64,000 nucleotides of DNA, taken from the NCBI GenBank assembly GCA_963833505.1, contig CAWHYG010000004.1, positions 223,025 through 287,024 on the forward strand, in the 5' to 3' direction. Positions 1-64,000 of the stretch are shown piece after piece (the first letter of the stretch is position 1; each line of letters opens with the position of its first letter). A program made the position numbers and the translations under genes. This DNA comes from Candidatus Eiseniibacteriota bacterium (GTDB lineage Bacteria; Eisenbacteria; RBG-16-71-46; CAIMUX01). The notes beneath the pieces are model-generated. The model had not been told where the DNA came from, did not search any database, and worked only from the letters and a program-made list of their open reading frames with translations.

Positions 1-60
1 CGCCTGGCCCGGTTCAAGACCGGGGCGCAGGACTCGCGCAAACCCTGATCGGCGCGCGCT

Positions 61-75
61 CCGGCCTCGCGCCGG
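61..75 (-). terminator. Putative stem-loop (ccggc-ctcgc-gccgg) immediately 3' of the stop of the 85..1726 gene. The same motif recurs after the 1831..4638 gene.
   Basis: The palindrome 'ccggcctcgcgccgg' followed by the palindrome 'gacgcgcgtc' is seen directly. There is no U-tract, which is common in high-GC genomes. Confidence 0.3.
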
Positions 76-84
76 AGACGCGCG

Positions 85-1726
85 TCAGCGGTACAGGCTC
101 TTGATCTGGCCCCAGGTTCGGACCGACACCGGAACGACCACACAGGGACTGGGGTTGCAGGTCGTGCCTGGACCCATCCATTGGCCCTGACAGTTCGCCT
201 GGGTCGTGATGGTGCAGACCTCATTGATGCAGCAAGCGCCGACCGGCGGCGGCGGGCAGGGATTCGGCGCGCATACGCTGCCGGGGCCCTGCCACGTGCC
301 TCCTTCCTGCTGACAGGTGGACCTGGTCAGCACCACACAACTTCCATCCGCGAAACAGCAAGCCCCGCTGGCCGGCTGCGTGCCGGATACGTAGGCGGCG
401 ATCCCAAGCGCCTGCGTCGGACCCCAGATGATCGATGGATCCGCCCACCCCGTCGGATAGCCGATCCCGGGGGCGATGTTCGTGCGCGGCTTGCCGCGCA
501 TTCCGTCCAGATCGGCTGCGACGCCCCAACCGGGGGTCCCGTCGGGCCACTCGCCCCAATATCCGACGAAGAAGTCGCCATTCACCGGCTCGTCCGAGGT
601 GTCGATATCGTGCAGGGTGACCTTCGGCCAGACTCCCGGAGCCGAGATCGAGATCCCGAAATCCACGTTGATCACGCTGGTCGGATTGCACCCGTCGGAA
701 TTCCACAGGTAGGCATCGAGCCTTTGACCGCTGTACATTCCGGGCTCAGCGGTCAGGGCGTACTGCTGGCCGCAGACGGTTCCAGTCGCGTTGTAGCCTT
801 CGGCAAAGGCTCCGTAGTACGGAGCTGTCTCGCCCCCGTACCACCATGTATATGCGCTTTCATAGGTTCCGTCCGCATTCATGTAGAGGTCCGAGCCGGG
901 GCAGGGATTGTTTCGGCGGCCCGCGTCCAAGCGGCCGACTCCATTCCCGACCGACCATGCTGTCTTCCCGCCATGGGCGAGGAGGCTGCCGCCGCGGGCA
1001 GGCACGGTCCCGCTACGGGTGATCGCGCCACTCTTGAATCGCGCCTTCTGGTAGCAGGGGTTCGGCGAGCAGGTCGAGCTTGGACCCAGCCAGTATCCGG
1101 CGCAGTCGGCCAGCGTTGTCATGCTGCAGGCGCCGCAAATGCAGCAGGCGCCGACGGCCACCGGGCAGGGATTTGGATTGCAGATGGTGTTCGCCCCCAT
1201 CCACTGGCCGGAGCAAGTCAACTGGGTCGTGATGGTGCAGGCCCCGTTGATGCAGCAGGCGCCCGACGGCGGGCACGGGTTCGGATTGCACACCGTGTTC
1301 GGACCCATCCACTGGCCGGAGCAGCCGGTCTGGAACGTGATCGTGCAGGTGCCGTTCGCACAACATGCGCCCGGCTGGGGACAGGGATTCGGGCTGCAGA
1401 CTGTGTTCACGCCCTGCCACGTGCCGCCGGCCTGCGAGCACGCCGCCTGCGTCAAGAGCCGGCAGGTGCCGTCCGGGAAGCAGCAAGCGCCCATAGACCT
1501 TCCACACGTCGATGGCGCCGGGACCGGATCCATCGATCCGGCTCACCGCGTTGACACAGGAAGACAAGGGAGCGATGCCGCAGTAGTCCGAGGTGTCCAC
1601 GGTGTACGAGAGGCCGGGGTAGTGGACGATGAGAGTTCCGCCGGCATTCGGTCCGGCCAGGACGAACGGGGCCGCGGTGCCCATTGTCGCCAACACAACC
1701 AGGAGGACATTCACGAGTCGCCGCAT
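85..1726 (-). pseudogene. Truncated tandem paralog of the Cys-rich-repeat secreted protein at 1831-4638. The N-terminal domain reads in one frame and the repeats in another, consistent with a deletion plus a 1-nt frameshift.
   Basis: The frame starting at the ATG at 1726 encodes a signal peptide plus 'AGPNAGGTLIVHYPGLSYTVDTSDYCG...VWKVY', nearly identical to the N-terminus of the 4638 gene. About 1 nt out of frame (ORF 85..1533) follow 5+2 'GACC...PNPCP' repeats, the conserved approximately 190-aa C-domain and the '...TWGQIKSLYR' tail. The junction lies at about 1490-1530. A GGAGG RBS precedes 1726. Confidence 0.5.
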
Positions 1727-1806
1727 CTCACACGCTCCTTCCGCCGGCTCCGCTTCTGGGCCGGGGCGCAAAGCTCGAGGCCCAGCGTTCCGTAACGGTG
1801 CGCCTT

Positions 1807-1821
1807 CCGGCCTCGCGCCGG
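1807..1821 (-). terminator. Putative stem-loop terminator 3' of the 1831..4638 gene. It is the same 'ccggcctcgcgccgg' motif as at 61-75.
   Basis: Identical palindrome, positioned just after the stop at 1831-1833. Confidence 0.3.
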
Positions 1822-1830
1822 AGACGCGCG

Positions 1831-4638
1831 TCAGTGGTACAGGCTCTTGATCCGCCCCCAGGTCTGGATCGAGACGGGAACCGGGGGCGGAGGACCCGTA
1901 AGAATGTAAGCGCCGATCCCGATGGCCTGGGTCGGACCCCAGATCACCGACACGTTGCTCCAACCGGTCGGGTAGCCAATCCCGGGCGCGATGTTCGTCC
2001 GCGGCATGCCGCCGAAGCCGTCGAGGTCGGCGCCGATGAACCAGCCGGCGATTGCGCCCGGCCATTCGCCCCAGTAACCCACGAAGAAGTTGCCGGCGAG
2101 CACCTCGTCCGTCGTGTTGATGTCGGCCAGCGTGAAGCTCGGCCAGATCGCCGGCGTTGAAACGCTCAGGCCGTAGTCGACGTTGATGACGCTGGTCGGA
2201 TTGCAGCCGTCGGAGTTCCAGATGTAGGCGTCGGCCTTCTGGCCTTGGTACATGCCGGACTCGGTCGTGATGGCCCACTGCTGGCCGCAGCAACTACCTG
2301 TCGCGTCGTAGCCCTCGGCAAAGGCGCCGTAGTACGGCGCCACCTCGCCGCCATACCACCAGGTGAAGCCGTTCTCATAGGAGCCGTCCGCATTGAGCAG
2401 AAGCGTAGAGCCCGAGCACGGGTTGGTCCGAGGGCCCGCCTTGATCTTGCCGTGCCCGACGCCCACCGAGCGGGCCGTCCGGCCGGAGTGCGCCAGACCC
2501 CTACCGGTATAACGTTTGACCACCGGGCAGGGATTCGGGTTGCAGGTCGTGCCCGCGCCCATCCACTGGCCCTGGCAGTCGGTCTGCGTGGTGATGGTGC
2601 ATTGGCCGCAGATGCAGCAGGCGCCGGTGGGCGGCTGGGGGCAGGGGTTCGGCGTGCACCCCGTGTTCGCTCCCATCCACTGCCCCGGACAGTTCGCCTG
2701 GGTCGTGATGGTGCAAACCCCGTTGACGCAGCAAGCGCCGGCCGGAGGACACGGATTCGGATTGCACGTCGTGTTCGCTCCCATCCACTGCCCCGAGCAG
2801 TTCGCCTGGGTCGTGATCGTGCAGACCCCGTTGATGCAGCAGGCGCCCGCCGGCGGTTGCGGACACGGATTCGGCGTGCAGGACGTCCCCGCGCCCAGCC
2901 AGTTGCCGGTGCAGGCGCTCTGGAGGGTCACCGTGCAGCTTCCGTCAGGCTGGCAGCACGCGCCCGGCTGCGGGCAGGGATTCGGCGAGCAGGTCGTCCC
3001 CGTGCCCAACCAAGTGCCGGTGCAGGCACTCTGGAGGGTCACCGTGCAGCTCCCGTCCGACTGGCAGCACGCGCCCGGCTGCGGGCAGGGATTCGGACTG
3101 CACACCGTGTTCATGCCCTGCCACGTCCCGCCGGCCTGGGTGCACGCCGCCTGCGTCAAGAGCTGACAAGTGCCGTCCTTGAAACAGCAAGCGCCTTCAG
3201 GCTGCGGGCACGGGTTCGGCGTGCAGGTCGTGTTCGCGCCCATCCATTGGCCCGAGCAGGCAGACTGGGTCGTGATGGTGCAGGCCCCGCTGACGCAGCA
3301 GGCGCCTGACGGCGGGCACGGGTTCGGATTGCACACCGTGTTCGAACCCATCCACTGGCCTGAGCAGCCGGCCTGGAGCGTGATCGTGCAGGTCCCGTTG
3401 GCACAACATGCGCCCAGTTGGGGACAGGGATTCGGGCTGCAGACCGTGTTCGGGCCTTGCCACGAGCCACCGGCCTGCGAGCACTCCGCCCGGTTCAAGA
3501 GCTGGCAGGTGCCATCCGGAAAGCAGCAGGCGCCTTGGAGCTGCGTGCACGGATTCGGGTTGCACACGGTGTTCGGACCTTGCCACGTGCCGCCGGCCTG
3601 CAAGCACGCCGCCGGTCTCAAGAGCTGGCAGGTGCCGTCCTTGAAGCAGCAGGCGCCGATCGGCTGCGGACACGGGTTCGGCGTGCAGGTGGTGTTGTCG
3701 CCCTCATACGTGCCGCCCTGCGCGGTGCAGCCGGTTCTCGTCAGAACCTGGCAGCTTCCATCGGCGAAGCAGCAAGCGCCGGTCGGCCCCGTGCACGGAT
3801 TCGGCGTGCAGGTGGTCTTGTCGCCCTGATAGGTGCCGCCCTGCGACAAGCAGTTGGCCTTCGTCAGGACCTGGCAGGTGCCGTCGTTGAAGCAGCAGGC
3901 ACCCGTCGGCTGCGGGCAGGGGTTGGGATCGCACGAGGTGTTGTCACCCAGATACGTGCCGCCCTGCGAAGCGCAGTTGGTCTGCGTCAGGATCTGGCAG
4001 GTGCCGTCCTTGAAGCAGCACGCGCCCGTCGGCAGGACCACCGGGCAGGGATCATTGCCCGCCGTGCTGAACCCCATCGTTCCATAGGCATCGATTGGAT
4101 CCACCTTCGGCGGGATGGAGTCGTCGGTAAAGTCTCCCCCGAGCGACGGGTTCGGCCCGAGGGTGAAGGTGCCGGCACCTCCGGTGACGTACCCGGCGAA
4201 CCAATAGCACTCCACCAGGATCGTGGTCTGCGGGTTGTCCCAGATCACGGAGTTGCCTGTCCCCGAGCGCGGCCAGGTGTTGTCCGGGAACTCGACATCC
4301 CCGCAGGTGCCGTATTCCTGGGCTGGAATCGTGAGATTCCCGGAGTAGGTGATCCCGAAGCTCACGCCCTTGAGACGAGGGCTGCTGCCACCGACGAAGG
4401 CCGCATAGACCTTCCAGACCTTGACGGCTGACGGGCCGGACCCGTCGATCTCGCTCACCGCGTTGACACAGGAAGACAAGGGAGCGAGACCGCAATAGTC
4501 GGCAGTGTCCGCGGTGTAGGAGAGGTCGGGGTAGTGGACGATGAGAGTTCCGCCGGCATTCGGTCCGGCCAGGGCCCACGGGGCCGCGGTGCCCAAGGCC
4601 GCCATCACCACCAGGAGGACACTCACGATTCGCCGCAT
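1831..4638 (-). CDS. Large secreted Cys-rich repeat protein. It has a signal peptide, a conserved N-terminal approximately 85-aa domain, about 13 tandem 37-42-aa six-Cys repeats, a conserved approximately 190-aa C-domain and a 'TWGRIKSLYH' tail.
   Basis: 935-aa ORF with a GGAGG RBS 9 nt upstream and a hydrophobic signal peptide 'MRRIVSVLLVVMAALGTAAPWALA'. The repeat is 'GACCF(K/N/A/P)DGTCQ(L/V)LTxxxCxxxGGT(W/Y)QGxNTxCxPNPCPQP', alternating with a shorter 'GACCxNGxCTITTQxxCSGQWMGxNTxCxPNPCP' subtype. The C-terminus is shared with gene 85..1726. Confidence 0.8.
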   Translation of the reverse strand: MRRIVSVLLVVMAALGTAAPWALAGPNAGGTLIVHYPDLSYTADTADYCGLAPLSSCVNAVSEIDGSGPSAVKVWKVYAAFVGGSSPRLKGVSFGITYSGNLTIPAQEYGTCGDVEFPDNTWPRSGTGNSVIWDNPQTTILVECYWFAGYVTGGAGTFTLGPNPSLGGDFTDDSIPPKVDPIDAYGTMGFSTAGNDPCPVVLPTGACCFKDGTCQILTQTNCASQGGTYLGDNTSCDPNPCPQPTGACCFNDGTCQVLTKANCLSQGGTYQGDKTTCTPNPCTGPTGACCFADGSCQVLTRTGCTAQGGTYEGDNTTCTPNPCPQPIGACCFKDGTCQLLRPAACLQAGGTWQGPNTVCNPNPCTQLQGACCFPDGTCQLLNRAECSQAGGSWQGPNTVCSPNPCPQLGACCANGTCTITLQAGCSGQWMGSNTVCNPNPCPPSGACCVSGACTITTQSACSGQWMGANTTCTPNPCPQPEGACCFKDGTCQLLTQAACTQAGGTWQGMNTVCSPNPCPQPGACCQSDGSCTVTLQSACTGTWLGTGTTCSPNPCPQPGACCQPDGSCTVTLQSACTGNWLGAGTSCTPNPCPQPPAGACCINGVCTITTQANCSGQWMGANTTCNPNPCPPAGACCVNGVCTITTQANCPGQWMGANTGCTPNPCPQPPTGACCICGQCTITTQTDCQGQWMGAGTTCNPNPCPVVKRYTGRGLAHSGRTARSVGVGHGKIKAGPRTNPCSGSTLLLNADGSYENGFTWWYGGEVAPYYGAFAEGYDATGSCCGQQWAITTESGMYQGQKADAYIWNSDGCNPTSVINVDYGLSVSTPAIWPSFTLADINTTDEVLAGNFFVGYWGEWPGAIAGWFIGADLDGFGGMPRTNIAPGIGYPTGWSNVSVIWGPTQAIGIGAYILTGPPPPVPVSIQTWGRIKSLYH

Positions 4639-4904
4639 CTCACACGCTCCTTCCGCCGGGCCGGTTCAAAACCGGGGCGCAGGACCATCGCGAACTTCGA
4701 GACCGATCGAGCGGCAGAATCCCGGAAGCGAGGAGGGCCAGGTTCAGGAGCGTGCAGCTCGACCCTGGATTTTCAGACGCTGTAATTCTACTAATGAGAA
4801 ATCGCGTTGTCAAGAAGACCCCTCGATCGCTGCGACGCGATCGCAGGTCTCCTCGTCTCTGTCGATTGAGCTCCATGCGACATTCGAAACCGGCAAGGCC
4901 GTAC

Positions 4905-5048
4905 TGAGAGGTCCGCAGGGGAAGGGCCGCTCCGGCGAGTTACGGCAGGGGCCGCTCGCCTGGGGCGGTGGTTCTGGGAAACTCCGCGTCGCGGCGCCCG
5001 CCGTCTGTTTGAGCCGGAGCGGCCCCTTCCCGGAGGACCTCGCCCCCA
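4905..5048 (+). repeat. MITE-like or structured-RNA-like repeat element of about 145 bp with about 30-bp imperfect terminal inverted repeats (copy A).
   Basis: About 85% identical to the reverse complement of 33085..33237. The ends 'gagaggtccgcaggggaagggccgctccggc' and 'gccggagcggccccttcccggaggacctc' are inverted repeats of each other. It is intergenic, between the Cys-rich gene and tkt. Confidence 0.6.
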
Positions 5049-5161
5049 AATCCGATCGACAAGCGGCAGTCGGGCGTCAATCCGGCGATGCTCGGAGCGG
5101 GCCGCTGCGGTATCGTGATCGGGACCGAGCGTGAATCGCAGCAATCCGGCAGGAGAATTCC

Positions 5162-7174
5162 ATGGATCCAACGGACCGAAATCTCGATCAACTCAGTGTC
5201 AACGCCATCCGGTTTCTGGCCGCGGACGCGGTCGAGAACGCCGGGTCGGGCCATCCCGGCATGCCAATGGGCATGGCGCCGGTGGGCATGATCCTCTGGC
5301 GGGAGTTTCTCCGCCACGACCCGTCGGATCCCCGGTGGCCCGATCGCGATCGGTTCGTGCTCTCCGCCGGCCACGGCGCGATGCTGCTCTATGCGCTTCT
5401 CCACCTGACCGGCCATGACTTCCCCCTGGAAGAGCTGCGCCGGTTGCGCCAGTGGGGATCGAAGACGCCGGGACATCCCGAACGCCACCTCGTGCCGGAG
5501 ATCGAGGTCACGACCGGTCCTCTCGGCCAGGGGATTTCGAACGCCGTCGGGCTCGCTCTCGCCGAAAGGAAGCTCGCCGCCGAGTTCAATCGCGAAGGCT
5601 GGATGCCGGTTGATCATCGGACGTGGGTCATCGCTTCCGACGGCGACATGATGGAAGGGATCTCGCACGAATCCTGCTCGCTGGCCGGGCATTGGGGTCT
5701 CGGCAAGCTCAAGGTCATCTACGATGACAACCACATCTCGATCGACGGCCCGACCCGGCTGGCCTTCGATGAAGACGTGACGCGGCGGTTCGACGCCTAT
5801 GGCTGGCACACGCAGAGAATTGCGGACGCCAATGACCTCGACGCTCTCCGCGCGGCGTTTCGGCAGGCCGAGGAGGAGACCGCGCGACCCAGCCTGATCG
5901 CCGTCCGAAGCCACATCGGCTACGGCAGCCCCAAGCAGGACTCGGCCGGCGCCCACGGCGAAGCTTTGGGCGCAGAGGCCATCGCCGCTGCGCGCCGGAC
6001 ACTCGGTTGGAGCTATCCGCCGTTCGTCATCCCGCCTGAGGTCTACCGGCACATGGATGTCCGGGATCGCGGGCGCCGCCTCCAAGAGGAATGGCGGATC
6101 CGCTGGTCGGGCTATGCTGCGGAACATCCCGACCTTGCTCGCGAATTCGAACGGCGGATGCGAGGGCTGGAGCTTCCCGAGGAGTGGGACCGCGATCTCC
6201 CCGACTTCGCCGGCGCGAAGCCTCAGGCCACCCGGACCTCGAGCCAGACGGTCCTCTCGGCCCTGTCGCCGCGGATTCCCGAGCTGATCGGCGGGTCGGC
6301 CGACCTGACGCCGTCGAACCGGACGAGGGCGGCGGATCAGACGGAATTCAGCCTCGAGAATCCCACCGGCCGGTATCTCCACTACGGCGTGCGCGAGCAC
6401 GGGATGGCCGCCATCATGAACGGAATCGCGGCGCACGGCGGCTATCGTCCCTACGGCGGCACGTTCCTGATCTTCAGCGACTACCATCGCCCCGCGGTCC
6501 GCCTGGCGGCGCTCTCGAAGCTGCCGGTGATTTTCGTCTACACGCACGACTCCATCGGGCTGGGCGGAGACGGCCCGACCCACCAGCCGGTCGGCGAGCT
6601 CATGGGCCTCCGCGCCATGCCCGGCCTCTGGGTCATCCGTCCGGCGGATGCGGCCGAAACCAGCGTGGCCTGGAAGCTGGCGCTCGAGCGCATCGGCGGC
6701 CCTACCGCGCTCGTGCTCTCGCGCCAGGATCTCCCGGTGATCGATCGACAGGCGGACGCGCCCGTGGCCGGCATGCTGCGGGGCGGCTATGTTCTCCGCG
6801 AGGTCGAGCGGCCGCAGGCGGCGATCGTCGCCACCGGCAGCGAGGTGCAGCTCGCTCTCCGCGCCGAGGAGCGGCTTCGCTTGGAGGGCCTGCGCGTCCG
6901 GGTCGTGAGCCTGCCGTGCTTTGAGCTGTTCGAATCCCAGGAAGATTCCTATCGACGGTCGGTGCTGCCGGCGGATCTGCCCACGCTGGCGATCGAGGCG
7001 GGAGCGACGCTGGGATGGGAACGCTACGCGGATCGGGTCCTGGGGCTGGATCACTTCGGAGCCAGCGCGCCCGGAGAGGTGATCTTCGAGAAATTCGGAT
7101 TCACCGTGGACAACGTGATCCTCAAGGTCAAGGCGCTGATCGCGCATCGCGATTCGCCGCGAACCGGCGTGTGA
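5162..7174 (+). CDS. tkt: Transketolase
   Basis: 670 aa. The N-terminal 'RFLAADAVENAGSGHPGMPMGMAP' thiamine-diphosphate motif and the overall length are typical of Tkt. AGGAGA RBS. Confidence 0.95.
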   Translation: MDPTDRNLDQLSVNAIRFLAADAVENAGSGHPGMPMGMAPVGMILWREFLRHDPSDPRWPDRDRFVLSAGHGAMLLYALLHLTGHDFPLEELRRLRQWGSKTPGHPERHLVPEIEVTTGPLGQGISNAVGLALAERKLAAEFNREGWMPVDHRTWVIASDGDMMEGISHESCSLAGHWGLGKLKVIYDDNHISIDGPTRLAFDEDVTRRFDAYGWHTQRIADANDLDALRAAFRQAEEETARPSLIAVRSHIGYGSPKQDSAGAHGEALGAEAIAAARRTLGWSYPPFVIPPEVYRHMDVRDRGRRLQEEWRIRWSGYAAEHPDLAREFERRMRGLELPEEWDRDLPDFAGAKPQATRTSSQTVLSALSPRIPELIGGSADLTPSNRTRAADQTEFSLENPTGRYLHYGVREHGMAAIMNGIAAHGGYRPYGGTFLIFSDYHRPAVRLAALSKLPVIFVYTHDSIGLGGDGPTHQPVGELMGLRAMPGLWVIRPADAAETSVAWKLALERIGGPTALVLSRQDLPVIDRQADAPVAGMLRGGYVLREVERPQAAIVATGSEVQLALRAEERLRLEGLRVRVVSLPCFELFESQEDSYRRSVLPADLPTLAIEAGATLGWERYADRVLGLDHFGASAPGEVIFEKFGFTVDNVILKVKALIAHRDSPRTGV

Positions 7175-7333
7175 AGGAGTCGGCTTTGGACAGATGCCGG
7201 ATTGGCGCGGTCTCGCGCCCGCCCGGCGGAGTGAGCACCCGATCGGGCCCGCGCGATTCCGAAGCGCGTGCGCCGTCAGCCGCCACCATGACCGGGCGTT
7301 CTCGACTCCGAACGGCTGCAATAGGAGGAACGG

Positions 7334-8245
7334 ATGGAACTGGGAATGATCGGCCTGGGGCGCATGGGCGCCAACATGGCGGAGCGGTTGATCCGCGGAG
7401 GACACCGGGTCTTCGGTTGGGATCGCTCTTCTGAGGCGATCGCGCTTCTGAAGGCGAAAGGAGGCGTCGCGGCCCAGGATCCCGGATCGCTGGTCCAGGC
7501 GCTGGCGCCGCCCCGGGCGGTCTGGCTCATGGTGCCGGCGGGAGAGGCGGTCGATTCCACCCTCGCGGTCCTCGCGCGGGATCTGCGGAAAGACGACGTC
7601 GTCCTCGACGGTGGCAATTCCAACTACCGCGATTCGCTGCGACGAGCGGCCGATCTGCAGAGTCGCGGGATCCACTTCATCGACGTCGGAACGAGCGGCG
7701 GGCTCTGGGGCCTGGCCGAAGGCTACAGCCTCATGATCGGCGGAGACGCCGAGCCGGTCGAACGCCTGCGTAGCGTGTTCCAGACTCTGGCGCCCGCGCC
7801 CGATCGGGGTTGGGGACGCGTCGGCCCCGCCGGATCGGGGCATTTCGTGAAGATGATCCACAACGGGATCGAGTACGGGATGATGCAGGCCTACGCGGAG
7901 GGCCTGTCCATCCTCAGACACAAGGAGCCTTTCGGGCTGGATCTGCCGCAGGTCGCGGAGATCTGGCGCTCGGGCAGCGTGATCCGCTCCTGGCTTCTGG
8001 ACCTGACCGCGTCGGTCCTGGCGCGGGATCCAAAACTCGCGGATGTGGCGCCCTGGGTGGCCGATTCGGGCGAGGGGCGCTGGACCGTGGACGAGGCGAT
8101 CGACCTGGGCGTCGCCGCTCCGGTCATCACCCTCGCGCTTCTCATGCGGCTGCGTTCCCGCGACGAAGAGGACTGGAGCGACCGTCTGCTCGCCGCCATG
8201 CGCCATGAATTCGGAGGGCACCCGATTCGGAAGGAGACCGCATGA
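7334..8245 (+). CDS. gnd: 6-phosphogluconate dehydrogenase (decarboxylating), short-form Gnd-like
   Basis: 303 aa with the 'MELGMIGLGRMGANMAERL' Rossmann N-terminus typical of short 6PGDH (YqeC/Gnd-like). Lies between tkt and zwf. Confidence 0.8.
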   Translation: MELGMIGLGRMGANMAERLIRGGHRVFGWDRSSEAIALLKAKGGVAAQDPGSLVQALAPPRAVWLMVPAGEAVDSTLAVLARDLRKDDVVLDGGNSNYRDSLRRAADLQSRGIHFIDVGTSGGLWGLAEGYSLMIGGDAEPVERLRSVFQTLAPAPDRGWGRVGPAGSGHFVKMIHNGIEYGMMQAYAEGLSILRHKEPFGLDLPQVAEIWRSGSVIRSWLLDLTASVLARDPKLADVAPWVADSGEGRWTVDEAIDLGVAAPVITLALLMRLRSRDEEDWSDRLLAAMRHEFGGHPIRKETA

Positions 8246-9732
8246 CCCCGGGAGCGGGCCCGCCTCCGATCGGCCGCGCCGAGGGCGCGCCGGCACAGGT
8301 GACCGAGCACACCTTCGTCATCCTGGGTGGCATGGGAGACCTGGCCGGGCGGAAGCTCCTGCCCGCGGTCTTCCGCATGGTCCGGGACGGAAGGCTCAAG
8401 AGCATGCTGATCGTCGCAGCCTCCCGGAATCGGACGATCGACGACGACGCCTATCGCCGCTGGGCGCGACAGGCACTGCTCGACGCGGGCTTCGCCGAGA
8501 CCGAGCTGTCTCGATGGTGCGACGAGTGCCTCTTCTACGAGCCGGTCGGCGAGGGATCGCTCGAGGACTATGAGGCGCTGGGCGAACGGATCCGCTCCCT
8601 GGAGCAGGGACGCGGCCGTTCGGAGAACCGGATCTTCTATCTGGCCCTGCCTCCGGAGGGGTTTTCGCCGGCGATCGAGAGCCTGGGCCGGGCCGGGCTC
8701 AACCACAGCAGCGGCTGGACGCGCATCGTGGTGGAGAAGCCCTTCGGCCGCGATCTGGACTCGGCCCGGTCGCTGAATGAGGTCCTGCACCGGAGCTTCG
8801 ACGAAACGCAGATCTATCGGATCGACCACTACCTGGGCAAGGAGACGGTCCAGAACGTGCTTTGCTTCCGCTTCGCCAATCCCATCTTCGAGTCCCAGTG
8901 GAACCGCGAACGCATCGGCCGGGTCGAGATCACGGTGTCCGAGAGCCTCGGCGTGGAAGGCCGCGGCGGCTATTACGAGCAGGCCGGCGTGCTCCGGGAC
9001 ATGATCCAGAACCACCTCACCCAGCTTCTCACGCTGATCGCGATGGAGGTGCCGGGGGGCTTCGGCGCGGATGAGATCCGCTTCGAGAAGATCAAAGCCC
9101 TCCGCTCCATTCCATCGATCGGGCCGGAGGACGTCGTCTACGGGCAGTACGGGCCGGGACAGATCGAAGGAAAGGCGGTCGTGGGCTACCAGGCGGAATC
9201 GAGGGTCGCGCCCGACTCCAAGGTTCCCACCTTCGTGGCTCTCCGGCTGTCGATCCAGAACTGGCGCTGGCAGGGGGTCCCCTTCCTGCTTCGAACCGGC
9301 AAACGGCTGCCTCGTCGGTCCACGCGGATCGCCGTCGTGTTTCGGCGTCCTCCGGTTTCCATCTTCCGGGATCTGCCGCCGGGCGCGCTGCACGGCAACG
9401 TGCTGCGGCTCGACCTCGAGCCCGATGAAGGCTTCCACCTCACCTTCGACGTGAAGAAACCGGGATCGCCGCGGCGCTTCTCCACCGAGGTTCTGCAGTT
9501 TCTCTACCGCGAGGCGTTCGAGCCGCTGCCGCCTCCGTACGAGACCCTCCTCGTCGACGTCGTCCAGGGGGATCAGACCCTTTTCGTGCACTCCGATGAG
9601 GTCGAGGCTTCCTGGCGCTTGTACACGCCGGTGCTGCAGCAGGAGCGGCCGGTCTTTCCGTATCCGGCGGGAAGCTGGGGGCCGGGGGAAGCGGATGCGC
9701 TGTTGAACGGAGAGGCTTGGATGATGCCCTGA
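8242..9732 (+). CDS. zwf: Glucose-6-phosphate 1-dehydrogenase
   Basis: 496 aa with the 'RIDHYLGKE' G6PD signature. The ATGA overlap with the upstream gnd suggests translational coupling. Confidence 0.9.
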   Translation: MTPGAGPPPIGRAEGAPAQVTEHTFVILGGMGDLAGRKLLPAVFRMVRDGRLKSMLIVAASRNRTIDDDAYRRWARQALLDAGFAETELSRWCDECLFYEPVGEGSLEDYEALGERIRSLEQGRGRSENRIFYLALPPEGFSPAIESLGRAGLNHSSGWTRIVVEKPFGRDLDSARSLNEVLHRSFDETQIYRIDHYLGKETVQNVLCFRFANPIFESQWNRERIGRVEITVSESLGVEGRGGYYEQAGVLRDMIQNHLTQLLTLIAMEVPGGFGADEIRFEKIKALRSIPSIGPEDVVYGQYGPGQIEGKAVVGYQAESRVAPDSKVPTFVALRLSIQNWRWQGVPFLLRTGKRLPRRSTRIAVVFRRPPVSIFRDLPPGALHGNVLRLDLEPDEGFHLTFDVKKPGSPRRFSTEVLQFLYREAFEPLPPPYETLLVDVVQGDQTLFVHSDEVEASWRLYTPVLQQERPVFPYPAGSWGPGEADALLNGEAWMMP

Positions 9733-9760
9733 CCCGGCATCCTGGCCTCTGAGGATCATT

Positions 9761-10921
9761 CTATCTCCCCGGATCAGAGTCTCCGCAGCTCCCCAGCAGC
9801 TCCCCCCGGTAGGCGTAGAGGCTGAAGATCCCTCCGGTGTGCAGGAAGAGGACGTTCTCCCCCGCCCGGAAGCGCCCGCGACGCGCCTCCTCGCACAGGC
9901 CATAGAAAGCCTTCCCGGTATAGACGGGATCAAGCAAGAGACCGTCCTCACGCGCGGTTTCCCGGAGAAACCGGAGCAGCGCCGGCCAGGTCCTGGCGTA
10001 GCCGGGGCCCTTGTATCCTTCGATGATCCGCACGTCCTCCCGCCGGATCAGCGTCTGGCCCGACGCGGAACCATCCGATCCCGCGGCGGCGCCTCGGGCT
10101 GAAAACCGCGCGAAAAACTCCTCCGCGATCGCGAGCACCCGCTCCTCGAAATACGCCGCATCGTCGCAGACGTTCACGCCCCAGATCTTCGTGCGAAGGC
10201 CGCGGTCCCGCGCGCCCAGGAGAAGCCCGGCCAGCGTGCCGCCCGAACCGGTGGCGCAGACGATGTGATCCCACGGGGAATCGATCGGCGCGCCGGGGGT
10301 CGACTCCGGGCCGCAAACCCCGCGGTCCAGATGTCCCAAGATCGGGCCGATCTCCTCGTCCTCGGCGTTGGCTTGGGCGCGGTTCTCCGGCGGGATTCCC
10401 TGCCGGATCAGCTCGTCGATGAGCATCAGATAGCCGCACGATCCCAGCGCGTTCGAGCCGCCTTCGGGGATCACGTAGGGGCGCCGGCCACGGGCGCGCG
10501 CCTCCTCGGCCGCCGCGCGCATGAGCGCCGCGCGATCGGCGTACTGCTCGGGGCTGATGAAGCGAAGCTCGGCGCCTACCAGCACGTTCAGCAGCAGGTT
10601 GCCGTCGCGATCGCCAGGGTCCTCGCCGCGCAGGAACAGAAGGCTGTCCATGTCCAGGCGGCGCGCCGCGACCGCGGTGGCGCGGCAGTGGTTCGATTGC
10701 ACGCCGCCGCAGGTCAGGATCAGGTCGGCGCGCTGCTCACGGGCCTCGGACAGAAGGAACTCGAGCTTCCGCACCTTATTGCCGGAGAGGTCCAGCCCGG
10801 TCTCGTCATCGTGTTTGACGAAGATGCGCGGGCCGGCCAGATCCTCGCTCAACCGCCGAAGAAACCGGATGCGCGTCGGGAAGATCCCGAGATGAATCCG
10901 CGGCGGAAGCTGGAAACTCAC
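9761..10921 (-). CDS. PLP-dependent ACC deaminase / D-cysteine desulfhydrase family protein
   Basis: 386 aa with 'SGNKVRKLEFLL' and 'CGGVQSNHCRATA' motifs of the ACCD/DcyD family. Longer than typical, with internal insertions. Confidence 0.7.
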   Translation of the reverse strand: MSFQLPPRIHLGIFPTRIRFLRRLSEDLAGPRIFVKHDDETGLDLSGNKVRKLEFLLSEAREQRADLILTCGGVQSNHCRATAVAARRLDMDSLLFLRGEDPGDRDGNLLLNVLVGAELRFISPEQYADRAALMRAAAEEARARGRRPYVIPEGGSNALGSCGYLMLIDELIRQGIPPENRAQANAEDEEIGPILGHLDRGVCGPESTPGAPIDSPWDHIVCATGSGGTLAGLLLGARDRGLRTKIWGVNVCDDAAYFEERVLAIAEEFFARFSARGAAAGSDGSASGQTLIRREDVRIIEGYKGPGYARTWPALLRFLRETAREDGLLLDPVYTGKAFYGLCEEARRGRFRAGENVLFLHTGGIFSLYAYRGELLGSCGDSDPGR

Positions 10922-10929
10922 GGGACGGC

Positions 10930-12045
10930 TCAGAAGATCTGCTTGATCTTGCTGAGGAGGCCGACGCGCCCGACGTCATTCCAGATGATCACGACCATGA
11001 GCGCCAGAAGGAGCACCATCCCCACCTGCTGGATCGCCAGCTTGATGCGGGTCGAGATCGGACGGCGGGTCACCGCCTCGATCACGATCATGGCAAGATG
11101 CCCTCCGTCCAGCACCGGAATCGGAAGGATGTTGAGCAGCCCGATGTTGATGCTGATGAAGGCGATGAAGAGCAGCAGCGAGACGGCGCCTCCTTTGGCG
11201 CTCTCGCCGGACCATTTGGCGATGGCGACCGGCCCCGCCAGATCGTGGATCGAGGCCTTGCCGGTGATGAGCATGCCGATGGTGTCGAGCCCGAGCTGCA
11301 GCCGGTCCCAGGTCAGACGAACTCCGGTCAAGAGCGCCAGTCCGAAACCCGCCGGCTGGTAGGTCGGGCGGGGACTGATCCCGATCACTCCGACGTCGAC
11401 GATCTTCCCGTTGACCGGCGCCTTCTGGCGCTCGGGAACGAGCGTCGCCTCCTTGTGCTCTCCGCCGTGATCCCACTCGACCTGGATGCTCTCGCCCGCC
11501 TTGCCGTGGATGATCTGGCTGAGCTGGTCCCAGGTGGCGACCGGCTGCCCGTTGACCGAGAGGATCCGGTCGCCGGGCGCGATCCCGGCATGTTCGGCGG
11601 GAAGTCCCGGGCTGATCGTGTCGACCACGGGATCGTGCACGACCGCGACCCCTTCGGCCAGGGTCACCCCGGAGTAGATTCCGGTCGCCAGCACGAAGTT
11701 CATGATCACGCCCGCGGTGATCACCAGGACCTTCTGCCAGGCCGCCTTGGACATGAACTCATCGGGCGCGCCGGTGATCGCCTCCGGAGATTCCAAGCTT
11801 TCATCGATCATCCCGGCCATCTTGACGTACCCGCCCAGGGGCACGGCGGAGAGGCAGTAGTCGGTGTCGCCGACCTTCTTCCCGACCAGCCGCGGCGGAT
11901 AGCCGATGGAGAACCTCTCGACCCGGATCTTCACCGCCTTGGCGGCGATGAAGTGGCCGAACTCGTGGATGAAGATGACGATTCCGATCACGATGATGAA
12001 AGGAACGAGCGTTCCCGTGACGAACGTGAGCAAGGGCTGCATCAA
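10930..12045 (-). CDS. rseP: RIP site-2 metalloprotease RseP
   Basis: 371 aa with 'HEFGHFIAAK' HExxH in a TM segment, an internal PDZ-like region and a C-terminal TM region. Confidence 0.85.
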   Translation of the reverse strand: MMQPLLTFVTGTLVPFIIVIGIVIFIHEFGHFIAAKAVKIRVERFSIGYPPRLVGKKVGDTDYCLSAVPLGGYVKMAGMIDESLESPEAITGAPDEFMSKAAWQKVLVITAGVIMNFVLATGIYSGVTLAEGVAVVHDPVVDTISPGLPAEHAGIAPGDRILSVNGQPVATWDQLSQIIHGKAGESIQVEWDHGGEHKEATLVPERQKAPVNGKIVDVGVIGISPRPTYQPAGFGLALLTGVRLTWDRLQLGLDTIGMLITGKASIHDLAGPVAIAKWSGESAKGGAVSLLLFIAFISINIGLLNILPIPVLDGGHLAMIVIEAVTRRPISTRIKLAIQQVGMVLLLALMVVIIWNDVGRVGLLSKIKQIF

Positions 12046-12109
12046 GACCCCCGGAGCCAGTGACCGCCCGAACCGCGCCGGCCGGCGCGCCCGGGCGCAT
12101 CGATGAAAA

Positions 12110-12937
12110 TCAGTCGTTTCGCCGGAGCAGTCCGGCCCGGAGCAGGAAGTACAGAAGCTGCAGGATCGCCGCCGAGGCCGCAGCCACGTAGGTCATGGCC
12201 GCCGCCGTCAGGACTTTCTTGACCCCATCCAGCTCGACGCCGGTGACGATCGCCTGCGAGCGCAGCACGCCGATGGCGCGGCGGGAGGCGTCGAATTCCA
12301 CCGGCAGCGTGACGAGCTGGAAGATGACCGCCGCGGAGAAGAAGATGATCCCGAGCTTGACCAGACTGAACGCGCCGAAGATGAACCCGATCATGAGCAG
12401 CGGCCAGGCCAGGTTGGAGCTGACCGTCGTGATGGGCACCATGGCGGTGCGCCACTGGAGCGGAAGGTAGCCGCGGGCGTGCTGCAGGGCATGCCCGGAT
12501 TCGTGCGCCGCGACGCCGACGCTTGAGACCGACCGTCCGTCATAGACCTCCGGAGAAAGCCGGAGGACCCGGGTCCGGGGGTCGTAATGGTCGCTCAGGA
12601 ACCCTGTTACCCGCTCCACTTTCACCCCGAGCGCGGCACTCCGGACGATGCGCTCGGCCGCTTCCGCCCCCGACAGCCCGCCCGCGACAGCGACCTTCGA
12701 GTACTTGGCAAAGGCGCTCTTCACCCAGACCTGGGCGATGATCGACAGGATCAACGCCGGACCGACGATGATGAAATAGATCGGATCAAAAAACATGAGG
12801 CACCTCCGCGGCGAGAAACCGCCTCTCGGGGTATTACGCCCCCGCGGCGGACCGGGTTCCTCGCCCCGACCGACGGCAGGATCTTCGGTCTGGCTTCCAT
12901 AGAGGATTCCAGCCGGAGATCCGATGGTCAAGGCCAT
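12110..12937 (-). CDS. Putative neutral zinc metallopeptidase (Zn_peptidase_2 family membrane protein)
   Basis: 275 aa, N-terminal TM, 'HESGHALQH' motif. The family assignment is from memory. Confidence 0.7.
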   Translation of the reverse strand: MALTIGSPAGILYGSQTEDPAVGRGEEPGPPRGRNTPRGGFSPRRCLMFFDPIYFIIVGPALILSIIAQVWVKSAFAKYSKVAVAGGLSGAEAAERIVRSAALGVKVERVTGFLSDHYDPRTRVLRLSPEVYDGRSVSSVGVAAHESGHALQHARGYLPLQWRTAMVPITTVSSNLAWPLLMIGFIFGAFSLVKLGIIFFSAAVIFQLVTLPVEFDASRRAIGVLRSQAIVTGVELDGVKKVLTAAAMTYVAAASAAILQLLYFLLRAGLLRRND

Positions 12938-13154
12938 TGTACGAACCGCGATTCGCGTCAGGCGCTCGACCGCTCATCCGATTTGCCGATCATCCGCATC
13001 CATGCTGATCGGATTCTCTGGTTCCCTGATTCTCCGCTTGACCGCTCATCCGTCTATCCGCGCGAGCGCCGGGGAGTTATCCCAGCGTCGGTTTGAACCC
13101 CGTGCCAGCGACAGGGGAACGACCGCAGGCAGCTCCGTGCCGATGTGGTGGAAC

Positions 13155-15437
13155 CTATCGCAGCGTCGGCTTCAGCGAAGCGCGGAGCTCGTCCAGGTTT
13201 TTCAGGAGCTTGGTCGCTCCCGGATGGCCGGGTTGCGCGGCGAGCACGATCCTGGTCTGCTGATAGGCCTCTTCCAGCCAGGCGACGGGCACCGGATGGC
13301 CGGCCTCGGCCTCCATGTGCGCCTCGAGAGCCAGGGATCCGGCCAGCCCCAGGTGGGTGGACGGATCGTCCCCACCCCGGGCCAACGCCTGGCGGAAGGC
13401 ATCCACCGCCTCCGCGGGCCGATCAAGGGACACGAGAGCGACCCCGAGATCGTGCCAGTGGTTCAGGCTGGGATCGAGCTGCATGGCGTGGCGGTAGGCG
13501 TCGACCACGAGGTCGGGGCGATTGGCTCCGGTGGCGGCGTATCCGACCAGCTCCCACGAAGTGGCCACCGAGTGGTCCTCCTTCACGAGCTTCTGAAACC
13601 AGTCCAGCGCCGTGCCGTAGTCCTTTTTTTGCAGCCCCAGCTTGCCCAGCATCTCGTAGCCCATGCTGGCAAGGCCGACGTTGTTGGGGTCGTCGGCCAG
13701 GCCCGCCTCATACTCCTTCTCCGCCAGATCGAGCTCTCCGCGCGAGAAGTAGATCGACCCGAGGAGGATGCGGAAGCGGGCGTTCGAGGGGTAGGTCGCA
13801 ACGCAGCGCTGGTACATCTGCTCGGCCCGCTCCATGTCGTTCCCCTTGCGGTAGTACTTGCCGAGCTCCTCGTAGCCGTAGGCGCGGGGAAAGGCGGGAA
13901 AGTCAGCCAGCACGGACGTGAAGCGAGCGATGGAACGCGTCTCCATGTGCAGGAGCGTCACCCACGGCGCGGTCATCAGAAGCCCCACCGCCAGGATCAT
14001 CCCCAGGACCGGATCCGGCCGACCGCTTTCTCTTCCCGCCGCCGCCACCGCTCCCGCGTCCGCGTTCGCGCCTCGTCGACGCTTCGACCCGGGTCGCCTC
14101 GACGTCTCCGGGATCCCGGTTTCGTTCGAAGTCAGGGCCGGGCTCGGCGCAGTCGGGACCGGAATCGCCTCCGGCTCGACCGATGGCCCCAGACGATCTC
14201 CGCCGTCCGCCCTCGGCAACAGCAGGGCCGCCAGCGGGATCAATCCGCCGGAAAGCCCGGCCAGCATGTCCCAGTCGCGCGCGCCGCCGAGCTTCTTGTC
14301 CAGCAGGAAGTAGAACAGGGTGATCGGTACGATCTGGCTGAGCAGGAACGGCACCGGTTCCCGGCGAAGCCTCGGATAGAGACGCCGCCAGCTCGCCAGC
14401 ACCACCACGAGCGGCACCGGGGCCATGATGAGCAGGTCGTTGAACGTGTCCTTCAGGTGATACCAGGAAAAGAGGCCGTAGCTGCCGCGGATCGGAATCC
14501 AGAGGGAGTGGGCGTTCCGGTTCTCGAAGAACTCCTTGTGAACCCAGTAGGCGTTGTAACCCGCGAGAAAATGCAGCCCCGCCGCCAGGCCCAGGAAAAA
14601 CGCCGGAGGGCCGACCGCCAGGAGCCAGCGCCGCCACGCCGGCCGCACGGGCGCTTTCAACGCGAGATAGAGGATGGCGGTGCCACAGAACAAGCTGGTC
14701 AAATGAAAGGCCAGGGCGATCCCGTACAACGTGGAAGCGACCCAGAGCGGAAGCCGCTCCTCCAACACCAGGACTCCCGCGATCAGGAAGGCGTTCATGA
14801 ACAGCAGGAGCCAGGTATAGCTTTCGACGTAGCCGAAGAAGAGCGTGGCCGGCCCGAAAAGGAAGAGGAGCAGGAAAAGGGCGGCCTTGCGCCACGGCTC
14901 CCAGGAGAGCCTCCCGATCAGGCTCCGGTAGAGAAGCACCGCGATCATCCCCGCCAGGACGGAGGCGGTCCGGTACACGCCGAAGGACGTCACCCAGGAC
15001 AGGTGGCGACTGAGATACTCGTACACCCGGACGTGAAAGAGATAGTCGAGGGCGTCAAAGGTGCGGAACTTCACCAGGCGGCCGACCAGCTCTCCGACCA
15101 GGTAGCCGTCCCCCATGAAGAACGAGCGCTCCCGGACGAGCGCGAAGAGCGCGCCGGCCGACGGCACCAGGATCCAGGGAGCGGAGCGGCGCTCGAAGAG
15201 GAAGCGCGGAACCGGGCCCGCCATCGCCGAGGTCAGGCGTTCCTGGGCGCGCGGCCACGCCGCCAGAAGCGCGGCCGCGATCCAGAGCGCGAAAAACCAG
15301 ACCGGCAGATACGCCAGGTGGTTGAAACCCCATGCCGGAGGTCCGGGCACGAAGCGGCCCGCGAACATGAGGACAAGCAGGATGCCAAGCCCGATCCGGA
15401 GGCCCCGGTTCCTCCTGCTGGCGGGATGTCCGTCCAT
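13155..15437 (-). CDS. Polytopic membrane protein (DUF2723 / PMT-like glycosyltransferase-like N-terminus) with a C-terminal TPR repeat domain
   Basis: 760 aa with more than 10 predicted TM helices and TPR-like repeats at the C-terminus ('YYRKGNDMERAEQMYQRCVATYPSN...'). Confidence 0.6.
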   Translation of the reverse strand: MDGHPASRRNRGLRIGLGILLVLMFAGRFVPGPPAWGFNHLAYLPVWFFALWIAAALLAAWPRAQERLTSAMAGPVPRFLFERRSAPWILVPSAGALFALVRERSFFMGDGYLVGELVGRLVKFRTFDALDYLFHVRVYEYLSRHLSWVTSFGVYRTASVLAGMIAVLLYRSLIGRLSWEPWRKAALFLLLFLFGPATLFFGYVESYTWLLLFMNAFLIAGVLVLEERLPLWVASTLYGIALAFHLTSLFCGTAILYLALKAPVRPAWRRWLLAVGPPAFFLGLAAGLHFLAGYNAYWVHKEFFENRNAHSLWIPIRGSYGLFSWYHLKDTFNDLLIMAPVPLVVVLASWRRLYPRLRREPVPFLLSQIVPITLFYFLLDKKLGGARDWDMLAGLSGGLIPLAALLLPRADGGDRLGPSVEPEAIPVPTAPSPALTSNETGIPETSRRPGSKRRRGANADAGAVAAAGRESGRPDPVLGMILAVGLLMTAPWVTLLHMETRSIARFTSVLADFPAFPRAYGYEELGKYYRKGNDMERAEQMYQRCVATYPSNARFRILLGSIYFSRGELDLAEKEYEAGLADDPNNVGLASMGYEMLGKLGLQKKDYGTALDWFQKLVKEDHSVATSWELVGYAATGANRPDLVVDAYRHAMQLDPSLNHWHDLGVALVSLDRPAEAVDAFRQALARGGDDPSTHLGLAGSLALEAHMEAEAGHPVPVAWLEEAYQQTRIVLAAQPGHPGATKLLKNLDELRASLKPTLR

Positions 15438-15816
15438 GCACCCAACCTAGCACAGGTCTTCGGCCGGCGCTCCTCGGGAGAGCAAGCCGGATCGGATCCG
15501 CCGACGACCCGGATTGGATCGTCTGACGACCCGGATTGGATCCTCCGACCACCCAGCCGCAACCACGCTATCGCCCACCGGGGCCGATCCGGACTGGGAG
15601 AAGGCGGTGGTCCGGCAGGTTCCGGGTGCCGCGTGGAAGATCCTGTGCGAAAATGCTCCGGAACGGAGGTCCGGCGGCGACCGATAACAACGGAAGAGCC
15701 TCGTGGAGCCCCGGGTGGATCCGCAGAGCCGACCCTGGCATGTCGGACGACGCGGTCCGGCGCGCGGGGCGGATCGGCGTGCTGCGCGAACCGGCATCAC
15801 GCGGAAGGAGAACAGT

Positions 15817-16650
15817 GTGATCGAGAAACTGCGCATCAAACCCGGCACCCGGGTTACCCTCAAGGACTGGGATCCCGCCGACACCTTCGGCCACTCCCGC
15901 AAGGCGATCGCGGCCGAGCTGGCCGAGCTCAAGGAGACGATCGTCCAGCGCCAGGCGATGCTGCACGCCGATCACCGCCATGCCGTGCTCGTGATCTTCC
16001 AGGCTCTCGACGCCGGCGGCAAGGACGGGGTCATCGGCCATGTCCTCTCGGGCGTCAATCCGCAGGGATGCAGCGTCATCGGCTTCAAACAGCCCACGGC
16101 GGAAGAGCTGGAGCACGACTACCTCTGGCGCATCCACCGCGTGATTCCGGCGGCGGGCATGATCGGGATCTTCAATCGATCCCATTACGAGGACGTGCTC
16201 GCCGTCCGGGTGCGCGATCTGGTGCCGGAAACGGAGTGGCGGGCGCGGTACGAGCAGATCAACCGGTTCGAGCAATACCTGCACGAGAACCGGGTCAAGA
16301 TCCTGAAGTTCTATCTCCACATCTCGAAGAAGGAGCAGCAGCGCCGGCTCCTGGAAAGGCTGCTCGATCCGGAGAAGAACTGGAAGTTCGAGCCCGGCGA
16401 CCTGGTGACCCGGGAGCACTGGAACGCGTACACGGAGGCCTACGAGGAAGCCCTTGGGCGCTGCTCGACCGAGCACGCCCCCTGGTACGTGATTCCGTCC
16501 GATCACAAGTGGTTCCGGAACCTCGCCGTGGCGAAGATCCTCGCCGAAGCGCTGAAGGAGCTTCCCCTCCACTGGCCGAAGCCGAAAGCGGAGACGAAGG
16601 CCCTGGTCAACCTCGCGAAGAAGACGGGGAAGCTTCCGGTCGAGAAGTGA
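15817..16650 (+). CDS. ppk2: Polyphosphate kinase 2 family protein (PPK2)
   Basis: Walker A 'DAGGKDG' plus 'FNRSHYEDVL', typical of PPK2. GTG start at 15817 with GGAAGGAG 7 nt upstream. The ORF-track start at 15703 is probably an over-extension. Confidence 0.85.
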   Translation: MIEKLRIKPGTRVTLKDWDPADTFGHSRKAIAAELAELKETIVQRQAMLHADHRHAVLVIFQALDAGGKDGVIGHVLSGVNPQGCSVIGFKQPTAEELEHDYLWRIHRVIPAAGMIGIFNRSHYEDVLAVRVRDLVPETEWRARYEQINRFEQYLHENRVKILKFYLHISKKEQQRRLLERLLDPEKNWKFEPGDLVTREHWNAYTEAYEEALGRCSTEHAPWYVIPSDHKWFRNLAVAKILAEALKELPLHWPKPKAETKALVNLAKKTGKLPVEK

Positions 16651-16814
16651 TCGTCCCGGGACTGGGCGGCTATCGGCTCGCGGCGCGGCCCGGGACCCTG
16701 GGCATCAACCAGGAGCACCGGACAATCGATCGGCGCTGGATGTTCCACCGGGTCGCGGAGCGCGCGCTTCGTCGGTGCCCCGGGTCGGACGATCCGTTAC
16801 AATGACCGCCAGCC

Positions 16815-17876
16815 ATGCAAAACACGCGCCCGCCCATGGTCCGGCTGATGATGATCGACCGGGAGATTCGAGCCGGACGTTTCCCGAACGCCGCCAGGAT
16901 GGCGAAGCTGCTCGAAACCTCCCCGCGCACGATCCAGCGCGACTTCGAGTTTCTGCGGGATTCCCTGCAGGCTCCCCTGGAGTGGAGCGCGCCCGACAAC
17001 GGCTACCGGTACACCGAGCCCAGCTTCTTCCTGCCCGTCCAGCAGTTGACCGAAGGCGAGCTTCTCGCCGTGCTGGTCGCGGACAAGGCCCTGAACGAAT
17101 TCCGGGGCACGCCGTTCGAGGGGCGGCTGCGATCCATCTTCGAGAAGCTGACTCTGGCTCTCCCGGACGAGGTGACCGTCTCGCCCCGCGAGCTGGCGCA
17201 TGCCTTCTCTTTCCAGTGGACCGCTCCAGTGCCGACCGACGCGAAGATCTTCTGTTCGCTCCAGCAGGGCATCCGCGATGCCGAGACCCTGGCGGTCCTC
17301 TATCACACGCAAAGCCGGGGAACGACCGCCTGGCGGGAAATCGATCCCTTCCATCTCGCCAACGTGGACGGCGAGTGGTACCTGCTCGCCTGGTGCCATC
17401 GCAATCGGGAGATCCGCGTGTTCCGTCCCTCCCGCATCCGGCAATGCAAGGGCACGGGCCGGCATTTCGAGCCTCCGGCCGACTTCGACCCGGCCCACTT
17501 CCTGCGGACGAAATTCCACGCCATGGCCGGGGATCGGCCCGTCGAGGTCCGGATCCGTTTCGATCCGGCCCTGGCCGGCTACGTGACGGAACGGGAGTGG
17601 GGCCCGGCCGCCCGGGTCCAGTACCTGACCGACGGGGGCATCGAGCTGGGTCTGACCTCCGAGAACGCGGACGCGATCGTCCGATGGGTCCTGAACTGGG
17701 GACCGGGCGCCGAGATTCTCGGCCCTCCGTGGGTCCGCCGCCGGGTGCGGTCCATGCTCGCGAAGCTCAGGGCAAGATACGAGGGACAGCCCAGCCGCCG
17801 CCGGTCCTCCGTGCGGCCGAGCCGGACCGCCGGCCGGGTCTACAAACCTCCCTCCGTGAAGGCCCGCGTCCGCTGA
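16815..17876 (+). CDS. WYL-domain transcriptional regulator (N-terminal HTH plus WYL domain, PafBC/BrxR-like architecture)
   Basis: 353 aa. The N-terminal HTH reads 'RMAKLLETSPRTIQRDFEFL'. The WYL core reads 'REIDPFHLANVDGEWYLLAWCHRNREIRVFRPSRI'. Confidence 0.8.
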   Translation: MQNTRPPMVRLMMIDREIRAGRFPNAARMAKLLETSPRTIQRDFEFLRDSLQAPLEWSAPDNGYRYTEPSFFLPVQQLTEGELLAVLVADKALNEFRGTPFEGRLRSIFEKLTLALPDEVTVSPRELAHAFSFQWTAPVPTDAKIFCSLQQGIRDAETLAVLYHTQSRGTTAWREIDPFHLANVDGEWYLLAWCHRNREIRVFRPSRIRQCKGTGRHFEPPADFDPAHFLRTKFHAMAGDRPVEVRIRFDPALAGYVTEREWGPAARVQYLTDGGIELGLTSENADAIVRWVLNWGPGAEILGPPWVRRRVRSMLAKLRARYEGQPSRRRSSVRPSRTAGRVYKPPSVKARVR

Positions 17877-18075
17877 AGGAATCAAGCGGACGGCGCATCG
17901 GGCTTTGCCTTCGTTCCATGAAATTTGCCAGACTTGCCCTCGGCCGGCGGCCTGCCGCCCACCGGGAGGCGGATGCCTCCGAGGCGATTCGCCCCGGAAA
18001 CCGGTCCTTTCGATGCGGGCGCAGACTGCCGATAGACAAGCAGCCGGCCGGCGGGACCAGAGGAGAACCGACGAG

Positions 18076-18636
18076 ATGAACCTCCCAGCCACCCAGATCA
18101 AGGTGGGCCAGGTCGTACTCTACAACGGCGAGCCGTGCCGCGTGGCCAAGACTCTCCATATCACCCCGGGAAACTGGCGTGGCATGGTCCAGATGAAGCT
18201 GGTGAACATCCGCACCGGGACCGGCTACGAGAACCGGTTCCGTTCGGAGGAGAAGCTCGACATCGCCGACATGGAAGAGCATCCCCTCAAGTACCTGTAT
18301 CACCAGGGGGACGAATACCACTTCATGAACACCGAGTCCTACGAGATGATGATGTTGACCGCGGAGACTCTCGGAGACGCCGCCTATTACATCATCGAGG
18401 AGTCGGAGGTGACGGCGCTCTTCTACGAAGGCGCTGCGGTTTCGATCGAGGTCCCGAACTTCGTCGTGCTCACGGTGGCCGAGTGCGATCCCTCCTTGAA
18501 GGGAGCGACGGTCAGCTCGTCCCCCAAGACCGCCAAGACGGAGACCGGTCTGACGATCAAGGTTCCCCAATTCATCGGCATCGGCGACAAGGTCAAGATC
18601 GACACGCGCGACGGCAGCTTCGTGGAACGCGCGTGA
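18076..18636 (+). CDS. efp: Elongation factor P
   Basis: 187 aa 'MNLPATQIKVGQVVLYNGEPCRV...' is the classic EF-P KOW N-terminus. ATG at 18076 after AGGAG. The track ORF starts earlier, at 17905. Confidence 0.9.
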   Translation: MNLPATQIKVGQVVLYNGEPCRVAKTLHITPGNWRGMVQMKLVNIRTGTGYENRFRSEEKLDIADMEEHPLKYLYHQGDEYHFMNTESYEMMMLTAETLGDAAYYIIEESEVTALFYEGAAVSIEVPNFVVLTVAECDPSLKGATVSSSPKTAKTETGLTIKVPQFIGIGDKVKIDTRDGSFVERA

Positions 18637-18771
18637 GACAGTCCGGCGGGAGCGCCCGGCCCGGCGCAACGACGTGCTCGCAGGTCAGCCGCGCCGGAAC
18701 GGCCACGCCGGCGGCTGGACGGTTGCAGGTTTGAAGCCGGCCGGCGGAAACGGCCAGAAAGGGGCAGAGAC

Positions 18772-20136
18772 ATGGCGGACCGACGCATCATGCTGAGTGA
18801 GCAGGAGATTCCCCGGCAGTGGTTCAACATCACGGCGGACATGAAGGACAAGCCGCGGCCTCCGCTCCATCCGGGCACCGGCCAGCCGGTCGGACCGCAG
18901 GATCTGTCCCCGATCTTTCCGATGGCGTTGATCGAGCAGGAGGTCTCCGGCGAACGCTGGATCCCCATCCCGCCTGAGGTCCTGGACGTCTACCGGCTCT
19001 GGCGCCCCACGCCCCTTTTCCGGGCGGAGCGTCTGGAGCAAGCGCTGAAGACGCCGGCCCGCATCTTCTACAAATACGAAGGCGTGAGCCCGGCCGGAAG
19101 CCACAAGCCGAACACGGCGGTCGCCCAGGCCTTCTACAACAAGCGCGAAGGCGTGAAGAGGCTGGCCACCGAGACCGGCGCCGGCCAGTGGGGTTCGTCG
19201 CTGGCCTTCGCCTGCCGCCAGTTCGATCTGGAATGCAAGGTATACATGGTGCGCGTTTCGTACGACCAGAAGCCGTATCGCCGTTCGATGATGCACATCT
19301 GGGGCGCGACGGTCGTCCCCAGTCCGTCCGAGGACACGAACGTCGGCCGGAAGTTCCGGGCCGAGCAGCCGGACAGCCCCGGCAGCCTGGGCATCGCGAT
19401 CAGCGAAGCGGTCGAGGATGCCGCCAGCCGCGCCGACACCAACTACTCCCTCGGCAGCGTGCTCAATCACGTGCTGCTCCACCAGACCGTGATCGGGCTC
19501 GAAGCGCGGACCGCGATGGAGAAGATCGGCGCCTATCCGGACGTCGTGGTCGGCTGCGTCGGCGGCGGAAGCAACTTCGCGGGCATCGCGTTTCCTTTCA
19601 TTGCCGATCGGATCAACGGCCGTCCGGTGCGCGCGCTGGCCTGCGAACCGGCCTCCTGCCCGACCATCACGCGCGGCGAGTTCCGCTACGACTTCGGCGA
19701 CGCCGCGATGATGACCCCGCTTCTGGCCATGCACACCCTGGGCCACACCTTCATGCCCTCCCCCATTCATGCCGGAGGGCTCCGCTACCACGGCATGGCT
19801 CCCCTGGTGAGCCAGCTCCGGGAGAGCGGCCTGATCGAGGCCGTGGCGTTTCCGCAGAATGAGTGCTTCGAGGCCGGAGTGCTCTTCGCGGCCACCGAGG
19901 GGATCATCCCGGCGCCGGAGACGACCCACGCGATCCGCGGGGTCCTGGTCGAAGCGGAGCGGTGCCGGAAGGAGCAGAAGGCGGAGACGATTCTTTTCAA
20001 CTTCAGCGGGCACGGCCACCTGGATCTGGCCGCTTACGACGACTGGTTCGCCGGCAACCTCCAGGACCACGCGTTGCCGAAGGAAGAAATCCAGAAGGCG
20101 CTGGCCGGGCTCGCCGCCCTGCCGCGGATCTCTTGA
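18772..20136 (+). CDS. TrpB2-type tryptophan synthase beta-like PLP enzyme
   Basis: 454 aa with '[25 protein letters not shown]' and a lysine-PLP region. The length matches TrpB2. Confidence 0.8.
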
Positions 20137-20153
20137 TCTCGGGGAGTGCCGGA

Positions 20154-21161
20154 ATGAGGTGGATCACGTGGATGCTGGCGGTCCTGGCCGGAATCACAGC
20201 CGTTTCCGGAACCGCCCGGGCCGTCAACGTCGTGCCGTTCGCCAAGGCGGACTCGACCTCGCGTTCGTTGCTGGCGGCCGACCGCAAGTTCTCCGACGCC
20301 AGCCTCAAGAAGGGGATGCGGGCGTCCTTCCTCGATTATCTGACCGATGACGCGCTGCTCTTTCGCCCGCGGCCGGTCAACGGCAAGAAGTTCCTCACTC
20401 TCAAGGAAACCAATCCCCTGCTCCTGAGCTGGGAACCGACCTATGCCGAAGTCTCCATCTCCGGTGACTTCGGGCTCACGATCGGCACCTGGAAGGTCCG
20501 GCAGAAACCGGATGCGCAACCTCTGGGCCGGGGGGAATACGCCAACGTCTGGCGGCGCGGGCCCGGAGGACCCTGGCGCGTCGCGGTCGACATCGGGATC
20601 ACGCACGGGCGTCCGACTTTCGACCCGACTCCATGGGGCGTCTACCAGCGCCCGCCGATCACCTGGCGGGCCACCCGCCGCGGCGGCGCCTTCGATCTCT
20701 CTTCCGGGGCCCAGAGGCAACTGGTGGATTCCCTGGTCGGGGTCGATCGAACCCTGTCCGGAGAGACCGCCGGAAACCTGATCGGGGCGTACCGCCGCCT
20801 GGCGGCGGACGACTTCCAATGGTTCCGCATGTGGCGGTTTCCTTATCTCGGCTTGGATTCCGTGGACGTGGTGGCAGGCGCGGGCCGTTCGGCATTCCAC
20901 TCCTCCCCCGATTCCGCGCTGGTCGCGCGTTCCGGGGATCTGGGGTGCACCTGGGGTTACTCGGTTTCGAGAGGGTCCGAGAGTTCCCCGCCCGATTCCT
21001 CGAGCTATCTGCGCGTGTGGCGGCGCGAGCCGCTGGTCTCGGGAGTCTCGGGCCAGAAATCGTATCGGGTGGATTGGTCGGAATGGCGGCTCGTGATGGA
21101 GATGATGGATCCGATCAGGCCGAAGACCGCAGCGGACGTTCCAGGAGCCACGAAGCAGTAG
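20154..21161 (+). CDS. Secreted hypothetical protein with two NTF2-like (DUF4440/SnoaL-like) halves
   Basis: Signal peptide 'MRWITWMLAVLAGITAVSGTARA'. ATG at 20154 preceded by GGGGAG. The upstream in-frame extension to 19863 overlaps trpB2 and was rejected. Confidence 0.5.
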   Translation: MRWITWMLAVLAGITAVSGTARAVNVVPFAKADSTSRSLLAADRKFSDASLKKGMRASFLDYLTDDALLFRPRPVNGKKFLTLKETNPLLLSWEPTYAEVSISGDFGLTIGTWKVRQKPDAQPLGRGEYANVWRRGPGGPWRVAVDIGITHGRPTFDPTPWGVYQRPPITWRATRRGGAFDLSSGAQRQLVDSLVGVDRTLSGETAGNLIGAYRRLAADDFQWFRMWRFPYLGLDSVDVVAGAGRSAFHSSPDSALVARSGDLGCTWGYSVSRGSESSPPDSSSYLRVWRREPLVSGVSGQKSYRVDWSEWRLVMEMMDPIRPKTAADVPGATKQ

Positions 21162-21225
21162 CCCGGGCGAGCCGGCAGACGCGGCTTCCGCAGGCTGGAC
21201 CGGAGACCGCCTGCGAACACCGCCA

Positions 21226-21519
21226 GTGGCACAGATGGAGGCAGAAATGATCCGCAGTCTTCATTACGTGCTCGCGCTCTCATCCGCCGTTGCCGCAATT
21301 GGCATCTGGCTGGTGGTTCGCTCCACGCGACATCTACGTGTGGAGGCGCCCCGGATGGGTTTGGTGGGTCGACAGCGGTTCAAGCCGATCTGGGTATTGT
21401 ACAAGGAATACACAGATGCCGGTGCAAGACTCTATCAGGCCGGCGTTGTGCTGATGGTCGCCGCCACGATCGGCTTCGTGACGTTCTTCTATCTGGATCA
21501 CCACGCCGGCGGGCGATGA
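21226..21519 (+). CDS. Small two-TM membrane protein (hypothetical)
   Basis: 97 aa with two hydrophobic helices. Tightly spaced after the previous gene. Confidence 0.35.
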   Translation: MAQMEAEMIRSLHYVLALSSAVAAIGIWLVVRSTRHLRVEAPRMGLVGRQRFKPIWVLYKEYTDAGARLYQAGVVLMVAATIGFVTFFYLDHHAGGR

Positions 21520-21554
21520 AGAGTTCCGTCGCCGTTTCAGACCCCGACCCCAGG

Positions 21555-22196
21555 TCACCGCTTCCGGGGAGCCTTGTTCTGGGCTTCTCTCTTTCCGCCC
21601 GAGCCTGGCGCAGGTCGTGAGCGTCCCCGATCCGGTTCGGAGCCCCCCTCCGGCTCTGATCTCGGTCCGGACGCCGGCCGCTCGTCACCGGGGGTCCCTC
21701 CCGGCCCGCCGACTCCCTCTTGGTCCGCCTCGGAATCCGGGCCGCTGGCTCCCGACTCGGATTTGAAGAGGCCCCCGAGCCCTCCGCCCTTCGGCCGGAA
21801 CTGCCGGAATTCCTGCTCCATCTTCTGCACGCGCTCCCGGCGGCGCCGATCCGCCTCGCCGCCCAGGAACATGCGCTCCATCTCCTCGCGCTTGTCGCGT
21901 TCGCGGGAGTGGAATTCGGCCAGCTCTCCTTCGATCGAAGGTCCACTGCCGCCGCGCGGGAGCTCTTCGATCGGGACCGGGTCGCCGACGTCGAGCCGGA
22001 TCCCGAACGGCCCTTCCAGCCCTTTCAGGATTCCGCGCTGCCGCAGCTCGTGCACGAGGACGTAGGTCTTCTCGTTGGAGAACCCGAGGAGCGATGCCAC
22101 CTCCTCCGGGGTCGGGCTCCGCCCGTCTTTGTGCTGGAGGATCCGAACCGCCGCGACGAGCAGATGGCCTTCTTCGTAGCTGGGAGCTATGTCCAT
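21555..22196 (-). CDS. Hypothetical protein with a structured N-terminal domain and a long Gly/Arg/Glu-rich disordered basic tail
   Basis: 213-aa ORF with an ATG start. The N-terminal approximately 90 aa are non-repetitive. No recognisable domain. Confidence 0.4.
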   Translation of the reverse strand: MDIAPSYEEGHLLVAAVRILQHKDGRSPTPEEVASLLGFSNEKTYVLVHELRQRGILKGLEGPFGIRLDVGDPVPIEELPRGGSGPSIEGELAEFHSRERDKREEMERMFLGGEADRRRRERVQKMEQEFRQFRPKGGGLGGLFKSESGASGPDSEADQEGVGGPGGTPGDERPASGPRSEPEGGSEPDRGRSRPAPGSGGKREAQNKAPRKR

Positions 22197-22637
22197 GGCG
22201 CCGCCAGTCTAGCTCCGGCCTGGACCGGAAGGAAGAGCCGGTTCCGGGGTCCGGCTCCGGTGCGGCGTCCGGCCCCCGTTGGCCTCGATTCGAGGCGGGT
22301 GATTGGAGTCCGGCGCCGACGTCGCGCCCGGCAAGCCGGTCTTCGGACCCAACACATTCACGAGGTACCCGGCCCCTGCCCTCCGGCCTGGGAACACGGG
22401 ACCGGGCCAGGCGGATGGGAAGGACTGCGGGAGTCCTCCGGAAGCGCCGAAAATGAGATCCGGGGGGTTCCGGCGCCGGGCCGGTGGCGCCGCGGGGGCG
22501 GGAACACCCAAAACCGAGGGGTTTACAATCCTTCGGATTTAGGTCATGATTGGCGCTTGCGGAGTGCCGGGCAGGCCCGAGGAGGCGCGCCGGCGCAACA
22601 GGACGGTCTCTAGGCTGGATCGGGAGGTCTGAAGCAG

Positions 22638-22883
22638 ATGGGTCGAGAAAAGCGGATCGCAGAGCGGAGAGCCAAGGAGATCGTAGATCGAACCGTGGGC
22701 AAGCGCCCCGCGACCGAATCCGCCCGGCCGGCTGGCCAGGTCGCAACCCCCGGTCCGACCGCTCCTCTGGCGATCCAACTGGAGCCAACGGGGCTGGGCA
22801 AGGCCATCGTCCAGATCCTGGCGCTCTACCTGATCCCGATCGGCGCCGTCATCCTGATCGGAAAGCTGCTCTTCCGGCTCTAG
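22638..22883 (+). CDS. Small C-terminally membrane-anchored hypothetical protein
   Basis: 81 aa with the C-terminal TM 'AIVQILALYLIPIGAVILIGKLLF'. Confidence 0.3.
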   Translation: MGREKRIAERRAKEIVDRTVGKRPATESARPAGQVATPGPTAPLAIQLEPTGLGKAIVQILALYLIPIGAVILIGKLLFRL

Positions 22884-23084
22884 GTCCAGGCTGGAGGCGC
22901 GCTCCTTTGCCGCCGGGCTCTCTGTCGCCTGGGCGGGCTCCCATGGGAGCGGTGGCGCTGTAAGTTCGGCATCTTCCCCGGTGAGCCCCCGGGGCGTCTA
23001 CCTGCGGAGATTCGGAGATTCTGCCCGCATCGGGGACCCCTCTGCCTCGACCCTGCTGGCCGGTCCGCTTGGTCAGCGCGCCGG

Positions 23085-23892
23085 CTGGCTGGCCGGCCGC
23101 CGAACCAAGACGACCTGGTCAAGCGGGACGCTCTGATTCCGCCTGATTCCGCCGAACCATGACGAGTCGGTCATCCGGGACGCTCTGATTCCGCCGAACC
23201 ATGACGCCTCGGTCATCCGGGACGCTCTGATTCCGCCGAACCATGCCGCCTCGGTCATCCGGGACGCTCTGATTCCGCCGAACCATGACGACCTGGTCAA
23301 GCGGGACGCTCTGATTCCGCCGAACCATCACGCCTTGGTCAACCGGGACGCTCTGATTCCGCCGAACCATGACGCCTTGGTCAACCGGGACGCTCTGATT
23401 CCGCCGAACCATGACGACCTGGTCAAGCGGGACGCTCTGATTCCGCCGAACCATGACGAGTCGGTCATCCGGGACGCTCTGATTCCGCCGAACCATCACG
23501 CCTCGGTCAACCGGGACGCTCTGATTCCGCCGAACCATCACGCCTTGGTCAACCGGGACGCTCTGATTCCGCCGAACCATCACGCCTTGGTCAACCGGGA
23601 CGCTCTGATTCCGCCGAACCATGACGCCTTGGTCAACCGGGACGCTCTGATTCCGCCGAACCATGACGCCTCGGTCAACCGGGGCGCTCTGATTCCGCCG
23701 GACCATGACGACCTGGTCAAGCGGGACGCTCTGATTCCGCCGAACTACGACGCCTCGGTCAACCGGGACGCTCCTGTTCCGCCGAACTACGACGCCTCGG
23801 TCAACCGGGACGCTCTGGTTCCGCCGAACCAGGACGCCTCGGTCGTCCAAGGCGGTTCGCCCCCGCCGAGGTACGAGGTTCTGGTCAACCGG
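23085..23892. repeat. Tandem array of about 18 units of a 42-bp repeat. Each unit has a 24-bp invariant core 'gacgctctgattccgccgaaccat' plus an 18-bp segment with 8 related variants. The first unit carries a 10-bp internal duplication and the last units are degenerate.
   Basis: Units begin at 23179, 23221, 23263 and so on with exact 42-bp phase. Both the + frame (DALIPPNHDxxVxR)n and the - frame (VRRNQSVPVDxGVM)n are open but have only TTG starts. Confidence 0.85.
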
Positions 23893-24329
23893 GGCGGCCC
23901 ACCGGCGCGTGACGAACTCGTCTCATAAACCGACCGAGATTCCGCTCCCGATCGCCGATTCCGGGCATTCCGATCACGGATCCAGAGCCGAGCCGAAGCC
24001 GGGAGATCCCCCCCACAACGTGGCTCTGAGGGATACCCGCGCGGCCCCAGCGGTCAACAGTTGGTCGAACCTCCTTCCCGCTCGGAGCGACGACAGCCCT
24101 CCGCTTCCACCGGGGCGGACTCGACTCATCCGGAAACCGGTCTCGGGTTCCTGGTATCGCCGGCACAGGAGCAACCAATGATCACGCATAGAGCTACGAT
24201 TGCCAGGTCGCGCATTCTCTCCACTCCAGGCCTTCCTCGCCAGCCTCCTCGCCCACGTTATTCATGAACTCCCGGCTGCGGCAGCGGTACCACGGAGTTC
24301 CAGGCCCCCATGCCGGGCTCGCGGCATTC

Positions 24330-25602
24330 CTATCGGATCAGCGTCAACCTGCTGGTCAGCACTCTGGGTCCGGTCGCCAATCGGATCACGTATATGCCGG
24401 ACGGCAGCGGCCTGCCGCCTTCATCGCAGGAATCCCAGCGGATCGAATGTAGGCCGGCGTCCTCTCGTTCACTCACCAGACGCCGGATCTGCCGGCCGGA
24501 AACATCGAGGACGTCCAGGACGACGCTGACGGGAGCCGCCAAGCCGTATCTGATCGCCACCGGGCCGGCGCTGGGGTTCGGTTCCGGCTCAGGCCGCAGG
24601 AATCGAGCGACCTCCCCCACCTGGGCCGAGGAGGTCGGGCACGGGTTCGGGTTGCAGGGGACGCCGTAGCCCTGGAAGAACCCGAGCTCCTGCCAAAGCG
24701 GCGACGCCATTATTTACACCGGTGCCCATGGGGTACCATCCACTTCCATCCCACCGGGCGATGTAGCTCGCCGGTTTCCCGCCGGCCTGGGTGAAAGCTC
24801 CCCCGGCAATCAGGTCCCCGTTATAGACTGCCAAAGCAACGACTGAACCGTTCGTCCCGGAACCGAGGGGCTGCCAGGTCGTGCCGTTCCATGCGGCGAC
24901 GTGGTTCGCTCCTTGCCCGCCCGCCAGCGGAAAGTAGCCGCCCGCAACCACCGTGCCGTTATAGTCCGCCAGTGACTCGACTTCTCCGCTCATCCCTGAC
25001 GACATGGGTGCCCACGTGGTGCCATTCCACTCCGCGATCATGTTCGCCGCGAACCCCCCCGCCGTGTGGAAGCCCCCGCCGACGATGAGATTCGACGCGA
25101 AGGGAAGGAGCACCTGCACGAAGCCATCGCTGATGCCTGACCCCAGCGGCCACCAGGCATTGCCGTCCCACCTCGCGATCGAGTTCGCCGGACGACCGCC
25201 GGCGTGGCCGAAATACCCGCCCACTATCAAGCTTCCCGAGTACACAGCAGCCGCGTAGGCCTCGCCGTTGACTCCCGCGCCGAGGGGCTCCCAGCTCGTG
25301 CCGGACCACTGAGCGACGTAGGAGGCGTTGTCTGGCTCTATGCCCTGGAACGAACCCACCGCGATCAGCGTCCCGTTATAGACCGCCAGTCCCGACACTG
25401 GGGTTTCCGCAGGCGGCCCGCACAGTCCAGCGAGCGTCCCGCACCAATCGGCGCGGGACTGGCACGGCAGCACAAGAAGGCCGGCAATCCCCAGCAGGAG
25501 AACCCAAGCGCCGTGGCTTGCGGTCCGGTGGTTGCCGGATGCCCGCAAAACAGGGAAACCCCACCGACCTGTCCGCGACGCCCCTTCAACGAGCGAGCTC
25601 AT
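24330..25602 (-). CDS. Secreted beta-propeller-like repeat protein with a 'CNPNPCP' linker and a FlgD-Ig/T9SS-like C-terminal domain. Split into two ORFs by a frameshift near 24600-24700.
   Basis: ORF 24589..25602 carries a signal peptide and repeated 'W(N/D)G(T/S)xWxPLGxG' blades. ORF 24330..24710 carries 'GYGVPCNPNPCP' plus '...GIYVIRLATGPRVLTSRLTLIR'. The two ORFs overlap by 120 nt in different frames. Confidence 0.6.
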
Positions 25603-26177
25603 CTCTGAACCTCCATGTGGGCCTGTTCATGACGCTGCCCGACCGTCTCCAGCTGTGGCCGAGGTGCGGTGTCTGGGCCTGGCCACTTCCGGCCGATGAT
25701 CACCCTCGCGGGAGAACCACGACCGGCGCCGTTGGCTGTTCTCAACCACATGAGGCGGCCTCGGTGTGCGTTGTGGGCGGGGCAATGGGAGTCTGCCGAA
25801 AGCTGCGCGACCTGTGGGACCCCGCGACTCATAACGCGCCTCCGCTCGCTGATCATTCTGCACTCCGCACGGCTCGGTTCATTGGAGCGTATATAATCAT
25901 CCCGCATCAGAACCGGGCTGTCAATTCTGATGTTGACTCGCCATGCGAAGGTCACACGACAGCAACTGGCGCGTACCACGGGAGGCCGAGGGACCGCCGG
26001 ACCCGGATCCGCTGCCCCCTTTCTGCCTGGCCCCGCAACGGTCGCGAATCCGGGGCCACGATCCCCTCGTCCCCACGGCACTACGGGCGGGTGCGACCGC
26101 CGCCGTGGCGACGCGTGCCGGAAGGGGCGCAGCCGCGAGGGCGTGTCAGCCGGCCTGCGGCCTCCCTCCCCTCAGGA

Positions 26178-28499
26178 TCAATCCGGCGGCAGATCGTTCC
26201 CCACCTGGATGAAGACGTAGGCGTTCCGGCTCTTCTCCCAGGCAATGCCCCCCTGCACCGGCCCGATCGGCGTCCTCTGCAGCAATCCGCTCTCGAGCCC
26301 CTTCTCCGCCGCCTCGTGCCGGAGCAAGGTCACGCTGTCCCCGCGGAACAGGGCCGTTCCCCGCGTCCAGAAGCTGAGGTTGGTCGCGAATCGAAGCCCG
26401 ACAGTGGCGGAAACGTCGCCGGCGAAGGGCGCGTACAACCCGGGCTCGAAACGGCCCAAGGTCGCACGGGTCAGATCGAGGCGGTGCCAGTAGCGGAAAG
26501 GCAGCCCTCGCGGATTGAGCCCGGCCGCATCGACTCCGGGAATCAGCGACAGCCGGCCCGCGGACACGCTCCAGTCGGCCGAGCCGTTCCACGACGTCAC
26601 GACCTCCCTGGATAGATTCTCGCTGGAGAACTCGGAACGCAGGGTGGCCTGCCCGCCGCGCGTGGGCAGCGCGCGCTCGTCCGAGTTGTCGAAGATGACG
26701 CTCACCGATGCCGTCCGGTCGAGGTCGTTCCAGTCCGGAACGCCGACCGGCTTCTCGCCGCGATCCCGGCGCACTCCAAGGCCGATCATGAAGAGCGCGT
26801 CTTGCCCGCTGGCCAGGCTGGTGCTGAGCTGCGCGTCATGGACGGTGTGCCGGAACTGGTCGGGGGAATCCTCCGAGTAGTCGTCCCGGATGGCGCGGAG
26901 GCGGAGGCTCAGGCCGAAGGGAATTCCGCGCAGCCGGCTGGATCGGACTCCGGTTTCCAGGCCGTTCTGGAACTGCCCCAGGTAGACCGTTCCGTAGATC
27001 GTCTCTCCGAGGTGCAGCAGGTTGTCCCGGCGAAGCTCGGCGTCGAGGTTCATGGATCGGCCGTTGTCGTAGAGGAGGCCGAACGACAGATAGGTGGGAA
27101 CGCGCTCCTCCAGATTGAGGAGGATCCCGACCCGCCCGCTGTCCGGCTGGCTGAGGTACGGCCACACCGCCTGGTAGTTGCCCGTGGCGTAGAGGCGACG
27201 GAGCCCGCGGTCGAGCGCGTCGAGAGAGAAGGCGTCTCCCTTGTCGAAGCCCAGCTCACGCTTCGGAACCCAGACGTACGAGAGCATCTGTTCCTCGAAC
27301 CGCACGAACTGCACCTGGAGCGGCCCGAGGCTCCGCATCAGTTCCTGCGGCGTCGGCCTGGGACGGCGGAGGGGAATCGTCCCCGGCGGAAACAACGCGC
27401 GAATCTTGTCCATCTGCGCCCAGGTCGCCCGATATCCGGCCTCGAACAGCTCTTCCGGACGGCTGAAATCCGTCGCGGACCGGCCGGCCAGATCCGGCTT
27501 GATCCAGACGTCCCAGCCGGTGATCGAGAGGGAATCGACCCTTTGGGACAGCACCTGCAGAACGGCCTGCGCCACCCGGTAGGGGTCGTCGCTCACCGGC
27601 CCTTCTTCCGGGTGCGCGGTGCAATCCACGGCGATCACGCGGTCGCATCCCATTTCCCGGCTCAGGTCGACGGGCAGGTTGTTGACGGGACCGGGGTCCA
27701 CGAAGAGGCGCACCGGATCCCGGCTGGGAATGGGCGGGAAGGCCAGGGGCACCGACATGCTCGAGCGGATGGCTCGGGGAAGATCGCCATCCCGGAACAC
27801 CACGATCGATCGCGAGTCCAGATCGAAGGCCATGGTCCGGAATGGAATGGGCAGGCGATCGAAGCTCCCGCGCGCGGCGAGGGCGGCCGGCGTGGAGTTC
27901 TCGATCAACATCCAGTTCAGATTGAAATCGTTGACCAAAGATCGGGGAAGCCGGTACTCCCATCCGGAGAGGTAGACGCCGAAGGTCTGGGGGTTGAGGA
28001 CGCGCTTCTCGAAGACGTTGCGCTCCCGGTATTCGCCGGGAGAGCGAAAAAGCTCGCTTCGATGCGCGATCGCCTTGAGCTGGGGGATGGTGCAGCCGGA
28101 GGCGTAAAGCCCTCCCACGACCGCGCCGATCGAGACCCCGGCGATTCCGTCGATCGGGATGCCCGCCTCCTCGAGCGCCTGAAGGACGCCGACGTGCGCG
28201 AGGCCGCGGGCGCCGCCGCCGGAGAGGACCAGCGCGACCCGCGGCATCCGGGCGGTCGTGTCAACCGGAGCGCCGGGAAGCGGGCGCGACGCACCGAACG
28301 CGGCCAGCGCCGTGTCGGTCGGGGCCGGACAGCCCAGAGCGAAAATCGCGGCCGCCAAGGCTGCGCGCGCAACCCTTCGCTGGAAGGCATGAATCCGCTT
28401 CGGATGCGTAGGCGGCGTCCAGATCACTCCCCTCTCCCGATTCGGCGGTCGGGACGGATGGATTCTGGCGGTCAAGCGCGTCCGGAGCAAGGTGATCAT
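26178..28499 (-). CDS. Patatin-like phospholipase fused to a C-terminal Omp85-family outer-membrane beta-barrel (PlpD-like, type Vd-like)
   Basis: 773 aa with N-terminal 'VLSGGGARG' and 'GVSIGA' (GxSxG) patatin motifs and 'DGG' further on. The C-terminal approximately 350 aa are beta-strand-rich and end in an aromatic residue. Confidence 0.75.
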   Translation of the reverse strand: MITLLRTRLTARIHPSRPPNRERGVIWTPPTHPKRIHAFQRRVARAALAAAIFALGCPAPTDTALAAFGASRPLPGAPVDTTARMPRVALVLSGGGARGLAHVGVLQALEEAGIPIDGIAGVSIGAVVGGLYASGCTIPQLKAIAHRSELFRSPGEYRERNVFEKRVLNPQTFGVYLSGWEYRLPRSLVNDFNLNWMLIENSTPAALAARGSFDRLPIPFRTMAFDLDSRSIVVFRDGDLPRAIRSSMSVPLAFPPIPSRDPVRLFVDPGPVNNLPVDLSREMGCDRVIAVDCTAHPEEGPVSDDPYRVAQAVLQVLSQRVDSLSITGWDVWIKPDLAGRSATDFSRPEELFEAGYRATWAQMDKIRALFPPGTIPLRRPRPTPQELMRSLGPLQVQFVRFEEQMLSYVWVPKRELGFDKGDAFSLDALDRGLRRLYATGNYQAVWPYLSQPDSGRVGILLNLEERVPTYLSFGLLYDNGRSMNLDAELRRDNLLHLGETIYGTVYLGQFQNGLETGVRSSRLRGIPFGLSLRLRAIRDDYSEDSPDQFRHTVHDAQLSTSLASGQDALFMIGLGVRRDRGEKPVGVPDWNDLDRTASVSVIFDNSDERALPTRGGQATLRSEFSSENLSREVVTSWNGSADWSVSAGRLSLIPGVDAAGLNPRGLPFRYWHRLDLTRATLGRFEPGLYAPFAGDVSATVGLRFATNLSFWTRGTALFRGDSVTLLRHEAAEKGLESGLLQRTPIGPVQGGIAWEKSRNAYVFIQVGNDLPPD

Positions 28500-28686
28500 C
28501 GACGCTCAGGGGCGCCGGGAGCAAGGTGACCATCGACGCTCACGCGCGCCGGGATCGCGTTGATGATCAGCGCCTCCGGATGCTCTCCGATTCTGCGCTC
28601 CCCGAGCTGTCGCGGGATCGCCCTGGTGCTTTGCGGCACGGGCGGGCGTATGCTGCGGCCTCGATTCACGAGTCGGAGGAGTCGAG

Positions 28687-29709
28687 ATGGTCCTGAAAGA
28701 CATCCCCATCGGCATCGGCACCTGGGCGTGGGGCGATCGGCGCTTCTGGGGCTACGGCCGATCCTACGGGGAACAGGATCTCAAAGAGGCGTTCGACGCG
28801 GCTCTGTCCTCGGGAGTGCGCTGCTTCGACACCGCCGAGACTTATGGGCAGGGGCAATCGGAGACCTTGCTGGGCTGTTTTCTTCAGGAGCCCCGCGAGT
28901 CTGGCGAATCCAGCGCGTCCGGCAAGTCTGGCAAGTCGGGCGCGTCCACCGGGTCCGGCAAGGCCGGCGGGTCCGGCGAATCCAGCGCGTCCGGCATGGC
29001 CAGCGAGTCCGGTCAATCCGTCTACGTCGCCACGAAGTTCATGCCCTTTCCCTGGAGGATCAGCGCCTCTTCCCTCGCCCACGCGCTGCGGCGAAGCCTG
29101 ACACGGCTTGGTCTCGCGCACGTCGATCTGTACCAGATCCACTGGCCGATGCCGCCGCGTCCTCCCGAGTCGTGGATGGAGCCGCTGGCCCGGGCGGTCG
29201 AGCAGGGACTGATCCGCGAGGTCGGCGTCAGCAACTACAGCGCCGCGCAGACGCGCCGCGCGCAGGAAGCTCTGGCGCGGCATGGAATCCCGCTCGCTTC
29301 CAATCAGGTCGAATACAACCTGGCCCAGCGCAAGATCGAGCGGAACGGCGTGCTCGAGACCTGCCGGAACCTCGGAGTTCGTGTCATCGCCTACAGCCCG
29401 CTGGCCATGGGCGTCCTTTCCGGCAAGTACACGCCGGAGAATCCGCCGTCCGGAGCCCGCGCCTTCCTCTACCGGAAGGGCAAGCTGCGGAGGATGCGCC
29501 CCTTGCTCGAGTTGCTGGCCGAGATCGCCCGTTCCCGGGGTCGGACCTCGAGCCAGGTGGCTCTGAACTGGCTGATGCAGAAAGGAACCCTTCCGATTCC
29601 CGGCGTCAAGAACGCCGCTCAGGCCACCGAAGTCGCCGGCGCGCTGGGCTGGTCGCTGACCCGGCCTGAATTGGAGCGCCTCGACGCCGCCAGCAGCGCG
29701 TTTGGGTAA
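28687..29709 (+). CDS. Aldo/keto reductase carrying a roughly 40-aa Gly/Ser-rich low-complexity insertion
   Basis: The N-terminus 'IGIGTWAWGDRRFWGYG...FDTAETYGQG' and the C-terminus 'IPGVKNAAQATE' are canonical AKR. The insert is 'ESGESSASGKSGKSGASTGSGKAGGSGESSASGMASESGQS'. Confidence 0.85.
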   Translation: MVLKDIPIGIGTWAWGDRRFWGYGRSYGEQDLKEAFDAALSSGVRCFDTAETYGQGQSETLLGCFLQEPRESGESSASGKSGKSGASTGSGKAGGSGESSASGMASESGQSVYVATKFMPFPWRISASSLAHALRRSLTRLGLAHVDLYQIHWPMPPRPPESWMEPLARAVEQGLIREVGVSNYSAAQTRRAQEALARHGIPLASNQVEYNLAQRKIERNGVLETCRNLGVRVIAYSPLAMGVLSGKYTPENPPSGARAFLYRKGKLRRMRPLLELLAEIARSRGRTSSQVALNWLMQKGTLPIPGVKNAAQATEVAGALGWSLTRPELERLDAASSAFG

Positions 29710-29812
29710 CGCCCGGCCTCCGTGCTATCCTACCGCCACTTCGACTTTACGATCACAAGTCTCGGCGTGATGGAATCGAGGCGACCTCTGTCATGGTGAT
29801 GAAAGGAAGCTG

Positions 29813-30655
29813 ATGGCCGTCGTCGCGCAGGTGCTCGGGATCGCGCAGGACGGGGGGCTCCCGCAGGCGGGCTGCGATTGCCGCAACTGCGCGGCGGTCC
29901 GCCGGGGAGAGCTGCCGCGCCGCCACGTCGCCTGCCTCGCCTTGATCGACGACCGTGAACCCGGAGCCTGGATCATCGACGTCACGCCCGATTTTCCGGA
30001 ACAGCTTCACGCGCTGCGCGAGGCGGCGCCGGGGATTCCGCTTCGCGGCGTCCTGATCACCCATGCGCACATGGGACACTATGCCGGCCTCATCCACCTG
30101 GGCCGCGAGTCCATGAACACGCGCGGGCTGCCCCTCTACGCGGCCGACTCCTGCCGGCGGTTTCTGGAAACCAACGGCCCCTGGTCCCAGTTGATTCGGA
30201 TCGGAAACGTCGCGCCGGTCGCGGTCCCTTTCGAGGAGCCGATCCGTCTGACCGCGGATCTCTCGATCGAGGCGGTGCCCGTTCCCCATCGGGCTGAATA
30301 CAGCGAGACCGTGGCCTATCGAATCCAGGGGCCCGCCCGGACGCTTTTCTACTGCCCGGACATCGATCGGTGGGACGCGTGGGACCGCGATCTCCGCGAG
30401 TTTGTGGGCGGCATCGACGTGGCTGTGCTCGACGGCACCTTCTACGATTCGGCCGAGCTGCCGGAGCGGAATCGGTCCGAGATCCCGCATCCGCCCGTCG
30501 TGGACACCGCCCGCGCCCTGCGCGGCGTGGCCACGGAGATTCGTTTCACGCACCTGAATCACACGAATCCGCTTCACTGCGAGGGAGCGGAACGCAGTTC
30601 GCTCCGGGAGACCGGTTTCGACGTCACCGCCGAGGGCCAGACATGGACGCTGTGA
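29813..30655 (+). CDS. MBL-fold metallo-hydrolase, PqqB-like
   Basis: 'LGIAQDGGLPQAGCDCRNC' N-terminus and the 'HAHMGHYAG' metallo-beta-lactamase motif. No other pqq genes are nearby. Confidence 0.7.
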   Translation: MAVVAQVLGIAQDGGLPQAGCDCRNCAAVRRGELPRRHVACLALIDDREPGAWIIDVTPDFPEQLHALREAAPGIPLRGVLITHAHMGHYAGLIHLGRESMNTRGLPLYAADSCRRFLETNGPWSQLIRIGNVAPVAVPFEEPIRLTADLSIEAVPVPHRAEYSETVAYRIQGPARTLFYCPDIDRWDAWDRDLREFVGGIDVAVLDGTFYDSAELPERNRSEIPHPPVVDTARALRGVATEIRFTHLNHTNPLHCEGAERSSLRETGFDVTAEGQTWTL

Positions 30656-30772
30656 AAGCGATCGGAGAAATCGAAGAAGCGGTCGTTGTGCCGGTGATCG
30701 GACACGCCGGAGGGACGACTGTCCGTCTGGTCCGTCCCGGAGACATGGGCTCGTGGATCAATCGGGGGGACC

Positions 30773-30949
30773 ATGAATAGACAGCTCGCGAGCCTGCTCT
30801 TTCTCGGAGTGTGCATCGTTCTGGCGGTGCTCCTGATCGGCAAGCTCATCAGTTTGGTCGTGAGCTCGGCGATCTTCGCCGTGGCTCTCGCCGTTCTGGG
30901 CGGGCTTTCGCGCGGATTCCGGCGCGGCGGCCGTGTGAGGAGGTCTTGA
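30773..30949 (+). CDS. Small membrane protein (58 aa) immediately upstream of the flotillin gene. Not on the provided ORF track.
   Basis: ATG at 30773 after a GGGGGGA run, two hydrophobic helices, and a stop that lies inside the flotillin RBS. Could be an NfeD-like flotillin partner or spurious. Confidence 0.35.
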   Translation: MNRQLASLLFLGVCIVLAVLLIGKLISLVVSSAIFAVALAVLGGLSRGFRRGGRVRRS

Positions 30950-30950
30950 A

Positions 30951-33050
30951 ATGAACCCGGCGATTCATGTCTCAGTGCTACCGGCCGTGATCGGCGTCGG
31001 CCTCTTCCTGTTTCTGTTCGGATGGGTCTTCCCGTCGATCCGGCGCATCGGTCCGACGGAGATGGGCGTGCTGATCCGCCGCTTCGGGGCCAGGCTTCCC
31101 GGTGAGAACCTGATCGGTTTCCGGGGCGAGGCCGGATATCAGACCGAGATCAAGATGCCGGGTTGGCGGTTCGCCTCCTGGTTCCTCTTTTCCCTTCGGA
31201 AGGAGCCCTGGCCCTCCGTGCCGGCCGGCGAGATCGGACTGGTCTATGCCCAGGTGGGCACGCTTCCGCCGCAGGGCGCCAAGACTGCCTCGTACAAGAA
31301 CAGCTTCGGGAACTTCACCGACGTCCGGGCGTTTGTCGATGGAGGCGGCGAGAAGGGCGTTCAGAGGATGGTCCTTCCGCCGGGGTCGCTTCTGCCCATC
31401 CATCCGGTTGCCTTTCTCGTGATCACGAAGCGGCGCGTCTACGGCATTCCCATGTCGCCCGACCTGGTCGAGGCGGCCCGCCATACCGGTGGCCGGCTCA
31501 CCCTGGCGGCATTCAAGAGCGCTCGCGGGGACAACTCGTCCCTCAAGCCGGAGGACCTGGACGTCACGATCATCGCGCCCCGGACGGTCAAGACTGAGGA
31601 TGAGTTCGACGAGGAAGTGGACGAGTCCGGCAAGGTCCTGCGCAAGCTGATCCATAAGGGAGGCGCCGACAAGGTGATCGACATGGTCGGCGTGGTGCGC
31701 ACGCTGGAAGGCCCGCCGCTCGATCCCAACGACATGGCCTGCCGTCTGGGCGGATTCAACGACATCGCGGAGGCCGAAAAACACGGGCGGCCGGATTCCG
31801 AGGTCATCGAGCTCCTTCTCGGTTCGCAGAACCTCAAGCACAACAACTACCAGAACTACCAGGGGTTCCTGGACGCGGGCGGACGGATGGGACTCCAGCA
31901 CGATCCGCTGCTCTACGGGGCCTACAACCTGAACCCCTACTGCGTCACGGTCGAGCTCGTGCCCATGCTCGTGGTCGAGCAGGGCCAGGTCGCGGTCGTC
32001 AAGTCCTACGTCGGCCTGCCCACCGTGGACACGAGCGGATCGGAGTTCAAGTTCGGGTCCATCGTGAAACCGGGCCACCGGGGCATCTGGGCCGAGCCTC
32101 TGCGGACGGGGAAGTACCCGGTCAATCCCCACATCTATCAGTGGGAGATCGTCCCCACCTCGATTTTGACCCTGAACTGGGCCAAGGCCTACAGCCGGGC
32201 GCACATGCTCGATCGCAACCTCAAGGCGATCCACGCCCGGACCAGCGACGGCTTCGAATTCGACATCGATCTGCAGGTCCAGATCCATGTCGCCGACACC
32301 AAGGCGCCGCTTGTCATCTCCATGGTCGGGACGATGTACAACCTGGTCAACGAGCTGCTTCAGTCCGCGGTCGGGAACCATTTCCGCGACAAGCTGCAAT
32401 CCATGAAGGGAGTGGAGTTCATCATCACGCGCCAGCTCATCCAGGAGCAGGCCAATCAGCACATCACCCAGCACCTCGTCCTCTATCAGGTCGAGACCAA
32501 GGGGGTCTACATCCAGGACGTGGTCATGCCTACCGACCTGGTCGACGTCCTGAAGAACCGGGCCCTGGCGATCCAGCAGAAGGAAACGTACGACCAGCAG
32601 CGGATCGCCCAGGATGCCCGGATCCAAATGGAGAAGCAGACCGGGATGGCCGACCGCCAGAAGGACCTCGCTTCGTCCGAGGTCGCGGTCAAGATCGCGG
32701 AGAACGACGCCATGGCGCTGACCCACAAGGGCCAGGGCGAGGCCTCCTACCTCGCGCAGGTCGGCGAAGCCAAGGGAGTCGAGCCGCGGTCGGTCGGGCT
32801 GGCCAACGCCGACGCCTACTCGGCCCAGGTCCGGGCTCTCGGCCCCCTGAACACTGCTCTGGTCAACATCGCCACCGCCCTCACCTCGGGCAGCCAGAAG
32901 TTCGTCCCGGAGGTGCTCGTCACGGGAGGAGGCGGCTCGGTCGAGGGTCTGGCCGCGGTTCTTACGAAGACCTTGATGGGCGGCGGCAGGCCGGGATCGG
33001 CGCCCGCCGCCACGGAGGCGCCGGTGGCGACGGAGAGCGCGCCGGCGTGA
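30951..33050 (+). CDS. SPFH/band-7 flotillin-like membrane protein
   Basis: 699 aa with an N-terminal TM and an SPFH region ('...PMLVVEQGQVAVVKSYVGL...') followed by a long Ala/Gln-rich flotillin-type coiled-coil C-terminus. Confidence 0.75.
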   Translation: MNPAIHVSVLPAVIGVGLFLFLFGWVFPSIRRIGPTEMGVLIRRFGARLPGENLIGFRGEAGYQTEIKMPGWRFASWFLFSLRKEPWPSVPAGEIGLVYAQVGTLPPQGAKTASYKNSFGNFTDVRAFVDGGGEKGVQRMVLPPGSLLPIHPVAFLVITKRRVYGIPMSPDLVEAARHTGGRLTLAAFKSARGDNSSLKPEDLDVTIIAPRTVKTEDEFDEEVDESGKVLRKLIHKGGADKVIDMVGVVRTLEGPPLDPNDMACRLGGFNDIAEAEKHGRPDSEVIELLLGSQNLKHNNYQNYQGFLDAGGRMGLQHDPLLYGAYNLNPYCVTVELVPMLVVEQGQVAVVKSYVGLPTVDTSGSEFKFGSIVKPGHRGIWAEPLRTGKYPVNPHIYQWEIVPTSILTLNWAKAYSRAHMLDRNLKAIHARTSDGFEFDIDLQVQIHVADTKAPLVISMVGTMYNLVNELLQSAVGNHFRDKLQSMKGVEFIITRQLIQEQANQHITQHLVLYQVETKGVYIQDVVMPTDLVDVLKNRALAIQQKETYDQQRIAQDARIQMEKQTGMADRQKDLASSEVAVKIAENDAMALTHKGQGEASYLAQVGEAKGVEPRSVGLANADAYSAQVRALGPLNTALVNIATALTSGSQKFVPEVLVTGGGGSVEGLAAVLTKTLMGGGRPGSAPAATEAPVATESAPA

Positions 33051-33084
33051 GCTGACCGCGAAAGGACGTTTTTTCAACGGTCCG

Positions 33085-33237
33085 TGGGGGCGAGCTCCTA
33101 CGGGAAAGGGCCGCTCCGGCTCAAACAGACGGCGGGCGCCGCGCCGAAGTTTTCCAGGACGAACCGCCCGATGCGGGCGGCGCCTGCCGTAACTCGCCGG
33201 CGCGGCCCTTTCCCTGCGGACCTCTCAGAATGGCCTT
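33085..33237 (-). repeat. MITE-like repeat element, copy B, in inverted orientation relative to copy A at 4905..5048
   Basis: The reverse complement aligns with 4905..5048 at about 85% identity, including both terminal inverted repeats. It is intergenic, between the flotillin gene and thrS. Confidence 0.6.
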
Positions 33238-33347
33238 GATGGTTCCGAATTCCGCATTCACGCCAACTGCCCGGTTCCCTCTGAGCCCGGATCCCGCTAA
33301 CATGACCCGATCCATCGGGCAGGTTATCGGGCAGATCGGAGGAATCC

Positions 33348-35183
33348 ATGCAGGACACGGAGATCGCCCAAGGGGCGGCGAAACTCACCCCGGAAGAAGA
33401 ACGCCTCTACCGGATCCGCCACTCCCTCGCCCACGTCATGGCGCAGGCCGTGCTGAGCCTTCATCCCGACACCAAGCTCGGGTTCGGCCCGCCGGTGGAC
33501 AACGGCTTCTACTATGACTTCGACTTCTCCGAGCCGATCACGGCCGAGGAGCTTCCCGAGATCGAAAAACGGATGCGGCGGATCATCCAGGAGAAGCAGC
33601 CCTTCGCCCGCACCGACATGGCGCCCGCCGAGGCGCAGGCGCGGATCGCGACCATGGGGCAACCCTTCAAGGAGGAGGCGGCCCATGATCTCGCCGCCGG
33701 CGGCGTGACCACGATCTCGTTCTACGAGAACGGGCCGTTTGTCGACATGTGCGAAGGCCCTCATCTGAACCACACCGGCGAGATCCCGGTGGAGGCCTTC
33801 AAGCTCGATTCCATCGCCGGGGCCTATTGGCGGGGCAGCGAAAAGAACAAGATGCTGACCCGGATCTACGGCCTGGCCTTCGCCGCCAAGGAGGAGCTGA
33901 AGCAGTATCTGGAACGCCGCCGGCTCGCGCAGGAGCGCGATCACCGGAAGCTCGGGCGCGAGCTGGATCTCTTTCACATCGATGACGAGGTCGGGAAGGG
34001 CCTCATCCTCTGGCTGCCCAAGGGAACGGTGCTGCGCGACGAGGTCGAGACGCTGGCCAAGGAGACGGAGTTCCGCTACGGCTATCAGCGCGTGTCCAGC
34101 CCCGTCCTGGCCCGCCAGGAGCTGTACTACCGGAGCGAGCATCTCCCCTATTTCAAGGACAGCATGTTTCCGCCGCTCGAGCTGGAAGAGGAAGACGAAG
34201 CCGGCGGACGCCGGAAGGAGGTCTATTACCTCCGGCCGATGAACTGTCCGCACCATCACAAAATCTACGCGGCGCGCCCACGCTCCTACCGCGAGCTGCC
34301 GCTCCGGCTGGCGGAGTACGGCCTCTGCCACCGCTACGAGAAGTCGGGCGAGCTTTCCGGGCTCCTGCGCGTTCGCGGCTTCACCATGAACGACGCGCAC
34401 ATCTACTGCACGGCCGAACAGCTTCAAGAGGAGGTCTTCTCCCTGCTCCGGATGTACCAGGAGCTGTACGCCGTGTTCGAGTACGACCGCTGGGACATCC
34501 GGCTGTCGCTTCATGATCCCGCGCGGAAGGACAAATATCACTCCGATGAGCGGCTCTGGCAGGAGTCGGAGTCGGCCTTGCGGGCGGCGCTCGACGCCAA
34601 GGGTCTCAAGTACTGGATCGGCGAGGACGAAGCCGCCTTCTACGGTCCCAAGATCGACATCCAGTTCTACAATCTTCTCGGCCGCGGCGAGACCGTCTCG
34701 ACGATCCAGATCGACTATCTGGCGGCGAAGAAGTTCGAGCTGCGCTACGTGGACGAGCACGGCGAGGAAAAGCCGCCCATCGTCATCCACCGGGCTCCGC
34801 TTTCCGCGCACGAGCGGATCGTGGCCTACCTGATCGAGCACTACGGCGGCGCCTTCCCCACCTGGATGGCGCCGGTGCAGGTCCGCCTGGTCACGATCTC
34901 GGACGATCTTCTGCCCTACGCCGACAAGCTGGCGGAGGAGCTGCGGAAGGACCAGATCCGCGTCGAAGTGGATCGGTCCTCGCATTCCTTCAACAAGAAG
35001 ATCCGGAACGGAACGATCGAGAAGCTCCCGATCCTGCTCGTGATCGGACGCAAGGAGGCCGAGGAGGGGACGGTCACGATCCGCCGCTACCAGATCAAGC
35101 AGCAGGAGACGGTTTCCTTCGACGAGTTTCATACCGAGCTGCTCGAGGAGATCGCGGACCGGAAGCACGTCAAGCCGGAGTGA
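33348..35183 (+). CDS. thrS: Threonine--tRNA ligase
   Basis: 611 aa with 'RHSLAHVMAQAV' (editing/second additional domain), a class II core ('YYLRPMNCPHH') and a C-terminal anticodon-binding domain. Confidence 0.9.
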   Translation: MQDTEIAQGAAKLTPEEERLYRIRHSLAHVMAQAVLSLHPDTKLGFGPPVDNGFYYDFDFSEPITAEELPEIEKRMRRIIQEKQPFARTDMAPAEAQARIATMGQPFKEEAAHDLAAGGVTTISFYENGPFVDMCEGPHLNHTGEIPVEAFKLDSIAGAYWRGSEKNKMLTRIYGLAFAAKEELKQYLERRRLAQERDHRKLGRELDLFHIDDEVGKGLILWLPKGTVLRDEVETLAKETEFRYGYQRVSSPVLARQELYYRSEHLPYFKDSMFPPLELEEEDEAGGRRKEVYYLRPMNCPHHHKIYAARPRSYRELPLRLAEYGLCHRYEKSGELSGLLRVRGFTMNDAHIYCTAEQLQEEVFSLLRMYQELYAVFEYDRWDIRLSLHDPARKDKYHSDERLWQESESALRAALDAKGLKYWIGEDEAAFYGPKIDIQFYNLLGRGETVSTIQIDYLAAKKFELRYVDEHGEEKPPIVIHRAPLSAHERIVAYLIEHYGGAFPTWMAPVQVRLVTISDDLLPYADKLAEELRKDQIRVEVDRSSHSFNKKIRNGTIEKLPILLVIGRKEAEEGTVTIRRYQIKQQETVSFDEFHTELLEEIADRKHVKPE

Positions 35184-35227
35184 TCGAGTCGGGCTGACCC
35201 GGCCGCGCGGAGGCGGAGGTCTCATCC

Positions 35228-36310
35228 ATGACTGATCCTGGACCGCGCGACGACCTGACCGACGTCCCGGGCTTTCGCGCCGGCAGCGCGGAGGACCCCG
35301 AAGCCGGCACCGGGTGCACCGTCATTCTCTGTCCCCCGGACGGCGCGGTGGGAGGCGTCGATCAGCGCGGCGGCGCTCCCGGTACCCGCGAGACCGATCC
35401 GCTTCGCCCGCTCCACCTCGTCGAACGCTGCCATGCCGTGCTCCTGACCGGCGGAAGCGCGTTCGGCCTCGACGCGGCCGGCGGAGTCGTCCGCTATCTC
35501 GAGCGTCTCGGTGTCGGCTTCGACACGCGGGCAGCGCGGGTCCCCATCGTTCCCGCGGCGGTGCTCTACGATCTCGCGTTCGGCCGATCCGATGTGCGTC
35601 CGGATTCCGACATGGGGCAAGACGCCTGTCGTGAGGCCGAGCGCGGTGCACCGGTGCGCCAAGGCAACGCCGGCGCGGGCTGCGGCGCGACCGTAGGGAA
35701 GATCTTCGGCCTCGACCGCGCGAGCAAAGGAGGGCTCGGCTCGGCCTCCGATCAGGTCGCGCCGGGCTTGTTCGTCGGGGCGATCGCGGCGGTCAACGCG
35801 TTCGGAGACGTGGTTGATCCAGCCAGCGGTGAGATCATGGCGGGAGCGCGGGGGCCCTCGGAAGGCCCGCTTTGGGCGGACACGGTCGAAGTCATGCGCA
35901 GACAGGGGGGCATCCGCGGGTTTGACCGCGATCCGGCATCAACCTCCGTAACCTCCGCCGGAGGCGCCGGGACGACGGCGCATGCCGGCACCGACCAACC
36001 CGAGCCCCGGGGCACCAGCACCGTTCTCGTGGTCGTCGCGACGAATGCCCGGTTGGACAAGGAAGGGGCCAACATCCTCGCGCTCATGGCCGGCGCGGGC
36101 ATGGCCCGGACCGTGCGCCCGGTCCACACGTCGGTCGACGGCGACATCGTCTTCGCGTTGGCGGCGGGAGATCGCGCGTGCGACGTCAACCTGCTTGGAG
36201 CCGCCGCGGCGGATGTGGCGGCCCGAGCCATCGTGGCGGCGGTGACGCGCGCGGAGAGCCTGCACGGCGTGCCGTGCGCTCGCGAGGTGAGGGCGTCGCG
36301 GTCCGTCTGA
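35228..36310 (+). CDS. P1/S58 family peptidase (DmpA/L-aminopeptidase D-Ala-esterase family)
   Basis: 360 aa with 'VPGFRAGSAED...GTGCTVILCP' and 'LLTGGSAFGLDAAGGVVRYLE', typical of the S58/DmpA fold. Confidence 0.75.
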   Translation: MTDPGPRDDLTDVPGFRAGSAEDPEAGTGCTVILCPPDGAVGGVDQRGGAPGTRETDPLRPLHLVERCHAVLLTGGSAFGLDAAGGVVRYLERLGVGFDTRAARVPIVPAAVLYDLAFGRSDVRPDSDMGQDACREAERGAPVRQGNAGAGCGATVGKIFGLDRASKGGLGSASDQVAPGLFVGAIAAVNAFGDVVDPASGEIMAGARGPSEGPLWADTVEVMRRQGGIRGFDRDPASTSVTSAGGAGTTAHAGTDQPEPRGTSTVLVVVATNARLDKEGANILALMAGAGMARTVRPVHTSVDGDIVFALAAGDRACDVNLLGAAAADVAARAIVAAVTRAESLHGVPCAREVRASRSV

Positions 36311-36452
36311 CCTTGCCTTTCACTCACCGCCGTTTCGGGTGTCACGTATGCCCCGTATAGGCCGGCATAGACGTCCGGCCCGGGCGCCATCGCGGCCAGG
36401 CCGACGAGCTGGAAGGGCACGAATTGACCCGGGGAATGGCTCCGCCATGGTC

Positions 36453-37877
36453 CTACCGCACGAGGGTCGCGGGTGCGGACCACCGGCGTCCGGCGGCATC
36501 GGTCACGACCAGGAAGTACCGGCCCGCGGGCGCGGGTCCGCCCCGGCTGTTCCGGCCGTCCCAGGTGATGGTGGTCCCGCCGGCCGGCACCGGGCCGAGA
36601 GCCCAGGACTGGACCGGGATTCCGAGGACATCGATCACCCGGGCCTGCATCCAGCCGGCGGAGGGCACGCGCAGGTCCCAGGTGATCCGGTCGCGGCTGG
36701 GATTCGGGTGGCCGGGGGAGAGGACAAGGCTTGTGATCCCGTGCGCCGGCTCGGGAGCCGAGGAGGCCGTGCAGCCCTGCCCCCGGGCACCGATCAACTG
36801 CTGGCACGGGCTGTTCTGCGGCAGGCATGGGGAGATGTTGGTCAGGGTCCAGTCGCCGTCCGTCGTTTGCGAGCAGGCTACAGGACCGCAAAACTCCGGG
36901 TCGGTGTAGACGCAGTGGGCGTCGTATTGGATGGCGACGCCATCCCACGAGTACATGCTTGTGGTATCTACGTCGCTGCAGGCGAAAGCGGCTCCATTCA
37001 TGGCTGCCCACAGCTCGCCGCCCTGCTCGGGTGCGCAGTTTCCCCAGAGTATGCACCGTGTGAGCATCGCTTTTTGGTTTGTTTCCACGCCGCCGCCGAT
37101 GGTGCTCGAAACGTTCGCGGTGATCGTGCATCCGGAGAGGGCGTCGCCGTCGTAACCGTCCGCGAAGCATACGCCTCCCCCGCCGCCTTCTCCAGCTCGG
37201 TTCCCCGAGATCAGGCAGTTCGTGATCCGAACGTCGATGTTGAATCGGGTCAGGATCCCTCCGCCGCCATCATCTGCCTTGTTTCCGCTGATCACGCAGT
37301 GGTCCACCACCCCGCCAAAGTCGAGCAAACAGATTCCCCCTCCGTCGTAGGCGTGGCAGTCGAGGATCCGGCACTGTGAGATCGTCGGCCCGCTGGCCTC
37401 GCAGAGAATGCCTCCGCCATCGGGGTAGTTGTCATCGTTAAGTCCGGTGCCGTTCTCGATCGTGAGGTTTTCGATCCGCGAATGGGAGCCCTCCCACTCA
37501 TGCACCCAGAATCCGCGCCCGAGACCCTGGCAGTCGAGGATGGTCTGACCGGCGCCTCCACCCGAAGTCACATCTACAGCTAGGCCGTGGAGCTCGATGT
37601 CCCGGTTGCCGGGGCCGGAATAGGTCCCCGGAGCGATGAGCACGATGTCTCCATCGACGCTGCTGTTGATCGCCGCCTGGATGGTCGGGTAGTCGCCGGG
37701 AACGTGCCGCACGGTCGCGTCCGCCCGGCTTGCGAGACCCGCAAACCCGAGCAGCGCGGCGATGGAACGGACGAGGAACAAGGACCGGGACGATCGAGGG
37801 ATACCGGCGAGGGCGTTCATGGCATGCCTCCGAGAAGCCGTGCGCCCAGACGGCACCGGGCGCACGGCTCTCTTCAT
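36453..37877 (-). CDS. Secreted right-handed beta-helix (pectate-lyase-like) repeat protein with a FlgD-Ig/T9SS-like C-terminal domain
   Basis: Signal peptide, 'NCxISGNxA..GGG' parallel beta-helix repeats, and a C-terminus '...GRYFLVVTDAAGRRWSAPATLVR'. It is a paralog of 62560..63978. Confidence 0.75.
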   Translation of the reverse strand: MKRAVRPVPSGRTASRRHAMNALAGIPRSSRSLFLVRSIAALLGFAGLASRADATVRHVPGDYPTIQAAINSSVDGDIVLIAPGTYSGPGNRDIELHGLAVDVTSGGGAGQTILDCQGLGRGFWVHEWEGSHSRIENLTIENGTGLNDDNYPDGGGILCEASGPTISQCRILDCHAYDGGGICLLDFGGVVDHCVISGNKADDGGGGILTRFNIDVRITNCLISGNRAGEGGGGGVCFADGYDGDALSGCTITANVSSTIGGGVETNQKAMLTRCILWGNCAPEQGGELWAAMNGAAFACSDVDTTSMYSWDGVAIQYDAHCVYTDPEFCGPVACSQTTDGDWTLTNISPCLPQNSPCQQLIGARGQGCTASSAPEPAHGITSLVLSPGHPNPSRDRITWDLRVPSAGWMQARVIDVLGIPVQSWALGPVPAGGTTITWDGRNSRGGPAPAGRYFLVVTDAAGRRWSAPATLVR

Positions 37878-38458
37878 TACCTGATGATGGTAACAGAATT
37901 GCTCTTCGTCTTTCCAGTCTCATCCGTGACGAGAAGGAAGTAGCGCCCTGAAGCGACGCGGTTGCCGCGGCTGTCGCGGCCGTCCCAGAGGAGGGAGGTG
38001 CCCTTGTTGCTTCCCGGCCAGCCGGTCATGGCCAGTTCGAAGTCCGTGCACGTGCCATAGGCGCGGACGACCGTGCCGGTTCCATCGCTGTAGTCGCCAT
38101 CGTAGCTCACGCCGAACGTGAGCCCCTTCAAACGCGGGCTGCTGCCCGGCGGGAAGGCCGCGTACACCTTCCACACCCGCAGGGTGTCGGGCCCCGCGTC
38201 ATCGATCTCCGCCCGGACGTCGCCGCACGAGTCCGGCGCCGTCCCCTGGCTGCACACGTTCCCGCCAACGTACGTGATCCCGGGAGCGTGGATCACGAGT
38301 ACGCCACCGGCGTTCGGTCCGGCCAAAGCGGCGGACGCCGCAAGCATCAGGGCGAACGGAACAATCAGTGGGTGAGTGCGTGCGTGCGAACGGAACTCAT
38401 TTGCGTCCAAGAACCGCTTGCCGGGCGGGCGGTCCCCGCGCACCTCTCGAGCGTTCAT
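37877..38458 (-). CDS. Small secreted protein. It fuses the N-terminal 'AGPNAGG...VWKVYAAFPPGSSPRLKG' domain shared with the Cys-rich repeat proteins directly to a FlgD-like C-terminal domain.
   Basis: 193 aa. The N-terminal domain aligns with residues 25-100 of the 4638 gene. The C-terminus reads '...GRYFLLVTDETGKTKSNSVTIIR'. Confidence 0.65.
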   Translation of the reverse strand: MNAREVRGDRPPGKRFLDANEFRSHARTHPLIVPFALMLAASAALAGPNAGGVLVIHAPGITYVGGNVCSQGTAPDSCGDVRAEIDDAGPDTLRVWKVYAAFPPGSSPRLKGLTFGVSYDGDYSDGTGTVVRAYGTCTDFELAMTGWPGSNKGTSLLWDGRDSRGNRVASGRYFLLVTDETGKTKSNSVTIIR

Positions 38459-38723
38459 GGCAGACCTCCAATCGTTTCACTGACACTCTCCGCCTTTCGG
38501 GCGGAGCAACTTGCCTACGATTCAGGTCTCGCGGTGGGAACGACCGGGAGACCGCCCTGGCAAGGGCGCATCCCCGCGTCCGTTCCCCCGAATCCGCTCG
38601 AACTTGATGCCGTCCCAAGATGTCCAACGATCGAGCAACCGACAGTGAAGTTACACTGCCGCGGTGGAGTTGTCAAGATGGAATGCGATCCAACACAACG
38701 AAATGGAGTGACCTCTCTTGCGC

Positions 38724-39194
38724 TCACCGCCGTTTCGGGTTCCTCACGTTCAGCCGCACCGCGCGCCATCCGCCCGGATCGAACGTCTCGCGCAGGGAGA
38801 CCGGCCGTTGATCGAGCGAGGTGACCTGCGCATGGTTGGTCACGGTGTCGAAGGCGACTCGGACGTCGGCGGCGCCGTCCCCGTCGAGGTCCACCTCTTC
38901 CTCGATCCGGGCCGGAAGCTTCGCCTCGCCCACCGGTTTCCAATCGATCTGCACAAACCCCGACGGCCGCTGCCGGAACAGCCCGTCGAAGACCGGCCGG
39001 TGGATGATGGTCTGCCAGGTTCCATGATTGACTGAGCGAACCGCCTCGCCTCCGGTGAACCACGGAGAAACCTGGAGGCCGGTAGCGCTCACGAAACCCT
39101 TCGAGAGCGTGTTCATTCCGAAGAATCCGGCCAGGACGACCGGAAGGGCGGCCGCCGCCCAGATGGTTCCGAGAATGCTCTGGAATCGTCTCAT
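38724..39194 (-). CDS. Hypothetical N-terminally anchored exported protein, first gene of a putative three-gene redox operon
   Basis: 156 aa with one N-terminal TM. Same strand as, and tightly spaced with, the polyferredoxin gene. Confidence 0.4.
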   Translation of the reverse strand: MRRFQSILGTIWAAAALPVVLAGFFGMNTLSKGFVSATGLQVSPWFTGGEAVRSVNHGTWQTIIHRPVFDGLFRQRPSGFVQIDWKPVGEAKLPARIEEEVDLDGDGAADVRVAFDTVTNHAQVTSLDQRPVSLRETFDPGGWRAVRLNVRNPKRR

Positions 39195-39234
39195 GCTGTC
39201 GCCACCAAGCGGCTCCTCCGAGTCATGACAGCGC

Positions 39235-40413
39235 TCATGCGATCATCCGCCCGGTGGTGACCAGCAGCACCAGCCGATGGATCGCCGCCTGGATCATCCC
39301 GCCGCTCATCGTGGCCAGAAAGAGAAAGGCCGGATAGATGAACAGAAGCCGCGCCCTCTCCGGCGACGCGCGCAGGTTCGTCCCCCGGATGTGAAAGACG
39401 GCGGCTCCTTCGGGACACGCGTCGACGCAAGCTCCGCACTTGCAGCAGGAGATCCGCGCCGAGCTTCGCTGCACGCTCTCCTCGTCGATCGAGAAGGTGG
39501 GACAGGCCTTCAGGCATCGGCGGCAGTCCGTGCAGGCGGTCCGATCGACCTTCACCTCGAACGGATTGACGTGGTTGGTGAACGACTGGAACGCCCCGAA
39601 AGGACAGAACAGTCCGCACTGCGTCCGCTTCCGGGTCAGGATCGGCAACGCCACGACGAGCGCGCCGAACAAGGAGAAGCAGATCCCCGCCTGGACCACC
39701 GTTCGGGTCGAAGTCACCTGTTCGAACTCCGTGACCGACTTGAAGGGGCAAAGCCACATGCAATAGGTCGGGCTCATCGCCGCTGCGGAAGTCAGCACGA
39801 TCGTGAGGAGAATCGCATAGGGCAGATAGCTCCAGATTCTGGGGATCTTGCGGATCCTCGCCCGGCGCAGCAGCCGGGAGAAGCCGTCCTCGATCCCGCC
39901 GAAGAAACAGCCCCAGGCGCAGAATCCCCGGCCCAGCGCCAGGGAAGCGGCCAGCCAGAGAATGATCATCCCCGCGATGGGGGCGAATCCTCCGAGCAGG
40001 TGCCCGGGGAAGACGATCGTGCGGGTCAGCACCGCCGGGATGATCGTCATCGGGATGACCATGTGGCAGAAGGGAGTCCGGCCTTCGATCATGTCCCCGC
40101 GCGAGACCATCATGCTGCCCCGCGTCTCGACCAGATTCGGAATGAAGGTGAGGACGAAGGCGACGGCCATGGCGATGAAGAGGATCGCCCGGTACCGCTC
40201 GGTGCGTCCGGTCCGGAGCATCTTGTAGAAGAGAACGTTGACCAGGGCGAAGGTGATCAGGAACGGTACAAGCCTGCCGGCCTCATGGGGTGGAGGTCCG
40301 CCGGCCAGCATGAGGAAGGTGAGCAGGAACATGGGGACGGTGAGAAGGATTGCGCGGAGGCGGCTTCGTCGCGGCGTCCGGACCGCGGATGGCGTGCGGA
40401 GCGAGTCCGTCAT
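39235..40413 (-). CDS. NapH/MauN-family 4Fe-4S polyferredoxin membrane protein
   Basis: The 'GRGFCAWGCFFGG' motif plus two C-terminal CxxCxxCxxxCP ferredoxin motifs and multiple TM helices. ATG at 40413. The track ORF start at 41088 is an over-extension. Confidence 0.7.
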   Translation of the reverse strand: MTDSLRTPSAVRTPRRSRLRAILLTVPMFLLTFLMLAGGPPPHEAGRLVPFLITFALVNVLFYKMLRTGRTERYRAILFIAMAVAFVLTFIPNLVETRGSMMVSRGDMIEGRTPFCHMVIPMTIIPAVLTRTIVFPGHLLGGFAPIAGMIILWLAASLALGRGFCAWGCFFGGIEDGFSRLLRRARIRKIPRIWSYLPYAILLTIVLTSAAAMSPTYCMWLCPFKSVTEFEQVTSTRTVVQAGICFSLFGALVVALPILTRKRTQCGLFCPFGAFQSFTNHVNPFEVKVDRTACTDCRRCLKACPTFSIDEESVQRSSARISCCKCGACVDACPEGAAVFHIRGTNLRASPERARLLFIYPAFLFLATMSGGMIQAAIHRLVLLVTTGRMIA

Positions 40414-40496
40414 GAATGCCCTCTGTGTTCTCCCGCTGAATTGGACGTCGTCCGTCCGCTTCCGGCGTTCGGCAGCGATCCGCGGCCATGTTTCGT

Positions 40497-41138
40497 TCAC
40501 ATCAGGGCGGATCTTAGCATGACGAGGCCCAGGACGCAGTAGTAGCCGCCGAGGAGAACCGCGGTCATCCGGCCCACCGTGCGGATCTCCGGCCGCCGGT
40601 GAACGGCTCCGAGGACCGGAAGCGGCAGAAAGAAGATCGTCGTCCCGAGATAGAAACTGAGGAAGAAGATCACGCTTCCCCCGAGGCTTCCGCGGGAGGC
40701 GCCTTCGGTGATGGCCAGCAGAAAGGGCGGACAGAGATTCAACCCGGTGAGGAGTCCGAGGGCCGCCGGCATCAGCGGTGCCCCGCCCGCCGGCAGTCTC
40801 TTCAGAGCTCCCCCTGAGATGCGCGCCGCGCAGAGCGTGGTCGGCTTTCCCAATCCCTGGGCGACCAGGAGCGCGCCCAGGATGACGAACGCGCCGGCCT
40901 CGACCCGATGCCCCCAGGAGGAGCCGGAAGGCCACGAAGCCGAGAGAATCCGCCCGGCGGCCCAGGCCAGCACCGCGAAGGCCAGATACCCCACCAGACG
41001 CCCGGTCAGGAACGACAGGAGCAGGACGAAGCTCTCGCGCATCTTCCTGCCCTCCGAAAGCACGAGGGAGATCAGGACGGGCACGCACGCGGTCAGGCAG
41101 GCGGATCCGTTGGCCAGGCCGAGCAAGAAACCACGCAT
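40497..41138 (-). CDS. Polytopic membrane protein, possibly a CcdA/DsbD-like thiol-disulfide transporter
   Basis: 213 aa with about 6 TM helices and Cys pairs in TM1 ('CLTAC') and TM4 ('LCPP'). The assignment is tentative. Confidence 0.35.
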   Translation of the reverse strand: MRGFLLGLANGSACLTACVPVLISLVLSEGRKMRESFVLLLSFLTGRLVGYLAFAVLAWAAGRILSASWPSGSSWGHRVEAGAFVILGALLVAQGLGKPTTLCAARISGGALKRLPAGGAPLMPAALGLLTGLNLCPPFLLAITEGASRGSLGGSVIFFLSFYLGTTIFFLPLPVLGAVHRRPEIRTVGRMTAVLLGGYYCVLGLVMLRSALM

Positions 41139-41193
41139 CCGTTCTCTCCTCGGCCGCTTCGGCCTCGCGGATCGGGAACCTCGAACCGGCCTT

Positions 41194-43731
41194 CTACGGC
41201 CTGGCGGGATAGATCTCCTGGTCGATCCCCAGCCCCTTGGAGTTCGGCGCCCGGCGCGTCAACCATTCGAGGTTGTTCCCGCGATCGGGACGCGACAGAG
41301 GATGCGCCTTGACGCCGGCGCTGTCGGACTCCTCCCACTGGTACACGTCCTGCCCTTGCGTGTCCATGAAGATGCCAATGGACTCGAGGTCGTCCCGGAA
41401 GGAACGAAACGGCGTGTACCGGGTGGCAGTGCCCATCGGCGGCGTGTCGGTCCAGCCGTTGGGCGGGCCTAGCAGCTCATAGCGCACGTGATAGACGTCG
41501 TTGCCGCGCCGGTCCCAGAAGAGCCCGATGGAGTTGAGGTCCGCCGAGCCGCCGCAGTGGCTCCGCCAGTAGTACTCGTCATTGCCGTCGCCGTCGATCG
41601 AAATGCCGATCGACCCGTCGCGCGCGTGTCCTTGATACTGGTTCACAGCCACGTCGTTGTCGACGTTGTAGCGATCATCCCCGGATAGATCGACCTGGCA
41701 TCCAATGGCGAAGTGGGCTCCCGCGCCCAGGGAGTACTTGCCGTTCCGGTAGGTGTCGTTGCCGCCGAGGTCTTCCAGGATGCCGAGCGACCACCAGTAG
41801 CCCGCTCCGTCGCTCCAGGCCGTGGCGTGATAGGAGTCGTCCCCGGCGCCGTCGACCAGAACGCCGATGCCTCCGGCCAGCGAGTGGCCGTCTCCAAGAT
41901 CGGCGCGGCGTCCCTGGCCGACTCCCTGGGCCATGGACACCGAGAGACCGTTGTACAGAGGATCCGGATTTCCGTCGTCCCGCGCCAGGTAGGAATCATT
42001 CCCTTTCACATCGATCAGGAAGCCGGCGCCCAGCGTGCTGCCTAATCCCTGGGCGTCGTAGCCACAGACGTAGTGGTCATCTCCGGCCTGATCGACCAGC
42101 AGACCGACTCCGACCATGCCCATGCCTTCGCCCTCGTGGGTGTCCAGCGTGTAGGTGTCGTTCCCGCCGAAGTCCATCAGGATCCCGGTCCCGAAACAGC
42201 CCATGCCCAGGCCGGCTTCGGCACAGCGATAGTGATCGTCGCCCGAAAGGTCGAAGATCGCCCCCAAGCCGAAAAGGCCGCAGGAGAGCGAAGCCGGCTC
42301 CGGACCGCCCTCGTAGGTGTCGTTGCCCGCCAGATCCAGAACCAGGCCGATCGGCTGAGTCCGGCCGAGCGGAACGCCGTGCACTCCCCGGTAGAGATCA
42401 TCGCCGCCGAGGTCGAGCGTGAAGAAGGCCCGGTCGTCGATGGTGTCGCGGCCTGTGCCGAAGATGTGGACCGGACCCAGAGGCGTCGTGAAACGGCAGC
42501 CTCGGAAGGCGGGCGGAATGGCATTCGCCGACGAATCGCCCGCTCCGGCGCGCTGGTACTCCCGTAACGCGCGCCGGAAATGCGCCAGGAAGACAACCGA
42601 GCCAAAAGCCATATAGTCGCGATCAAATCGATCCAGCATTTCGAGCGAGGTTCGGGAGAGCGTGGCGGGTTGGTCCAGACGGGCGTCCCGCCAAGGAGCC
42701 ATCGCGAAGTGATAGCGGGCGGTCAGGGCGGCCGTGTCGGCGAATGCCCCTGCGGGAGCTTCGGAAGCCTGATTGCGTGCGCTCGCCTTGGAGTGCTTGC
42801 TCGGCGGCTTGGCCTGACCGCTTGCCGCCGAGGAATTCCCCGCCTCGAAGACCTGCGCGAAAACCGGGTCGTCATAGGCCTTCTCCAGCCAGGGCGCCGC
42901 GTCGTCAGCCCCGAGCACGATTCGGACCACCAATCTCTGGACTCGCAGTGGAAGCTGGGCGAAGGCCGCGCGCTCGGATGCCGCCAGCTCGTATGGATCG
43001 CCATGGACTTCAGTGTGCCGGAGATACGCCTCGAGCGCCTCGAGCGGAGAGGCCTGCTTGGGAACCCATTCGGGGCCCCAGGTCAGGCTGTCGGGCAAGG
43101 GGATGTTCCGGCCCGCCGACACGTCGGTCAGCGCGTAGGCGCGAGTGACCAGCTCCGCCGGATCCTGCGCGTTCTGGATCAGGTCCTCGGACAGTTTGCC
43201 GCTGAATCGCGGAATGGCACGGACGTCGTGAAAGAGATTCCGCACCGTGCGCAGGATGGAGTCGTCGTGCCCGTAATTGGCCATCTCCTCGGTCGTGAAG
43301 CCGATTGGCCGGCCGGTGCGGCCCAGTTTCGCCAGGACCGCGTCCCAGAGGCTGTCCGGGATCGCCAGATCGGCCCGGGCTGGGCCTGGCCAGGACAGCC
43401 GCGGATACCCGGCGGCCGGGGCCGCGGCGTTCGGAGCTGACTTGGCTTTGACTGCCTTGCCCGAGGCCAGCTTGGCCGAGGCCGGCTTGCCCGAGGCCGC
43501 CTTGCCCGAGGCCGGCTTGCCCGGGGCAGCCTTGCTCGAGACCAGCTTGGCAGAGATCGGCTTGTCCGAGGTCGCCTTGTCCGGGGCCGCCGTGCTCGGG
43601 GCCATTGTGGCCAAGGCGTTGCGCCCGTTGCCGGCGCTAGTCGGACTTATCCAAGCAACCACGGGCCGGGAATCGAACAGGGTTGCGATCAGAGCAATCA
43701 GGATCCAGGCGGACCAACGGACACGGTTCAC
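41194..43731 (-). CDS. Large secreted repeat protein with 'DL(S/A)G(N/D)DxY...G.G.G.L.D..G.D.Y' beta-helix-like repeats and an N-terminal (KPASG)n low-complexity linker
   Basis: Probable GTG start at 43731 after an AAGGGGG run, followed by a signal peptide 'VNRVRWSAWILIALIATLF'. Fifteen-bp DNA repeats at about 43440-43590 encode K-P-A-S-G. Confidence 0.6.
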   Translation of the reverse strand: MNRVRWSAWILIALIATLFDSRPVVAWISPTSAGNGRNALATMAPSTAAPDKATSDKPISAKLVSSKAAPGKPASGKAASGKPASAKLASGKAVKAKSAPNAAAPAAGYPRLSWPGPARADLAIPDSLWDAVLAKLGRTGRPIGFTTEEMANYGHDDSILRTVRNLFHDVRAIPRFSGKLSEDLIQNAQDPAELVTRAYALTDVSAGRNIPLPDSLTWGPEWVPKQASPLEALEAYLRHTEVHGDPYELAASERAAFAQLPLRVQRLVVRIVLGADDAAPWLEKAYDDPVFAQVFEAGNSSAASGQAKPPSKHSKASARNQASEAPAGAFADTAALTARYHFAMAPWRDARLDQPATLSRTSLEMLDRFDRDYMAFGSVVFLAHFRRALREYQRAGAGDSSANAIPPAFRGCRFTTPLGPVHIFGTGRDTIDDRAFFTLDLGGDDLYRGVHGVPLGRTQPIGLVLDLAGNDTYEGGPEPASLSCGLFGLGAIFDLSGDDHYRCAEAGLGMGCFGTGILMDFGGNDTYTLDTHEGEGMGMVGVGLLVDQAGDDHYVCGYDAQGLGSTLGAGFLIDVKGNDSYLARDDGNPDPLYNGLSVSMAQGVGQGRRADLGDGHSLAGGIGVLVDGAGDDSYHATAWSDGAGYWWSLGILEDLGGNDTYRNGKYSLGAGAHFAIGCQVDLSGDDRYNVDNDVAVNQYQGHARDGSIGISIDGDGNDEYYWRSHCGGSADLNSIGLFWDRRGNDVYHVRYELLGPPNGWTDTPPMGTATRYTPFRSFRDDLESIGIFMDTQGQDVYQWEESDSAGVKAHPLSRPDRGNNLEWLTRRAPNSKGLGIDQEIYPARP

Positions 43732-43961
43732 GACGGCACCCCCCTTCGGAGCATGGTTCTTTGACACGCCGAGAATAGGACACTCGTCGGCACCCGGAAA
43801 CCGCAAAGCTGCGGGTCGAACAGAGGCCGGATCGTCTTGCGGCCCGTCAGATCCGTTGACCACTGCGCCCCGACGTCTTTAGCCTGGGATGGACACGCCG
43901 CTCCCGGGACCGGGAGTTCGGGAACGTGAAACGATCGAAATCGTGAAACGGAGACAATCCC

Positions 43962-44471
43962 ATGAAGATGACCGAGTGGTTTTCTGCCCAGCTGGAGCGC
44001 GAGGGGCCGAAGACGCGGCGCGCCCTCGAGCGCGTGCCGACCGGACGCGACGACTGGAAGCCGCACGAGAAGTCGATGCCTCTCGGCCAGCTGGCTGTCC
44101 TGGTCGCCACGATGCCGTCGTGGGTACCCATGATCGTCAGCCGCGACGATCTGGAGCTGAACCCGCCGGCGGGTTCGAACCCGCGTCCGCAGGTGAAGTG
44201 TGTGCCGTCCGATCTCATGTCGGCTCTCGACAGCGGGCTGGTCGAAGCACGCAACGTGCTGCAAACCGCCACCGAGGATCACCTGATGAAGCCCTGGCGG
44301 CTGATGGTCTCCGGCCAGGTGGTGAGCGAGGATCCACGGTACGTCGTGCTGCGAGACACGCTGATGCACTGGGCTCATCACCGGGGTCAATTGACCGTCT
44401 ATCTGAGGATGAACGGGGTGCCGATCCCTTCGATCTACGGGCCGACCGCGGATGAGCACTCGTTCGCTTGA
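43962..44471 (+). CDS. DinB/YfiT-like superfamily protein
   Basis: 169 aa with the 'HWAHHRGQL' motif characteristic of the DinB_2 four-helix-bundle family. Confidence 0.7.
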   Translation: MKMTEWFSAQLEREGPKTRRALERVPTGRDDWKPHEKSMPLGQLAVLVATMPSWVPMIVSRDDLELNPPAGSNPRPQVKCVPSDLMSALDSGLVEARNVLQTATEDHLMKPWRLMVSGQVVSEDPRYVVLRDTLMHWAHHRGQLTVYLRMNGVPIPSIYGPTADEHSFA

Positions 44472-44511
44472 TCCCGTCGATCTACGGCCCGCGGATCAGC
44501 CCGAACTGGAC

Positions 44512-44540
44512 TTGACGACGGCTCCAGCGTCGCGTATAAT
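44512..44540 (+). promoter_or_regulatory. Consensus sigma70-type promoter TTGACG-N17-TATAAT, followed by an approximately 150-nt 5' UTR with a palindrome 'ccgcatgatgcgg' just before the RBS
   Basis: -35 at 44512-44517 and -10 at 44535-44540 with an exact 17-bp spacer. It lies upstream of the 44697 gene. Confidence 0.5.
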
Positions 44541-44696
44541 ACGGACGGGTTTACCAAGACGCTTTTCGGGCTCGCACCCTTTGTGAGAGTGTGAGCAAGC
44601 TCGGCTCCTTGTCCACGGCAGTCACGCCGGGCGCATCATTCCTGAGCCTGGCCCCTGGGCCGGGTCCCGCATGATGCGGACCGGGGAGGTGAAAAC

Positions 44697-45470
44697 ATGA
44701 GTCGGCGATTTGCTCTCATCCTGCTGTTGCTTGTCTGGGCGCCATCCGCGTTCGCCGTGCAGACGGCATCGGCGCCCAATGTCATCACTCCGAACCCGGG
44801 CTGGATCCACGGTCCGAGCCGGGCCACCATGGCTCTGCTCGAAACCACGACGACCGCTCTCGGCGGTGTGCTCAGCGCGCTGGGCTATGGCTACGACGAG
44901 TACCAGGGTCCTCCGTTCCCGACGAGCCTGTCCGGCTACACGGATGTGTTCCTTGGGATGGACGGCGGTCTGGTTGAGCCGTCTGACGTTCAGAACCTGG
45001 CCAACTACGCTTCGGCCGGCGGCCGGCTGCACTTCTTCGGCGGCACCTGCTGGCAGGACTACGTCAACGGGATGAACACCTACCTGGTCCAGAACAACAC
45101 CAGCAACTACTGCTGGACCGAGGTCGGCGGATATCCCGACGTCACGGTCGTCGATCCCGAGAACGGTCTGGCTTCGGGACTTCCGGCGACCTATGAGTTC
45201 ACCAACCCGGCGGCGTCGTTCTATCAGTTCCGCGCCACCGACCCCGCCATCGCGGTCGCGTGCGACAACGGGGACGGCTACCACATGCTCTTCTCGAAGC
45301 GGATCGGTTCCGGCGACTTCGATTACTGCATCAACAGCTCTTACATCAGCTACTGGGCCGGCCAGGACCTGGCCTGGATGACCACGGTCGTCTCGAACAT
45401 GCTCGTGTGCTGCGGCCCGGTCCCGGTACAGAGCGTGACCTGGGGGCGAATCAAGGTCACCTATCGGTAG
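44697..45470 (+). CDS. Secreted hypothetical protein that ends in the 'PVQSVTWGRIKVTYR' tail shared with the Cys-rich repeat proteins
   Basis: 257 aa with the signal peptide 'MSRRFALILLLLVWAPSAFA'. The C-terminal 15 aa match the tails of the 85 and 1831 genes. Confidence 0.65.
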   Translation: MSRRFALILLLLVWAPSAFAVQTASAPNVITPNPGWIHGPSRATMALLETTTTALGGVLSALGYGYDEYQGPPFPTSLSGYTDVFLGMDGGLVEPSDVQNLANYASAGGRLHFFGGTCWQDYVNGMNTYLVQNNTSNYCWTEVGGYPDVTVVDPENGLASGLPATYEFTNPAASFYQFRATDPAIAVACDNGDGYHMLFSKRIGSGDFDYCINSSYISYWAGQDLAWMTTVVSNMLVCCGPVPVQSVTWGRIKVTYR

Positions 45471-45831
45471 ACGACTTCAAACCGCCGTCGCTTGACGGCA
45501 GCTCCACGACCTGGCCTGGACGACCACGGCCGTCACCAACATGATGGATCGCGAAGGAATCTCATCTCGCCGGACCTGCCGGACCAGGCTTCGTACCCCT
45601 TGCGGCCATCGTGGCTCGAGGACAGACCAACCGCCGCTCGCCCTCGCAAGGCCCTTGTCCCGCCATGATCTTGCTTCTAGACTAGTTCTCGATTCATCCG
45701 ACAAGGACTCGCCTGGAACGCAGAGTACGGCGGTGGTTCTACCGGGTTGACCAGGGCGGGACCAGCAAGGGAGGCCGATTCTGGCCGAAGCCGCGCGATA
45801 TCGGATCTGTGCGCGTCTTGGCGCCGGGGGC

Positions 45832-48535
45832 ATGGGTGTCGTCTACCGCGCAGAAGACACCGTGCTGCTGAGGCCAGTTGCGCTCAAGATCATCACCAGC
45901 GGGCTGTCCAATGAACCACGCGGCCGCGCCCGGATCCTGCGTGAGGCGCGGGCGGCAGCCGCGCTCACGCACCCGAACATCTGCACGATCTACGAAGCCG
46001 GTGAGCTTCCGGCAGGCACACCACTTCCCCCCGGTCCCGGAGCCGATGACCCGCCCGGATCTCTCCCGACCGGCGCCCCGTACCTCGCCATGGAGCTGGT
46101 CGAAGGCCAAACCCTCGATGCCCTGATCCGCGAGCGAGGCCCGTTCCCACTCCCCGAGCTCCTTGATATCGCCGTCCAGGTGTCCGAGGGACTCGCGGCC
46201 GCACACGGGCGCGGGATCGTCCACCGCGATCTCAAGCCCGGGAACGTGATGGTTACGGGGGACCGCCGGATCAAGATCCTCGACTTCGGTCTGGCTCGTC
46301 TCCTCGCGCCGCGGCCGGTCGACACGGGCGGCTCCCCGCTTCTCGATGCGGACTCCCGCGACCTCGCCCGCGACGGACAGGTCCTGGGCACCCTTGGCTA
46401 TGTCTCGCCGGAGCGCGCACTGGGGAGGCCGGGAGCTTCCCAGACGGACGTCTTTTCCCTCGGGGTCATGCTCTATGAGATGGCTTCGGGAATGCGTCCC
46501 TTCCGCGGGGAATCCACCACCGCGGTGCTGGCGAAGATCATCGAGGCCGAGCCTCAACCGCTCGTGCAGCTTCGACCCGATCTTCCCCCCCGGCTTGCTG
46601 GCATCATCACCCGTTGCCTGAGGAAGACACCGGAGGAGCGCTACAACGACACGCGCGACCTGGTGGTCGCGCTGGGCGAGATCCGGGAGCGGAGCGTCCG
46701 GCGGAATGAGGTGCTGGAGGTCACGGCCCCGGTGCCGGCGCCCCCGCCACGGCAAGGCCCTGTGCCAAGACAGGGGCCGGCGACGCGCCGGATGCGGCGT
46801 GTCCTGCCGTGGATCGCGGGTACCGTGTTGCTTGGGGCTGCCATCGCCGTCACGTTGGCGCTCTCACACCGTCCTCCGGTGCAGGGCCGTCTCCGGACCT
46901 ACCGCGTCACCGAAACGGCCGACGTCAAGTCCCCGGCGATCTCGCCGGACGGCAACTTCGTTGCCTTTGTTCGAATGCGGCCTGGTCTCGGCGACGCCGC
47001 CTTCGTGCACGATCTGCGAACGGGAAGCGAGCTGGAGGTCTACCGCGGAGGCCTCATTGGGCCGGACCTCGGGTGGGCGCCCGACGGCTCCGAGCTGGCG
47101 CTCACCGTAAACTCACTGACCACGGGAAGATCCCAGACGCTGGTGGTTTCACTCTTGGGCGGACAGCCCAAGATCGTGAGCAACGAGTGTTTGGGCGCCC
47201 TGAGCTGGTCTCCTGACGGGAAACGAATCGTGGGCGCCGACGCGGACGGCCGCCTCGCGATCGTGGACAAAGCCTCTGGCACGCCAACCTACCTGAATAA
47301 CCAGGAGCGGCATACCTGGATCGAGGGAACCGCCTGGTCTCCGCAGGGCCGTCTTGTCCTGCTCCATGCCCGCAATGCGGCCGGGGCCTGGGAAGCATGG
47401 ATTCTGCCTCTCGATGGCCATCGCGAATTCCGCCTCGAGGTCCCGCGCCTGGTCAGCAGCTGCCCCCAATGGTCGCCATTCTGGTAAGGCGATCTACTGG
47501 AGTGCTGATGGAGGTCTTTGGAAGCTACCTGTTGACTCGGAAAGCGGTCGGCCCGCGGGGCAGCCGGTCAAGCTGTCCGAGATAGGGATAGGCGGCAAGA
47601 TCACAGTCTCGCGGGACGCAAAGAAGCTCGCGTATGTGGTCGATGCTCTCGCGGCCGAGCTCATGGTGATCCGTGTCGCCGACGACGGCGTCGCGTCCGC
47701 GCCCGAGGCCTGGTCATCGCAATCCCGCACCAACGTCGCAAGCTCGCCCCGGTACTCCCCCAACGGCACCTCCCTCGCCTTCGTTCGCAACACACCGGTT
47801 GGCGGCCATGGCGCATGCGCGGTGATGATCGCCGATCTCGCGACCCACACAGAGAGGGTCGTCCTGTCTGCGAGCGCGATCACTCAGATCGCATGGTCTC
47901 CCGATGGCTCGGAGATCCTCTGCCTTCTCAACCAGAGAGGCGTTGCTTCCATCCGACGGATCAATGTGGCCACGGCTGCGTCGCAGGGCCCCCTGGCGAT
48001 CGACGCGCACCGGGAAATGGCATGGGCGGCGGGCGGCGGCGTGATCTACCAGCGGTCCGACAGGCGCAATTACACGCGGTTGGATCTGGACACCGGAGTC
48101 GGAAGGCCGCTCCTCGCCGAAGACGAAGTGGCAGTCTGGCAGATTCGCGCCGCCCCCGACGGCCGGTCCATCGCCTTTGCCAGAACTTCGGATCGGGCCT
48201 CCGGGATGTCGGTCTGTGTCGCGTCCATCGCCGACGGTACCGTGCGGGTGCTCTATCCGGGCCGAGCGGCCCCGGTCGGCTGGTCGGCCGATGGACGCCG
48301 GGTGTTCCTGGTGCGGGATGATCCCGACGAGGCGAAGGTCGGGAAGCGGGTTGAAGAGGTCGTGGCCTGTTCCGTCGAAAGCGGCAGGATCGAACCCGTG
48401 GCGCCGTTGCCCGGCATGGATTTCGGCTGGAGCGCGATTGACGTGAGCGCAGATGGCCGTCACATTGCCTATGCGCGAACAAGCACGCTCTCGGACGTAT
48501 GGGTGGCGGAGGATTTCGATCCGGAGGTGCGCTGA
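45832..48535 (+). CDS. Ser/Thr protein kinase with a single TM and a periplasmic TolB-like beta-propeller. It is interrupted by a 1-nt frameshift at a C5 run near 47462 (ORFs 45832..47487 and 47354..48535).
   Basis: The kinase motifs 'HRDLKPGN' and 'DFGLA' are present. The TM is 'VLPWIAGTVLLGAAIAVTLAL'. The motifs 'SPDG..xA', 'WSPDGS' and 'PDGRSIAF' recur across both ORFs. The in-frame region upstream of the ATG still encodes 'RYRICARLGAGG', so the true start is probably a non-ATG codon near 45778-45781 after AAGGGAGG. Confidence 0.7.
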
Positions 48536-48576
48536 GGCCGGTACGACCCTTGCTTCTCTCCTCGCTCGGATGATTC

Positions 48577-50112
48577 ATGAGTCCTCCGGGCCAGGTCGTC
48601 ACTCGGACGCGGGGAGAGCAGGCGGACATGGTCGGGCCGAAGAAAACTCCGGAGTTCCTGGGCCGCTTCCGGTTTCACCGGGGTGCCGGTCGCGGTTCGG
48701 CCGCTCACCAGCGGGGTTTCGAATTCATGATGGGATTGTTCATCCGCCAGGGCCCGGGCAGTGGATCGTTTCTCCCTCTCGAGGCGGGGGAAAGCCCCTA
48801 TGTGCTGGGCCGCTCGCCGGAAGCGACCATCCGGCTTGAAGGCGAGGGCGTCTCGCGCCGGCACGCAGAGATTGCCTATGCTCGCGGCCGCTGGATGGTG
48901 CGTGACCTCGGGAGCCGGAACGGCACCTTTGTGAACTCGCTCCCGGTGCGCGAGAGCGAGCTTTCGCCGCGGGACGTGATTGTCCTGGGAACGATTGAGC
49001 TTCTCGTCGTCCTGCGGGAGCCGGGCACTGAACCTCCCAGGACTCCGAACTGCGAGGACGCATCCGGCACGCTGCCGCTCGCCCTGACGCCGCTCGTCGG
49101 CCTGGTCGGCGAGAGCGGTTCCATGCAGGCCGTGCGTGATGCCATCCGCCGGGTGGCCCCCCTCGACGTGACCGTGGTGCTTCGCGGGGAGTCCGGAACC
49201 GGGAAAGAGCTGGTGGCGAGGGCCATCCATGCAGCGAGCACCCGCCGGGCGGGTCCTTTCGTGACGGTGAACTGCGCGGCCATCCCCGAGGCTCTCGTGG
49301 ACAGCGAGCTCTTCGGTCACGAACGGGGCGCCTTCACCGGCGCGACTTCGGAACGCATGGGTCGATTCGAAGAGGTCTCCGGGGGGACCCTTTTTCTCGA
49401 TGAAGTCGGTGACCTGCCCTTGGCGGTGCAGGCGAGCCTTCTCCGGGTGCTGGAGGACGGCATCCTGAGGCGCGTGGGAGGGAAAAAGGACCTGCGCGTG
49501 GACGTGCGCGTGGTGGCCGCGACGCATCGCGACCTGGAACGGGCCGTCCGCCGGGGCGGGTTCCGGAACGATCTCTACCACCGCCTCAACGTCTTCGAAA
49601 TCGCGATCCCGCCGCTGCGGGATCGGGTCGAGGACCTCCCGCTTCTTGCCGCTCATTTCTTCTCCGGGATCTCGGCCACGATCGGCTGCGCTCCTCTCCG
49701 GCTGTCGGACGAGGCGATGGCGCTCCTCCGTTCCCATCCCTGGCCGGGAAACGTCCGCGAACTTCGAAACGTGCTCGAGCGGGCCGCGATCAGCGCCCGT
49801 TCCGCCGTGATCGGGCCGGGGGATATCCAACTCGCGCCGCTTTCCCTCGCGATCGGGGAGAGTGAGGACCAGGACGCGGACAGCATCCCGGCCGCGAGCG
49901 GGAGCGCCTTCGGCAGCAGAACCGGTGCGAGCCCTCCCCGCGGCGAATCGCTGCCCGAGCATCTCACGCAACGGGAACGCGACATCGTCAGGGCCGCCCT
50001 CGAAGCGTCGCACTGGAACCAGTCGGAGGCCGCCCGCCGGCTGGGCGTCTCGGAGTCGAAGATCCGGAAGTGCATCCGCCAGTACGGGATCGAACGCCCG
50101 GGGACGAAGTAG
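48577..50112 (+). CDS. Sigma-54-dependent transcriptional activator with an N-terminal FHA domain
   Basis: The FHA region reads '[27 protein letters not shown]...[13 protein letters not shown]'. The AAA+ domain carries 'GESGTGKE' and 'GAFTGA', and the C-terminus has a Fis-type HTH. The start may instead be the internal ATG at 48727. Confidence 0.85.
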
Positions 50113-50609
50113 GCGAGGACCGACCGCGCCGCCTGGGGTGACGCGCCGTTCATGCTCGCCCGTGGATCGCGCCCTCTGTCGCACTGGGGCCCTGCAGGCT
50201 CGATGTGACATCTTGTCCGACGTTTGGCCGGGCGCACAGGTCCTCCGGGAAAAAACCTCTCAGACCGACCCTGCCGGTTACGAAAGTCCCATTGAGCCTG
50301 CCCCGGTTCGAAGCTCGCCTGTAAGCCTTCCGGCCCGTCCGATCGTACGACCCATTCGTCCGCCTGGACGAATGGTGCCGGCCAAGCCTGAAAGCAAGCG
50401 AGCCCCCTAACCCGCTCCGTAGCGCCCAACCTCCCTTCATGGTCGGAATCCCGCGCACGACAAGGCGCGGATGCACCGGTTGCCCGCGGCCGTCAGCCGC
50501 ATTCATTCCCTGGCACCCTGATTGCAAACAGAGCGTTCGAACCAGGCCTCCGCGGTACTGGTCACAAGGGTCATCGTTTTTCCAGAGGAGATCGAGAAGG
50601 AGGATGTCC

Positions 50610-53600
50610 ATGAACACGGTAAACAGCCGATCCAAGTTGTACGCCGGCGTTGGAACGCGAGATCCAAACGGCCCTAGACGTTCCGCGGCGCTGTTCCTGT
50701 GTGCGTTCCTGTTGCTGTTCTCCACGCCACATCATTCGGCAGCGTCGCCCTATGCCGTCGGCGTGCGGCTTGATTTTGCCACCGGCACCGCTCCCCATGC
50801 GATGGCGGTCGGAGATCTGGACGGCGACGGCAATACCGACATGGTGGTCGCAAACTACACCTCAAACACCGTGTCGGTCCTGCTCGGCTACGGCACGGGG
50901 AAACTCTCGGCCAGGCGGGACTTCGCCGTCGGAACGACTCCCTGGGGAATCGCGGTCGGGGACGTGAACGGCGACGGGCATCTCGACGTCGTAACCGCGA
51001 ACTACTCGTCCAACACGGTGTCGGTGCTCCTGGGAGACGGCGCGGGCGGATTCTCGCCGAAGCGGGACTTCGCGACCGGAGCGCATCCACTTTCGGTCGC
51101 GATCCGGGACGTCAACGGAGACGGAAGGTCCGACCTGGTTGTGGCCGACTGGAGCGCGAACACGGTTTCGGTGCTGCTGGGCGATGGTCAGGGAGGCTTC
51201 GGGACCAAGACCGACTACGTGACCGGAACCCAGCCTTTCTGGGTCGCGATCGAGGATGTGAGCGGAGACGGCAGGCCGGACCTCGTGGTGGCAAGCCACA
51301 TCTCGAACGCCGTCTCCGTGCTGCTGGCCGACAGCCTGGGAGGCTTCCGTCCCAAGGTCGACTACCCGACCGGGAACGGTCCGTATTGCGTGGCGATCTC
51401 GGACGTGAACAACGACGGAAAGCCCGACCTGGCGGTTGCGAACATCGACGCCAACACGGTGTCCGTGCTTCTGAACACCGGCGGCGGAGTCTTCGGCACG
51501 AAGACCGACTATGCGGCCGGCTCCTCCCCCACCTCGGTCCGAATCGGAGACCTGAACGGCGATGGGAAGGCGGACCTGGTGGCCACGAACGCCGCCTCCA
51601 ACACCGTGTCCGTGTTTCTCGGCAACGGCAACGGCACCTTCGGAACGAAGACCGACTTCACCACAGGAACCGAGCCGCGGGCGGTCGCGCTCTGCGACAT
51701 GAACGGCGACGGCCAGGTCGATCTGGCGTTGGTCGACCGCGCCGCCAACACTGCCTCGGTTCTGCTCGGCAACACCCGGGGCCTCTTCGGGGCGAGCGAC
51801 AGCCTCCGCACCGGGCACAATCCCAGCGCGATGGCTTCCGGCGATCTGAACGGGGATGGGATTCCCGACGTGGCGGTCACCAACGCCGGCTCCAACACGG
51901 TATCGGTCTTCCTCGGCCTGAGCGCGGGCGGGTTCGCGGCAAAGACCGACTTCGCGACCGGGACCCGTCCCATGGGGGTCGCCATCGGGGATGTGAACCT
52001 CGACGGACATCCCGACCTTGCCGTGGCGAACATCAGCTCCAGCACGGTCTCGGTCCTGCTCGGAAACGGCGCGGGCGGGTTCGGGACCAAGACCGATTTC
52101 CCAACCGGATCAGGTCCCAACTCCGTTTCTCTGGTAGACGTCAGCAACGACGGGAAGGCGGACCTGGTGGTGACCAACCAGAACGCAGGCACCGTTTCGG
52201 TTCTCCTCGGCAACGGCAGTGGCGGATTCGGGACGAAAACCGACTTCACGTGCGGAACCTATCCCAATTCCGTCGCCGTCGGCGACCTGAACGGAGACGG
52301 GAATCCGGACCTGTCGGTGGCCAACCTGGGCTCCAACTCGGTGTCGGTTCTCCTCGGCAACGGTGCGGGCGGGTTCGGCACGAAGACCGACTTCACGACG
52401 GGGACGTATCCGCGATCGATCGTGATCGGGGATCTGAACGCCGACACCAGGCTGGACGTCGCGGTGGCGGACTCGGGCTCCAACGCCGTCTCGGTGCTCC
52501 TCGGCAACGGAACGGGCGGGTTCGGCACGAAGACGGACTTCCCGACCGGAGCGGGGCCCCGGTCGATGATCATCGGAGACTTGAACGGGGACGGAAACCT
52601 CGACCTAGCCACGGCGAACCCGAACGCCAGTTCGATTTCGGTGCTACTCGGCAACGGCGCTGGAGCGTTCGGATCTGTGAGCAGCTACCACGCGAACGGC
52701 CCCGCATGTCTCGCTGAATTCGGGGCGTCTTACGACGCTGAAAGCGGACAATGGATCGATTCGAGTGACATTTGTGATCTCCCGTGGGACGAGGACGATG
52801 TCTGCTGGTTTGGGGGGCATAAGCACGTACGGCCGGCACATGGGCACGGCACGCTTCATTGCCCAACCGCCTTTCCCAGCCCACCCAGCCCGGAACTCCT
52901 GGGTGGCCCGCTCCCGTTGACCTTCCAGGTGTGCATGACCGACGTCGGGACCCTCCAGGCCCCGGCCGACTCGGTGCGCTTCTTCGATGGCACGACCCTC
53001 CTCGGCACCTCTCCGGTGAACGTGAACGGGCAGGCCGGTCTGACCCTGCCCGCCCTGTATCTCGGTGAGCGTTCGCTCACCGCCGTCTACACCGGCAGCG
53101 ACTCGCTCTTCGGCTGGATCGCGGCGCCGCAGACGATCCATGTCGTCTCCACCGCCAAGCCGGCGATCACCGGCATCACCGATGTCAGGAACGACCAAGG
53201 CCGACAGGTCCGCCTGACCTTCACGCGAAGCCCGTTCGACATCCTGAATTCGGGCACGCCGATCACGGGCTACCAGGTGTACCGGAGGATCGCGGGAGCG
53301 GAAGGAGGGGGAGGACAAGCGCTGATGACCTTCCCGCCGGCATCGCGCCATGTTCCGAGGCCCTCGGCGCAAGACGTCCAGTGCGCCGGCTGGGACTACG
53401 TCCTGACGGTGCCGGCGACAACCGAGGACATCTACGAGACCGTGGTGCCGACGCTGGCCGATTCGAACTCCTTCGGCATCCACCGGAACACCTTCTTCGT
53501 GCGCGCGGCCACGGCCACCGCCAGCGTCTACTACGATTCGCCGCCCGATTCCGGCTACTCGGTGGACAACCTGCCGCCGCTGCCGCCCGAAAAATTCGGC

Positions 53601-54137
53601 GGCGACTACGCAGGCAACTCCACAATCCTTCATTGGGCCCCGAATCTCGAACCTGATCTGTGGGACTACCATCTCTATCGCGGCAGCACGCCGGACTTCG
53701 TGCCCGGGTCGCAAAACCTGGTCGCGATCTGCGCCGACACCAGCTACGTGGACGCCGGACCGCCGGGGAACTACTACAAACTGTCCGCCATGGATGTAAA
53801 CAGCAACGAGAGCGGTTTCGCGACGACCGGACCCGTCTATCCGTCGAACGCGCCCGGCGGCGGCGCCCTCGTCTTCGCGCTCGACGGGGTGCGGCCCAAT
53901 CCGTCCTTGGGAAAGGATCTGAGGGTGACGTTCTCGCTGCCCGATGCGGCGCCGGCGCGGTTGGAGCTGATCGACCCGGCCGGGCGGCGGGTGGCGGAGC
54001 GCGAAGTCGGGTCCATGGGAGGTGGACGTCACACGGTGGACCTCGCCGCCGGTCGCAGGATGGCCGCGGGGTTCTACCTGGCGCGGTTGACGCGCGGCGG
54101 GAGCGAGCGCGTGGCGAGCGTCGTGGTTCTGAGATAA
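50610..54137 (+). CDS. Giant secreted FG-GAP/VCBS-like repeat protein (about 17 repeats of approximately 57 aa) with Ig-like region(s) and a FlgD-Ig/T9SS-like C-terminal domain
   Basis: ATG at 50610 sits 6 nt after GAAGGAGG. The signal peptide is followed by 'DLNGDGxxDLxVANxxSNTVSVLLGNGxGGFGTKTDFxTG' repeats. The C-terminus reads '...GFYLARLTRGGSERVASVVVLR'. Confidence 0.8.
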   Translation: MNTVNSRSKLYAGVGTRDPNGPRRSAALFLCAFLLLFSTPHHSAASPYAVGVRLDFATGTAPHAMAVGDLDGDGNTDMVVANYTSNTVSVLLGYGTGKLSARRDFAVGTTPWGIAVGDVNGDGHLDVVTANYSSNTVSVLLGDGAGGFSPKRDFATGAHPLSVAIRDVNGDGRSDLVVADWSANTVSVLLGDGQGGFGTKTDYVTGTQPFWVAIEDVSGDGRPDLVVASHISNAVSVLLADSLGGFRPKVDYPTGNGPYCVAISDVNNDGKPDLAVANIDANTVSVLLNTGGGVFGTKTDYAAGSSPTSVRIGDLNGDGKADLVATNAASNTVSVFLGNGNGTFGTKTDFTTGTEPRAVALCDMNGDGQVDLALVDRAANTASVLLGNTRGLFGASDSLRTGHNPSAMASGDLNGDGIPDVAVTNAGSNTVSVFLGLSAGGFAAKTDFATGTRPMGVAIGDVNLDGHPDLAVANISSSTVSVLLGNGAGGFGTKTDFPTGSGPNSVSLVDVSNDGKADLVVTNQNAGTVSVLLGNGSGGFGTKTDFTCGTYPNSVAVGDLNGDGNPDLSVANLGSNSVSVLLGNGAGGFGTKTDFTTGTYPRSIVIGDLNADTRLDVAVADSGSNAVSVLLGNGTGGFGTKTDFPTGAGPRSMIIGDLNGDGNLDLATANPNASSISVLLGNGAGAFGSVSSYHANGPACLAEFGASYDAESGQWIDSSDICDLPWDEDDVCWFGGHKHVRPAHGHGTLHCPTAFPSPPSPELLGGPLPLTFQVCMTDVGTLQAPADSVRFFDGTTLLGTSPVNVNGQAGLTLPALYLGERSLTAVYTGSDSLFGWIAAPQTIHVVSTAKPAITGITDVRNDQGRQVRLTFTRSPFDILNSGTPITGYQVYRRIAGAEGGGGQALMTFPPASRHVPRPSAQDVQCAGWDYVLTVPATTEDIYETVVPTLADSNSFGIHRNTFFVRAATATASVYYDSPPDSGYSVDNLPPLPPEKFGGDYAGNSTILHWAPNLEPDLWDYHLYRGSTPDFVPGSQNLVAICADTSYVDAGPPGNYYKLSAMDVNSNESGFATTGPVYPSNAPGGGALVFALDGVRPNPSLGKDLRVTFSLPDAAPARLELIDPAGRRVAEREVGSMGGGRHTVDLAAGRRMAAGFYLARLTRGGSERVASVVVLR

Positions 54138-54579
54138 CCTGGAACGACCCGGTCAAGGGGTCACGGAGGCCGCTTCCCTGGTTGGGGGGCGGCCTCTTCC
54201 GAGTGAAGGAAACCGCCCCCGATGGCCAACTGCACATCCCGGCCCGAGGTGAACATCCATTCCGGTCCGCACTGCCACTGAGACCTCTTCGCGATTGATT
54301 GGAGAACGTCGTTGCCCGCGGCGCCGTCAGCGTTCGCCTCATCCGAGCCCGCTGTCTCCCGCCAAGTCGGGGACGACCGCGCTCACGGCGTCACCGCGCT
54401 CCACGTTCACGGCGTCCTTGACCCCGCGGTTCCGGTGAGTGATCCTTCGCGGGGCCGCAACGGACATCAAACCGCGCATGCCGCCGCGAACCTTCACGCG
54501 CGGATCCGCGGCGCGCGCCGGCCCATCGGCGACGCAAGCGGAGCCGACCCATCGGCTGCAGGGTTGAGGAGGGGGGACG

Positions 54580-56295
54580 ATGGCACAGCCTCTGAAGCAC
54601 GATGTCCTCATTCTGGGCGCCGGACTCGCGGGACTTCGAGCCGCGGTCGAGATCGCCCGCCAATCCAACGGCAAGATCGATATCGGGATCGTCTCCAAGG
54701 TCCAGCTCATGCGGGCCCATTCGGTCTGCGCCGAAGGGGGCACCGCGGCCATGCTGCGGCCCGAGGAGGGGGACTCGTTCGACCTCCACGCCTGGGACAC
54801 GGTCAAGGGATCGGATTTCCTGGCCGACCAGGACGTGATCCGCCGCTTCGTCCACGCCATGCCCGAGGAGATCCTCCTCCTGGATCACTGGGGCATCCCG
54901 TGGACGCGGGATGCTTCCGGGCGGATCGAGCAGCGCCCCTTCGGCGGCCATTCCTATCCTCGCGCCACGCTGGCCGCGGACAAGACCGGCTTCTTCGAGA
55001 TGCAGACGCTGTACGACACGCTTCTGCGCTACCGCGGCTTCACGCGGTACGACGAGCTCTTCGTCACCGACATCCTCGCCGACGACGGCCGGTTCGCCGG
55101 GCTTCTCGGATTCCACGCCCCGACCGGCGAACGCGTGACCTTGTCGGCCAAGGCGCTGCTCATCGCTTCGGGCGGCGGCGGGACGCTCTACGGCTTCACG
55201 ACCTATTCGCAGACCGTGACCGGCGACGGCATGGCCATGGCCTGGCGCGCCGGACTTCCGCTCGAGGACATGGAGTTCCTGCAGTTTCATCCCACCGGAC
55301 TGGTTCCCTCCGGGATCCTCATGACGGAAGCCTGCCGCGGCGAGGGCGGCTACCTGCGCAACGCCTCCGCCGAGCGTTTCATGACGAAGTACGCCCCTTC
55401 CCTGATGGAGCTGGCCCCGCGCGACATGGTGTCGAGGGCAGAGCAGACCGAGCTTCTCGAAGGACGCGGCATTCCCGGGCCGGACGGGCTTCCCTGCATC
55501 CATCTCGATCTCACCCATCTGGGCGCGGACCGGATCAACAAGCGGCTTCCCCTGATCCGGGAAGTGGCGATCAAGTTCATCGGCGTGGATCCGATCCAAC
55601 AGCCGATTCCGATCCGGCCGGTGGCGCATTACTCCATGGGCGGGATCGAGACGGACATCGACGGCAAGACCCGGGTCGGAGGGATCTGGGCGGCGGGTGA
55701 AGCCGCCTGCGTCTCGCTGCACGGAGCCAACCGGCTCGGCTCCAATTCGACGGCGGAATGCCTGGTCTGGGGCGGGATCACCGGCGGACGCATCGTGGCC
55801 GAGCTCGGCAAGCTGCCGTCGCCCCCGCCGATTCCGGCCGCGAAGGAGAAGGCGGCCTCCGACCATATCACGCAGATCCTGGCCCGCCAGGGCAAGGAGA
55901 ACCTCTACGACCTCCGGCGCGAGCTCCGGGCCACCATGGACACGGAGGTCGGCGTCTTCCGCACCGGCGAGGGGCTGGCGCGGGCGCTCGAGACGATCCG
56001 CTCGATCCGCCGGCGGATGGCGCAAGCCCCGGTGCAGGACAAGAGCGCTTTGTACAACTCGAACCTGATCCATGCCCTCGAGCTGGAGAACCTGGTCGAT
56101 CTGGCCGAGGTGACGGTGGCGGGCGCGCTGGCGCGGCAGGAGTCGCGCGGGGCCCACGCCCGTCGCGACTTCGCGAAGCGCGACGATGAGAAGTGGCTGC
56201 AACACACCCTGGCCTTCTGGACCGGCGCGGAACCGAGATTCGACCACAAGCCGGTCACGATCGACACCTGGGTGCCGGTCGAGCGGAAGTACTGA
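54580..56295 (+). CDS. sdhA: Succinate dehydrogenase/fumarate reductase flavoprotein subunit
   Basis: 571 aa with 'DVLILGAGLAGLRAA' FAD binding and the 'RAHSVCAEGG' covalent-FAD His region. Confidence 0.9.
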   Translation: MAQPLKHDVLILGAGLAGLRAAVEIARQSNGKIDIGIVSKVQLMRAHSVCAEGGTAAMLRPEEGDSFDLHAWDTVKGSDFLADQDVIRRFVHAMPEEILLLDHWGIPWTRDASGRIEQRPFGGHSYPRATLAADKTGFFEMQTLYDTLLRYRGFTRYDELFVTDILADDGRFAGLLGFHAPTGERVTLSAKALLIASGGGGTLYGFTTYSQTVTGDGMAMAWRAGLPLEDMEFLQFHPTGLVPSGILMTEACRGEGGYLRNASAERFMTKYAPSLMELAPRDMVSRAEQTELLEGRGIPGPDGLPCIHLDLTHLGADRINKRLPLIREVAIKFIGVDPIQQPIPIRPVAHYSMGGIETDIDGKTRVGGIWAAGEAACVSLHGANRLGSNSTAECLVWGGITGGRIVAELGKLPSPPPIPAAKEKAASDHITQILARQGKENLYDLRRELRATMDTEVGVFRTGEGLARALETIRSIRRRMAQAPVQDKSALYNSNLIHALELENLVDLAEVTVAGALARQESRGAHARRDFAKRDDEKWLQHTLAFWTGAEPRFDHKPVTIDTWVPVERKY

Positions 56296-56311
56296 GGCGA
56301 AGGAGGCTTTG

Positions 56312-56779
56312 ATGAGATCGGAATCGGGCTATGCGGGTCCGCTCTCCGGCCGGGGAGGCCGGCCCAATCGCCTGGGCCTGGCCGGCTGGCTGGCCGGCGG
56401 CCGCTGGGGACCGGAGAGATACTTGTACACCCTCCATCGGGTGACCGGTCTGGGCATCCTTCTTTACTTCGTGCTTCACATCTTCGTCACCAGCTCGCGC
56501 GTCTTCGGACAGGCCGCCTGGGAGCGTGCGATGACCCAGGTCGGAGGCCCGATCTTCAAGATCGGCGAATACCTGGTCTTTGCGGCTTTCTGCTACCACG
56601 CGCTCAACGGAATCCGCCTGGTCACGGTCGAGCTGGGCTTCGGGATCGGCCCGCCGATCGAGCCGGTCTATCCCTATCGCACGTCGGTGGGCCGGCAGCG
56701 ACCCCTGGCGGTCATCGCCATGATCCTGGCCGCCGCGGCGGTCGTCCTGGGCGGAGCGGACTTCTTTGTCCTTCACTGA
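56312..56779 (+). CDS. Succinate dehydrogenase/fumarate reductase cytochrome b-type membrane subunit (SdhC-like)
   Basis: 155 aa with three TM helices and conserved His residues. ATG at 56312 after AGGAGG. Confidence 0.55.
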   Translation: MRSESGYAGPLSGRGGRPNRLGLAGWLAGGRWGPERYLYTLHRVTGLGILLYFVLHIFVTSSRVFGQAAWERAMTQVGGPIFKIGEYLVFAAFCYHALNGIRLVTVELGFGIGPPIEPVYPYRTSVGRQRPLAVIAMILAAAAVVLGGADFFVLH

Positions 56780-56859
56780 GCGGAGTCTTTGGGTCGGCTA
56801 TGGGCCCGCCCGCGCCTTTCGCGGCCCGGCCGAAGCCGATCGAGCAGGAGAGCACGGAC

Positions 56860-57306
56860 ATGCGTGATCAATCCCTCTGGACCTGGCATCTGGCGGCGGG
56901 CGCGGTCATCCTCGTCCTCCTCGGGTTGCACATGGTCAATATGCACCTGGAGGCGATCTTCCACGTTCTCAACCCGGCCGGCGGCCATCCCACCGACTGG
57001 GCCAACGTGGTGGCCCGGGCCCGGCACGCCGCCTTCATGGTCATCTACATCCTGCTTCTCGGCAGCGCGCTCTATCACGGCTTCTACGGCCTCCGGAACA
57101 TCCTCTTCGAGCTGAACCCCGGGGCCGGGCTTCGCACCGCCATTACGGGAGTGCTCGTGGTCGGCGGGATCGGCCTGTTCGTCCTGGGGACGTGGGCCGC
57201 CATCGAAGGATTCCAGCACGCCCAGATCGCCCAGGCGTTTTCGGCTTCTCCGGCCGCCCGGGCGTTCGCGCCGTGGTTGCTGATCGGACGCAGGGGGAAC
57301 GCATGA
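56860..57306 (+). CDS. Succinate dehydrogenase/fumarate reductase membrane anchor subunit (SdhD-like)
   Basis: Three TM helices. Its stop overlaps the sdhB start as ATGA. Confidence 0.5.
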   Translation: MRDQSLWTWHLAAGAVILVLLGLHMVNMHLEAIFHVLNPAGGHPTDWANVVARARHAAFMVIYILLLGSALYHGFYGLRNILFELNPGAGLRTAITGVLVVGGIGLFVLGTWAAIEGFQHAQIAQAFSASPAARAFAPWLLIGRRGNA

Positions 57307-58136
57307 GCGCCGAAGTTTCGAAGGAAGTCGTCTTTCGCGTCCGCCGATTCACTCCGGGGCGGGACGCGGCGCCGGAATGGAAGGACTACCGCATCCCCTC
57401 GCCGCCGGGCATGACCGTGCTCGACGGGCTCTGGAAGATCAAGGAGACGGTCTCGCCCGACCTTTCGTGGCGGTTCTCCTGCCGGATGGGCATCTGTGGA
57501 TCCTGCGGGATGATGATCAACGGCTTGCCCCGCCTGGCCTGCAACACGCAGGTCTCCGATCTCGGAGGCGGAATGGTCGCAATCGCGCCGCTGCCCAACT
57601 TCGACATCATCCGCGATCTTGTCCCCGATCTGTCCCCGATGTTCGACACCCACGCCGCCTTGGGACCGCACCTGATCCGGGAGGACGTCCAGGAGCAGGA
57701 GCATCCCACCGGGGAATTCCTGCAGTCGGCGCACGAGCTGGAGGAGTATCTCCAGTTCTCCTATTGCATCAAGTGCGGATGCTGCATGGCCGCCTGCCCG
57801 ACCTTCGCCACCGACCCCGAGTACGCCGGTCCGATGCCGCTGGCCCAGGCCCAGCGCTACAACGCGGACAGCCGCGACGGCGGGTTCGGCGAACGGCGGA
57901 AGACGCTCTCCGGCGGGCGGGGTCCGTGGCGCTGCCACTTCGCCGGCGAGTGCTCGCGGGTCTGCCCCAAGGGCGTCGATCCGGCGAAGGCGATCCAGCT
58001 CATGAAGCGCTCGCTCGTGCTCGACTTCCTCAAGCTGCGGAAGCGCGGATGCCCGGCCAAGGTGGCGCCGGCCCGCACGGACGCCGTTCGCCGCGAGGGG
58101 ATTCCGGCGGCGCCGGCGCGGACGATCCCGGCTTAG
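57303..58136 (+). CDS. sdhB: Succinate dehydrogenase/fumarate reductase iron-sulfur subunit
   Basis: The 2Fe-2S region 'CRMGICGSCGMMINGLPRLAC' plus 'CIKCGCCMAACP' and 'CHFAGECSRVCP' clusters. Confidence 0.85.
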   Translation: MSAEVSKEVVFRVRRFTPGRDAAPEWKDYRIPSPPGMTVLDGLWKIKETVSPDLSWRFSCRMGICGSCGMMINGLPRLACNTQVSDLGGGMVAIAPLPNFDIIRDLVPDLSPMFDTHAALGPHLIREDVQEQEHPTGEFLQSAHELEEYLQFSYCIKCGCCMAACPTFATDPEYAGPMPLAQAQRYNADSRDGGFGERRKTLSGGRGPWRCHFAGECSRVCPKGVDPAKAIQLMKRSLVLDFLKLRKRGCPAKVAPARTDAVRREGIPAAPARTIPA

Positions 58137-58978
58137 CCGGTGAAAGCGGCAGCGACAAAGCAAGACTGATCGTGGTGCTGCAGGCCTGGGGCGGGGGAGG
58201 TCCGGAGGTCTGCTCCGAAGAGATCTTGGCGACCCCCTCCGCGCTTCGCGCGGAGGGTCGGTCCTCCTCCGGGGTCGCGCTTCGCGCTCCGTCCTTCGCT
58301 TCGCTTCGGACCTCGACCCGCTCCGCGGGTCTCGCCCTCCGTCCTCCCTGTCGCACGCTCGCTGCGCTCGCTCGGACCCTTGCCCTCCCACGTTTCACAT
58401 GGAAGATGGAAACAGCGACCGCATGGGTCGTTACGTGGAGACGGTGAGCGGTGGTGATGAACCATTGCCTCTTTGACGCCACCGGCTGCAACCCGGCCAG
58501 CGGAAGCCTGTGGCTCATATCCCCGGAGGCCACCCGCATGTCTACCTTCCCCGGGGTTCGCTGCTGCACGTCCCAATACACCCATCCGGCGCTGGGATTG
58601 GGCCGACCCCGCCCGCCTGGCACCAACCCAGAAGGACCTGTATCCCGCCTTCACGGCGGGATCGGACCCCCCGCGGGCACGGAAGAACTCGTCGTCGATG
58701 ACCTTTTGTGGGCTCCCGGAAGCTGACCGTGTCCGGACACAACAATGGTCCGATCGAGACCGGGCCCTGGGTGAACCGCACGTCGGAGAATGAGCGCTGC
58801 CATGGACCACGGCAAGATCGCGGTTCGGACCATCCACGAGATTCGTGTCCCTTCGGCACCGGTGCGTAGGCGCGTCGATTCCCGGGATTCCGCTGGGATT
58901 GGCCGGGGCGCCGCCGTCCGGTGGCGTGTCTCGGTCCCGGGTGGCAGGGAGGCGGGGCGTGAAAGGAGAGAAGCCGGG

Positions 58979-60701
58979 CTACCCCGGCGGGCCTGTCGCC
59001 GGCGCGCTGGTGCCCAGTGCGTCTCGATAGTTCCAGGGCATCCAGCCGGAGGGGTTGGCGGCCGTCTCGCGGGGGTGTCGGAGAACATCGACGAGATAGC
59101 GGAAGGGATCGGCCCCGCTGAGCTCGGCCGTGTGGATCAGGCTCATGAAGAGGTCCCCCACCCGGGCGCCGTTCTGCGTCTTGTAAAAGAGGGAGTTCTT
59201 GCGGTGCACAATGGCGCGCTTCAGAGCTCTTTTCGCAGATCGTGTTATCAAGGGGTGCGCCGGGTTTCCTGAGGAACAACGTGAGCTTGTCCCAGTGCTT
59301 TTCCATATAGGAGATGGCGTCGCCCAGGCCCGAGTTCGGCTCGACCAGGTGCTCCTCGAACTGCTCCCGGCCCCACGTCCTGAGCTTCTCCATGATGGGT
59401 CCGCTCTGGTCCCGGTGAAAGGCGAGGCGCTCCTCGGTTCCCATCTTCCGCTCGCGAGCGAGAGCGTCGTTCCGGTAGACCGCGCGCAAAGTCTCGAACA
59501 CGTAGCGGCATTCGTCGGGGAAGCGATCGGCCACCTGGACGAAGTTCCTCCTGGCATGGACGAGACAGCTCCCCACGATCGTCTCAAAGTCTCCGCTGGT
59601 GTTCCGGGAGAGCGCATCGCACATCTGGATGGGCGGGGACAACTCCTCCGCCCGTCGCTTCAGCACCTGCTCCAGGTTCTCTCCCGCGTGCTTGCGACCG
59701 GTGAAGAAGAGCGCCATCCGGTGCTCTCCCGTCCGTGAGACAATCCCGGAGGTGAAGATCCCGGTGCGCTCCTTGGGATCCTTTTCGGGTTCCGGCCGGC
59801 CGACGGCCTCCACGTCGGGATCGGCCTCCGTTTCCCCCACGAGATCCGTTCGGATGCCTGGCATCACCTCTCGGTTCGACGACTTCATCAGCTCGAGAAC
59901 CTTCATCGTGGTGTCGTCATTGTAGAAGACCTCCCCCTGGGCGGCCTGTCGGATGAGCTCCTCATGAACCGGTTCGAGCGCTTTGGCGCCGCCGGCCACC
60001 AGTTCCCATTGCGTGGCGGCGGGCAACGGGATGCCCAGGCTGCCCTCCAGCTTCTCCAACCGGTTGAAAGGAAGGCCGCAACCGTAGCGGAGAAGTCCGA
60101 TCATAGCCGTGGCCGATTCGTCGTACTTCGCCGTACCGACCCCCGGGGGCGGTTCGGCCGAGAAAACCTGGCCGCAGGCGTTGCAGCGGAGGCGCTCCAG
60201 CTCGAAGACCGAAGCTTGCAAGGGAGCCATCCCCGTGATCCGCAGCAGAGAGGCCGGTTCGTTCTGCAGGTACACCTTCCCGCGGCCGCACTCGGGACAC
60301 CCGGCGCCGTGCGTCAGCGACGCGTGCGGCACCGGCACCTTCTTCGCGCCCCAGTAGGCTTCCACTCCATGGCGGCCGTGCCCATGAGGCTTCACGGCCG
60401 ATGCTTCCTTCGACGGCGAGCCGGTCGCGCCGGCCTCTCCACCGGCGGCGGCATGGCCCTCGAACACGTCCCGGAGCACCCGGCTCGTCTTCTCCGTGCT
60501 CGGCCCGAAGAGCAACCGCCGCAGCCGATCGATCGAGGTCCCCTTCGACTCCAGCTCCCGGGTCAGAAAGCCCAGCGTATCCACCGCTGCCCTCAGCTTC
60601 CCGTGCTCCTCCGCATTCAAAGCCCCTTCTCGGGTCCGCTCGAGGATCGCCTCCAGTTCCTTCCACTCGACCTCGCGGCGCCGCATCTCTCGTCGATTCA
60701 T
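58979..60701 (-). pseudogene. tnpC: IS66 family transposase TnpC, frameshifted (+1) at an A-run near 59223-59228
   Basis: The N-terminal coiled-coil/zf-IS66 reads 'MNRREMRRREVEWKELEAILERT...'. The DDE core contains 'NDDTTMKVL'. The canonical C-terminal module 'RALKRAIVHRKNSLFYKTQNGARVGDLFMSLIHTAELSGADPFRYLVDVL' is in a different frame (ORF 58979..59617). Confidence 0.8.
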
Positions 60702-61612
60702 GCCGACCTCGTGAGGTGTTCCCGAAAGTGCCGGGTCAGCGGATAGACAAGCACATCCTTGCGCGGACGGTTGGGCCGACCGGTCTGGTCGTTCTTGCCC
60801 CGACCCGTCGTTTGACCCACGCAGATCCAGTTCGCCGCCCGGTAACAGGTGCCGCGCCACCGGGTGCGGTCGACGAAGGTCTCAGCCAGGTGAACCGGAT
60901 GGTGGTACCACCACTCCCATTCCCCCGGAAGCATCCGTACCATCCGACCGAGCAGATGGGACGCCAAATGCGGGACTTCCACCCAGGGCAGGATGAGGAA
61001 CCGGCTGTTGTAGCCGACGAAGCGGATGTTCTCGCGCCGGGCCTGAGCCGACCAACCGATGAACCGATCCCGCGGGCCGAGATGGCGGGGCGCCGAGGTC
61101 CAGAGAAAACAGGCCACCGGCCGGCCGGCCGCGAAGACCAGGTGCTTCAGGTGCTCGCCCACCGGTCGCGTGAAGCCGAGGTAGTGATGTCTTCGGATCA
61201 GGCCGTCGAACCTTCGCTCTTCCTCGGTCCGCCGCACCTGACGGAAAGTCAACGAACCCAGTTCCGCCAACGAACCGCGGATCGGCGGGGCTTCCCACGG
61301 AAGAAGCGTCGGCTCCGGTGACGGCCGCGATCGGTCGGGCATCTTCATGCGCGGCGGCGGCAGCGTGATCTCGCCCGCACGGTCCAGGGCCAGGAGCAAC
61401 CCGCGGCAGACACCATCGCGCGGGTATCCGTTCGGTTGCATCCAACCCCAGGCCGCGCACAGTTCGAGCGACAGGGCGCGCCGACTCGCACTCGGGTTCT
61501 TCGCCAGAAGCTCGCGGACCAAGAGCACATCCGACTCGGTGATCGGACGGCCTCGATACTGCAGAACCGTGCTCATGCGGAAGGGAATAACCGAGGGCGG
61601 AAAAGAACGCAA
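60698..61612 (-). CDS. DUF4338-like protein (the domain family that includes Druantia DruA, recalled from memory), carried as a passenger inside the IS66 element
   Basis: 304 aa with the motifs 'IRRHHYLGFTRPVGEHLKHLVF', 'FLWTSAPRHLGPRDRFIGW', 'RFLILPWVEVPHLASHLLG' and 'GTCYRAANWICVGQTTGRG'. Its stop overlaps the tnpC ATG as ATGA. Confidence 0.5.
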   Translation of the reverse strand: MRSFPPSVIPFRMSTVLQYRGRPITESDVLLVRELLAKNPSASRRALSLELCAAWGWMQPNGYPRDGVCRGLLLALDRAGEITLPPPRMKMPDRSRPSPEPTLLPWEAPPIRGSLAELGSLTFRQVRRTEEERRFDGLIRRHHYLGFTRPVGEHLKHLVFAAGRPVACFLWTSAPRHLGPRDRFIGWSAQARRENIRFVGYNSRFLILPWVEVPHLASHLLGRMVRMLPGEWEWWYHHPVHLAETFVDRTRWRGTCYRAANWICVGQTTGRGKNDQTGRPNRPRKDVLVYPLTRHFREHLTRSA

Positions 61613-61655
61613 GAGAAAAAACGATCGCCGGAAGAAAAGAGGGGGGCGCCCAGTC

Positions 61656-62018
61656 TCACGCCCCCACCGTGACCCGACGCCAGATCGGCGCCGCCCGGGT
61701 CGAACCGGGATCTCCGCCGGAGAAGAGCACCGCCAGCTCGTGCGCCCGCATCGAGCTCGCCCGCTCCTTCTCGTCCGCGGGCCACCAGCGGAATCGGCCG
61801 CTCGAGAGACGCTTGTAGCAAAGCCAAAAGCCTTGGCCGTCGTACACGATCACCTTGAGGCCCGTCCCACGACGATTGCGGAACACAAAGACCGTGCCGG
61901 AGAACGGATCAGCCTTGAGGACGCTCCGACACACGCGCGAGAGACCGTCGATGCCGCAGCGGAAATCCGCCGGTTCCACCGCCACCAAGACCCGCATCTG
62001 CGGGGTGATCTGGAGCAT
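61656..62018 (-). CDS. tnpB: IS66 family accessory protein TnpB (IS66 Orf2)
   Basis: 121 aa 'MLQITPQMRVLVAVEPADFRCGIDGLSRVCRSVLKADPFSGTVFVFRNRRGTGLKVIVYDGQGFWLCYKRLSSGRF' matches IS66 Orf2. The track ORF extends to 62453 in-frame, but that part overlaps tnpA. Confidence 0.8.
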   Translation of the reverse strand: MLQITPQMRVLVAVEPADFRCGIDGLSRVCRSVLKADPFSGTVFVFRNRRGTGLKVIVYDGQGFWLCYKRLSSGRFRWWPADEKERASSMRAHELAVLFSGGDPGSTRAAPIWRRVTVGA

Positions 62019-62446
62019 CAGCGTTGCTTCCAGAGAGCGGCGGCCAGGACCAGCACCTCCGCACGTTCGTGGGTCGACAACCGGACGACGAGCCGGGAAC
62101 CGTCGGCTCCCCAGAGCTCCACCGCCGGGCCGTCGATCGTGGATCGCCCGAGCAACGACTCCGCGCCGAGTTCGACGAACCGAGTCGGTCCTCTCTTCTC
62201 CGCGCCTGCCTCGGCGCCGGCGACCCTCCGCTTCAGGGCGCCGTAGTCGAGACGCAAGGCCCGCGAGATGGGAGCGATGCCGTGCAACCGCGCCAGGAAA
62301 ACCGCGGCTTCCCACAGCTTCTCCGGCATCGCCCGCGAATCGCGATGCCGACGCCAATGCTCGATGCGGGTCCGAAGCCCATGCACCCGGGCGGGGAGTG
62401 CTCCGTCCTTCCTTGCCATGAGTCGTCCTCCTTTGGGTCCGTCCAC
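62018..62446 (-). CDS. tnpA: IS66 family TnpA-like (Orf1) protein
   Basis: 142 aa, basic and helix-rich. It sits immediately upstream of tnpB and overlaps it by 1 nt, as is usual for IS66. Confidence 0.6.
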   Translation of the reverse strand: MDGPKGGRLMARKDGALPARVHGLRTRIEHWRRHRDSRAMPEKLWEAAVFLARLHGIAPISRALRLDYGALKRRVAGAEAGAEKRGPTRFVELGAESLLGRSTIDGPAVELWGADGSRLVVRLSTHERAEVLVLAAALWKQR

Positions 62447-62559
62447 GACTCATGACGGTAGGGGGAGGCTACGCGCGAATCACGCAGCCGGGCCGAAGGG
62501 ACACCGAGATTCTGGTGGAGAGGCTTCCGGGATAGGGTTGCGTTAAGATCACCCCGCCC

Positions 62560-63978
62560 TTACCGCACGATGGTCGCAGGCGCGGACCACGAGCGCCCGC
62601 CGGCAGCGGTCACGATGAGGAAGTACCGGCCCGGAGCCGCCGCAGCTCCGCGAGAGTTCCGGCCGTCCCAGACGATGGTCGTCCCACCAGCGGGTACCTG
62701 ACCGAGAGCCCAGGACTTGATCCGGCTCCCCAGGACATCGACGACCTTGGCGCTCAGCCAGCCGCGGCTGGGAACTTGGAGCTGCCAGGCAATCCGGCCG
62801 GCGCTCGGATCGGGCCGTCCCGCGGACAAGCCGGAGCCTTCCGGCGGGCGGGTCTGCCCCGGGACTCCCGAAGGATCACTGCATCCCTGTCCCTCCGCGC
62901 CGATCAACTGGCCGCAGAGGCTGCGTTGGGGCAGGCAGAGCGAAAGGCTGTTGAGCGTCCAGTCACCGGCCGTGGTCTGGCTGCAGGCGACCGCGCCGCA
63001 GAACATCGGGTCGCTGTAGATGCAGGAAGGATCGTATTGGATGGCGCCGGATTCAGTGTATACACCGGTGGAATCGATGTCAGTGCAGGTAAGGCCACTC
63101 CCGCCGCTCGAGTAGAGCTGAGCCCCTAGACCCGGCGAGCAGTTGCCCCAGACGATCGATCGCTCCAGCGTAGACTGACCAATGAGCATGCCACCTCCAC
63201 CCGCCTCAGAGTAGTTAGCCGAGATCGTGCAGTTGTTGATGAGTTCTTGGTCCTCCACCAGGATGCCGCCGCCGCCGTACTTGCCGTTGTTGCCCGTGAT
63301 CACGCAATCGGTGATAACGGTCCCGGAGTCAAAGTAGACGTACATGCCCCCCCCACGTCGGCCAGAGTTTCCGGAGATGACACATCCGCTGACCGTCGAC
63401 CCGTAGACGTAAAGGGCAAGCCCTCCCCCCTCGTCACCCGTACAGTTGATGATCTTGCAGTTCCTGATCACCGGGGAAGCCGTGTCGCAGAGGATGCCGC
63501 CGCCGTCGTCATCGGGTTGCAGCCCGAGCGAGTTCCCGTTCTCGATCGTCAGCCCCTGGATGCACGCGGTGCTCGGCTCGAAATGTCCCACGTTGAATCC
63601 GCGTCCGGCGTTCTGGCAGTCAATGATCGTCTGGTCGGCTCCCGCCTGGGATGTGATCACGATGTCCTTGCCCTTGAGGTCGATGTTCCGGTTCCCCGAG
63701 CCCCGGTAGATCCCCGGGCTGATCAGCACGGTGTCCCGGTTGGCCGAGTTGTCGATCGCGTTTTGGATGGTCGGATAGACCTGGGGAACCAATCGGGTTT
63801 TGGCCGACGTCTTGCCGGGGCCGCTCCATAGGAGGATTACGGCAGCGAGGATCGGAAGGCAGCCCCTGCGGCCATTGCGGACAGGTCGATTCCAATGAGA
63901 TGCAGTCGCCACAGGAAACCTCCCGGGAGGGCGCGCTCCGCAACAGGCCGGGGCGCGCCTCGATCCGTCAGCGTACAA
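62560..63978 (-). CDS. Secreted right-handed beta-helix repeat protein with a FlgD-Ig/T9SS-like C-terminal domain, paralog of 36453..37877
   Basis: The signal region is 'CLPILAAVILLWSG'. The motif 'VYPTIQNAIDNSANRDTVLISPGIYRGSGNRNIDL' aligns with the paralog. The C-terminus reads '...GRYFLIVTAAGGRSWSAPATIVR'. Confidence 0.75.
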   Translation of the reverse strand: MYADGSRRAPACCGARPPGRFPVATASHWNRPVRNGRRGCLPILAAVILLWSGPGKTSAKTRLVPQVYPTIQNAIDNSANRDTVLISPGIYRGSGNRNIDLKGKDIVITSQAGADQTIIDCQNAGRGFNVGHFEPSTACIQGLTIENGNSLGLQPDDDGGGILCDTASPVIRNCKIINCTGDEGGGLALYVYGSTVSGCVISGNSGRRGGGMYVYFDSGTVITDCVITGNNGKYGGGGILVEDQELINNCTISANYSEAGGGGMLIGQSTLERSIVWGNCSPGLGAQLYSSGGSGLTCTDIDSTGVYTESGAIQYDPSCIYSDPMFCGAVACSQTTAGDWTLNSLSLCLPQRSLCGQLIGAEGQGCSDPSGVPGQTRPPEGSGLSAGRPDPSAGRIAWQLQVPSRGWLSAKVVDVLGSRIKSWALGQVPAGGTTIVWDGRNSRGAAAAPGRYFLIVTAAGGRSWSAPATIVR

Positions 63979-64000
63979 TGGTAACCGTGCTGACCCTCTT

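What the first reader, a model, noticed from the sequence alone, without database searches (positions are those of the whole stretch)
85..4638. A shared C-terminal tail 'PVxxxTWG(R/Q)IK(S/V)(L/T)Y(R/H)' that may be a sorting signal distinct from the FlgD-type domain
Three secreted proteins end in nearly the same approximately 15 residues immediately before the stop: '...PVSVRTWGQIKSLYR' (gene at 85), '...PVSIQTWGRIKSLYH' (gene at 1831) and '...PVQSVTWGRIKVTYR' (gene at 44697). The last protein shares nothing else with the first two. A short conserved extreme C-terminus on otherwise unrelated exported proteins is the hallmark of a protein-sorting or anchoring tag, as seen with PEP-CTERM, T9SS CTD and GlyGly-CTERM. 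This motif does not match any of those that I know.
Basis: seen in the sequence. Interest (0 to 1): 0.75.

Follow-up and report, generated by a model that had tools for sequence, protein, structure and literature searches.

The report
Undescribed short C-terminal protein-sorting tag
Three secreted proteins in this window end in the same 17 residues (…P-V-P-V-E-x-T-T-W-G-x-I-K-x-L-Y-R-stop), a tail found on hundreds of unrelated secreted proteins of Eisenbacteria and related uncultured phyla; it is absent from the Pfam and NCBIfam domain libraries and swaps places with a known secretion domain, so it is most likely an undescribed address label for the cell envelope.

Summary
The core W-G-x-I-K-x-x-Y occurs three times in all six frames of the window, each time nine codons before a stop. 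Shuffles of the window give zero matches.

It is a general, modular tag. A degenerate DNA pattern pulled 131 further cases from species-representative genomes. All end at a real stop. Nearly all named records are Candidatus Eisenbacteria, Latescibacterota, Krumholzibacteriota, Cloacimonadota or Gemmatimonadota. A profile search of 1.84 billion proteins gave 784 clusters at E ≤ 0.001, almost all C-terminal.

The carriers fall into at least 78 unrelated families. Most have N-terminal signal peptides. Their bodies (beta-helix, lectin-like, 'choice-of-anchor' domains, M36-like proteases) carry other sorting tags in other lineages. Paralogues in one genome carry either this tail or a FlgD/T9SS type A C-terminal domain.

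AlphaFold models of two families place the tail as a short helix on a flexible linker, outside the fold. There is no hydrophobic membrane-spanning segment. No Pfam or NCBIfam model matches it, and no paper was found.

Best reading: an undescribed 17-residue sorting or anchoring tag read by an unknown envelope partner. The function is inferred, not shown.

The parts
1831..4638 (-). Gene B, 935 aa. It has a Sec signal peptide (MRRIVSVLLVVMAALGTAAPWALA), an N-terminal domain, about 13 Cys-rich 40-aa repeats, a jelly-roll domain of about 220 aa, and the tail.
   Evidence: ORF and translation. GC3 is 0.86. No Pfam or NCBIfam hit. AlphaFold model of the C-terminal domain.
1834..1884 (-). Tail of gene B: PVPVSIQTWGRIKSLYH, followed by TGA.
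85..1533 (-). Gene A ORF, 482 aa, a tandem paralogue of B. It has Cys-rich repeats, the jelly-roll domain, two further Cys-rich repeats, and the tail. The ORF has no in-frame signal peptide.
   Evidence: 64% identity to B over 371 aa.
1494..1725 (-). Out-of-frame 5' part of gene A: a signal peptide (MRRLVNVLLVVLATMGTAAPFVLA) plus about 55 residues homologous to the N-terminus of B. A 1-nt indel in the GGG run at 1490-1492 separates it from the 85..1533 frame.
   Evidence: read from the sequence.
88..138 (-). Tail of gene A: VVPVSVRTWGQIKSLYR, followed by TGA.
44697..45470 (+). Gene C, 257 aa. It has a Sec signal peptide (MSRRFALILLLLVWAPSAFA), a GATase1/ThuA-like flavodoxin-fold body, a linker, and the tail.
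   Evidence: 37 homologues all keep the tail. AlphaFold model and fold search.
45417..45467 (+). Tail of gene C: PVPVQSVTWGRIKVTYR, followed by TAG.
37877..38476 (-). Comparator: a small secreted protein whose body is homologous to the N-terminal domain of gene B (aa 36-143) but which ends in a FlgD/T9SS-type domain (...LLWDGRDSRGNRVASGRYFLLVTDETGKTKSNSVTIIR*).
   Evidence: BLASTP E=1.3e-24. C-terminus. Weak match to the C-terminal domain of PorZ.
36453..37919 (-). Comparator: a beta-helix protein with a FlgD_ig C-terminal domain.
   Evidence: Pfam PF13229 and PF13860.
62560..63999 (-). Comparator: a beta-helix protein with a FlgD_ig C-terminal domain.
   Evidence: Pfam PF13229 and PF13860.
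50325..54137 (+). Comparator: an FG-GAP repeat protein ending in a FlgD-type domain (...GFYLARLTRGGSERVASVVVLR*).
24330..24713 (-). Comparator: an ORF with a CNPNPCP module followed by a T9SS type A sorting domain.
   Evidence: TIGR04183 at 23.1 bits against a cut-off of 23. C-terminus.

Best explanation
The last 17 residues form a self-contained C-terminal tag. The consensus is [often a Cys 9-12 residues upstream of the W]-P-[V/T]-P-[V/T]-E-x-[S/T]-[S/T]-W-G-x-I-K-[A/S]-L-Y-[R/K]-stop.

The tag marks Sec-exported proteins of Eisenbacteria and neighbouring FCB-group phyla for a further step in the cell envelope: surface display, anchoring or release. The proposed sequence is as follows.
1. The N-terminal signal peptide takes the protein across the inner membrane. 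The signal peptides are shown; the export is inferred.
2. The body folds. The tail stays exposed on a Pro-rich flexible linker as a short amphipathic helix. This is predicted by AlphaFold.
3. A dedicated protein partner (a receptor, translocon or transpeptidase, still unidentified) reads the nearly invariant W-G-x-I-K-x-x-Y near the free C-terminus. This is inferred.

The tag works in parallel with, and as an alternative to, the FlgD-like T9SS type A C-terminal domain that the same genomes use.
For: Real and C-terminal:
- 3 matches in the window against 0 in shuffles.
- 131 of 131 genome matches end at a true stop; none has TGG, although the pattern allowed it.
- 168 of 172 relaxed-core hits lie 8-11 residues from a stop. 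This includes 24 of the 28 hits that do not fit the amino-acid motif the scan selected for.
- 784 clusters at E ≤ 0.001 in 1.84 billion proteins. Of the 145 best new hits, 138 have the core 8-10 residues from the end.

Selected at the protein level:
- Synonymous codons vary at every tail position, and the downstream DNA is not conserved.
- The tail is kept across two whole families, down to about 41% identity in the gene C family: 37 of 37 gene C homologues and 109 of 120 homologues of the gene B domain.

Modular:
- 157 carriers fall into 78 unrelated body clusters.
- Two AlphaFold models end the fold before the tail.
- Cys-rich modules are inserted between body and tail.

On exported proteins:
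- Signal-peptide-like N-termini in 122 of 137 carriers, against 158 of 432 controls.
- A phage-borne carrier also has a signal peptide.

Behaves like a sorting tag:
- Bodies match families that carry other tags elsewhere: choice-of-anchor V, W and J domains, rhombosortase- and myxosortase-dependent M36 peptidases, the PEP-CTERM protein ScyF, and ExeM-GG.
- The tail and the FlgD_ig domain were never seen together: FlgD_ig is not among the Pfam families matched by the 116 carriers.
- They are interchangeable in paralogues. P0199 and P0224 come from one 2.45-Mb contig. The N-terminal domain of gene B matches window 37877-38476, which ends in a FlgD-type domain.

Lineage-restricted: nearly all named records are Eisenbacteria/Eiseniibacteriota, Latescibacterota, Krumholzibacteriota, Cloacimonadota, Gemmatimonadota or Effluviviaceae, with two single exceptions.
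Against: - No partner gene was found. The only gene family that recurs near tail genes is other secreted proteins with FlgD-type domains.
- There is no experimental or proteomic evidence of localisation or cleavage.
- The helix prediction is only moderately confident (pLDDT 62-75).
- The residue after the Tyr varies, and 0-4 extra residues are tolerated. Recognition of a precisely placed terminal carboxylate is therefore unlikely.
- The signal-peptide test is a crude heuristic with a high background (37% of controls).
Confidence: 0.6

Rival explanations
1. The tail is a self-sufficient envelope anchor. In this reading it is a short amphipathic helix (W, I, L and Y on one face, K and R on the other) that sticks the protein peripherally to a membrane leaflet or to lipopolysaccharide without any dedicated machinery. 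The C-terminal membrane-targeting helices of MinD and PBP5 work this way.
For: AlphaFold predicts a short helix in two families. The hydrophobic moment as a helix is 0.3-0.5. The tail is rich in interfacial aromatic and basic residues. No partner gene was found nearby.
Against: Nine to ten residues is very short for an in-plane anchor. W, G, I, K and Y are nearly invariant, and the conserved P-V-E sits 4-6 residues upstream, across 78 unrelated families and several phyla. That is far more sequence-specific than amphipathic anchors need to be. The hydrophobic moment does not favour a helix over a strand.
Confidence: 0.17
2. The tail is a minimal signal for the same T9SS-like machinery that handles the FlgD/type A domains. 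It might, for example, mimic the last strand of that domain. Both end in hydrophobic-hydrophobic-[R/K]-COOH.
For: The FlgD-type domains in these loci end [T/S]-R-K-M-V-L-[L/V]-[R/K]*, and the tail ends I-K-x-L-Y-R*. The two tags occur in the same genomes, often in adjacent genes (27 of 118 loci), and on homologous bodies. The phyla concerned are FCB relatives, some of which are reported to have T9SS genes (PMC11285876).
Against: The resemblance covers three residues and is not statistically testable. Described T9SS signals are folded Ig-like domains of about 70-100 residues, and that architecture is reported as essential (PMC11285876, abstract seen). No T9SS core gene was examined in these genomes.
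Confidence: 0.13
3. The shared tail reflects common descent or a mobile DNA cassette rather than function. It could be paralogy, or a 3' gene-end repeat that happens to be translated.
For: A and B are recent tandem duplicates, and even their 3' flanks are identical. The stop codon after the tail is TAG unusually often (100 of 157, against 179 of 492 controls). That could mean the tail and its stop move together as a unit.
Against: There are 78 unrelated body clusters. Synonymous codons vary at every position, and the downstream DNA is not conserved across 131 cases. The tail is conserved in families that have diverged to 41-45% identity.
Confidence: 0.03
4. The tail is a regulatory or quality-control peptide rather than an address. 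Possibilities are a recognition site for a periplasmic tail-specific protease, an oligomerisation peptide, or a nascent-chain element acting at translation termination.
For: The motif sits strictly at the C-terminus. TAG stops are enriched.
Against: This does not explain the restriction to signal-peptide proteins with extracellular-type domains, or the exchange with a secretion domain. Known arrest peptides sit in short leader ORFs, not on hundreds of enzyme families (established knowledge of SecM and TnaC).
Confidence: 0.07

Closest known systems
T9SS type A C-terminal sorting domain (TIGR04183 Por_Secre_tail; FlgD_ig-like, PF13860)
   Same: It sits at the C-terminus of Sec-exported proteins that are otherwise unrelated. 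It is found in FCB-group phyla and occurs many times per genome. In these genomes it is carried by the same body families, and in paralogues it is swapped for the tail.
   Different: The T9SS signal is a folded Ig-like beta-sandwich of about 70-100 residues. The tail is a 17-residue linear motif predicted as a linker plus a short helix. FlgD_ig is not among the Pfam families matched by the 116 tail proteins, and no NCBIfam model is common to them.
Exosortase/sortase-class C-terminal signals (PEP-CTERM, GlyGly-CTERM, MYXO-CTERM, LPXTG)
   Same: These are short, lineage-specific C-terminal tags present on dozens of unrelated secreted proteins per genome. They are attached to the same 'choice-of-anchor' and protease bodies.
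   Different: Those signals are tripartite: a motif, a hydrophobic transmembrane helix and a basic cluster. The tail has no hydrophobic segment (mean best 15-residue hydropathy 0.30 in the last 35 residues) and matches none of their models. No sortase-like gene was found nearby.
C-terminal amphipathic membrane-targeting helices (MinD membrane-targeting sequence, PBP5/PBP6 anchor)
   Same: Each is a short amphipathic helix at the extreme C-terminus, after a flexible linker.
   Different: Those helices tolerate wide sequence variation and serve one protein family each. The tail is nearly invariant at 5 of 9 core positions across at least 78 families.
C-terminal recognition strands with a penultimate aromatic residue (outer-membrane-protein beta-signal; chaperone-usher pilin C-terminus)
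   Same: A conserved aromatic residue lies next to the C-terminus, and an envelope assembly factor reads it.
   Different: Those strands are integral parts of a beta-barrel or Ig fold. In barrel proteins the last residue is usually aromatic. The tail is outside the fold and usually ends in R or K.

Membership tests
T9SS type A / FlgD_ig C-terminal domain | Match to the domain models (TIGR04183, PF13860/PF18962) | tested here: not met
   There are no hits in A, B or C at E ≤ 1. FlgD_ig is absent from the families matched by 116 tail proteins. The same searches do detect it in five other proteins of the window.
T9SS type A / FlgD_ig C-terminal domain | A folded beta-sandwich of about 70-100 residues at the C-terminus | tested here: not met
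   The conserved module is 17 residues long. AlphaFold shows a linker plus a helix of 7-8 residues after the end of the body fold.
Exosortase/rhombosortase/sortase-type signals (PEP-CTERM, GlyGly-CTERM, MYXO-CTERM, LPXTG) | A hydrophobic transmembrane helix and a basic cluster after the signature motif | tested here: not met
   The mean best 15-residue hydropathy in the last 35 residues is 0.30. Only 1-2 residues follow the core motif.
Exosortase/rhombosortase/sortase-type signals | Match to the curated NCBIfam sorting-signal models | tested here: not met
   No NCBIfam model is common to the 116 tail proteins at E ≤ 0.1. The most frequent family matched only 8 members, and through the protein body.
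Exosortase/rhombosortase/sortase-type signals | A co-distributed processing enzyme in the same genomes | not testable with these tools
   Only stretches of up to 8 kb (some shorter) around each match could be read. No recurrent enzyme neighbour was seen.
Outer-membrane-protein beta-signal | A terminal aromatic residue that forms the last strand of a beta-barrel | tested here: not met
   The last residue is R in 62 and K in 6 of 78 family representatives. The bodies are soluble domains.
Type I secretion C-terminal signal | Substrates lack an N-terminal Sec signal peptide | tested here: not met
   B and C have signal peptides, as do 122 of 137 carriers.
Amphipathic C-terminal membrane anchor (MinD/PBP5 type) | An amphipathic helix sufficient for membrane binding, with loose sequence requirements | tested here: inconclusive
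   A helix is predicted and the hydrophobic moment is 0.3-0.5. However, sequence invariance is much higher than expected for such an anchor. Membrane binding cannot be tested here.
Generic C-terminal protein-sorting tag (functional class) | A short conserved extreme C-terminus on many unrelated signal-peptide proteins, restricted to a lineage and exchangeable with other tags | tested here: met
Generic C-terminal protein-sorting tag (functional class) | A demonstrated effect on localisation or processing | not testable with these tools
   All carriers found here come from metagenome-assembled genomes or metagenomic contigs; none was from an isolate. No proteomic data were available.

The most novel reading that the evidence does not exclude
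The tail is the address label of a previously unrecognised envelope-sorting pathway. That pathway would have its own receptor, translocon or transpeptidase and would be confined to the Eisenbacteria-Latescibacterota-Krumholzibacteriota-Effluviviacota clade plus Cloacimonadota and Gemmatimonadota. It would use a 17-residue linear signal without a membrane-spanning segment and would run in parallel to T9SS. Phages of these bacteria also exploit the tag for their own secreted proteins.
Probability: 0.4. Interest if true: 0.85.

Novelty: new variant of a known kind. Interest (0 to 1): 0.72.

Why it matters
C-terminal sorting tags (LPXTG, PEP-CTERM, the T9SS domain) have each led to the discovery of a dedicated secretion or anchoring machine, and they are routinely used to predict surface proteomes. 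This tail marks at least 784 protein clusters at 50% identity. It accounts for several percent of the genes in this window (3 of about 45), in phyla known only from metagenomes. Current annotation calls every one of these proteins 'hypothetical'.

Recognising the tag has three immediate uses.
- It flags the likely surface or extracellular proteome of Eisenbacteria, Latescibacterota, Krumholzibacteriota and relatives: lectin-like proteins, beta-helix enzymes and proteases.
- It gives a sharp query for phylogenetic profiling to find the unknown machinery.
- It offers a 17-residue portable tag to test.

Because it has neither a membrane-spanning segment nor a folded domain, its mechanism cannot be the same as that of any described class.

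Tried and rejected
- A tail-only profile padded with X residues, run through the word-indexed protein search, collected only 21 candidates and returned 6 short fragments. The index needs several shared words, so the search was largely wasted.
- Exact look-ups of the contigs encoding P0001 and P0003 found nothing. P0016 gave only a 9-kb Logan contig.
- Clustering the neighbours of tail genes in 118 loci, to find a sortase-like or receptor gene, returned only FlgD-domain proteins, kinases and sigma-54 regulators. A closer look at ten loci with several tail genes showed housekeeping neighbours.
- Four literature searches found nothing on the motif: motif strings, Eisenbacteria plus sorting, T9SS/FlgD plus these phyla, and 'CTERM' plus these phyla.
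- I considered that the tail mimics the last strand of the FlgD-type domain. Only the final hydrophobic-hydrophobic-[R/K] is alike. I kept this as a low-confidence rival.
- I considered that a phage virion protein carries the tail, which would have argued for a binding peptide rather than an export tag. After fetching the full gene it turned out to be a LamG-like accessory protein with its own signal peptide, so it does not discriminate.
- The idea that the tail is the last strand of a domain, and the idea that it is a DNA repeat, were both rejected.

Full report
**1. The observation**

The three quoted C-termini are in the sequence at the stated places.
- Gene A, 85..1533(-), ends ...VVPVSVRTWGQIKSLYR*.
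- Gene B, 1831..4638(-), 935 aa, ends ...PVPVSIQTWGRIKSLYH*.
- Gene C, 44697..45470(+), 257 aa, ends ...PVPVQSVTWGRIKVTYR*.

A six-frame scan for W[GAS]x[IVLM][KR]xx[YFW] returns exactly these three sites, each nine residues before a stop. The corresponding degenerate DNA pattern has 3 matches in the window and none in 100 dinucleotide-preserving shuffles.

- A and B are tandem paralogues, 64% identical over 371 residues. The 28 nt after their stop codons are identical. They are therefore a single observation, and gene C, which shares only the 17-residue tail with B, is the independent case.
- The gene A ORF has no signal peptide of its own. A signal peptide and about 79 residues homologous to the N-terminus of B lie upstream in another frame. 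One G fewer in the GGG run at 1490-1492 would join them. This is either an assembly indel or a pseudogene.

B and C have clear Sec signal peptides.

**2. The tail is general, strictly C-terminal, and selected as protein**

Family conservation:
- All 37 database homologues of gene C (41-100% identical, about 257 aa, with signal peptides) keep [ST]W[GS]x[IVL]Kxx[YF] at the very end.
- Among 120 listed homologues of the jelly-roll domain of gene B, mostly stand-alone secreted proteins of about 232 aa, 109 end in the tail. Most of the remainder are truncated or slightly degenerate.

Genome scan:
- All 131 end at TAA, TAG or TGA. None has TGG, which the pattern allowed. All show the same flanking consensus.

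Position within proteins:
- In the roughly 1.74 million six-frame residues of those loci plus the window, 168 of 172 relaxed-core hits lie 8-11 residues before a stop.
- That includes 24 of the 28 hits that do not fit the amino-acid motif the scan selected for.
- A profile of nine diverse tails, which carries no information about position, was searched against 1.84 billion representative proteins. It gave 784 clusters at E ≤ 0.001.
- Of the 145 best new hits, 138 have the core 8-10 residues from the end, 5 have short extensions, and 2 lack it.

Codon evidence: codons at every tail position vary synonymously, and the DNA after the stop is not conserved. Selection therefore acts on the peptide, not on a DNA or RNA element.

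**3. Anatomy**

157 carriers fall into 78 body clusters with no BLASTP relationship. One representative per cluster gives this logo, numbered from the W:

| Position | Residues |
|---|---|
| -8 | P/A |
| -7 | V/T |
| -6 | P |
| -5 | V/T |
| -4 | E (R/D) |
| -3 | x |
| -2 | T/S |
| -1 | T/S |
| 0 to +8 | W, G, x, I, K, A/S, L, Y, R |
| +9 | stop |

- W and K were invariant in the 78 representatives, and G, I and Y nearly so. The genome scan selected for these residues, but the homology-defined families of genes B and C show the same conservation.
- 60% of carriers have a Cys 9-12 residues upstream of the W.
- There is no hydrophobic stretch in the last 35 residues.

AlphaFold models of two unrelated families agree.
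- The GATase1/ThuA-like body of gene C (pLDDT above 90) ends with a helix at residue 237. A linker follows (pLDDT about 54), then a short helix over WGRIKVTY (pLDDT about 62).
- The jelly-roll domain of gene B (pLDDT above 94) ends at about residue 224 of the model. A linker follows, then a helix at 238-244 (pLDDT 70-75).

Cys-rich 40-residue modules can sit between body and tail, as in gene A, P0016 and P0199. The tail is therefore not the last strand of any domain.

**4. What the carriers are**

Signal-peptide-like N-termini occur in 122 of 137 complete carrier ORFs, against 158 of 432 control ORFs from the same loci. The heuristic is crude.

Pfam and NCBIfam find no model common to 116 carriers. 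The tail itself is therefore not modelled in Pfam (2025 copy) or NCBIfam release 20.

Their bodies are typical extracellular modules: beta-helix, NosD-like, Chlamydia PMP repeats, lamin-tail domain, InhA-like MAM, NHL, CBM20 and F5/8 type C.

They also match families named for other sorting tags: choice-of-anchor V, W and J domains, rhombosortase- and myxosortase-dependent M36 peptidases, the PEP-CTERM protein ScyF, ExeM-GG, and a MYXO-CTERM family.

Every source name seen for carriers is 'hypothetical protein'.

**5. Relation to the FlgD-type domain**

The window also encodes five proteins ending in a FlgD_ig/T9SS type A domain: 24330-24713, 36453-37919, 37877-38476, 50325-54137 and 62560-63999.
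- FlgD_ig is not among the Pfam families matched by the 116 tail proteins.
- FlgD-domain proteins are the only gene family that recurs next to tail genes, with 36 ORFs in 27 loci.
- Homologous bodies carry one tag or the other. The N-terminal domain of gene B matches the 199-aa protein at 37877-38476, which ends in a FlgD-type domain.
- P0199 and P0224 come from one 2.45-Mb contig. Both have a signal peptide, the jelly-roll domain and a Cys-rich module. One ends in the tail and the other in FlgD_ig.

This exchange within a genome is the strongest argument that the tail belongs to the functional class of C-terminal sorting or anchoring tags.

**6. Distribution**

Record titles of the 118 loci are overwhelmingly Candidatus Eisenbacteria/Eiseniibacteriota. 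The other named titles are Latescibacterota, Krumholzibacteriota, Cloacimonadota, Gemmatimonadota and Effluviviaceae, apart from one Acidobacteriota record and one Udaeobacter record. The rest are unclassified 'bacterium' genomes assembled from metagenomes. Among the 118 loci returned there were no Pseudomonadota, Bacillota, Actinomycetota or Bacteroidota titles, although the scanned collection holds 185,579 species.

Latescibacterota, Eisenbacteria and Effluviviacota are reported to share a root (PMC11323493). T9SS genes are reported in some FCB phyla outside Bacteroidota (PMC11285876).

Four genuine tails also occur on IMG/VR contigs. One contig is a real phage with portal and major head genes. 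It encodes a protein with a signal peptide, a LamG-like domain and the tail, placed between its replication and packaging modules.

**7. Mechanism**

Shown:
- a 17-residue, protein-level-conserved, strictly C-terminal module;
- carried by Sec-signal proteins of many unrelated families;
- lying outside the fold;
- without a membrane-spanning segment;
- exchangeable with a T9SS-type domain;
- restricted to one group of phyla.

Inferred: after Sec export, the exposed tail is read by a dedicated envelope partner that routes or retains the protein at the cell surface. The near-invariance of W-G-x-I-K-x-x-Y plus P-V-E across families and phyla argues for a specific binding site rather than generic amphipathicity. 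The variable last residue and the occasional 1-4 residue extensions argue against recognition of an exactly placed carboxylate. Whether the tail is cleaved, and what reads it, is unknown.

Rivals:
- a self-sufficient amphipathic anchor;
- a minimal T9SS signal, where only the final hydrophobic-hydrophobic-[R/K] resembles the end of the FlgD-type domain;
- descent or a DNA cassette, largely excluded;
- a quality-control or translational peptide.

**8. Novelty and verdict**

The tail fails the defining tests for the following:
- the T9SS C-terminal domains, because it has no fold and no model match;
- the exosortase/sortase class, because it has no transmembrane helix, no basic cluster and no model match;
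- outer-membrane-protein beta-signals;
- type I secretion signals.

It meets the operational definition of a C-terminal sorting tag. It is absent from Pfam and NCBIfam, and four full-text searches found nothing. I rate it a new variant of a known kind: a C-terminal sorting tag with a new architecture. The interest is substantial, because it gives a direct handle on unknown envelope machinery in uncultured phyla. The function remains an inference until a partner or a localisation effect is shown.

Noticed in passing
window 1490-1725 (- strand): The signal peptide and first ~79 residues of gene A are in a different frame from the 85..1533 ORF. Deleting one G of the GGG run at 1490-1492 would give ...DVWKVY-GACCFPDG... 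in frame. This is either an assembly indel or a recently inactivated paralogue.
   Followed up: partly
window 1831-4638 and 85-1533 (- strand); also 24330-24713; P0016, P0199, P0224: Cys-rich repeats of about 40 residues (GACCxxDGxCxxxTxxxCxxxGGxWxGxxTxCxPNPCP) occur about 13 times in gene B. The same module sits as a spacer directly before the tail or before the FlgD-type domain in many proteins and genomes. It has no Pfam or NCBIfam match.
   Followed up: partly
118 loci plus window (stop codons of tail genes): The stop codon after the tail is TAG in 100 of 157 genes, against 179 of 492 control ORFs from the same loci (Fisher p = 2e-9). FlgD-domain genes show 13 of 25. The bias is not explained by the last sense codon, and its cause is unknown.
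   Followed up: partly
9-12 residues upstream of the tail W, all carriers: 60% of carriers have a Cys 9-12 residues before the W, against a background of 2.9% per residue. It could be the last disulfide of the body or a modification site.
   Followed up: partly
L124:9320-10543 (IMGVR_UViG_3300045965_000132); also L120-L122: A genuine phage contig (portal and major head genes) encodes a protein with a signal peptide (MKRIVVVIALLCAVPALA), a LamG-like domain and the tail, between its replication and packaging modules. Three other IMG/VR contigs also carry genuine tails.
   Followed up: yes
window 23143-23844: A 42-nt tandem repeat with 16.7 copies and 92% matches gives long repetitive ORFs on both strands.
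   Followed up: partly
window 58542-60881 (-): An IS66-family transposase sits between the FG-GAP/FlgD-domain gene region and the last beta-helix/FlgD-domain gene.
   Followed up: no
window 57-84 and 1803-1830: The 28 nt after the stop codons of genes A and B are identical (stop TGA followed by CGCGCGTCTCCGGCGCGAGGCCGGA) and contain a GC-rich inverted repeat. This is probably a terminator duplicated with the gene.
   Followed up: no
L019:63-4112: Four tandem small tail-bearing paralogues are followed by a fifth paralogue that stops at ...PPPVAE*, just before the WGxIK core would begin.
   Followed up: no
L002:5980-6513: A homologue of the jelly-roll domain of gene B has its tail (SWGQIKALF) followed by 80 more codons. 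It appears to have lost its stop codon and is one of the very few internal occurrences.
   Followed up: partly
window 24330-25626 (-): A 127-aa ORF holding only a CNPNPCP module plus a T9SS type A domain overlaps a 338-aa ORF in another frame. This may be a second frameshifted secreted-protein gene.
   Followed up: no

Follow-up and report, generated by a model that had tools for sequence, protein, structure and literature searches.

Tandem six-Cys units of a secreted Eisenbacteria protein belong to an undescribed repeat family with a likeness to part of the iRhom homology domain

Through its control of ADAM17 and TNF shedding, the iRhom homology domain is medically important. Located as an insertion between TM1 and TM2 of a rhomboid-like multi-pass membrane protein, it forms a single large domain with 16 Cys and 8 disulfides (C527-C548 is the pair stated explicitly) and binds ADAM17 (PMC11248996, PMC10148629). 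Two structural papers term its fold unprecedented or unique to iRhoms. Extracellular six-Cys modules are also familiar from eukaryotic EGF-like, TNFR and other families, in which units of about 40 aa follow one another head-to-tail as rigid spacers or binding units. Here, we analyzed a gene from a 64,000-nucleotide stretch of Candidatus Eiseniibacteriota DNA (the window), which encodes a protein with an array of modules of comparable size and layout, and compared its repeat unit with these systems. The unit constitutes a real and undescribed repeat family.

A 935-residue protein and its adjacent paralog

The ORF at 1831..4638 (minus strand) is intact, with the frame open across 2.8 kb, and encodes a protein of 935 aa, of which 88 (9.4%) are Cys. 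The order of its parts is a Sec-type signal peptide, an N-domain, 13 units, a basic linker, a C-domain and the tail TWGRIKSLYH, all coordinates being on the minus strand. The start codon and signal peptide (residues 1-24, MRRIVSVLLVVMAALGTAAPWALA/GP, 4567..4638) were read directly from the sequence, in agreement with an earlier note on this DNA that had called the protein secreted. AF2 models residues 2-23 as a helix, and apart from this signal peptide no further helical segments are predicted in the 935-aa protein. The N-domain (residues 25-203, 4030..4566) is all-beta and spans about 175-180 aa, as delimited by jackhmmer mapping and AF2. The array of tandem six-Cys units covers residues 205-705 (2524..4026), as defined by a regex parse, Tandem Repeats Finder, an AF2 tri-unit model and unit profile statistics. 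It is followed by a basic and probably flexible linker (residues 706-739, VVKRYTGRGLAHSGRTARSVGVGHGKIKAGPRTN, 2422..2523), with AF2 pLDDT <50 for residues 707-719, and by the all-beta C-domain of about 180 aa (residues 740-920, 1879..2421), which was delimited by AF2 and by profile A4. The tail occupies residues 926-935 and, together with the stop codon, positions 1831..1863. Upstream, a promoter-like site (TTGACA-17-TAGAAT, 11/12, 4785..4813) lies about 147 nt before the ATG. It was identified by its fit to the consensus only; shuffles predict 0.6 such sites, and 1 was found.

A truncated paralog with six units, which the earlier note left out, adjoins the gene at 85..1725 (minus strand). It begins with a signal peptide and 76 aa of the N-domain (1725 to about 1490), followed by a junction that is one nucleotide off frame and then by ORF 85-1533, which encodes 4 units, a C-domain, 2 units and the tail TWGQIKSLYR. 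At either end, the DNA of the two genes is 87% identical; the paralog lacks about 0.9 kb. The off-frame junction, together with the periodic sequence, could suggest that the repeat number, or even the whole gene, arose as an artefact when the metagenome was assembled. We consider this very improbable, given the length of the open reading frame and the occurrence of the same architecture in hundreds of independent assemblies. Furthermore, DNA identity among the repeat copies is no more than 60-87%, with no long near-identical stretches, and repeat collapse in assembly can thus be rejected.

The six-Cys unit as a repeat family

The regex parse resolved the approximately 13 units of six Cys at fixed spacing that had been proposed from visual reading into exactly 13, starting at residues 205, 246, 287, 328, 369, 409, 445, 482, 522, 559, 598, 634 and 672. 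Units are 36-41 aa long, and every one contains six Cys with the spacing CC-x4/5-C-x7-C-x10/13-C-x4-C; unit 13 has a seventh. The CC..C cores of units 1-7 lie at 3916-4020, 3793-3897, 3670-3774, 3547-3651, 3424-3528, 3316-3408 and 3208-3300, and those of units 8-13 at 3085-3189, 2974-3069, 2863-2958, 2749-2841, 2641-2733 and 2527-2619, all on the minus strand. The unit subtypes had been described as alternating; instead, they form blocks, and the array reads L L L L L S S L M M S S S. Tandem Repeats Finder detected DNA periods of 108-123 nt with a 72-90% match, and the periodic DNA indeed gives rise to spurious antisense ORFs, such as the long 2245-3309 and 3418-4431 (both plus strand). A further copy of the unit had been reported as a linker, 'CNPNPCP', within a propeller protein elsewhere in the window. 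The motif is present at 24639-24653, but it amounts to the last two Cys of a unit only, and its frame is not that of the propeller ORF (24589-25602). Thus, the earlier reading had crossed a frameshift near 24700.

Structure prediction, which the earlier note had proposed as a check, yielded a confident fold for each unit, consisting of a beta-hairpin and a short helix. The three-unit AF2 model, calculated template-free, has a pLDDT of 95.5 and a pTM of 0.69, and its connectors are confident as well. Confidence is low in the full-length model for the inter-unit connectors at residues 361-519, a region without alignment coverage.

Scans of Pfam-A and NCBIfam with the whole protein yielded nothing at E<=1, and scans with single units, double units or the flanking domains yielded nothing at E<=10. 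Scanning the N- and C-domains as alignment members in the same libraries gave nothing credible. Thus, EGF, TNFR, Dickkopf and the Myxococcus Cys-rich repeat are not matched, and the search for a named repeat family, by which the suggestion of a new family was to be judged, came back negative in both libraries. The family is unnamed, as had been suspected, yet it is large and already public under the label 'hypothetical protein'. Among 1.84 billion proteins, the unit profile matched 8,992 clusters (50% identity) at E<=1e-3 and 4,704 clusters at E<=1e-10. The phyletic range, which the earlier note had proposed to trace, comprises MAGs of Phycisphaerae/Phycisphaerales and Candidatus Eisenbacteria among named records. 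The units are repeated 4-37 times per protein, 37 being the maximum. A literature search on Cys-rich repeats of Eisenbacteria or Phycisphaerae found nothing relevant.

Of the 3,136 units in 234 homologues, 2,774 retain all six Cys, a conservation far beyond chance, whilst the non-Cys columns are variable, with a mean column identity of 38%. This combination is expected for a scaffold rather than for one conserved binding site. Connectors between units are short, measuring 0-8 aa in 2,562 of 2,902 junctions. An attempt to derive the disulfide pairing from the co-loss of Cys was abandoned, since the Cys vary too little and apparent cases of loss trace to shifts in the alignment or to truncated sequences. 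The unit family dominates many 'hypothetical' giant secreted proteins in two poorly known, uncultured lineages, and models for the unit, the N-domain, the C-domain and the WGxIKxxY[RH] tail would provide annotation for thousands of proteins.

Flanking domains, C-terminal tail and possible function

Both flanking domains are well predicted, the N-domain with about 10 strands at AF2 pLDDT >90 and the C-domain, which contains the motifs quoted in the earlier note, at pLDDT of about 90. In related proteins, the order and number of N- and C-domains vary, with unit arrays in between, and jackhmmer mapping found 1-3 N-domain copies per protein. The C-domain is also found on its own, forming a secreted protein of about 232 aa; profile A4 collected 335 proteins, the majority of 220-240 aa, and the stand-alone relatives have a similar N-terminal start, namely a signal peptide. 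Profile comparison of the N- and C-domains with PDB sequences gave noise only (E>=0.13), with no cohesin among the matches. Foldseek detected structural matches to cohesins (5lxv_A, E=7.6e-4; 2vo8, TMt 0.71; several at probability 1.00 with TMt 0.44-0.71), to CBM6 and to the Cwp84 lectin-like domain, in an output that does not assign the cohesin and CBM matches to the N- or the C-domain. One or both flanking domains appear to resemble, at the level of fold, the cohesins and CBM6/CBM35-type beta-jelly-rolls (5lxv, 2vo8, 2xdh, 1g1k, 1gmm) and the Cwp84 lectin-like domain (4ci7). They differ from the cohesin and CBM families in having no sequence match in Pfam or the PDB, with identities of 6-17%.

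The domains that accompany the units in relatives are exclusively of extracellular types, including S8, M12 and C1 peptidases, multicopper oxidase, Ig, FG-GAP and CARDB. These proteins carry dockerin, FlgD-Ig or T9SS tails, and dockerin domains are found in some of the Phycisphaerae proteins. The motif [ST]WGx[IV]Kxx[FY][RH] stands at the extreme C-terminus of 77/120 homologues and of 112/120 stand-alone C-domain proteins, with only 2 internal occurrences. A quarter of unit proteins have <=20 aa after the last unit, i.e. the tail only. Within the window, an otherwise unrelated secreted protein of 257 aa (44697..45470, plus strand), which has no Pfam match, shares the tail as VTWGRIKVTYR. The tail is strictly C-terminal, as are the T9SS CTD/FlgD-Ig and PEP-CTERM elements, and it takes turns with FlgD-Ig/T9SS-type C-terminal domains in homologous architectures; true FlgD-Ig or Por_Secre_tail domains are present in some relatives. 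Unlike these elements, it is about 10-14 aa long and has neither a transmembrane segment nor a beta-sandwich domain. The corresponding models (PF18962, PF13860 and TIGR04183, whose beta-sandwich spans about 70-100 aa) are unmatched in the 935-aa protein. We regard the WGxIKxxY[RH] tail as a putative lineage-specific signal for sorting in Eisenbacteria.

Since the unit arrays of relatives part varied extracellular domains from C-terminal sorting elements, we read the array as a disulfide-stapled stalk. We find it somewhat probable that the gene encodes a secreted modular protein, most likely surface-displayed, in which the array forms a disulfide-held stalk between cohesin/CBM-like domains and the tail serves as the candidate sorting signal. 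Once exported by Sec, the 13 modules would each fold into a small knot of a beta-hairpin and a helix, with presumably three disulfides holding it together; short Pro-rich connectors (PNPCPQP-GACC) would join neighboring knots. Together, the modules may form a protease-resistant, semi-rigid stalk that keeps two beta-sandwich domains of cohesin/CBM-like fold, the presumed binding modules, apart, and the C-terminal WGxIKxxY[RH] tail would act as a putative sorting or anchoring signal. The architecture of the family suggests this stalk role.

Small Cys-rich modules, such as hevein/CBM18, bind ligands, and arrays of such modules can do so themselves, which speaks against a mere stalk. The function could instead reside in the units, acting as a multivalent adhesin or as an array that binds polysaccharide, mineral or protein, with the flanking domains as accessories. 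Each module would then present a conserved aromatic (GG-x-[WYF]-x-G), accompanied in the 935-aa protein by Thr-rich strands (CTITTQ, CTVTLQ). The conservation of the aromatic at unit position 25 and of the surrounding Gly, as well as the presence of up to 37 copies per protein, is in line with such a role, as is the contact of the iRhom homology domain, which the unit resembles, with ADAM17 (PMC11248996). We nevertheless regard binding by the array as unlikely, because the columns besides Cys, Gly and Pro are highly variable (38% mean identity) and form no evident common surface, and because the Thr-rich strands are confined to the short subtype of the 935-aa protein rather than being family-wide. 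The units also accompany many unrelated catalytic and binding domains and often directly precede the sorting element, as is typical of spacers. A different use of the Cys, in a metallothionein-like metal-binding or redox-buffering protein rather than a disulfide scaffold, might be read from the 9.4% Cys content (88/935) and the CC doublets. We give this hardly any credence, since the protein has a signal peptide, its relatives combine the units with extracellular domains exclusively, the number of Cys per unit is even and invariant at six, and the AF2 fold is confident and compact without metal. Metallothionein and other metal-binding families in Pfam-A and NCBIfam are likewise unmatched. The disulfide-held stalk is our preferred reading of the array.

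Relationship to the iRhom homology domain and other Cys-rich modules

A search of the PDB (177,635 sequences) with the unit profile produced four matches at E<=10, all of them iRhom1 or iRhom2 (best 3.3e-4) and all with the six Cys aligned. Shuffles in which the Cys were held fixed scored 7.7±3.6 bits, compared to 25.5 for the real sequence, and 1 in 5,000 scored as high. Alignment of the unit with the iRhom module by hhalign gave a probability of 69% and P = 4.4e-5. Foldseek, searching the three-unit model against 350,542 chains, ranked 9xy4_A and 8snl_B as the top two (probability 0.95 and 0.90), with an rmsd of 2.3 Å across 39 columns and 28% identity. The likeness concerns the last six-Cys stretch of the iRhom homology domain (9xy4_A, 9q7y_A, 8snl_B, 9o58_B), a run of 36 residues that corresponds to 571-606 of iRhom2 in 8snl_B and to 201-236 in 9xy4_A. 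This stretch has the pattern CC-x6-C-x7-C-x13-C-x4-C, compared to CC-x5-C-x7-C-x13-C-x4-C in the dominant unit, and the x6 variant is seen in some units. A Pfam scan of a 166-residue stretch of the iRhom homology domain found no model, which accounts for the silence of the library scans. A search of the protein database for sequences to align with the iRhom domain returned exon-fragment ORFs only, because an intron splits the module. The HExxHxxGxxH metzincin motif occurs in only 1/234 unit proteins, and we accordingly dismissed a special link of the units with M12B/ADAM-like proteases.

The chances are close to even that the resemblance is convergent, i.e. that an independent bacterial invention shares the CC-C-C-C-C framework and the hairpin-helix shape. 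Against convergence, iRhom1 and iRhom2 are the only proteins to reach E<=10 in a PDB set that includes all solved Cys-rich families, the non-Cys residues contribute about 18 bits over the Cys scaffold (z about 5), and the template-free AF2 model independently places 9xy4_A and 8snl_B first. We tentatively suggest, as a possibility somewhat short of even, true homology between the bacterial unit and the membrane-proximal six-Cys sub-module of the iRhom homology domain. In that case, the domain would have been assembled from a small extracellular module of which Phycisphaerae and Eisenbacteria possess many tandem copies. A literature search on a bacterial origin of the iRhom domain found nothing relevant.

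Unlike EGF-like and TNFR modules, the unit begins with a CC doublet; the Pfam models of these modules are unmatched, and such folds are absent from the Foldseek matches. The unit and the iRhom homology domain are alike in being extracellular or luminal and Cys-rich, and the unit is the first candidate relative of part of that domain. It differs from the single 16-Cys, 8-disulfide domain of iRhoms in being a free-standing tandem module of 36-41 aa and six Cys in soluble secreted bacterial proteins without a rhomboid core, and the 935-aa protein has no Rhomboid Pfam match. If the homology is true, the unit would represent the first outgroup for the iRhom homology domain, whose fold could then be studied in a simple model system.

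Gene 1, its truncated copy and other features of the window

Gene 1 (1831-4638, minus strand) is uninterrupted over 935 codons. At the N-terminus of the encoded protein is a Sec-type signal peptide (MRRIVSVLLVVMAALGTAAPWALA/GP), evident directly from the sequence. Residues 205-705 resolve into exactly 13 units of 36-41 aa, arranged head to tail, each bounded by GACC at the start and PNPC(P) at the end and containing six Cys with the spacing CC-x4/5-C-x7-C-x10/13-C-x4-C. This bears out the proposal of an earlier note that the locus encodes a secreted six-Cys repeat protein. The long and short subtypes, described in that note as alternating, instead run in blocks: five long units, then two short, one long, two medium and three short ones. 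The DNA is periodic as the note had claimed, with periods of 108-123 nt (72-90% match, Tandem Repeats Finder), and long spurious ORFs occupy the antisense strand. Gene 1 is a real feature, and the analysis supports the interpretation placed on it. The locus is ordinary chromosomal; its neighbors are housekeeping genes (transketolase, a 6-phosphogluconate dehydrogenase-like gene and glucose-6-phosphate dehydrogenase), and the genome has a G+C content of 65-68%. Upstream of the gene 1 ATG, at a distance of 147 nt, there is a candidate promoter-like site.

A tandem duplicate of gene 1 lies directly downstream (85-1725, minus strand). Its 5' end (1485-1747) and its 3' end, including the region past the stop codon, each show 87% DNA identity to gene 1, and its first units match units 6-8 of gene 1 at 87% identity. 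Relative to gene 1, this paralog has an internal deletion of ~0.9 kb. At the junction (~1485-1490), 76 aa of the N-domain, which with the C-domain flanks the unit array, run into a unit whose frame is shifted by one nucleotide; thus, the paralog is a pseudogene or carries a sequencing error. Assembly collapse of the repeats is unlikely, since the repeat copies of both genes share only 60-87% DNA identity.

The unit had also been reported as a single linker in a beta-propeller protein (24330-25602, minus strand; weak Rax2, DUF5122 and DUF6087 matches). The CNPNPCP motif is present at 24639-24653, but corresponds only to the final third of a unit. Its frame differs from that of the propeller ORF (24589-25602), and it joins this protein only if an apparent frameshift near 24700 is bridged. 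Past the frameshift is a FlgD-Ig/T9SS-like C-terminal domain ending in LTLIR. Elsewhere in the window, a 42-bp tandem repeat array (23143-23844; 16.7 copies, 92% match) gives rise to ORFs of repetitive sequence on either strand (minus, VMVRRNQSVPVDQG...; plus, NRDALIPPNHDALV...). Very large ORFs are found at 50439-54137 (plus), 12924-16805 (plus) and 41194-43863 (minus); in that order, these encode a 1,232-aa FG-GAP/Big_3_5 protein and two products, of 1,293 and 889 aa, with no Pfam match.

An abundant family with a construction-kit architecture

The whole gene 1 protein gave no credible match in Pfam-A or NCBIfam, and isolated units, a double unit, the N-domain and the C-domain gave none at E<=10. 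The view that the unit is not a named Cys-rich repeat is therefore sustained, and the refutation proposed for it, a match to a described Pfam or InterPro family, came out negative, as Pfam-A and NCBIfam returned nothing credible. A literature search found no paper mentioning the repeat. The whole-protein search recovered >2,578 relatives; those with a named source, among the matches listed, were mostly Candidatus Eisenbacteria, with a few Planctomycetota or Phycisphaerae. An HMM located 1,344 units in 120 homologs (consensus GACCFPDGSCTVLTEADCAAAGGTYQGDGTSCDPNPCP), in which the six Cys are essentially invariant. The suggested check of phyletic range was run with a 129-unit profile: in an exhaustive search of 1.84 billion cluster representatives, 8,992 proteins scored E<=1e-3, of which 4,704 reached E<=1e-10, and single proteins contained as many as 37 units. 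When one genome per GTDB species was scanned, 205 stretches were confirmed. The 80 best of these came from MAGs, the majority Phycisphaerae/Phycisphaerales, together with Candidatus Eisenbacteria, a few other Planctomycetota and two contigs labeled Acidobacteriota. No isolate appeared among the matches listed in the whole-protein search or the species scan. The units are an undescribed yet abundant family of extracellular six-Cys repeats.

Domain mapping on the 120 homologs revealed a construction-kit arrangement. A protein may contain as many as three copies each of the N-domain (~175 aa) and the C-domain (~200 aa), whose order varies, and unit arrays always keep these domains apart. Other unit proteins bear S8, M12 or C1 peptidases, multicopper oxidase, Ig, FG-GAP, CARDB or thrombospondin-3 domains, with dockerin, FlgD-Ig or T9SS domains at their C-terminal ends. 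A special tie to ADAM-like M12B proteases was rejected, the metzincin motif occurring in only 1 of 234 proteins. These 234 proteins contain 3,136 units (median 12 per protein); 2,562 of 2,902 unit junctions are 0-8 aa long, and a quarter of the proteins have <=20 residues after the last unit. The C-domain is also very common as a stand-alone secreted protein of ~232 aa, in which it stands between a signal peptide and the tail. The profile search gave 335 matches, all annotated 'hypothetical', and such relatives of residues 706-935 are very abundant in Candidatus Eisenbacteria metagenomes.

The tail, [VT]xx[ST][ST]-W-G-x-[IV]-K-x-x-[FY]-[RH], is found at the very C-terminal end of 77 of the 120 closest homologs and of 112 of 120 stand-alone C-domain proteins; only two internal copies were seen. 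It closes three ORFs of the window, namely gene 1 (1831-1863, minus), the paralog (85-114, minus) and a third ORF (45441-45470, plus). Among the further, more diverse representatives that the unit-profile search contributed, the motif is rare (5/114); no Pfam or NCBIfam model covers it. We view the tail as a candidate signal for lineage-specific (Eisenbacteria) sorting or anchoring.

Predicted structure and proposed role

Structure prediction, as the earlier note had advised, gave a confident fold for a tri-unit (residues 328-444; 95-row alignment of natural tri-units, template-free; pLDDT 95.5, pTM 0.69). Each unit combines a beta-hairpin with a short helix and a short strand, and confidence extends to the connectors. 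For the full-length model, mean pLDDT is 80; both flanking domains are all-beta (pLDDT >90), and low confidence is limited to connectors lacking alignment coverage, a basic linker (707-719) and the stretch before the tail. Searched against the PDB with Foldseek, this model matched, without assignment to the N- or C-domain, the cohesins 5lxv_A (E=7.6e-4), 2vo8 (TMt 0.71), 2xdh, 2jh2, 1g1k and 3ul4, CBM6 (1gmm, 1uxx) and the Cwp84 lectin-like domain (4ci7). Searched as sequence profiles, the N- and C-domains gave nothing in PDB or Pfam. Separately, precomputed Pfam annotation of one Phycisphaerae relative includes a type I dockerin. Together with the cohesin-like modeled fold of one flanking domain, this may point to a cohesin-dockerin-style assembly system in the lineages concerned.

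The best-supported reading, from architecture, is that the 13 units would form the disulfide-stapled stalk of a secreted, probably surface-displayed protein, the cohesin/CBM-like beta-sandwiches modeled beside the array being its likely binding parts. Structural residues are invariant and surfaces variable, connectors are very short and Pro-rich, and copy number differs among close paralogs on the same contig (4 to 13 or more units); moreover, units co-occur with many unrelated extracellular domains and stand immediately before sorting elements, all of which argues for a stalk. A plausible main rival is that the units themselves would be multivalent ligand binders. The signal peptide, the extracellular nature of the partner domains and the even Cys count of each unit make metal binding unlikely.

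Resemblance to the iRhom homology domain

Against all 177,635 distinct PDB sequences, the 129-unit profile gave four matches at E<=10, all iRhom1 or iRhom2 (best E=3.3e-4), and all six Cys align with a segment of the iRhom homology domain. A Foldseek search of 350,542 chains with the tri-unit model ranked 9xy4_A (iRhom1) first and 8snl_B (iRhom2) second (probabilities 0.95 and 0.90; RMSD 2.3 Å over 39 columns, 28% identity); their E-values were 0.4-0.6 and all remaining matches were noise. With Cys positions fixed, shuffles of the iRhom1 segment scored 7.7±3.6 bits against 25.5 for the real sequence, which only 1 of 5,000 reached, indicating that the likeness is not only in the Cys scaffold. 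Alignment of the unit profile to a three-sequence iRhom alignment by hhalign gave a probability of 69% (P=4.4e-5).

The iRhom1 sequence, confirmed against 9xy4_A residues 102-267, contains a second, looser module (CC-x7-C-x7-C-x29-C-x6-C). The last Cys of this module pairs outside it, as C527-C548 in mouse iRhom2 (PMC10148629), so the iRhom domain is not simply two units. Pfam offers no match to this 166-residue iRhom1 segment itself, which accounts for the silent library scans of the unit. The fold of the domain has been called 'unprecedented' (PMC11248996) and 'a unique fold' (PMC10148629), with no detectable homolog, and a 2025 review does not mention bacterial relatives. The resemblance of the unit to part of the iRhom homology domain is specific and previously unreported, and we place the chance that it reflects true homology at a little under even.

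What the first reader, a model, noticed from the sequence alone, without database searches (positions are those of the whole stretch)
4905..5048. An approximately 145-bp element with about 30-bp terminal inverted repeats, present twice in opposite orientation (MITE or structured sRNA candidate)
4905-5048 and the reverse complement of 33085-33237 align at about 85% identity over their whole length, including both inverted-repeat ends ('gagaggtccgcaggggaagggccgctccggc ... gccggagcggccccttcccggaggacctc'). Both copies are intergenic: one upstream of tkt, the other upstream of thrS. Being in opposite orientation relative to the downstream genes argues for a mobile miniature element or a REP-like element rather than a strand-specific cis-regulator. 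The long imperfect hairpin could still be transcribed as an sRNA.
Basis: seen in the sequence. Interest (0 to 1): 0.65.

Follow-up and report, generated by a model that had tools for sequence, protein, structure and literature searches.

The report
Small palindromic intergenic repeat, mobile-element-like
A roughly 175-base DNA segment that folds into a long hairpin occurs twice, plus once as a gutted remnant, between genes of an uncultured Eisenbacteria-like bacterium. It looks like an ordinary small parasitic repeat rather than a new regulatory RNA, but only 64 kb could be examined.

Summary
4875-5049(+) and 33085-33257(-) are 87% identical over 175 nt (E 7e-52). The similarity stops at the element's edges, so this is not a larger duplication. 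Each copy has 29-nt inverted repeats and folds into a long hairpin.

Three things are new:
- A third, internally deleted copy lies at 50238-50292(-).
- The hairpin arms and internal loops diverge 5.7% between copies, against 31% for the apex and left box (p = 2e-5).

The tests found nothing that would make it more than a repeat:
- no Rfam match
- no compensatory base-pair changes
- no bias towards one strand
- no target-site duplication
- no matching transposase (the IS66 unit in the window is unrelated)
- no relative in any public collection searched

The source genome itself could not be retrieved. Promoter-like blocks shared with distant relatives lie between the element and the tkt and thrS start codons, and those relatives lack the element.

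Best reading (about 0.55): a lineage-specific, non-autonomous palindromic repeat of the MITE/REPIN kind, sitting in permissive intergenic DNA. No strict family membership is shown. Interest is low to moderate.

The parts
4875..5049 (+). Copy A, full element (left box + long hairpin + 7-nt tail), between the 935-aa minus-strand gene (start 4638) and tkt (start 5162)
   Evidence: blastn and nhmmer; alignment A3; fold
4875..4907 (+). Left box of copy A. Non-palindromic, shared by all three copies (consensus ATGsGAC-TTCGnAACCggCArGGyC-nnn-CTGA)
   Evidence: Alignments; degenerate-pattern matches at three sites, against 0.4 expected
4908..4936 (+). Copy A, 5' arm of the outer stem (29-nt inverted repeat)
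   Evidence: the repeat finder I5 and I1
4937..4941 (+). Copy A, 5' side of the asymmetric internal loop (GAGTT; the following A opens the inner stem), identical in A and B
4942..5004 (+). Copy A, inner hairpin: 14-nt inner stem arms (4942-4955 and 4991-5004) around a variable 35-nt apex (4956-4990; 14 of 35 positions differ from B)
5005..5012 (+). Copy A, 3' side of the internal loop (CTGTTTGA), identical in A and B. T-rich; together with the inner hairpin it is flagged as terminator-like in copy B only
5013..5041 (+). Copy A, 3' arm of the outer stem (29-nt inverted repeat)
33085..33257 (-). Copy B, full element in the opposite orientation, between the Band_7 gene (ends 33050) and thrS (starts 33348). 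Arms 33196-33224 and 33092-33120
50238..50292 (-). Copy C, remnant. It keeps the left box, CTGAGAGGT, a TT(T) filler and TTCCCGGAGGACCT, and lacks the internal ~114 nt of the hairpin. It lies between a sigma-54 activator gene (ends 50112) and an FG-GAP repeat gene (starts 50439)

Best explanation
The element belongs to a lineage-specific family of short, non-coding, non-autonomous palindromic repeats, the class that includes bacterial MITEs and REPINs. The host is an uncultured, 66% G+C, Eisenbacteria-like bacterium.

A full unit is about 175 bp. It consists of a 33-nt non-palindromic left box, a 134-nt hairpin, and a 7-nt GCCCCCA tail. The hairpin has a 29-bp outer stem, a conserved asymmetric internal loop (GAGTT / CTGTTTGA), a 14-bp inner stem and a variable apex.

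Shown here:
- The copies are discrete, dispersed and intergenic.
- They lie upstream of the native promoter-like signals of the neighbouring genes.
- One copy has lost its hairpin core.

Inferred, not shown:
- The copies were spread by a transposase encoded elsewhere in the genome that recognises the conserved arms and internal loop.
- I lean towards a single-strand, hairpin-recognising mechanism like that of IS200/IS605 and RAYT enzymes (about 0.3), over a DDE cut-and-paste MITE mechanism (about 0.25). The reasons are the asymmetry of the unit, the absence of a target-site duplication, and the asymmetric remnant.
- Any effect on tkt, thrS or other neighbours would be a by-product, for example a hairpin in read-through transcripts.
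For: - Discrete repeat: two full copies are 87% identical with sharp boundaries. A third, internally deleted copy is what a decaying repeat family would leave.
- Intergenic and non-coding: all three copies lie between genes. Every reading frame through the element either carries stops or shows no codon-position G+C signal.
- Uneven divergence: arms, internal loops and tail differ at 6 of 106 positions. The left box and apex differ at 21 of 68 (Fisher p = 1.9e-5). Conserved arms with a variable spacer is the pattern described for REPINs (PMC3116915).
- No sign of selection on RNA pairing: no compensatory pairs, and each copy carries its own stem mismatches. G-U pair counts are the same on both strands.
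- The element looks like an addition. Promoter-like blocks shared with distant relatives lie between the element and the start codons: GGCCGCTGnGGTATCnTG before tkt and CCAACT..CGGTTCCC-N18-TAnCAT before thrS. Those relatives lack the element.
- Copy A also lies outside the near-consensus sigma-70 promoter of the 935-aa gene (TTGACA-17-TAGAAT).
- Asymmetric excisions that leave part of the conserved ends have been reported for REPINs (PMC3116915). Copy C resembles such a footprint.
- The nearest tkt relative carries a different intergenic palindrome with the same geometry: 29-nt arms and an 80-nt spacer.
Against: - Repetitiveness at genome scale is therefore not shown.
- No target-site duplication is visible at either plausible boundary.
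- The inverted repeats are not terminal on the left side.
- No transposase with matching ends is in the window. The IS66 unit is unrelated. No Y1/RAYT-type gene was found among about 50 ORFs scanned with Pfam.
- The individual arms do not fold as REP-like short stem-loops.
- No related sequence was found in any public collection.
- The perfect conservation of both internal-loop strands could instead reflect a cellular function.
Confidence: 0.55

Rival explanations
1. It is a small family of paralogous structured RNAs, either sRNA genes or cis-acting leader or 3'-UTR structures. The long hairpin and its conserved asymmetric internal loop would be the functional part, for example a protein-binding site.
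For: - The hairpins are stable on either strand.
- Both internal-loop strands are 100% conserved, while the apex differs at 14 of 35 positions.
- The loop can be drawn with tandem G.A pairs next to the outer stem (my reading of the sequence, not tested).
- In reverse-complement orientation, all three copies point towards a downstream gene.
- The inner hairpin followed by TCTGTTTG is flagged as terminator-like in copy B.
Against: - No Rfam family matches at gathering score, and nothing credible appears at E <= 10.
- No compensatory change is seen. Each copy has its own uncompensated stem mismatches.
- There is no strand asymmetry in energy or in G-U content.
- No promoter consensus sits in front of the element in either orientation.
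- Copies A and B sit upstream of the promoter-like blocks of the neighbouring genes, so they are probably outside those transcripts.
- Copy C has lost the hairpin but kept the box.
- Relatives with 66-73% identical tkt or thrS have nothing similar.
- The internal-loop conservation is not significant on its own: 16 nt at 13% divergence stay unchanged with p of about 0.1.
Confidence: 0.12
2. It is a DNA-level regulatory or architectural site. The 33-nt left box, which contains TTCGnAACC and is partly duplicated in B and C, would bind a regulator. The hairpin or cruciform would act as an insulator or terminator between transcription units.
For: - The left box is present in all three copies, including the one without a hairpin.
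- In each case the box is on the side nearest a downstream promoter: 62 nt from the -35 of the 935-aa gene and 16 nt from the thrS promoter-like block.
- B and C lie downstream of unidirectional genes, where a terminator would be useful.
Against: - The distances from the box to the start codons vary: 237, 91 and 147 nt.
- The neighbouring genes are functionally unrelated: a Cys-rich secreted repeat protein, thrS and an FG-GAP protein.
- No U-tract follows the full hairpin.
- The box is the less conserved part, differing at 7 of 33 positions between A and B.
- No sigma-54, ECF or sigma-70 spacing fits the box (my reading of the sequence).
- Relatives keep the promoter blocks but lack the box.
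Confidence: 0.1
3. It is a one-off duplication or gene conversion of a palindromic intergenic segment. There would be no mobile family and no function, and the copies seen here would be essentially all that exist.
For: Only two full copies are documented. No target-site duplication, no transposase and no relatives elsewhere were found.
Against: - Three separate sites lie within 46 kb, in both orientations, with sharp boundaries and no shared flanks.
- About 13% divergence and an independently deleted copy imply several old events.
- Uneven conservation is not expected from a single neutral duplication.
Confidence: 0.13

Closest known systems
REPINs (REP doublets forming hairpins) mobilised by RAYT tyrosine transposases, known in Pseudomonas, E. 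coli and Nostoc (PMC3116915; PMC3733652)
   Same: - Extragenic, about 100-150 nt.
- Two conserved inverted arms around a less conserved spacer.
- The whole unit folds into one long hairpin in single-stranded DNA or RNA.
- No target-site duplication.
- Decayed and partial remnants are common, and reported excision footprints are asymmetric and leave part of the conserved ends, as in copy C.
   Different: - The arms here are not themselves short REP stem-loops.
- No conserved GTAG or CGTC tag sits at the arm ends.
- No RAYT gene was seen in the window.
- Copy number is unknown.
- A 33-nt non-palindromic box is attached on one side.
Bacterial MITEs such as Correia/NEMIS elements of Neisseria, RUP and ERIC (reviews PMC2229807, PMC10969869)
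   Same: - Size of 100-200 bp.
- Inverted repeats of about 26-30 bp.
- Non-coding, intergenic, found in both orientations.
- Able to form long hairpins in transcripts.
   Different: - No target-site duplication (Correia elements duplicate TA).
- The inverted repeats are not terminal on the left.
- No parent IS with matching ends was found.
- No sequence similarity to any described element.
- The host is an uncultured Eisenbacteria-like lineage.
Small non-coding repeats (SNRs) of Deinococcus radiodurans and other G+C-rich palindromic intergenic repeats (recalled from memory, not checked here)
   Same: Mosaic intergenic repeats of 60-215 bp with inverted ends, in a G+C-rich genome.
   Different: No sequence relationship was tested or expected, and the host phylum is different.
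The 138-bp palindrome after tkt in the nearest tkt relative (L004 2819-2956, assembly GCA_040960625.1)
   Same: - Same geometry: 29-nt arms with an 80-nt spacer, against 29 and 76 here.
- Intergenic, with an outer stem, internal loops and an inner stem.
- Shares a 14-mer, CAGGGGCCGCTCGC.
   Different: There is no alignable homology beyond that G+C-rich 14-mer, no left box, and a much more perfect stem. It is probably a different family of the same kind.

Membership tests
MITE (non-autonomous derivative of a DDE insertion sequence) | Short (under about 500 bp) with no coding capacity | tested here: met
   The unit is 175 bp. The six-frame translations carry stops or differ between copies because of an indel. 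The ORF spanning A has flat codon-position G+C of 0.66/0.64/0.67.
MITE (non-autonomous derivative of a DDE insertion sequence) | Inverted repeats at the two termini of the mobile unit | tested here: inconclusive
   Inverted repeats of 29 nt are present, 86% and 83% complementary. But the sequence conserved between copies extends 33 nt beyond the left repeat and 7 nt beyond the right one, so the repeats are not terminal on the left.
MITE (non-autonomous derivative of a DDE insertion sequence) | Target-site duplication flanking each copy | tested here: not met
   No direct repeat flanks A or B, whether the boundary is taken at the edges of conservation or at the edges of the palindrome (direct reading).
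MITE (non-autonomous derivative of a DDE insertion sequence) | A cognate autonomous element with the same ends | tested here: not met
   The only transposon in the window is an IS66-family unit (tnpB 61680-62021, tnpC 58542-60200). It has no similarity to the element (best blastn E 0.3). The rest of the genome is not testable.
MITE / REPIN (any interspersed repeat family) | Many dispersed copies in the genome | not testable with these tools
   The 64-kb window holds 2 full copies and 1 remnant. The source contig of 683 kb is not retrievable, and the public scans found only chance hits.
REPIN / REP-RAYT system | Two conserved inverted units separated by a less conserved spacer, together forming a hairpin, in extragenic DNA | tested here: met
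   Arms and internal loops differ at 6 of 106 positions, the apex at 14 of 35. The single-stranded DNA hairpin is -51 kcal/mol with z of -5. All copies are intergenic.
REPIN / REP-RAYT system | Each unit is itself a short imperfect palindrome (stem 5-13 bp) tagged at one end by GTAG or CGTC (PMC3733652) | tested here: not met
   The arms folded alone are no better than shuffled sequence (z +0.5 and +0.8). GTAG occurs only in B's right arm. CGTC occurs at the 3' end of the inner stem (GCCGTCTG) but not at the arm ends.
REPIN / REP-RAYT system | A single-copy RAYT (Y1 transposase) gene flanked by the repeat | not testable with these tools
   None was found among about 50 window ORFs scanned with Pfam. 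The rest of the genome is unavailable.
Described RNA family (Rfam 15), including the T-box leader expected upstream of thrS in some phyla | A match to a covariance model at its gathering score | tested here: not met
   The whole window gives 0 hits at gathering score. Only sub-threshold noise appears at E <= 10 around A and B.
Intrinsic (Rho-independent) terminator | A G+C-rich hairpin followed directly by a U-tract | tested here: not met
   No U-tract follows the full hairpin on either strand. Only the inner hairpin followed by TCTGTTTG passes the scan, and only in copy B.

The most novel reading that the evidence does not exclude
The element could be a lineage-specific multi-copy functional module rather than selfish DNA. 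It would consist of a structured RNA or DNA hairpin whose invariant asymmetric internal loop (GAGUU / CUGUUUGA, possibly with tandem G.A pairs) binds a protein, coupled to a 33-nt box placed just upstream of promoters of housekeeping and surface-protein genes. That would be a previously undescribed regulatory or insulator device in the uncultured phylum Eisenbacteria.
Probability: 0.1. Interest if true: 0.55.

Novelty: new member of a known kind. Interest (0 to 1): 0.27.

Why it matters
If the reading is right, this is a first sketch of a palindromic interspersed repeat family in an Eisenbacteria-like genome, a phylum known only from metagenomes.

Such repeats are useful as strain markers and as a cause of assembly breaks. 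They can also supply hairpins that alter the stability of neighbouring mRNAs or terminate their transcription. The asymmetric unit and its gutted remnant would be worth comparing with REPIN/RAYT biology if a matching transposase is found.

It does not change any general picture. Short palindromic repeats of this kind are common in bacteria.

Tried and rejected
**Searches for relatives, all negative or chance**
- Genome contigs with the 20-mer CCGCCGTCTGTTTGAGCCGG gave 3 unrelated hits matching only 20-24 nt.
- Metagenome contigs with the two-loop pattern gave 0 hits. The left-box pattern gave 1 hit, inside a coding region.
- Two patterns against viral contigs gave one chance hit.
- blastn in distant mode against plasmids and phages found nothing.
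- A concatenated six-frame peptide query against 5.8 billion proteins, meant to catch spurious ORFs called over other copies, found nothing.
- nhmmer and a covariance model found nothing in about 120 kb of loci from relatives.
- With filters off on the window, the covariance model found only A and B.

**Source genome**
- The exact tkt and thrS proteins exist in the protein collection (P0001, P0122; 683-kb contig).
- The contig could not be fetched.
- The closest thrS relatives, at 73% identity, have no DNA on file.

**Functional readings rejected**
- T-box or any other known leader upstream of thrS: no Rfam hit.
- tRNA or tmRNA fragment as the origin of the TTCGAA-containing box: ARAGORN finds none, and the box does not fit a T-arm.
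- The left box as a promoter: the sigma-70 scan finds nothing there. By my reading, sigma-54 (GG-N10-GC) and ECF (GGAAC-N16-17) spacings do not fit.
- Coding potential: rejected.
- IS66 as the parent element: rejected.
- Extra left-box matches at 20205, 48374 and 51424: these lie in coding sequence and are chance.

**Correction to my own working**
- I first took a 580-aa minus-strand ORF as the gene downstream of copy C.
- Codon-position G+C and Pfam show that the real gene there is a plus-strand sigma-54 activator.

Full report
**Observation**

Reading both loci and aligning them confirms the finding.
- blastn gives 86.9% identity over 175 nt between 4875-5049(+) and 33085-33257(-), E 7.5e-52.
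- The repeat finder reports the same pair (I1/I2). It shows no extension beyond these limits, so the copies are not part of a larger duplicated segment.
- Each copy carries 29-nt inverted repeats: A at 4908-4936 / 5013-5041, 86% complementary; B at 33092-33120 / 33196-33224, 83%.
- These are the two longest local inverted repeats in the 64-kb window.
- Folding is much better than for shuffled sequence. As single-stranded DNA the values are -51.2 and -50.3 kcal/mol, z -5.1 and -4.6. As RNA, z runs from -2.4 to -5.2 on either strand.

**Anatomy**

It has these parts, in A coordinates:
- a 33-nt non-palindromic left box (4875-4907)
- a 29-bp outer stem
- an asymmetric internal loop, GAGTT on the 5' side and CTGTTTGA on the 3' side
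- a 14-bp inner stem
- a 35-nt apex
- a 7-nt tail, GCCCCCA

A third copy lies at 50238-50292(-).
- It keeps the left box (81.6% over 38 nt; nhmmer E 0.004).
- Next come CTGAGAGGT, two or three T, and then 14 of 14 nt of the right arm (TTCCCGGAGGACCT).
- The internal ~114 nt are missing.
- It reads as an internally deleted derivative. It does not look like an empty target site, because it keeps right-arm sequence whose left-arm partner is gone.

**Context**

Pfam scans and codon-position G+C give the flanking genes.
- Copy A lies between a 935-aa Cys-rich repeat protein on the minus strand (start 4638) and tkt (5162, followed by 6PGD and G6PD genes).
- Copy B lies between a Band_7 gene (ends 33050) and thrS (33348).
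- Copy C lies between a sigma-54 activator with an FHA domain (48577-50112, plus strand) and a 1232-aa FG-GAP protein (50439).
- The 580-aa minus-strand ORF next to C is spurious.

A lies between divergent genes, and in reverse-complement orientation all three copies point at a downstream gene. Only B and C are informative, so chance gives this with probability 0.25.

The element lies outside the likely core promoters.
- A near-consensus sigma-70 promoter (TTGACA-17-TAGAAT, 4813 to 4785, minus strand) serves the 935-aa gene and lies between A and that gene.
- A block GGCCGCTGnGGTATCnTG upstream of tkt is shared with the nearest tkt relative, at 70% protein identity (L004).
- A block CCAACT..CGGTTCCC-N18-TAnCAT upstream of thrS is shared with relatives at 71% identity (L009; L014).
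- These relatives lack the element.

**Organism**

- The best named thrS hits are Candidatus Eisenbacteria at 64-67% identity. The closest unnamed hits are at 71-73%.
- The gene order PPK2-WYL-EF-P ... patatin-thrS is shared with L009.
- tkt resembles the Thermales enzyme at about 66% identity.
- The window's own proteins are in the collection, on a 683-kb contig, but the DNA could not be fetched.
- No close relative exists in any collection searched.

**Tests of function**

- Rfam gives no hit at gathering score over the window. Around A and B only noise appears at E <= 10.
- There are no tRNA or tmRNA genes.
- Covariation cannot be assessed with two sequences. What can be seen is 0 compensatory pairs, one G.U to A-U change, and independent uncompensated mismatches in each copy: G.G and G.A in B; G.G, A.C and a G.T wobble in A.
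- Neither energy nor G-U content favours one strand.
- No promoter consensus precedes the element in either orientation. Only the inner hairpin followed by TCTGTTTG passes the terminator scan, and only in B.
- Divergence between A and B is strongly uneven. Arms, internal loops and tail differ at 6 of 106 positions. The left box and apex differ at 21 of 68 (Fisher p = 1.9e-5).

That unevenness means something constrains the arms and internal loop. One candidate is recognition by a mobilising enzyme: only copies with intact recognition parts propagate, so different source copies differ mainly in dispensable parts. The other candidate is a cellular function.

**Search for a parent element and for relatives**

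- An IS66-family unit is present on the minus strand. It has tnpB (PF05717) at 61680-62021, a DDE_Tnp_IS66 domain in 58542-60200, and an end reading ...CCCGCCCTTAC near 62553.
- That unit has no similarity to the element.
- No other transposase, and no Y1/RAYT-type gene, appears among about 50 ORFs scanned.
- No target-site duplication is visible.
- Pattern scans of genome, metagenome and viral collections found only chance matches.
- blastn against plasmids and phages, a six-frame peptide search of 5.8 billion proteins, and nhmmer and covariance-model searches of relatives' loci found none.
- A covariance model run without filters on the window finds only A and B.

**Interpretation**

The best-supported reading, at about 0.55, is a lineage-specific, non-autonomous palindromic interspersed repeat. 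The supporting points are:
- It is discrete, dispersed and intergenic, and it occurs in both orientations.
- It is non-coding.
- Its arms are conserved and its apex is variable.
- One copy is decayed.
- It sits outside native promoter blocks that relatives have without it.

In form it is closest to REPINs: inverted conserved units, a variable spacer, one long hairpin, no target-site duplication, and asymmetric excision footprints that leave part of the conserved ends (PMC3116915). It also resembles MITEs such as Correia elements in size and repeat length (PMC2229807, PMC10969869).

Strict membership fails or is untestable for both:
- The arms are not REP-like stem-loops and carry no GTAG or CGTC tag (PMC3733652).
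- There is no target-site duplication.
- No cognate transposase was seen.
- Copy number is unknown.

I lean slightly towards a single-strand, hairpin-recognising mechanism. The reasons are the asymmetry, the missing duplication and the asymmetric remnant. This is inference only.

The rivals are a paralogous structured RNA (0.12), a DNA-level regulatory or insulator site built on the left box (0.10), and a one-off duplication without mobility (0.13).

**Related observation**

The nearest tkt relative carries an unrelated, nearly perfect palindrome directly after tkt. Its geometry is the same, with 29-nt arms and an 80-nt spacer (L004 2819-2956; -132 kcal/mol, z -7.2). It shares only a G+C-rich 14-mer with the window element. 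Long intergenic palindromes of this size may be a recurring feature of this lineage.

**Verdict**

The finding is most likely an ordinary small palindromic repeat family in a poorly sampled phylum. It is a new member of a known kind, of low to moderate interest. The complete genome would settle copy number, target sites and the mobilising enzyme within minutes.

Noticed in passing
window 58140-62555 (minus strand): An IS66-family unit: a likely tnpA ORF at 62018-62446, tnpB (PF05717) at 61680-62021, and a DDE_Tnp_IS66 domain in 58542-60200. An ORF matching the Druantia DruA family (PF14236, E 9e-25) at 60698-61612 sits between tnpB and tnpC, which is an unusual passenger or fusion for IS66. 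The ends were not mapped with confidence.
   Followed up: partly
L004 2819-2956 (nearest tkt relative, assembly GCA_040960625.1): A nearly perfect 138-bp palindrome directly downstream of tkt: 29-nt arms 93% complementary, 80-nt spacer, -132 kcal/mol, z -7.2. It has the same geometry as the window element but no real homology.
   Followed up: partly
window 33258-33347; L009 9890-10000; L014 1-207: A promoter-like block upstream of thrS, CCAACT..(C)GGTTCCC(C)TC - about 18 nt - TA(A/G)CAT, is conserved across thrS relatives at about 71% identity. L014 also has a ~20-bp hairpin just upstream of the block.
   Followed up: partly
window 5085-5125; L004 700-740: A block GGCCGCTGnGGTATCnTG upstream of tkt is conserved with the 70%-identity relative. 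It is probably the tkt promoter or leader.
   Followed up: partly
window 4785-4813 (minus strand): A near-consensus sigma-70 promoter, TTGACA-17-TAGAAT (11 of 12 matches), in front of the 935-aa Cys-rich repeat protein gene.
   Followed up: no
window 1-4638 (minus strand): Two adjacent paralogous genes for secreted Cys-rich repeat proteins, with repeats of the form TGACCFxDGTCQxL...GGTYxGDxTxCxPNPC and periods of 108-123 nt. Their 5' and 3' ends are conserved (repeats D12, D17, D19), and a shared hairpin follows each stop. Neither has a Pfam match.
   Followed up: no
window 23017-23988: A tandem array of at least 17 copies of a 42-nt unit, up to 95% identical. The coding status of the region is unclear, since ORFs on both strands have atypical composition.
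   Followed up: no
window 36453-37877 (-) and 62560-63978 (-): Paralogous Beta_helix + FlgD_ig genes, about 74% identical at the DNA level over parts of their length (repeats D14-D16). One of them lies immediately beside the IS66 unit.
   Followed up: no
window 48577-50112 (+): A sigma-54-dependent activator with an N-terminal FHA domain, next to remnant copy C. No sigma-54 promoter consensus was recognisable in the adjacent intergenic region.
   Followed up: partly

What the first reader, a model, noticed from the sequence alone, without database searches (positions are those of the whole stretch)
45778..54137. Signalling cluster: a transmembrane Ser/Thr kinase with a periplasmic TolB-like propeller, then an FHA-sigma54 activator, then a giant FG-GAP surface protein
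A Hanks-type kinase with an extracytoplasmic beta-propeller sensor lies directly upstream of a sigma54 enhancer-binding protein whose N-terminal domain is an FHA (phospho-Thr reader). This suggests kinase-to-FHA-EBP signalling that drives a sigma54 promoter, plausibly that of the downstream 1175-aa FG-GAP/CTD protein. The kinase lacks an ATG at the expected position: the upstream in-frame sequence still encodes the glycine loop 'RLGAGGMG', implying an ATT or CTG start after AAGGGAGG. It is also split by a frameshift at 'ccccc' near 47462.
Basis: partly seen in the sequence, partly recalled or inferred. Interest (0 to 1): 0.6.

Follow-up and report, generated by a model that had tools for sequence, protein, structure and literature searches.

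The report
Ser/Thr kinase paired with sigma-54 activator
A membrane Ser/Thr kinase with a TolB-like sensor sits next to a sigma-54 activator that carries a phospho-threonine-reading FHA domain; the pair recurs in related uncultured bacteria and a textbook sigma-54 promoter lies in front of the next gene, so this is a well-preserved example of a known signalling design rather than a new one.

Summary
The region encodes four things in order:
- a Hanks-type kinase with one membrane helix and a TolB-like beta-propeller sensor;
- an FHA + AAA+ + HTH sigma-54 activator (EBP);
- a perfect sigma-54 promoter, TGGCAC-N5-TTGCA at 50511-50526, the only one in 64 kb (0.01 expected);
- a 1175-aa FG-GAP protein.

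Orthologous loci add four points.
- **Conserved pair.** The kinase-EBP pair is kept in four lineages (kinase identity 50-70%). The downstream gene is not.
- **Second promoter.** A sigma-54-type element, CGG(T/C)ACG-N4-TTGC(T/A), precedes the EBP gene in all four lineages and in a fifth, more distant locus. This suggests feedback on the EBP gene.
- **Start codon.** The kinase start is CTG at 45781. Orthologs have TTG and GTG at exactly that codon.
- **Frameshift.** It is a +1 insertion in 47473-47479, just 3' of the C5 run and not in it. Orthologs are intact.

With two lesions, the kinase here is either recently decayed or affected by assembly error. A second split gene elsewhere in the window leaves both readings open.

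FHA-EBPs were described in Myxococcus in 2005, so I rate this a new member of a known kind, of moderate interest.

The parts
45767..45774 (+). Shine-Dalgarno sequence AAGGGAGG of the kinase gene
   Evidence: Read directly. The same GGGAGG lies about 3-6 nt before the start codon in L081 and L168.
45781..45783 (+). Kinase start codon, CTG
   Evidence: It lies 17 codons upstream of the internal ATG at 45832. L081 has TTG and L168 has GTG at the same codon. Starting at the ATG would remove strand beta-1 and most of the glycine loop.
45781..47472 (+). Kinase part A: Hanks catalytic domain, juxtamembrane linker, membrane helix (46804-46863) and the first part of the extracytoplasmic propeller region, read through the conserved W codon
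   Evidence: Pfam Pkinase E 2.8e-43 and PD40. Motif coordinates. 66% identical to the intact 893-aa ortholog P0145. Alignment.
47473..47479 (+). Frameshift site: 7 nt (TCGCCAT) where the orthologs have two codons
   Evidence: Four-way protein alignment and DNA comparison. The public annotation of this genome also splits the gene into 551-aa and 299-aa products (P0144 and P0129).
47480..48535 (+). Kinase part B (+1 frame): TolB-like beta-propeller, the C-terminal sensor
   Evidence: PD40 E 8.3e-12. TIGR02800 E 4.6e-14, below its cut-off. AlphaFold model pLDDT 92, with TolB structures as best PDB matches.
48539..48554 (+). Sigma-54-type promoter element CGGTACgacccTTGCT in front of the EBP gene
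   Evidence: GGYACG-N4-TTGCW occurs once in the window against 0.07 expected. The same element precedes the EBP gene in L081, L085 and L168, and it heads the EBP operon in L084. The intergenic region shows no RNA structure signal (z -0.15).
48628..50112 (+). FHA-sigma-54 enhancer-binding protein. Likely start ATG 48628; alternatives are 48577 (as annotated publicly) and 48727. FHA about 48799-48990, AAA+ about 49102-49602, HTH_8 about 49966-50085
   Evidence: Pfam. GAFTGA at 49327-49344, Walker A at 49186-49209. The FHA domain is closest to M. tuberculosis FhaA, GarA and OdhI, with GR, SRRH and NGT retained. The conserved ATG and GGGGAGAG upstream of 48628 are shared with L081.
50352..50375 (+). 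Perfect 10+10 palindrome CCATTCGTCC-gcct-GGACGAATGG, a candidate activator-binding site about 170 bp upstream of the predicted transcription start
   Evidence: 0.01 expected. Its function is inferred. A one-mismatch 13-mer copy at 48492-48504 is not significant on its own.
50511..50526 (+). Consensus sigma-54 promoter TGGCACcctgaTTGCA
   Evidence: The only zero-mismatch match in 64 kb, with 0.01 expected. It lies 84 nt upstream of the FG-GAP start codon.
50610..54137 (+). FG-GAP repeat protein, 1175 aa, with a signal peptide, a Big_3_5 domain and a weak FlgD_ig-like C-terminus. GGAGG lies 6 nt before the ATG
   Evidence: Pfam. Sequence.

Best explanation
This is a two-gene phospho-threonine signalling cassette of a known design.

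Proposed mechanism:
- A single-pass membrane Hanks-type Ser/Thr kinase senses something in the periplasm through a TolB-like beta-propeller region.
- On activation it autophosphorylates on threonine.
- The N-terminal FHA domain of the neighbouring sigma-54 activator docks on that phospho-threonine. The activator may also be phosphorylated itself.
- This relieves or promotes assembly of its AAA+ ring, which then opens sigma-54 promoters.

Two such promoters lie in cis:
- one directly in front of the activator gene, giving positive feedback;
- one perfect consensus promoter, with a palindromic candidate enhancer about 170 bp upstream, in front of the FG-GAP surface-protein gene. That gene is the local output in this genome.

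The output gene is swapped between lineages, while the kinase-activator pair and the feedback promoter are kept.

In this genome the kinase gene has a CTG start and a +1 frameshift inside the sensor. Either the sensor arm has recently decayed, or the assembly carries an indel error.

Shown: domain content, motifs, promoter sequences, synteny, lesion positions. Inferred: docking, phosphorylation, activation, enhancer function, and which promoter the activator serves.
For: Domains and catalytic motifs are intact.
- The kinase has GxGxxG, VALK, HRD and DFG.
- The EBP has Walker A and B, GAFTGA and HTH_8.
- The FHA domain has GR, SRRH and NGT, aligned to FhaA and GarA.

The kinase-EBP pair is conserved.
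- Four lineages carry the same gene order with a short gap: the window, L081-083/L086, L085 and L168.
- More distant kinases (43-45% identity) have no EBP next door.

FHA-EBPs associate with kinases.
- Hanks kinases lay in the flanks of 6 of 16 FHA-EBP loci against 1 of 144 non-FHA EBP loci. In at least four of the six the kinase is directly upstream on the same strand.
- Fisher p = 3e-5 on the first 80 loci.

Sigma-54 promoters are present.
- A perfect site lies at 50511-50526 (0.01 expected).
- A conserved CGG(T/C)ACG-N4-TTGC(T/A) element precedes the EBP gene in four orthologous lineages, and it heads the EBP operon in L084.
- A sigma-54 site directly downstream of an FHA-EBP gene also occurs in L085, L065 and L021/L115. 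The gene behind it looks exported in L085 (metzincin-like), L065 (lipoprotein-type signal) and L021 (N-terminal membrane anchor).

Other support:
- The palindrome at 50352-50375 is unique in the window.
- The sensor fold matches TolB.
- Only one kinase, one FHA domain and one EBP occur in the 64 kb.
Against: - No experiment links this kinase, this FHA domain and these promoters.
- The kinase gene here is disrupted by a frameshift and starts at CTG. In E. coli, CUG gives 1-2% of AUG initiation (bioRxiv 10.1101/063800).
- The FG-GAP gene is absent from orthologous loci, and L081 has no sigma-54 site after its EBP gene.
- The EBP-proximal element departs from consensus (CGGTAC instead of TGGCAC).
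- The test for an enhancer motif shared by the two promoters was weak in the window (p about 0.05-0.1) and negative in L085.
- rpoN was not seen, because only this window is available.
- No PP2C phosphatase was identified among the window ORFs that were scanned.
Confidence: 0.6

Rival explanations
1. The kinase is a genuine pseudogene in this organism. The start codon mutated from TTG or GTG to CTG and a base was inserted in the sensor region. The cassette is therefore decaying here, and the activator is orphaned, constitutive or controlled by another kinase.
For: Two independent lesions fall in one gene, while the orthologs are intact. The public annotation also splits the gene. About 35 other ORFs in the window were scanned with Pfam; most gave full-length matches and only one further split gene turned up, so indel errors are not pervasive.
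Against: The rest of the gene shows no further stops or shifts, and all catalytic motifs are intact. A second split gene lies in the same 64 kb (24330-25602), and the contig is very long (683 kb). Both fit indel errors in a long-read assembly. CTG can initiate at a low level.
Confidence: 0.3
2. The frameshift is an assembly or base-calling error and the kinase is intact. CTG is then simply a rare, weak native start that keeps kinase levels low.
For: There is a second apparently frameshifted gene in the window. The site is a few bases from a C5 run. The reading frame is otherwise perfectly preserved on both sides.
Against: The extra base is not inside the homopolymer. Most other genes checked are intact.
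Confidence: 0.35
3. The kinase and the FHA-EBP are neighbours but do not signal to each other. The FHA domain reads phospho-threonine made by another kinase, or mediates a contact that does not depend on phosphorylation.
For: Bacterial Ser/Thr kinases are often pleiotropic (background knowledge; see review PMC4601284, listed). 10 of the 16 FHA-EBP loci sampled showed no kinase in the available flanks.
Against: Adjacency is conserved across four lineages at 50-70% kinase identity. Kinases are strongly enriched next to FHA-EBPs compared with other EBPs. Many of the kinase-less FHA-EBP loci are contigs of only 3-7 kb.
Confidence: 0.12
4. The sigma-54 promoter of the FG-GAP gene is served by a different activator encoded elsewhere, and its position after the FHA-EBP gene is coincidental.
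For: The FG-GAP gene is not linked to the cassette in any orthologous locus. The two promoters share no significant enhancer motif.
Against: A sigma-54 site immediately downstream of an FHA-EBP gene recurs in L085, L065 and L021/L115. This is the only consensus site in 64 kb, and it lies about 400 bp from the only EBP gene.
Confidence: 0.25
5. The frameshift is programmed (+1 ribosomal frameshifting) and regulates production of the full-length sensor kinase.
For: Shifting +1 at the frame-1 stop (TGG TAA G, 47482-47488) would restore a protein of the same length as the orthologs. This follows from reading.
Against: No ortholog has the shift. The conserved S-G residues are encoded in the +1 frame upstream of that stop, so the change is a recent insertion. 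There is no slippery codon or internal Shine-Dalgarno of the prfB type.
Confidence: 0.02

Closest known systems
FHA-domain sigma-54 enhancer-binding proteins of Myxococcus xanthus (Jelsbak, Givskov and Kaiser 2005, PNAS 102:3010; cited in PMC4320627 and PMC12288465)
   Same: The architecture is the same: an N-terminal FHA domain in place of a receiver domain, then a sigma-54 AAA+ domain and an HTH. The proposed logic is also the same, with Ser/Thr kinase signalling feeding sigma-54 transcription. In Myxococcota genome loci sampled here, a Hanks kinase likewise sits directly upstream of the FHA-EBP (L026, L057, L065, L041).
   Different: Here the partner kinase has a large TolB-like propeller sensor. 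The pair comes from a different, uncultured high-GC lineage and is only 38-45% identical to the Myxococcota EBPs. The EBP gene has its own conserved sigma-54-type promoter. The 2005 paper could not be read here, so its details rest on my memory of it.
PknH-EmbR of Mycobacterium tuberculosis (PMC8636726, PMC9239209)
   Same: A transmembrane Hanks kinase with an extracytoplasmic sensor is paired with a transcription factor that carries an FHA domain.
   Different: EmbR is a SARP/OmpR-type sigma-70 activator with a C-terminal FHA domain. It is not an AAA+ sigma-54 activator, and no sigma-54 promoter is involved.
NtrB-NtrC and other two-component sigma-54 activators
   Same: The AAA+ and HTH_8 output module and the promoter type are the same (NCBIfam ntrC and nifA partial matches). 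The sensor and activator genes are adjacent, and the activator gene follows a sigma-54 promoter, as glnAp2 does for ntrBC (background knowledge).
   Different: The input is a Ser/Thr kinase read by an FHA domain, not His-Asp phosphotransfer to a receiver domain. All NCBIfam equivalog cut-offs are missed.
GarA/OdhI and FhaA, FHA proteins controlled by PknB/PknG in Actinobacteria
   Same: These are the closest solved FHA domains (E 2e-13 to 1e-10), with identical phospho-threonine-binding residues.
   Different: They are stand-alone FHA proteins that regulate enzymes or cell-wall synthesis, not transcription activators.
TolB (Tol-Pal system)
   Same: The fold of the kinase's C-terminal sensor domain.
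   Different: The score is far below the TolB equivalog cut-off (52 against 343 bits). The domain is fused to a kinase through a membrane helix, and there is no Tol-Pal context.

Membership tests
Hanks-type (eukaryote-like) Ser/Thr protein kinase | Pkinase catalytic domain above the Pfam gathering score | tested here: met
   PF00069 scores 148.6 bits against a cut-off of 31.7.
Hanks-type (eukaryote-like) Ser/Thr protein kinase | Catalytic motifs: glycine loop GxGxxG, VAIK lysine, HRD loop, DFG | tested here: met
   LGAGGMG, VALK, HRDLKPGN and DFG are present. The glycine loop is complete only if translation starts at CTG 45781.
Hanks-type (eukaryote-like) Ser/Thr protein kinase | Uninterrupted reading frame with a canonical start codon | tested here: not met
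   The start is CTG and there is a +1 frameshift at 47473-47479. Orthologs are intact.
Bacterial enhancer-binding protein (sigma-54 activator, AAA+) | Sigma54_activat AAA+ domain with Walker A and B and the GAFTGA loop | tested here: met
   PF00158 E 4e-70. [14 protein letters not shown] and GAFTGA are present.
Bacterial enhancer-binding protein (sigma-54 activator, AAA+) | C-terminal Fis-type HTH DNA-binding domain | tested here: met
   PF02954 E 9.7e-9, 35.3 bits against a cut-off of 22.
Bacterial enhancer-binding protein (sigma-54 activator, AAA+) | ATP-dependent activation of sigma-54 holoenzyme; rpoN present in the genome | not testable with these tools
   Only the 64-kb window is available, and no biochemistry can be done.
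FHA-type EBP subclass (Myxococcus type) | N-terminal FHA domain in place of a receiver domain | tested here: met
   PF00498 scores 67.6 bits against a cut-off of 20.7 at residues 75-138 of the 511-aa form. No Response_reg match was found.
FHA-type EBP subclass (Myxococcus type) | Phospho-threonine-binding residues (Arg, Ser, His, Asn) conserved | tested here: met
   GR, SRRH and NGT align with M. tuberculosis FhaA FHA (3po8).
FHA-type EBP subclass (Myxococcus type) | Binding to a phosphorylated kinase or other phospho-threonine ligand | not testable with these tools
   This needs pull-down, two-hybrid or calorimetry with phosphopeptides.
Sigma-54-dependent promoter | GG and GC elements 10 nt apart, within TGGCAC-N5-TTGCW, upstream of a gene on the same strand | tested here: met
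   50511-50526 is a perfect match with 0.01 expected. 48539-48554 matches 10 of 12 consensus positions and is conserved in orthologs.
Sigma-54-dependent promoter | Transcription start about 12 nt downstream of the GC element; dependence on rpoN and an EBP | not testable with these tools
   No transcript data are available.
TolB (Tol-Pal beta-propeller protein) | Score above the TIGR02800 equivalog cut-off | tested here: not met
   52.2 and 35.6 bits against a cut-off of 343. The domain is TolB-like in fold only.
FG-GAP / VCBS repeat protein | Multiple FG-GAP repeats above threshold | tested here: met
   PF13517 scores 405.9 bits over 13 stretches, and PF01839 scores 206 bits.
T9SS-type C-terminal sorting domain (the 'CTD') | Por_Secre_tail or FlgD_ig match above the gathering score at the C-terminus | tested here: inconclusive
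   FlgD_ig scores 18.4 bits and Por_Secre_tail 12.5 bits, each against a cut-off of 27. BLASTP to another FlgD_ig tail in the window gives E 0.003.

The most novel reading that the evidence does not exclude
The kinase, the FHA-EBP and the sigma-54 feedback promoter form a self-contained, portable 'phospho-threonine two-component system'. It has been kept as a unit across at least four lineages of an uncultured high-GC group while its output gene is swapped: an FG-GAP protein here and a metzincin-like protease elsewhere. To my knowledge no kinase partner has been assigned experimentally to any FHA-EBP, so this would be the first clearly assignable cognate pair. It would also give a defined propeller-sensor, kinase and promoter set for testing how FHA domains gate AAA+ activators.
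Probability: 0.45. Interest if true: 0.5.

Novelty: new member of a known kind. Interest (0 to 1): 0.35.

Why it matters
Sigma-54 activators with an FHA input domain were described in 2005. As far as I could find in the searchable literature, no kinase partner or activation mechanism has been established for them.

This locus and its orthologs offer a compact, conserved candidate pair. It has two identifiable promoters, one on the activator gene itself, and a candidate enhancer. That makes the kinase-to-FHA-to-AAA+ step directly testable.

The locus also gives a clean comparative example of start-codon drift: GTG, TTG and CTG at one conserved position. It shows too that kinases of about 900 aa with TolB-like propeller sensors form a very large, uncharacterised receptor family. 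More than 100 such proteins appeared in one search, and most have no adjacent activator.

If the lesions in the kinase are real, the window captures the decay of the sensor arm while the activator and its promoters remain intact.

Tried and rejected
- **Exact look-up of window proteins.** It found no contig for the EBP (511-aa and 461-aa forms), for SdhA or for P0001. The source genome and its taxonomy therefore stayed unknown.
- **Genome and metagenome scans with the EBP.** Both were dominated by generic AAA+ peptide patterns and returned no close ortholog (at most 51% identity). They were still useful as a background sample for the test of FHA-kinase association. The orthologs came instead from cluster members and the kinase homolog search.
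- **ATT at 45778 as the start.** Rejected in favour of CTG at 45781, because the TTG and GTG of orthologs align with the CTG at the same distance from the internal ATG, each shortly after a GGGAGG.
- **Frameshift inside the C5 run.** Rejected, because the W codon after the run is conserved in all four lineages compared.
- **Programmed frameshift.** Rejected (see the rival explanations).
- **Sigma-54-like hits at 24943 (-) and 16816 (-).** The first lies inside a coding repeat and the second faces no gene.
- **A conserved RNA structure in the kinase-EBP spacer.** None found (z -0.15). The window has no Rfam family and no tRNA.
- **An enhancer motif shared by the two promoters.** Weak in the window and absent in L085.
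- **Sigma-70 promoter and terminator scan.** Nothing informative.
- **Reading the Jelsbak 2005 paper.** It is not held.
- **L081 551-aa propeller protein as a guide for the second split gene.** No homology to that region.

Full report
**What is in the sequence**

On the + strand between 45.7 and 54.2 kb lie three genes.

The first is a Hanks-type Ser/Thr kinase.
- Pfam Pkinase matches at E 2.8e-43.
- The catalytic motifs are LGAGGMG, VALK, HRDLKPGN and DFG. A single hydrophobic helix lies at 46804-46863, preceded by RRMRR.
- About 560 extracytoplasmic residues follow. They match PD40 repeats in the window protein and, in the precomputed Pfam hits for its homologs, Tricorn-type propellers as well. 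They match the TolB propeller model only far below its equivalog cut-off.
- An AlphaFold model of the last 351 residues, built on 40 homologs, has pLDDT 92 and is all-beta. Its best solved matches are TolB structures, Foldseek E 2.8e-14.

The second gene is a sigma-54 enhancer-binding protein (EBP).
- It has an N-terminal FHA domain (67.6 bits against a cut-off of 20.7), a Sigma54_activat AAA+ domain (E 4e-70) and a Fis-type HTH.
- Walker A, Walker B and GAFTGA are intact.
- The FHA domain is closest to M. tuberculosis FhaA, GarA and OdhI, all of which are read-outs of Hanks kinases. It keeps the GR, SRRH and NGT phospho-threonine-binding residues.

The third gene encodes a 1175-aa protein with a signal peptide, 13 FG-GAP_3 stretches and a Big_3_5 domain. 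Its tail resembles FlgD_ig and Por_Secre_tail sorting domains only weakly, below cut-off.

No other kinase, FHA domain or EBP occurs in the 64 kb.

- TGGCACcctgaTTGCA lies at 50511-50526 on the + strand, 84 nt before the ATG at 50610. GGAGG sits 6 nt before that ATG.
- It is the only zero-mismatch match to TGGCAC-N5-TTGCA in the window, with 0.01 expected from shuffles.
- About 136 bp upstream of its GG lies a perfect 10+10 palindrome, CCATTCGTCC-gcct-GGACGAATGG (50352-50375). It is also unique in the window.
- Its position fits an activator-binding site, but that function is inferred.

**Related loci**

The exact proteins could not be traced to a contig. The public record does hold them: P0001, P0144 and P0129, all on one 683-kb contig.

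Cluster members and the kinase homolog search led to three further orthologous lineages.

| Lineage | Identity to the window | Source calls |
|---|---|---|
| L081/L082/L083/L086 | EBP about 70%, kinase 66-70% | 15, 18, 19, 28, 40, 71 |
| L085 | EBP 64% | 27 |
| L168 | kinase 50% | 73, 75 |

- In all of them a propeller kinase is followed directly by the FHA-EBP on the same strand.
- Two more distant propeller kinases (45% and 43% identity) have no EBP next door, so the pairing defines a clade.
- Kinases of about 900 aa with this propeller architecture are very common. More than 100 appeared in one search, several labelled Acidobacteriota, Terriglobia or Thermoanaerobaculia.

The link between FHA-EBPs and kinases is general. 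I classified 160 EBP loci from the genome and metagenome scans with a home-built FHA profile and a kinase search.
- 16 loci carry an FHA-EBP, and 6 of those have a Hanks kinase in the available flanks.
- In L026, L057, L065 and L041 the kinase is directly upstream on the same strand.
- Among the 144 other EBP loci, only 1 has a kinase nearby.
- On the first 80 loci alone, Fisher p = 3e-5.

**A second, conserved sigma-54-type element**

A sigma-54-type element lies just before the EBP gene in every lineage.

| Locus | Element | Position | Source calls |
|---|---|---|---|
| window | CGGTACgacccTTGCT | 48539-48554, right after the kinase stop | 7, 9 |
| L081 | CGGTACggcccTTGCT | 9812-9827 | 23 |
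| L085 | CGGCACgatgtTTGCA | 1349-1364 | 31 |
| L168 | CGGTACgatgcTTGCA | 2901-2916 | 77, 105 |
| L084 (EBP 47% identical) | CGGTACggtcgTTGCT | 7267-7282, ahead of an operon that holds the FHA-EBP, a kinase and a histidine kinase | 20, 96 |

- The pattern GGYACG-N4-TTGCW occurs once in the window against 0.07 expected.
- The surrounding spacer is otherwise poorly conserved between subgroups and has no RNA-structure signal.
- I read this as a sigma-54 promoter for the activator gene, which would give positive feedback. It could equally respond to another EBP.
- Together with a conserved GGGGAGAG-N9-ATG shared with L081, it favours ATG 48628 as the EBP start. The publicly annotated 48577 is less likely.

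**The output gene is not conserved**

- L085 has a sigma-54 site (CGGCACgaccgTTGCT, 3080-3095) after its EBP. It is followed by a small ORF and a signal-peptide metzincin-like gene with the motif HEVGHYLGLYH.
- L081 has no such site. A 112-aa ORF and a convergent recQ follow instead.
- In Myxococcota-type loci, L065 and L021/L115 also carry a good sigma-54 site immediately after the FHA-EBP gene. The gene behind it looks exported in L065 (lipoprotein-type signal) and in L021 (N-terminal membrane anchor).
- So 'FHA-EBP, then a sigma-54 promoter, then an envelope or secreted protein' recurs, but the FG-GAP protein is specific to this genome.

**The two oddities of the kinase gene**

Start codon:
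- Between the in-frame stop (45748-45750) and ATG 45832 there is no ATG, GTG or TTG. Yet the region encodes RYRICARLGAGG, which is strand beta-1 and the glycine loop.
- L081 has TTG and L168 has GTG exactly 17 codons upstream of the corresponding internal ATG, each shortly after GGGAGG. The window has CTG (45781) at that position, after the same Shine-Dalgarno sequence.
- The start is therefore CTG, not ATT. In E. coli, CUG initiates at 1-2% of the AUG level (bioRxiv 10.1101/063800).

Frameshift:
- In all four lineages compared a conserved W is followed by exactly two residues and then (S/G)G.
- The window has TGG (47470-47472), then 7 nt (TCGCCAT), then TCT GGT (S G) in the +1 frame.
- The lesion is a one-base insertion in 47473-47479, just 3' of the C5 run and not within it.
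- Because the S-G codons survive in the +1 frame and no ortholog is shifted, a programmed frameshift is very unlikely.

Real mutation or assembly error:
- This cannot be decided here.
- About 35 other ORFs in the window were scanned with Pfam, and most gave full-length matches.
- One further gene is split in the same way. A propeller-repeat ORF (24589-25602, minus strand) overlaps, in another frame, a stand-alone FlgD_ig sorting-domain ORF (24330-24710).
- Two split genes in 64 kb of a 683-kb contig fit either occasional long-read indel errors or a modest pseudogene load.

**Mechanism**

Shown: domains, motifs, promoters, synteny.

Inferred:
- The kinase is activated through its propeller sensor and autophosphorylates.
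- The EBP's FHA domain docks on a phospho-threonine. A T-x-P-V motif conserved between the window and its closest ortholog L081 in the juxtamembrane linker (46720-46737) would suit the hydrophobic +3 preference of FHA domains. This is my inference from general FHA knowledge.
- The AAA+ ring then assembles and opens the two sigma-54 promoters.

**Comparison with what is known**

- FHA-type EBPs were described in Myxococcus xanthus by Jelsbak et al. 2005. The paper is cited in PMC4320627 and PMC12288465 but is not held here. M. xanthus has 52 EBP homologs (PMC4880591).
- PknH-EmbR is the classical pairing of a sensor kinase with an FHA-bearing transcription factor (PMC8636726, PMC9239209), but EmbR is a sigma-70-type activator.
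- The output module is NtrC-like without reaching any equivalog cut-off.
- The locus is therefore a new member of a known kind. Its useful extras are a clearly assignable kinase partner, a conserved feedback promoter and a swapped output gene.

**Verdict**

Signalling remains inferred, the kinase is damaged or mis-assembled here, and the FG-GAP target is lineage-specific.
- Interest is moderate, 0.35.

Noticed in passing
window 24330-25602 (- strand): A second split gene. A DUF5122/Rax2-type propeller-repeat ORF (24589-25602) overlaps, in another frame, a 126-aa ORF that is only a FlgD_ig sorting domain (E 5e-10). That domain normally forms the C-terminus of such proteins. This bears on whether the kinase frameshift is an assembly error.
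   Followed up: partly
window 45832-47487 and about 47640-48535: The public annotation of the source genome calls the kinase as two separate proteins. P0144 is 551 aa, starting at the internal ATG, and P0129 is 299 aa. Both are on a 683,100-bp contig.
   Followed up: yes
window 41194-43863 (- strand): An 889-aa ORF with many GxDxY-type repeats (GNDTY, GDDHY, GDDSY and similar) and an Ala/Lys/Ser-rich N-terminal region. It has no Pfam or NCBIfam match.
   Followed up: no
window 2513-3166 and 3167-3829 (+ strand): Two ORFs of about 220 codons with high third-position GC lie in the same frame, separated by a single stop codon. Neither has a Pfam match. They could be two genes or one gene with an in-frame stop.
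   Followed up: no
L084 7267-16251: A more distant FHA-EBP (47% identity) sits in an apparent sigma-54-driven operon. The order is a 48-aa ORF, a TPR protein, the FHA-EBP, a 1199-aa kinase fused to an SBP_bac_5 solute-binding domain, and a histidine kinase. Ser/Thr and His kinases therefore lie side by side.
   Followed up: partly
L081 11404-11603: Arms of about 28 nt form an inverted repeat (gcctagcctcaatgcgtcagaaatccacg ... cgcggatttctgacgcatcgaggctagcc) about 150 nt apart, directly after the EBP stop. This is the position where the window and L085 have a sigma-54 promoter. It may be a small inserted element.
   Followed up: no
L065 8277-15206 and L032 497-6754: In these Myxococcota-type loci the FHA-EBP is flanked by two different Hanks kinases, one upstream on the same strand and one downstream.
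   Followed up: no
L041 8106-9863: The kinase upstream of this FHA-EBP has a degenerate catalytic loop (HGDVGPERL instead of HRDxKxxN) and GLGLG instead of DFG. It may be a pseudokinase partner.
   Followed up: no
L085 3176-3283: A 35-codon ORF with a strong Shine-Dalgarno sequence (GGGGGAGGAG) lies between the downstream sigma-54 promoter and the metzincin-like gene.
   Followed up: no
window 36453-37919 (- strand) and L081 3952-5220: Both the window and the orthologous contig encode Beta_helix proteins with FlgD_ig tails near the cassette. FlgD_ig-tailed secreted proteins seem common in this lineage.
   Followed up: no
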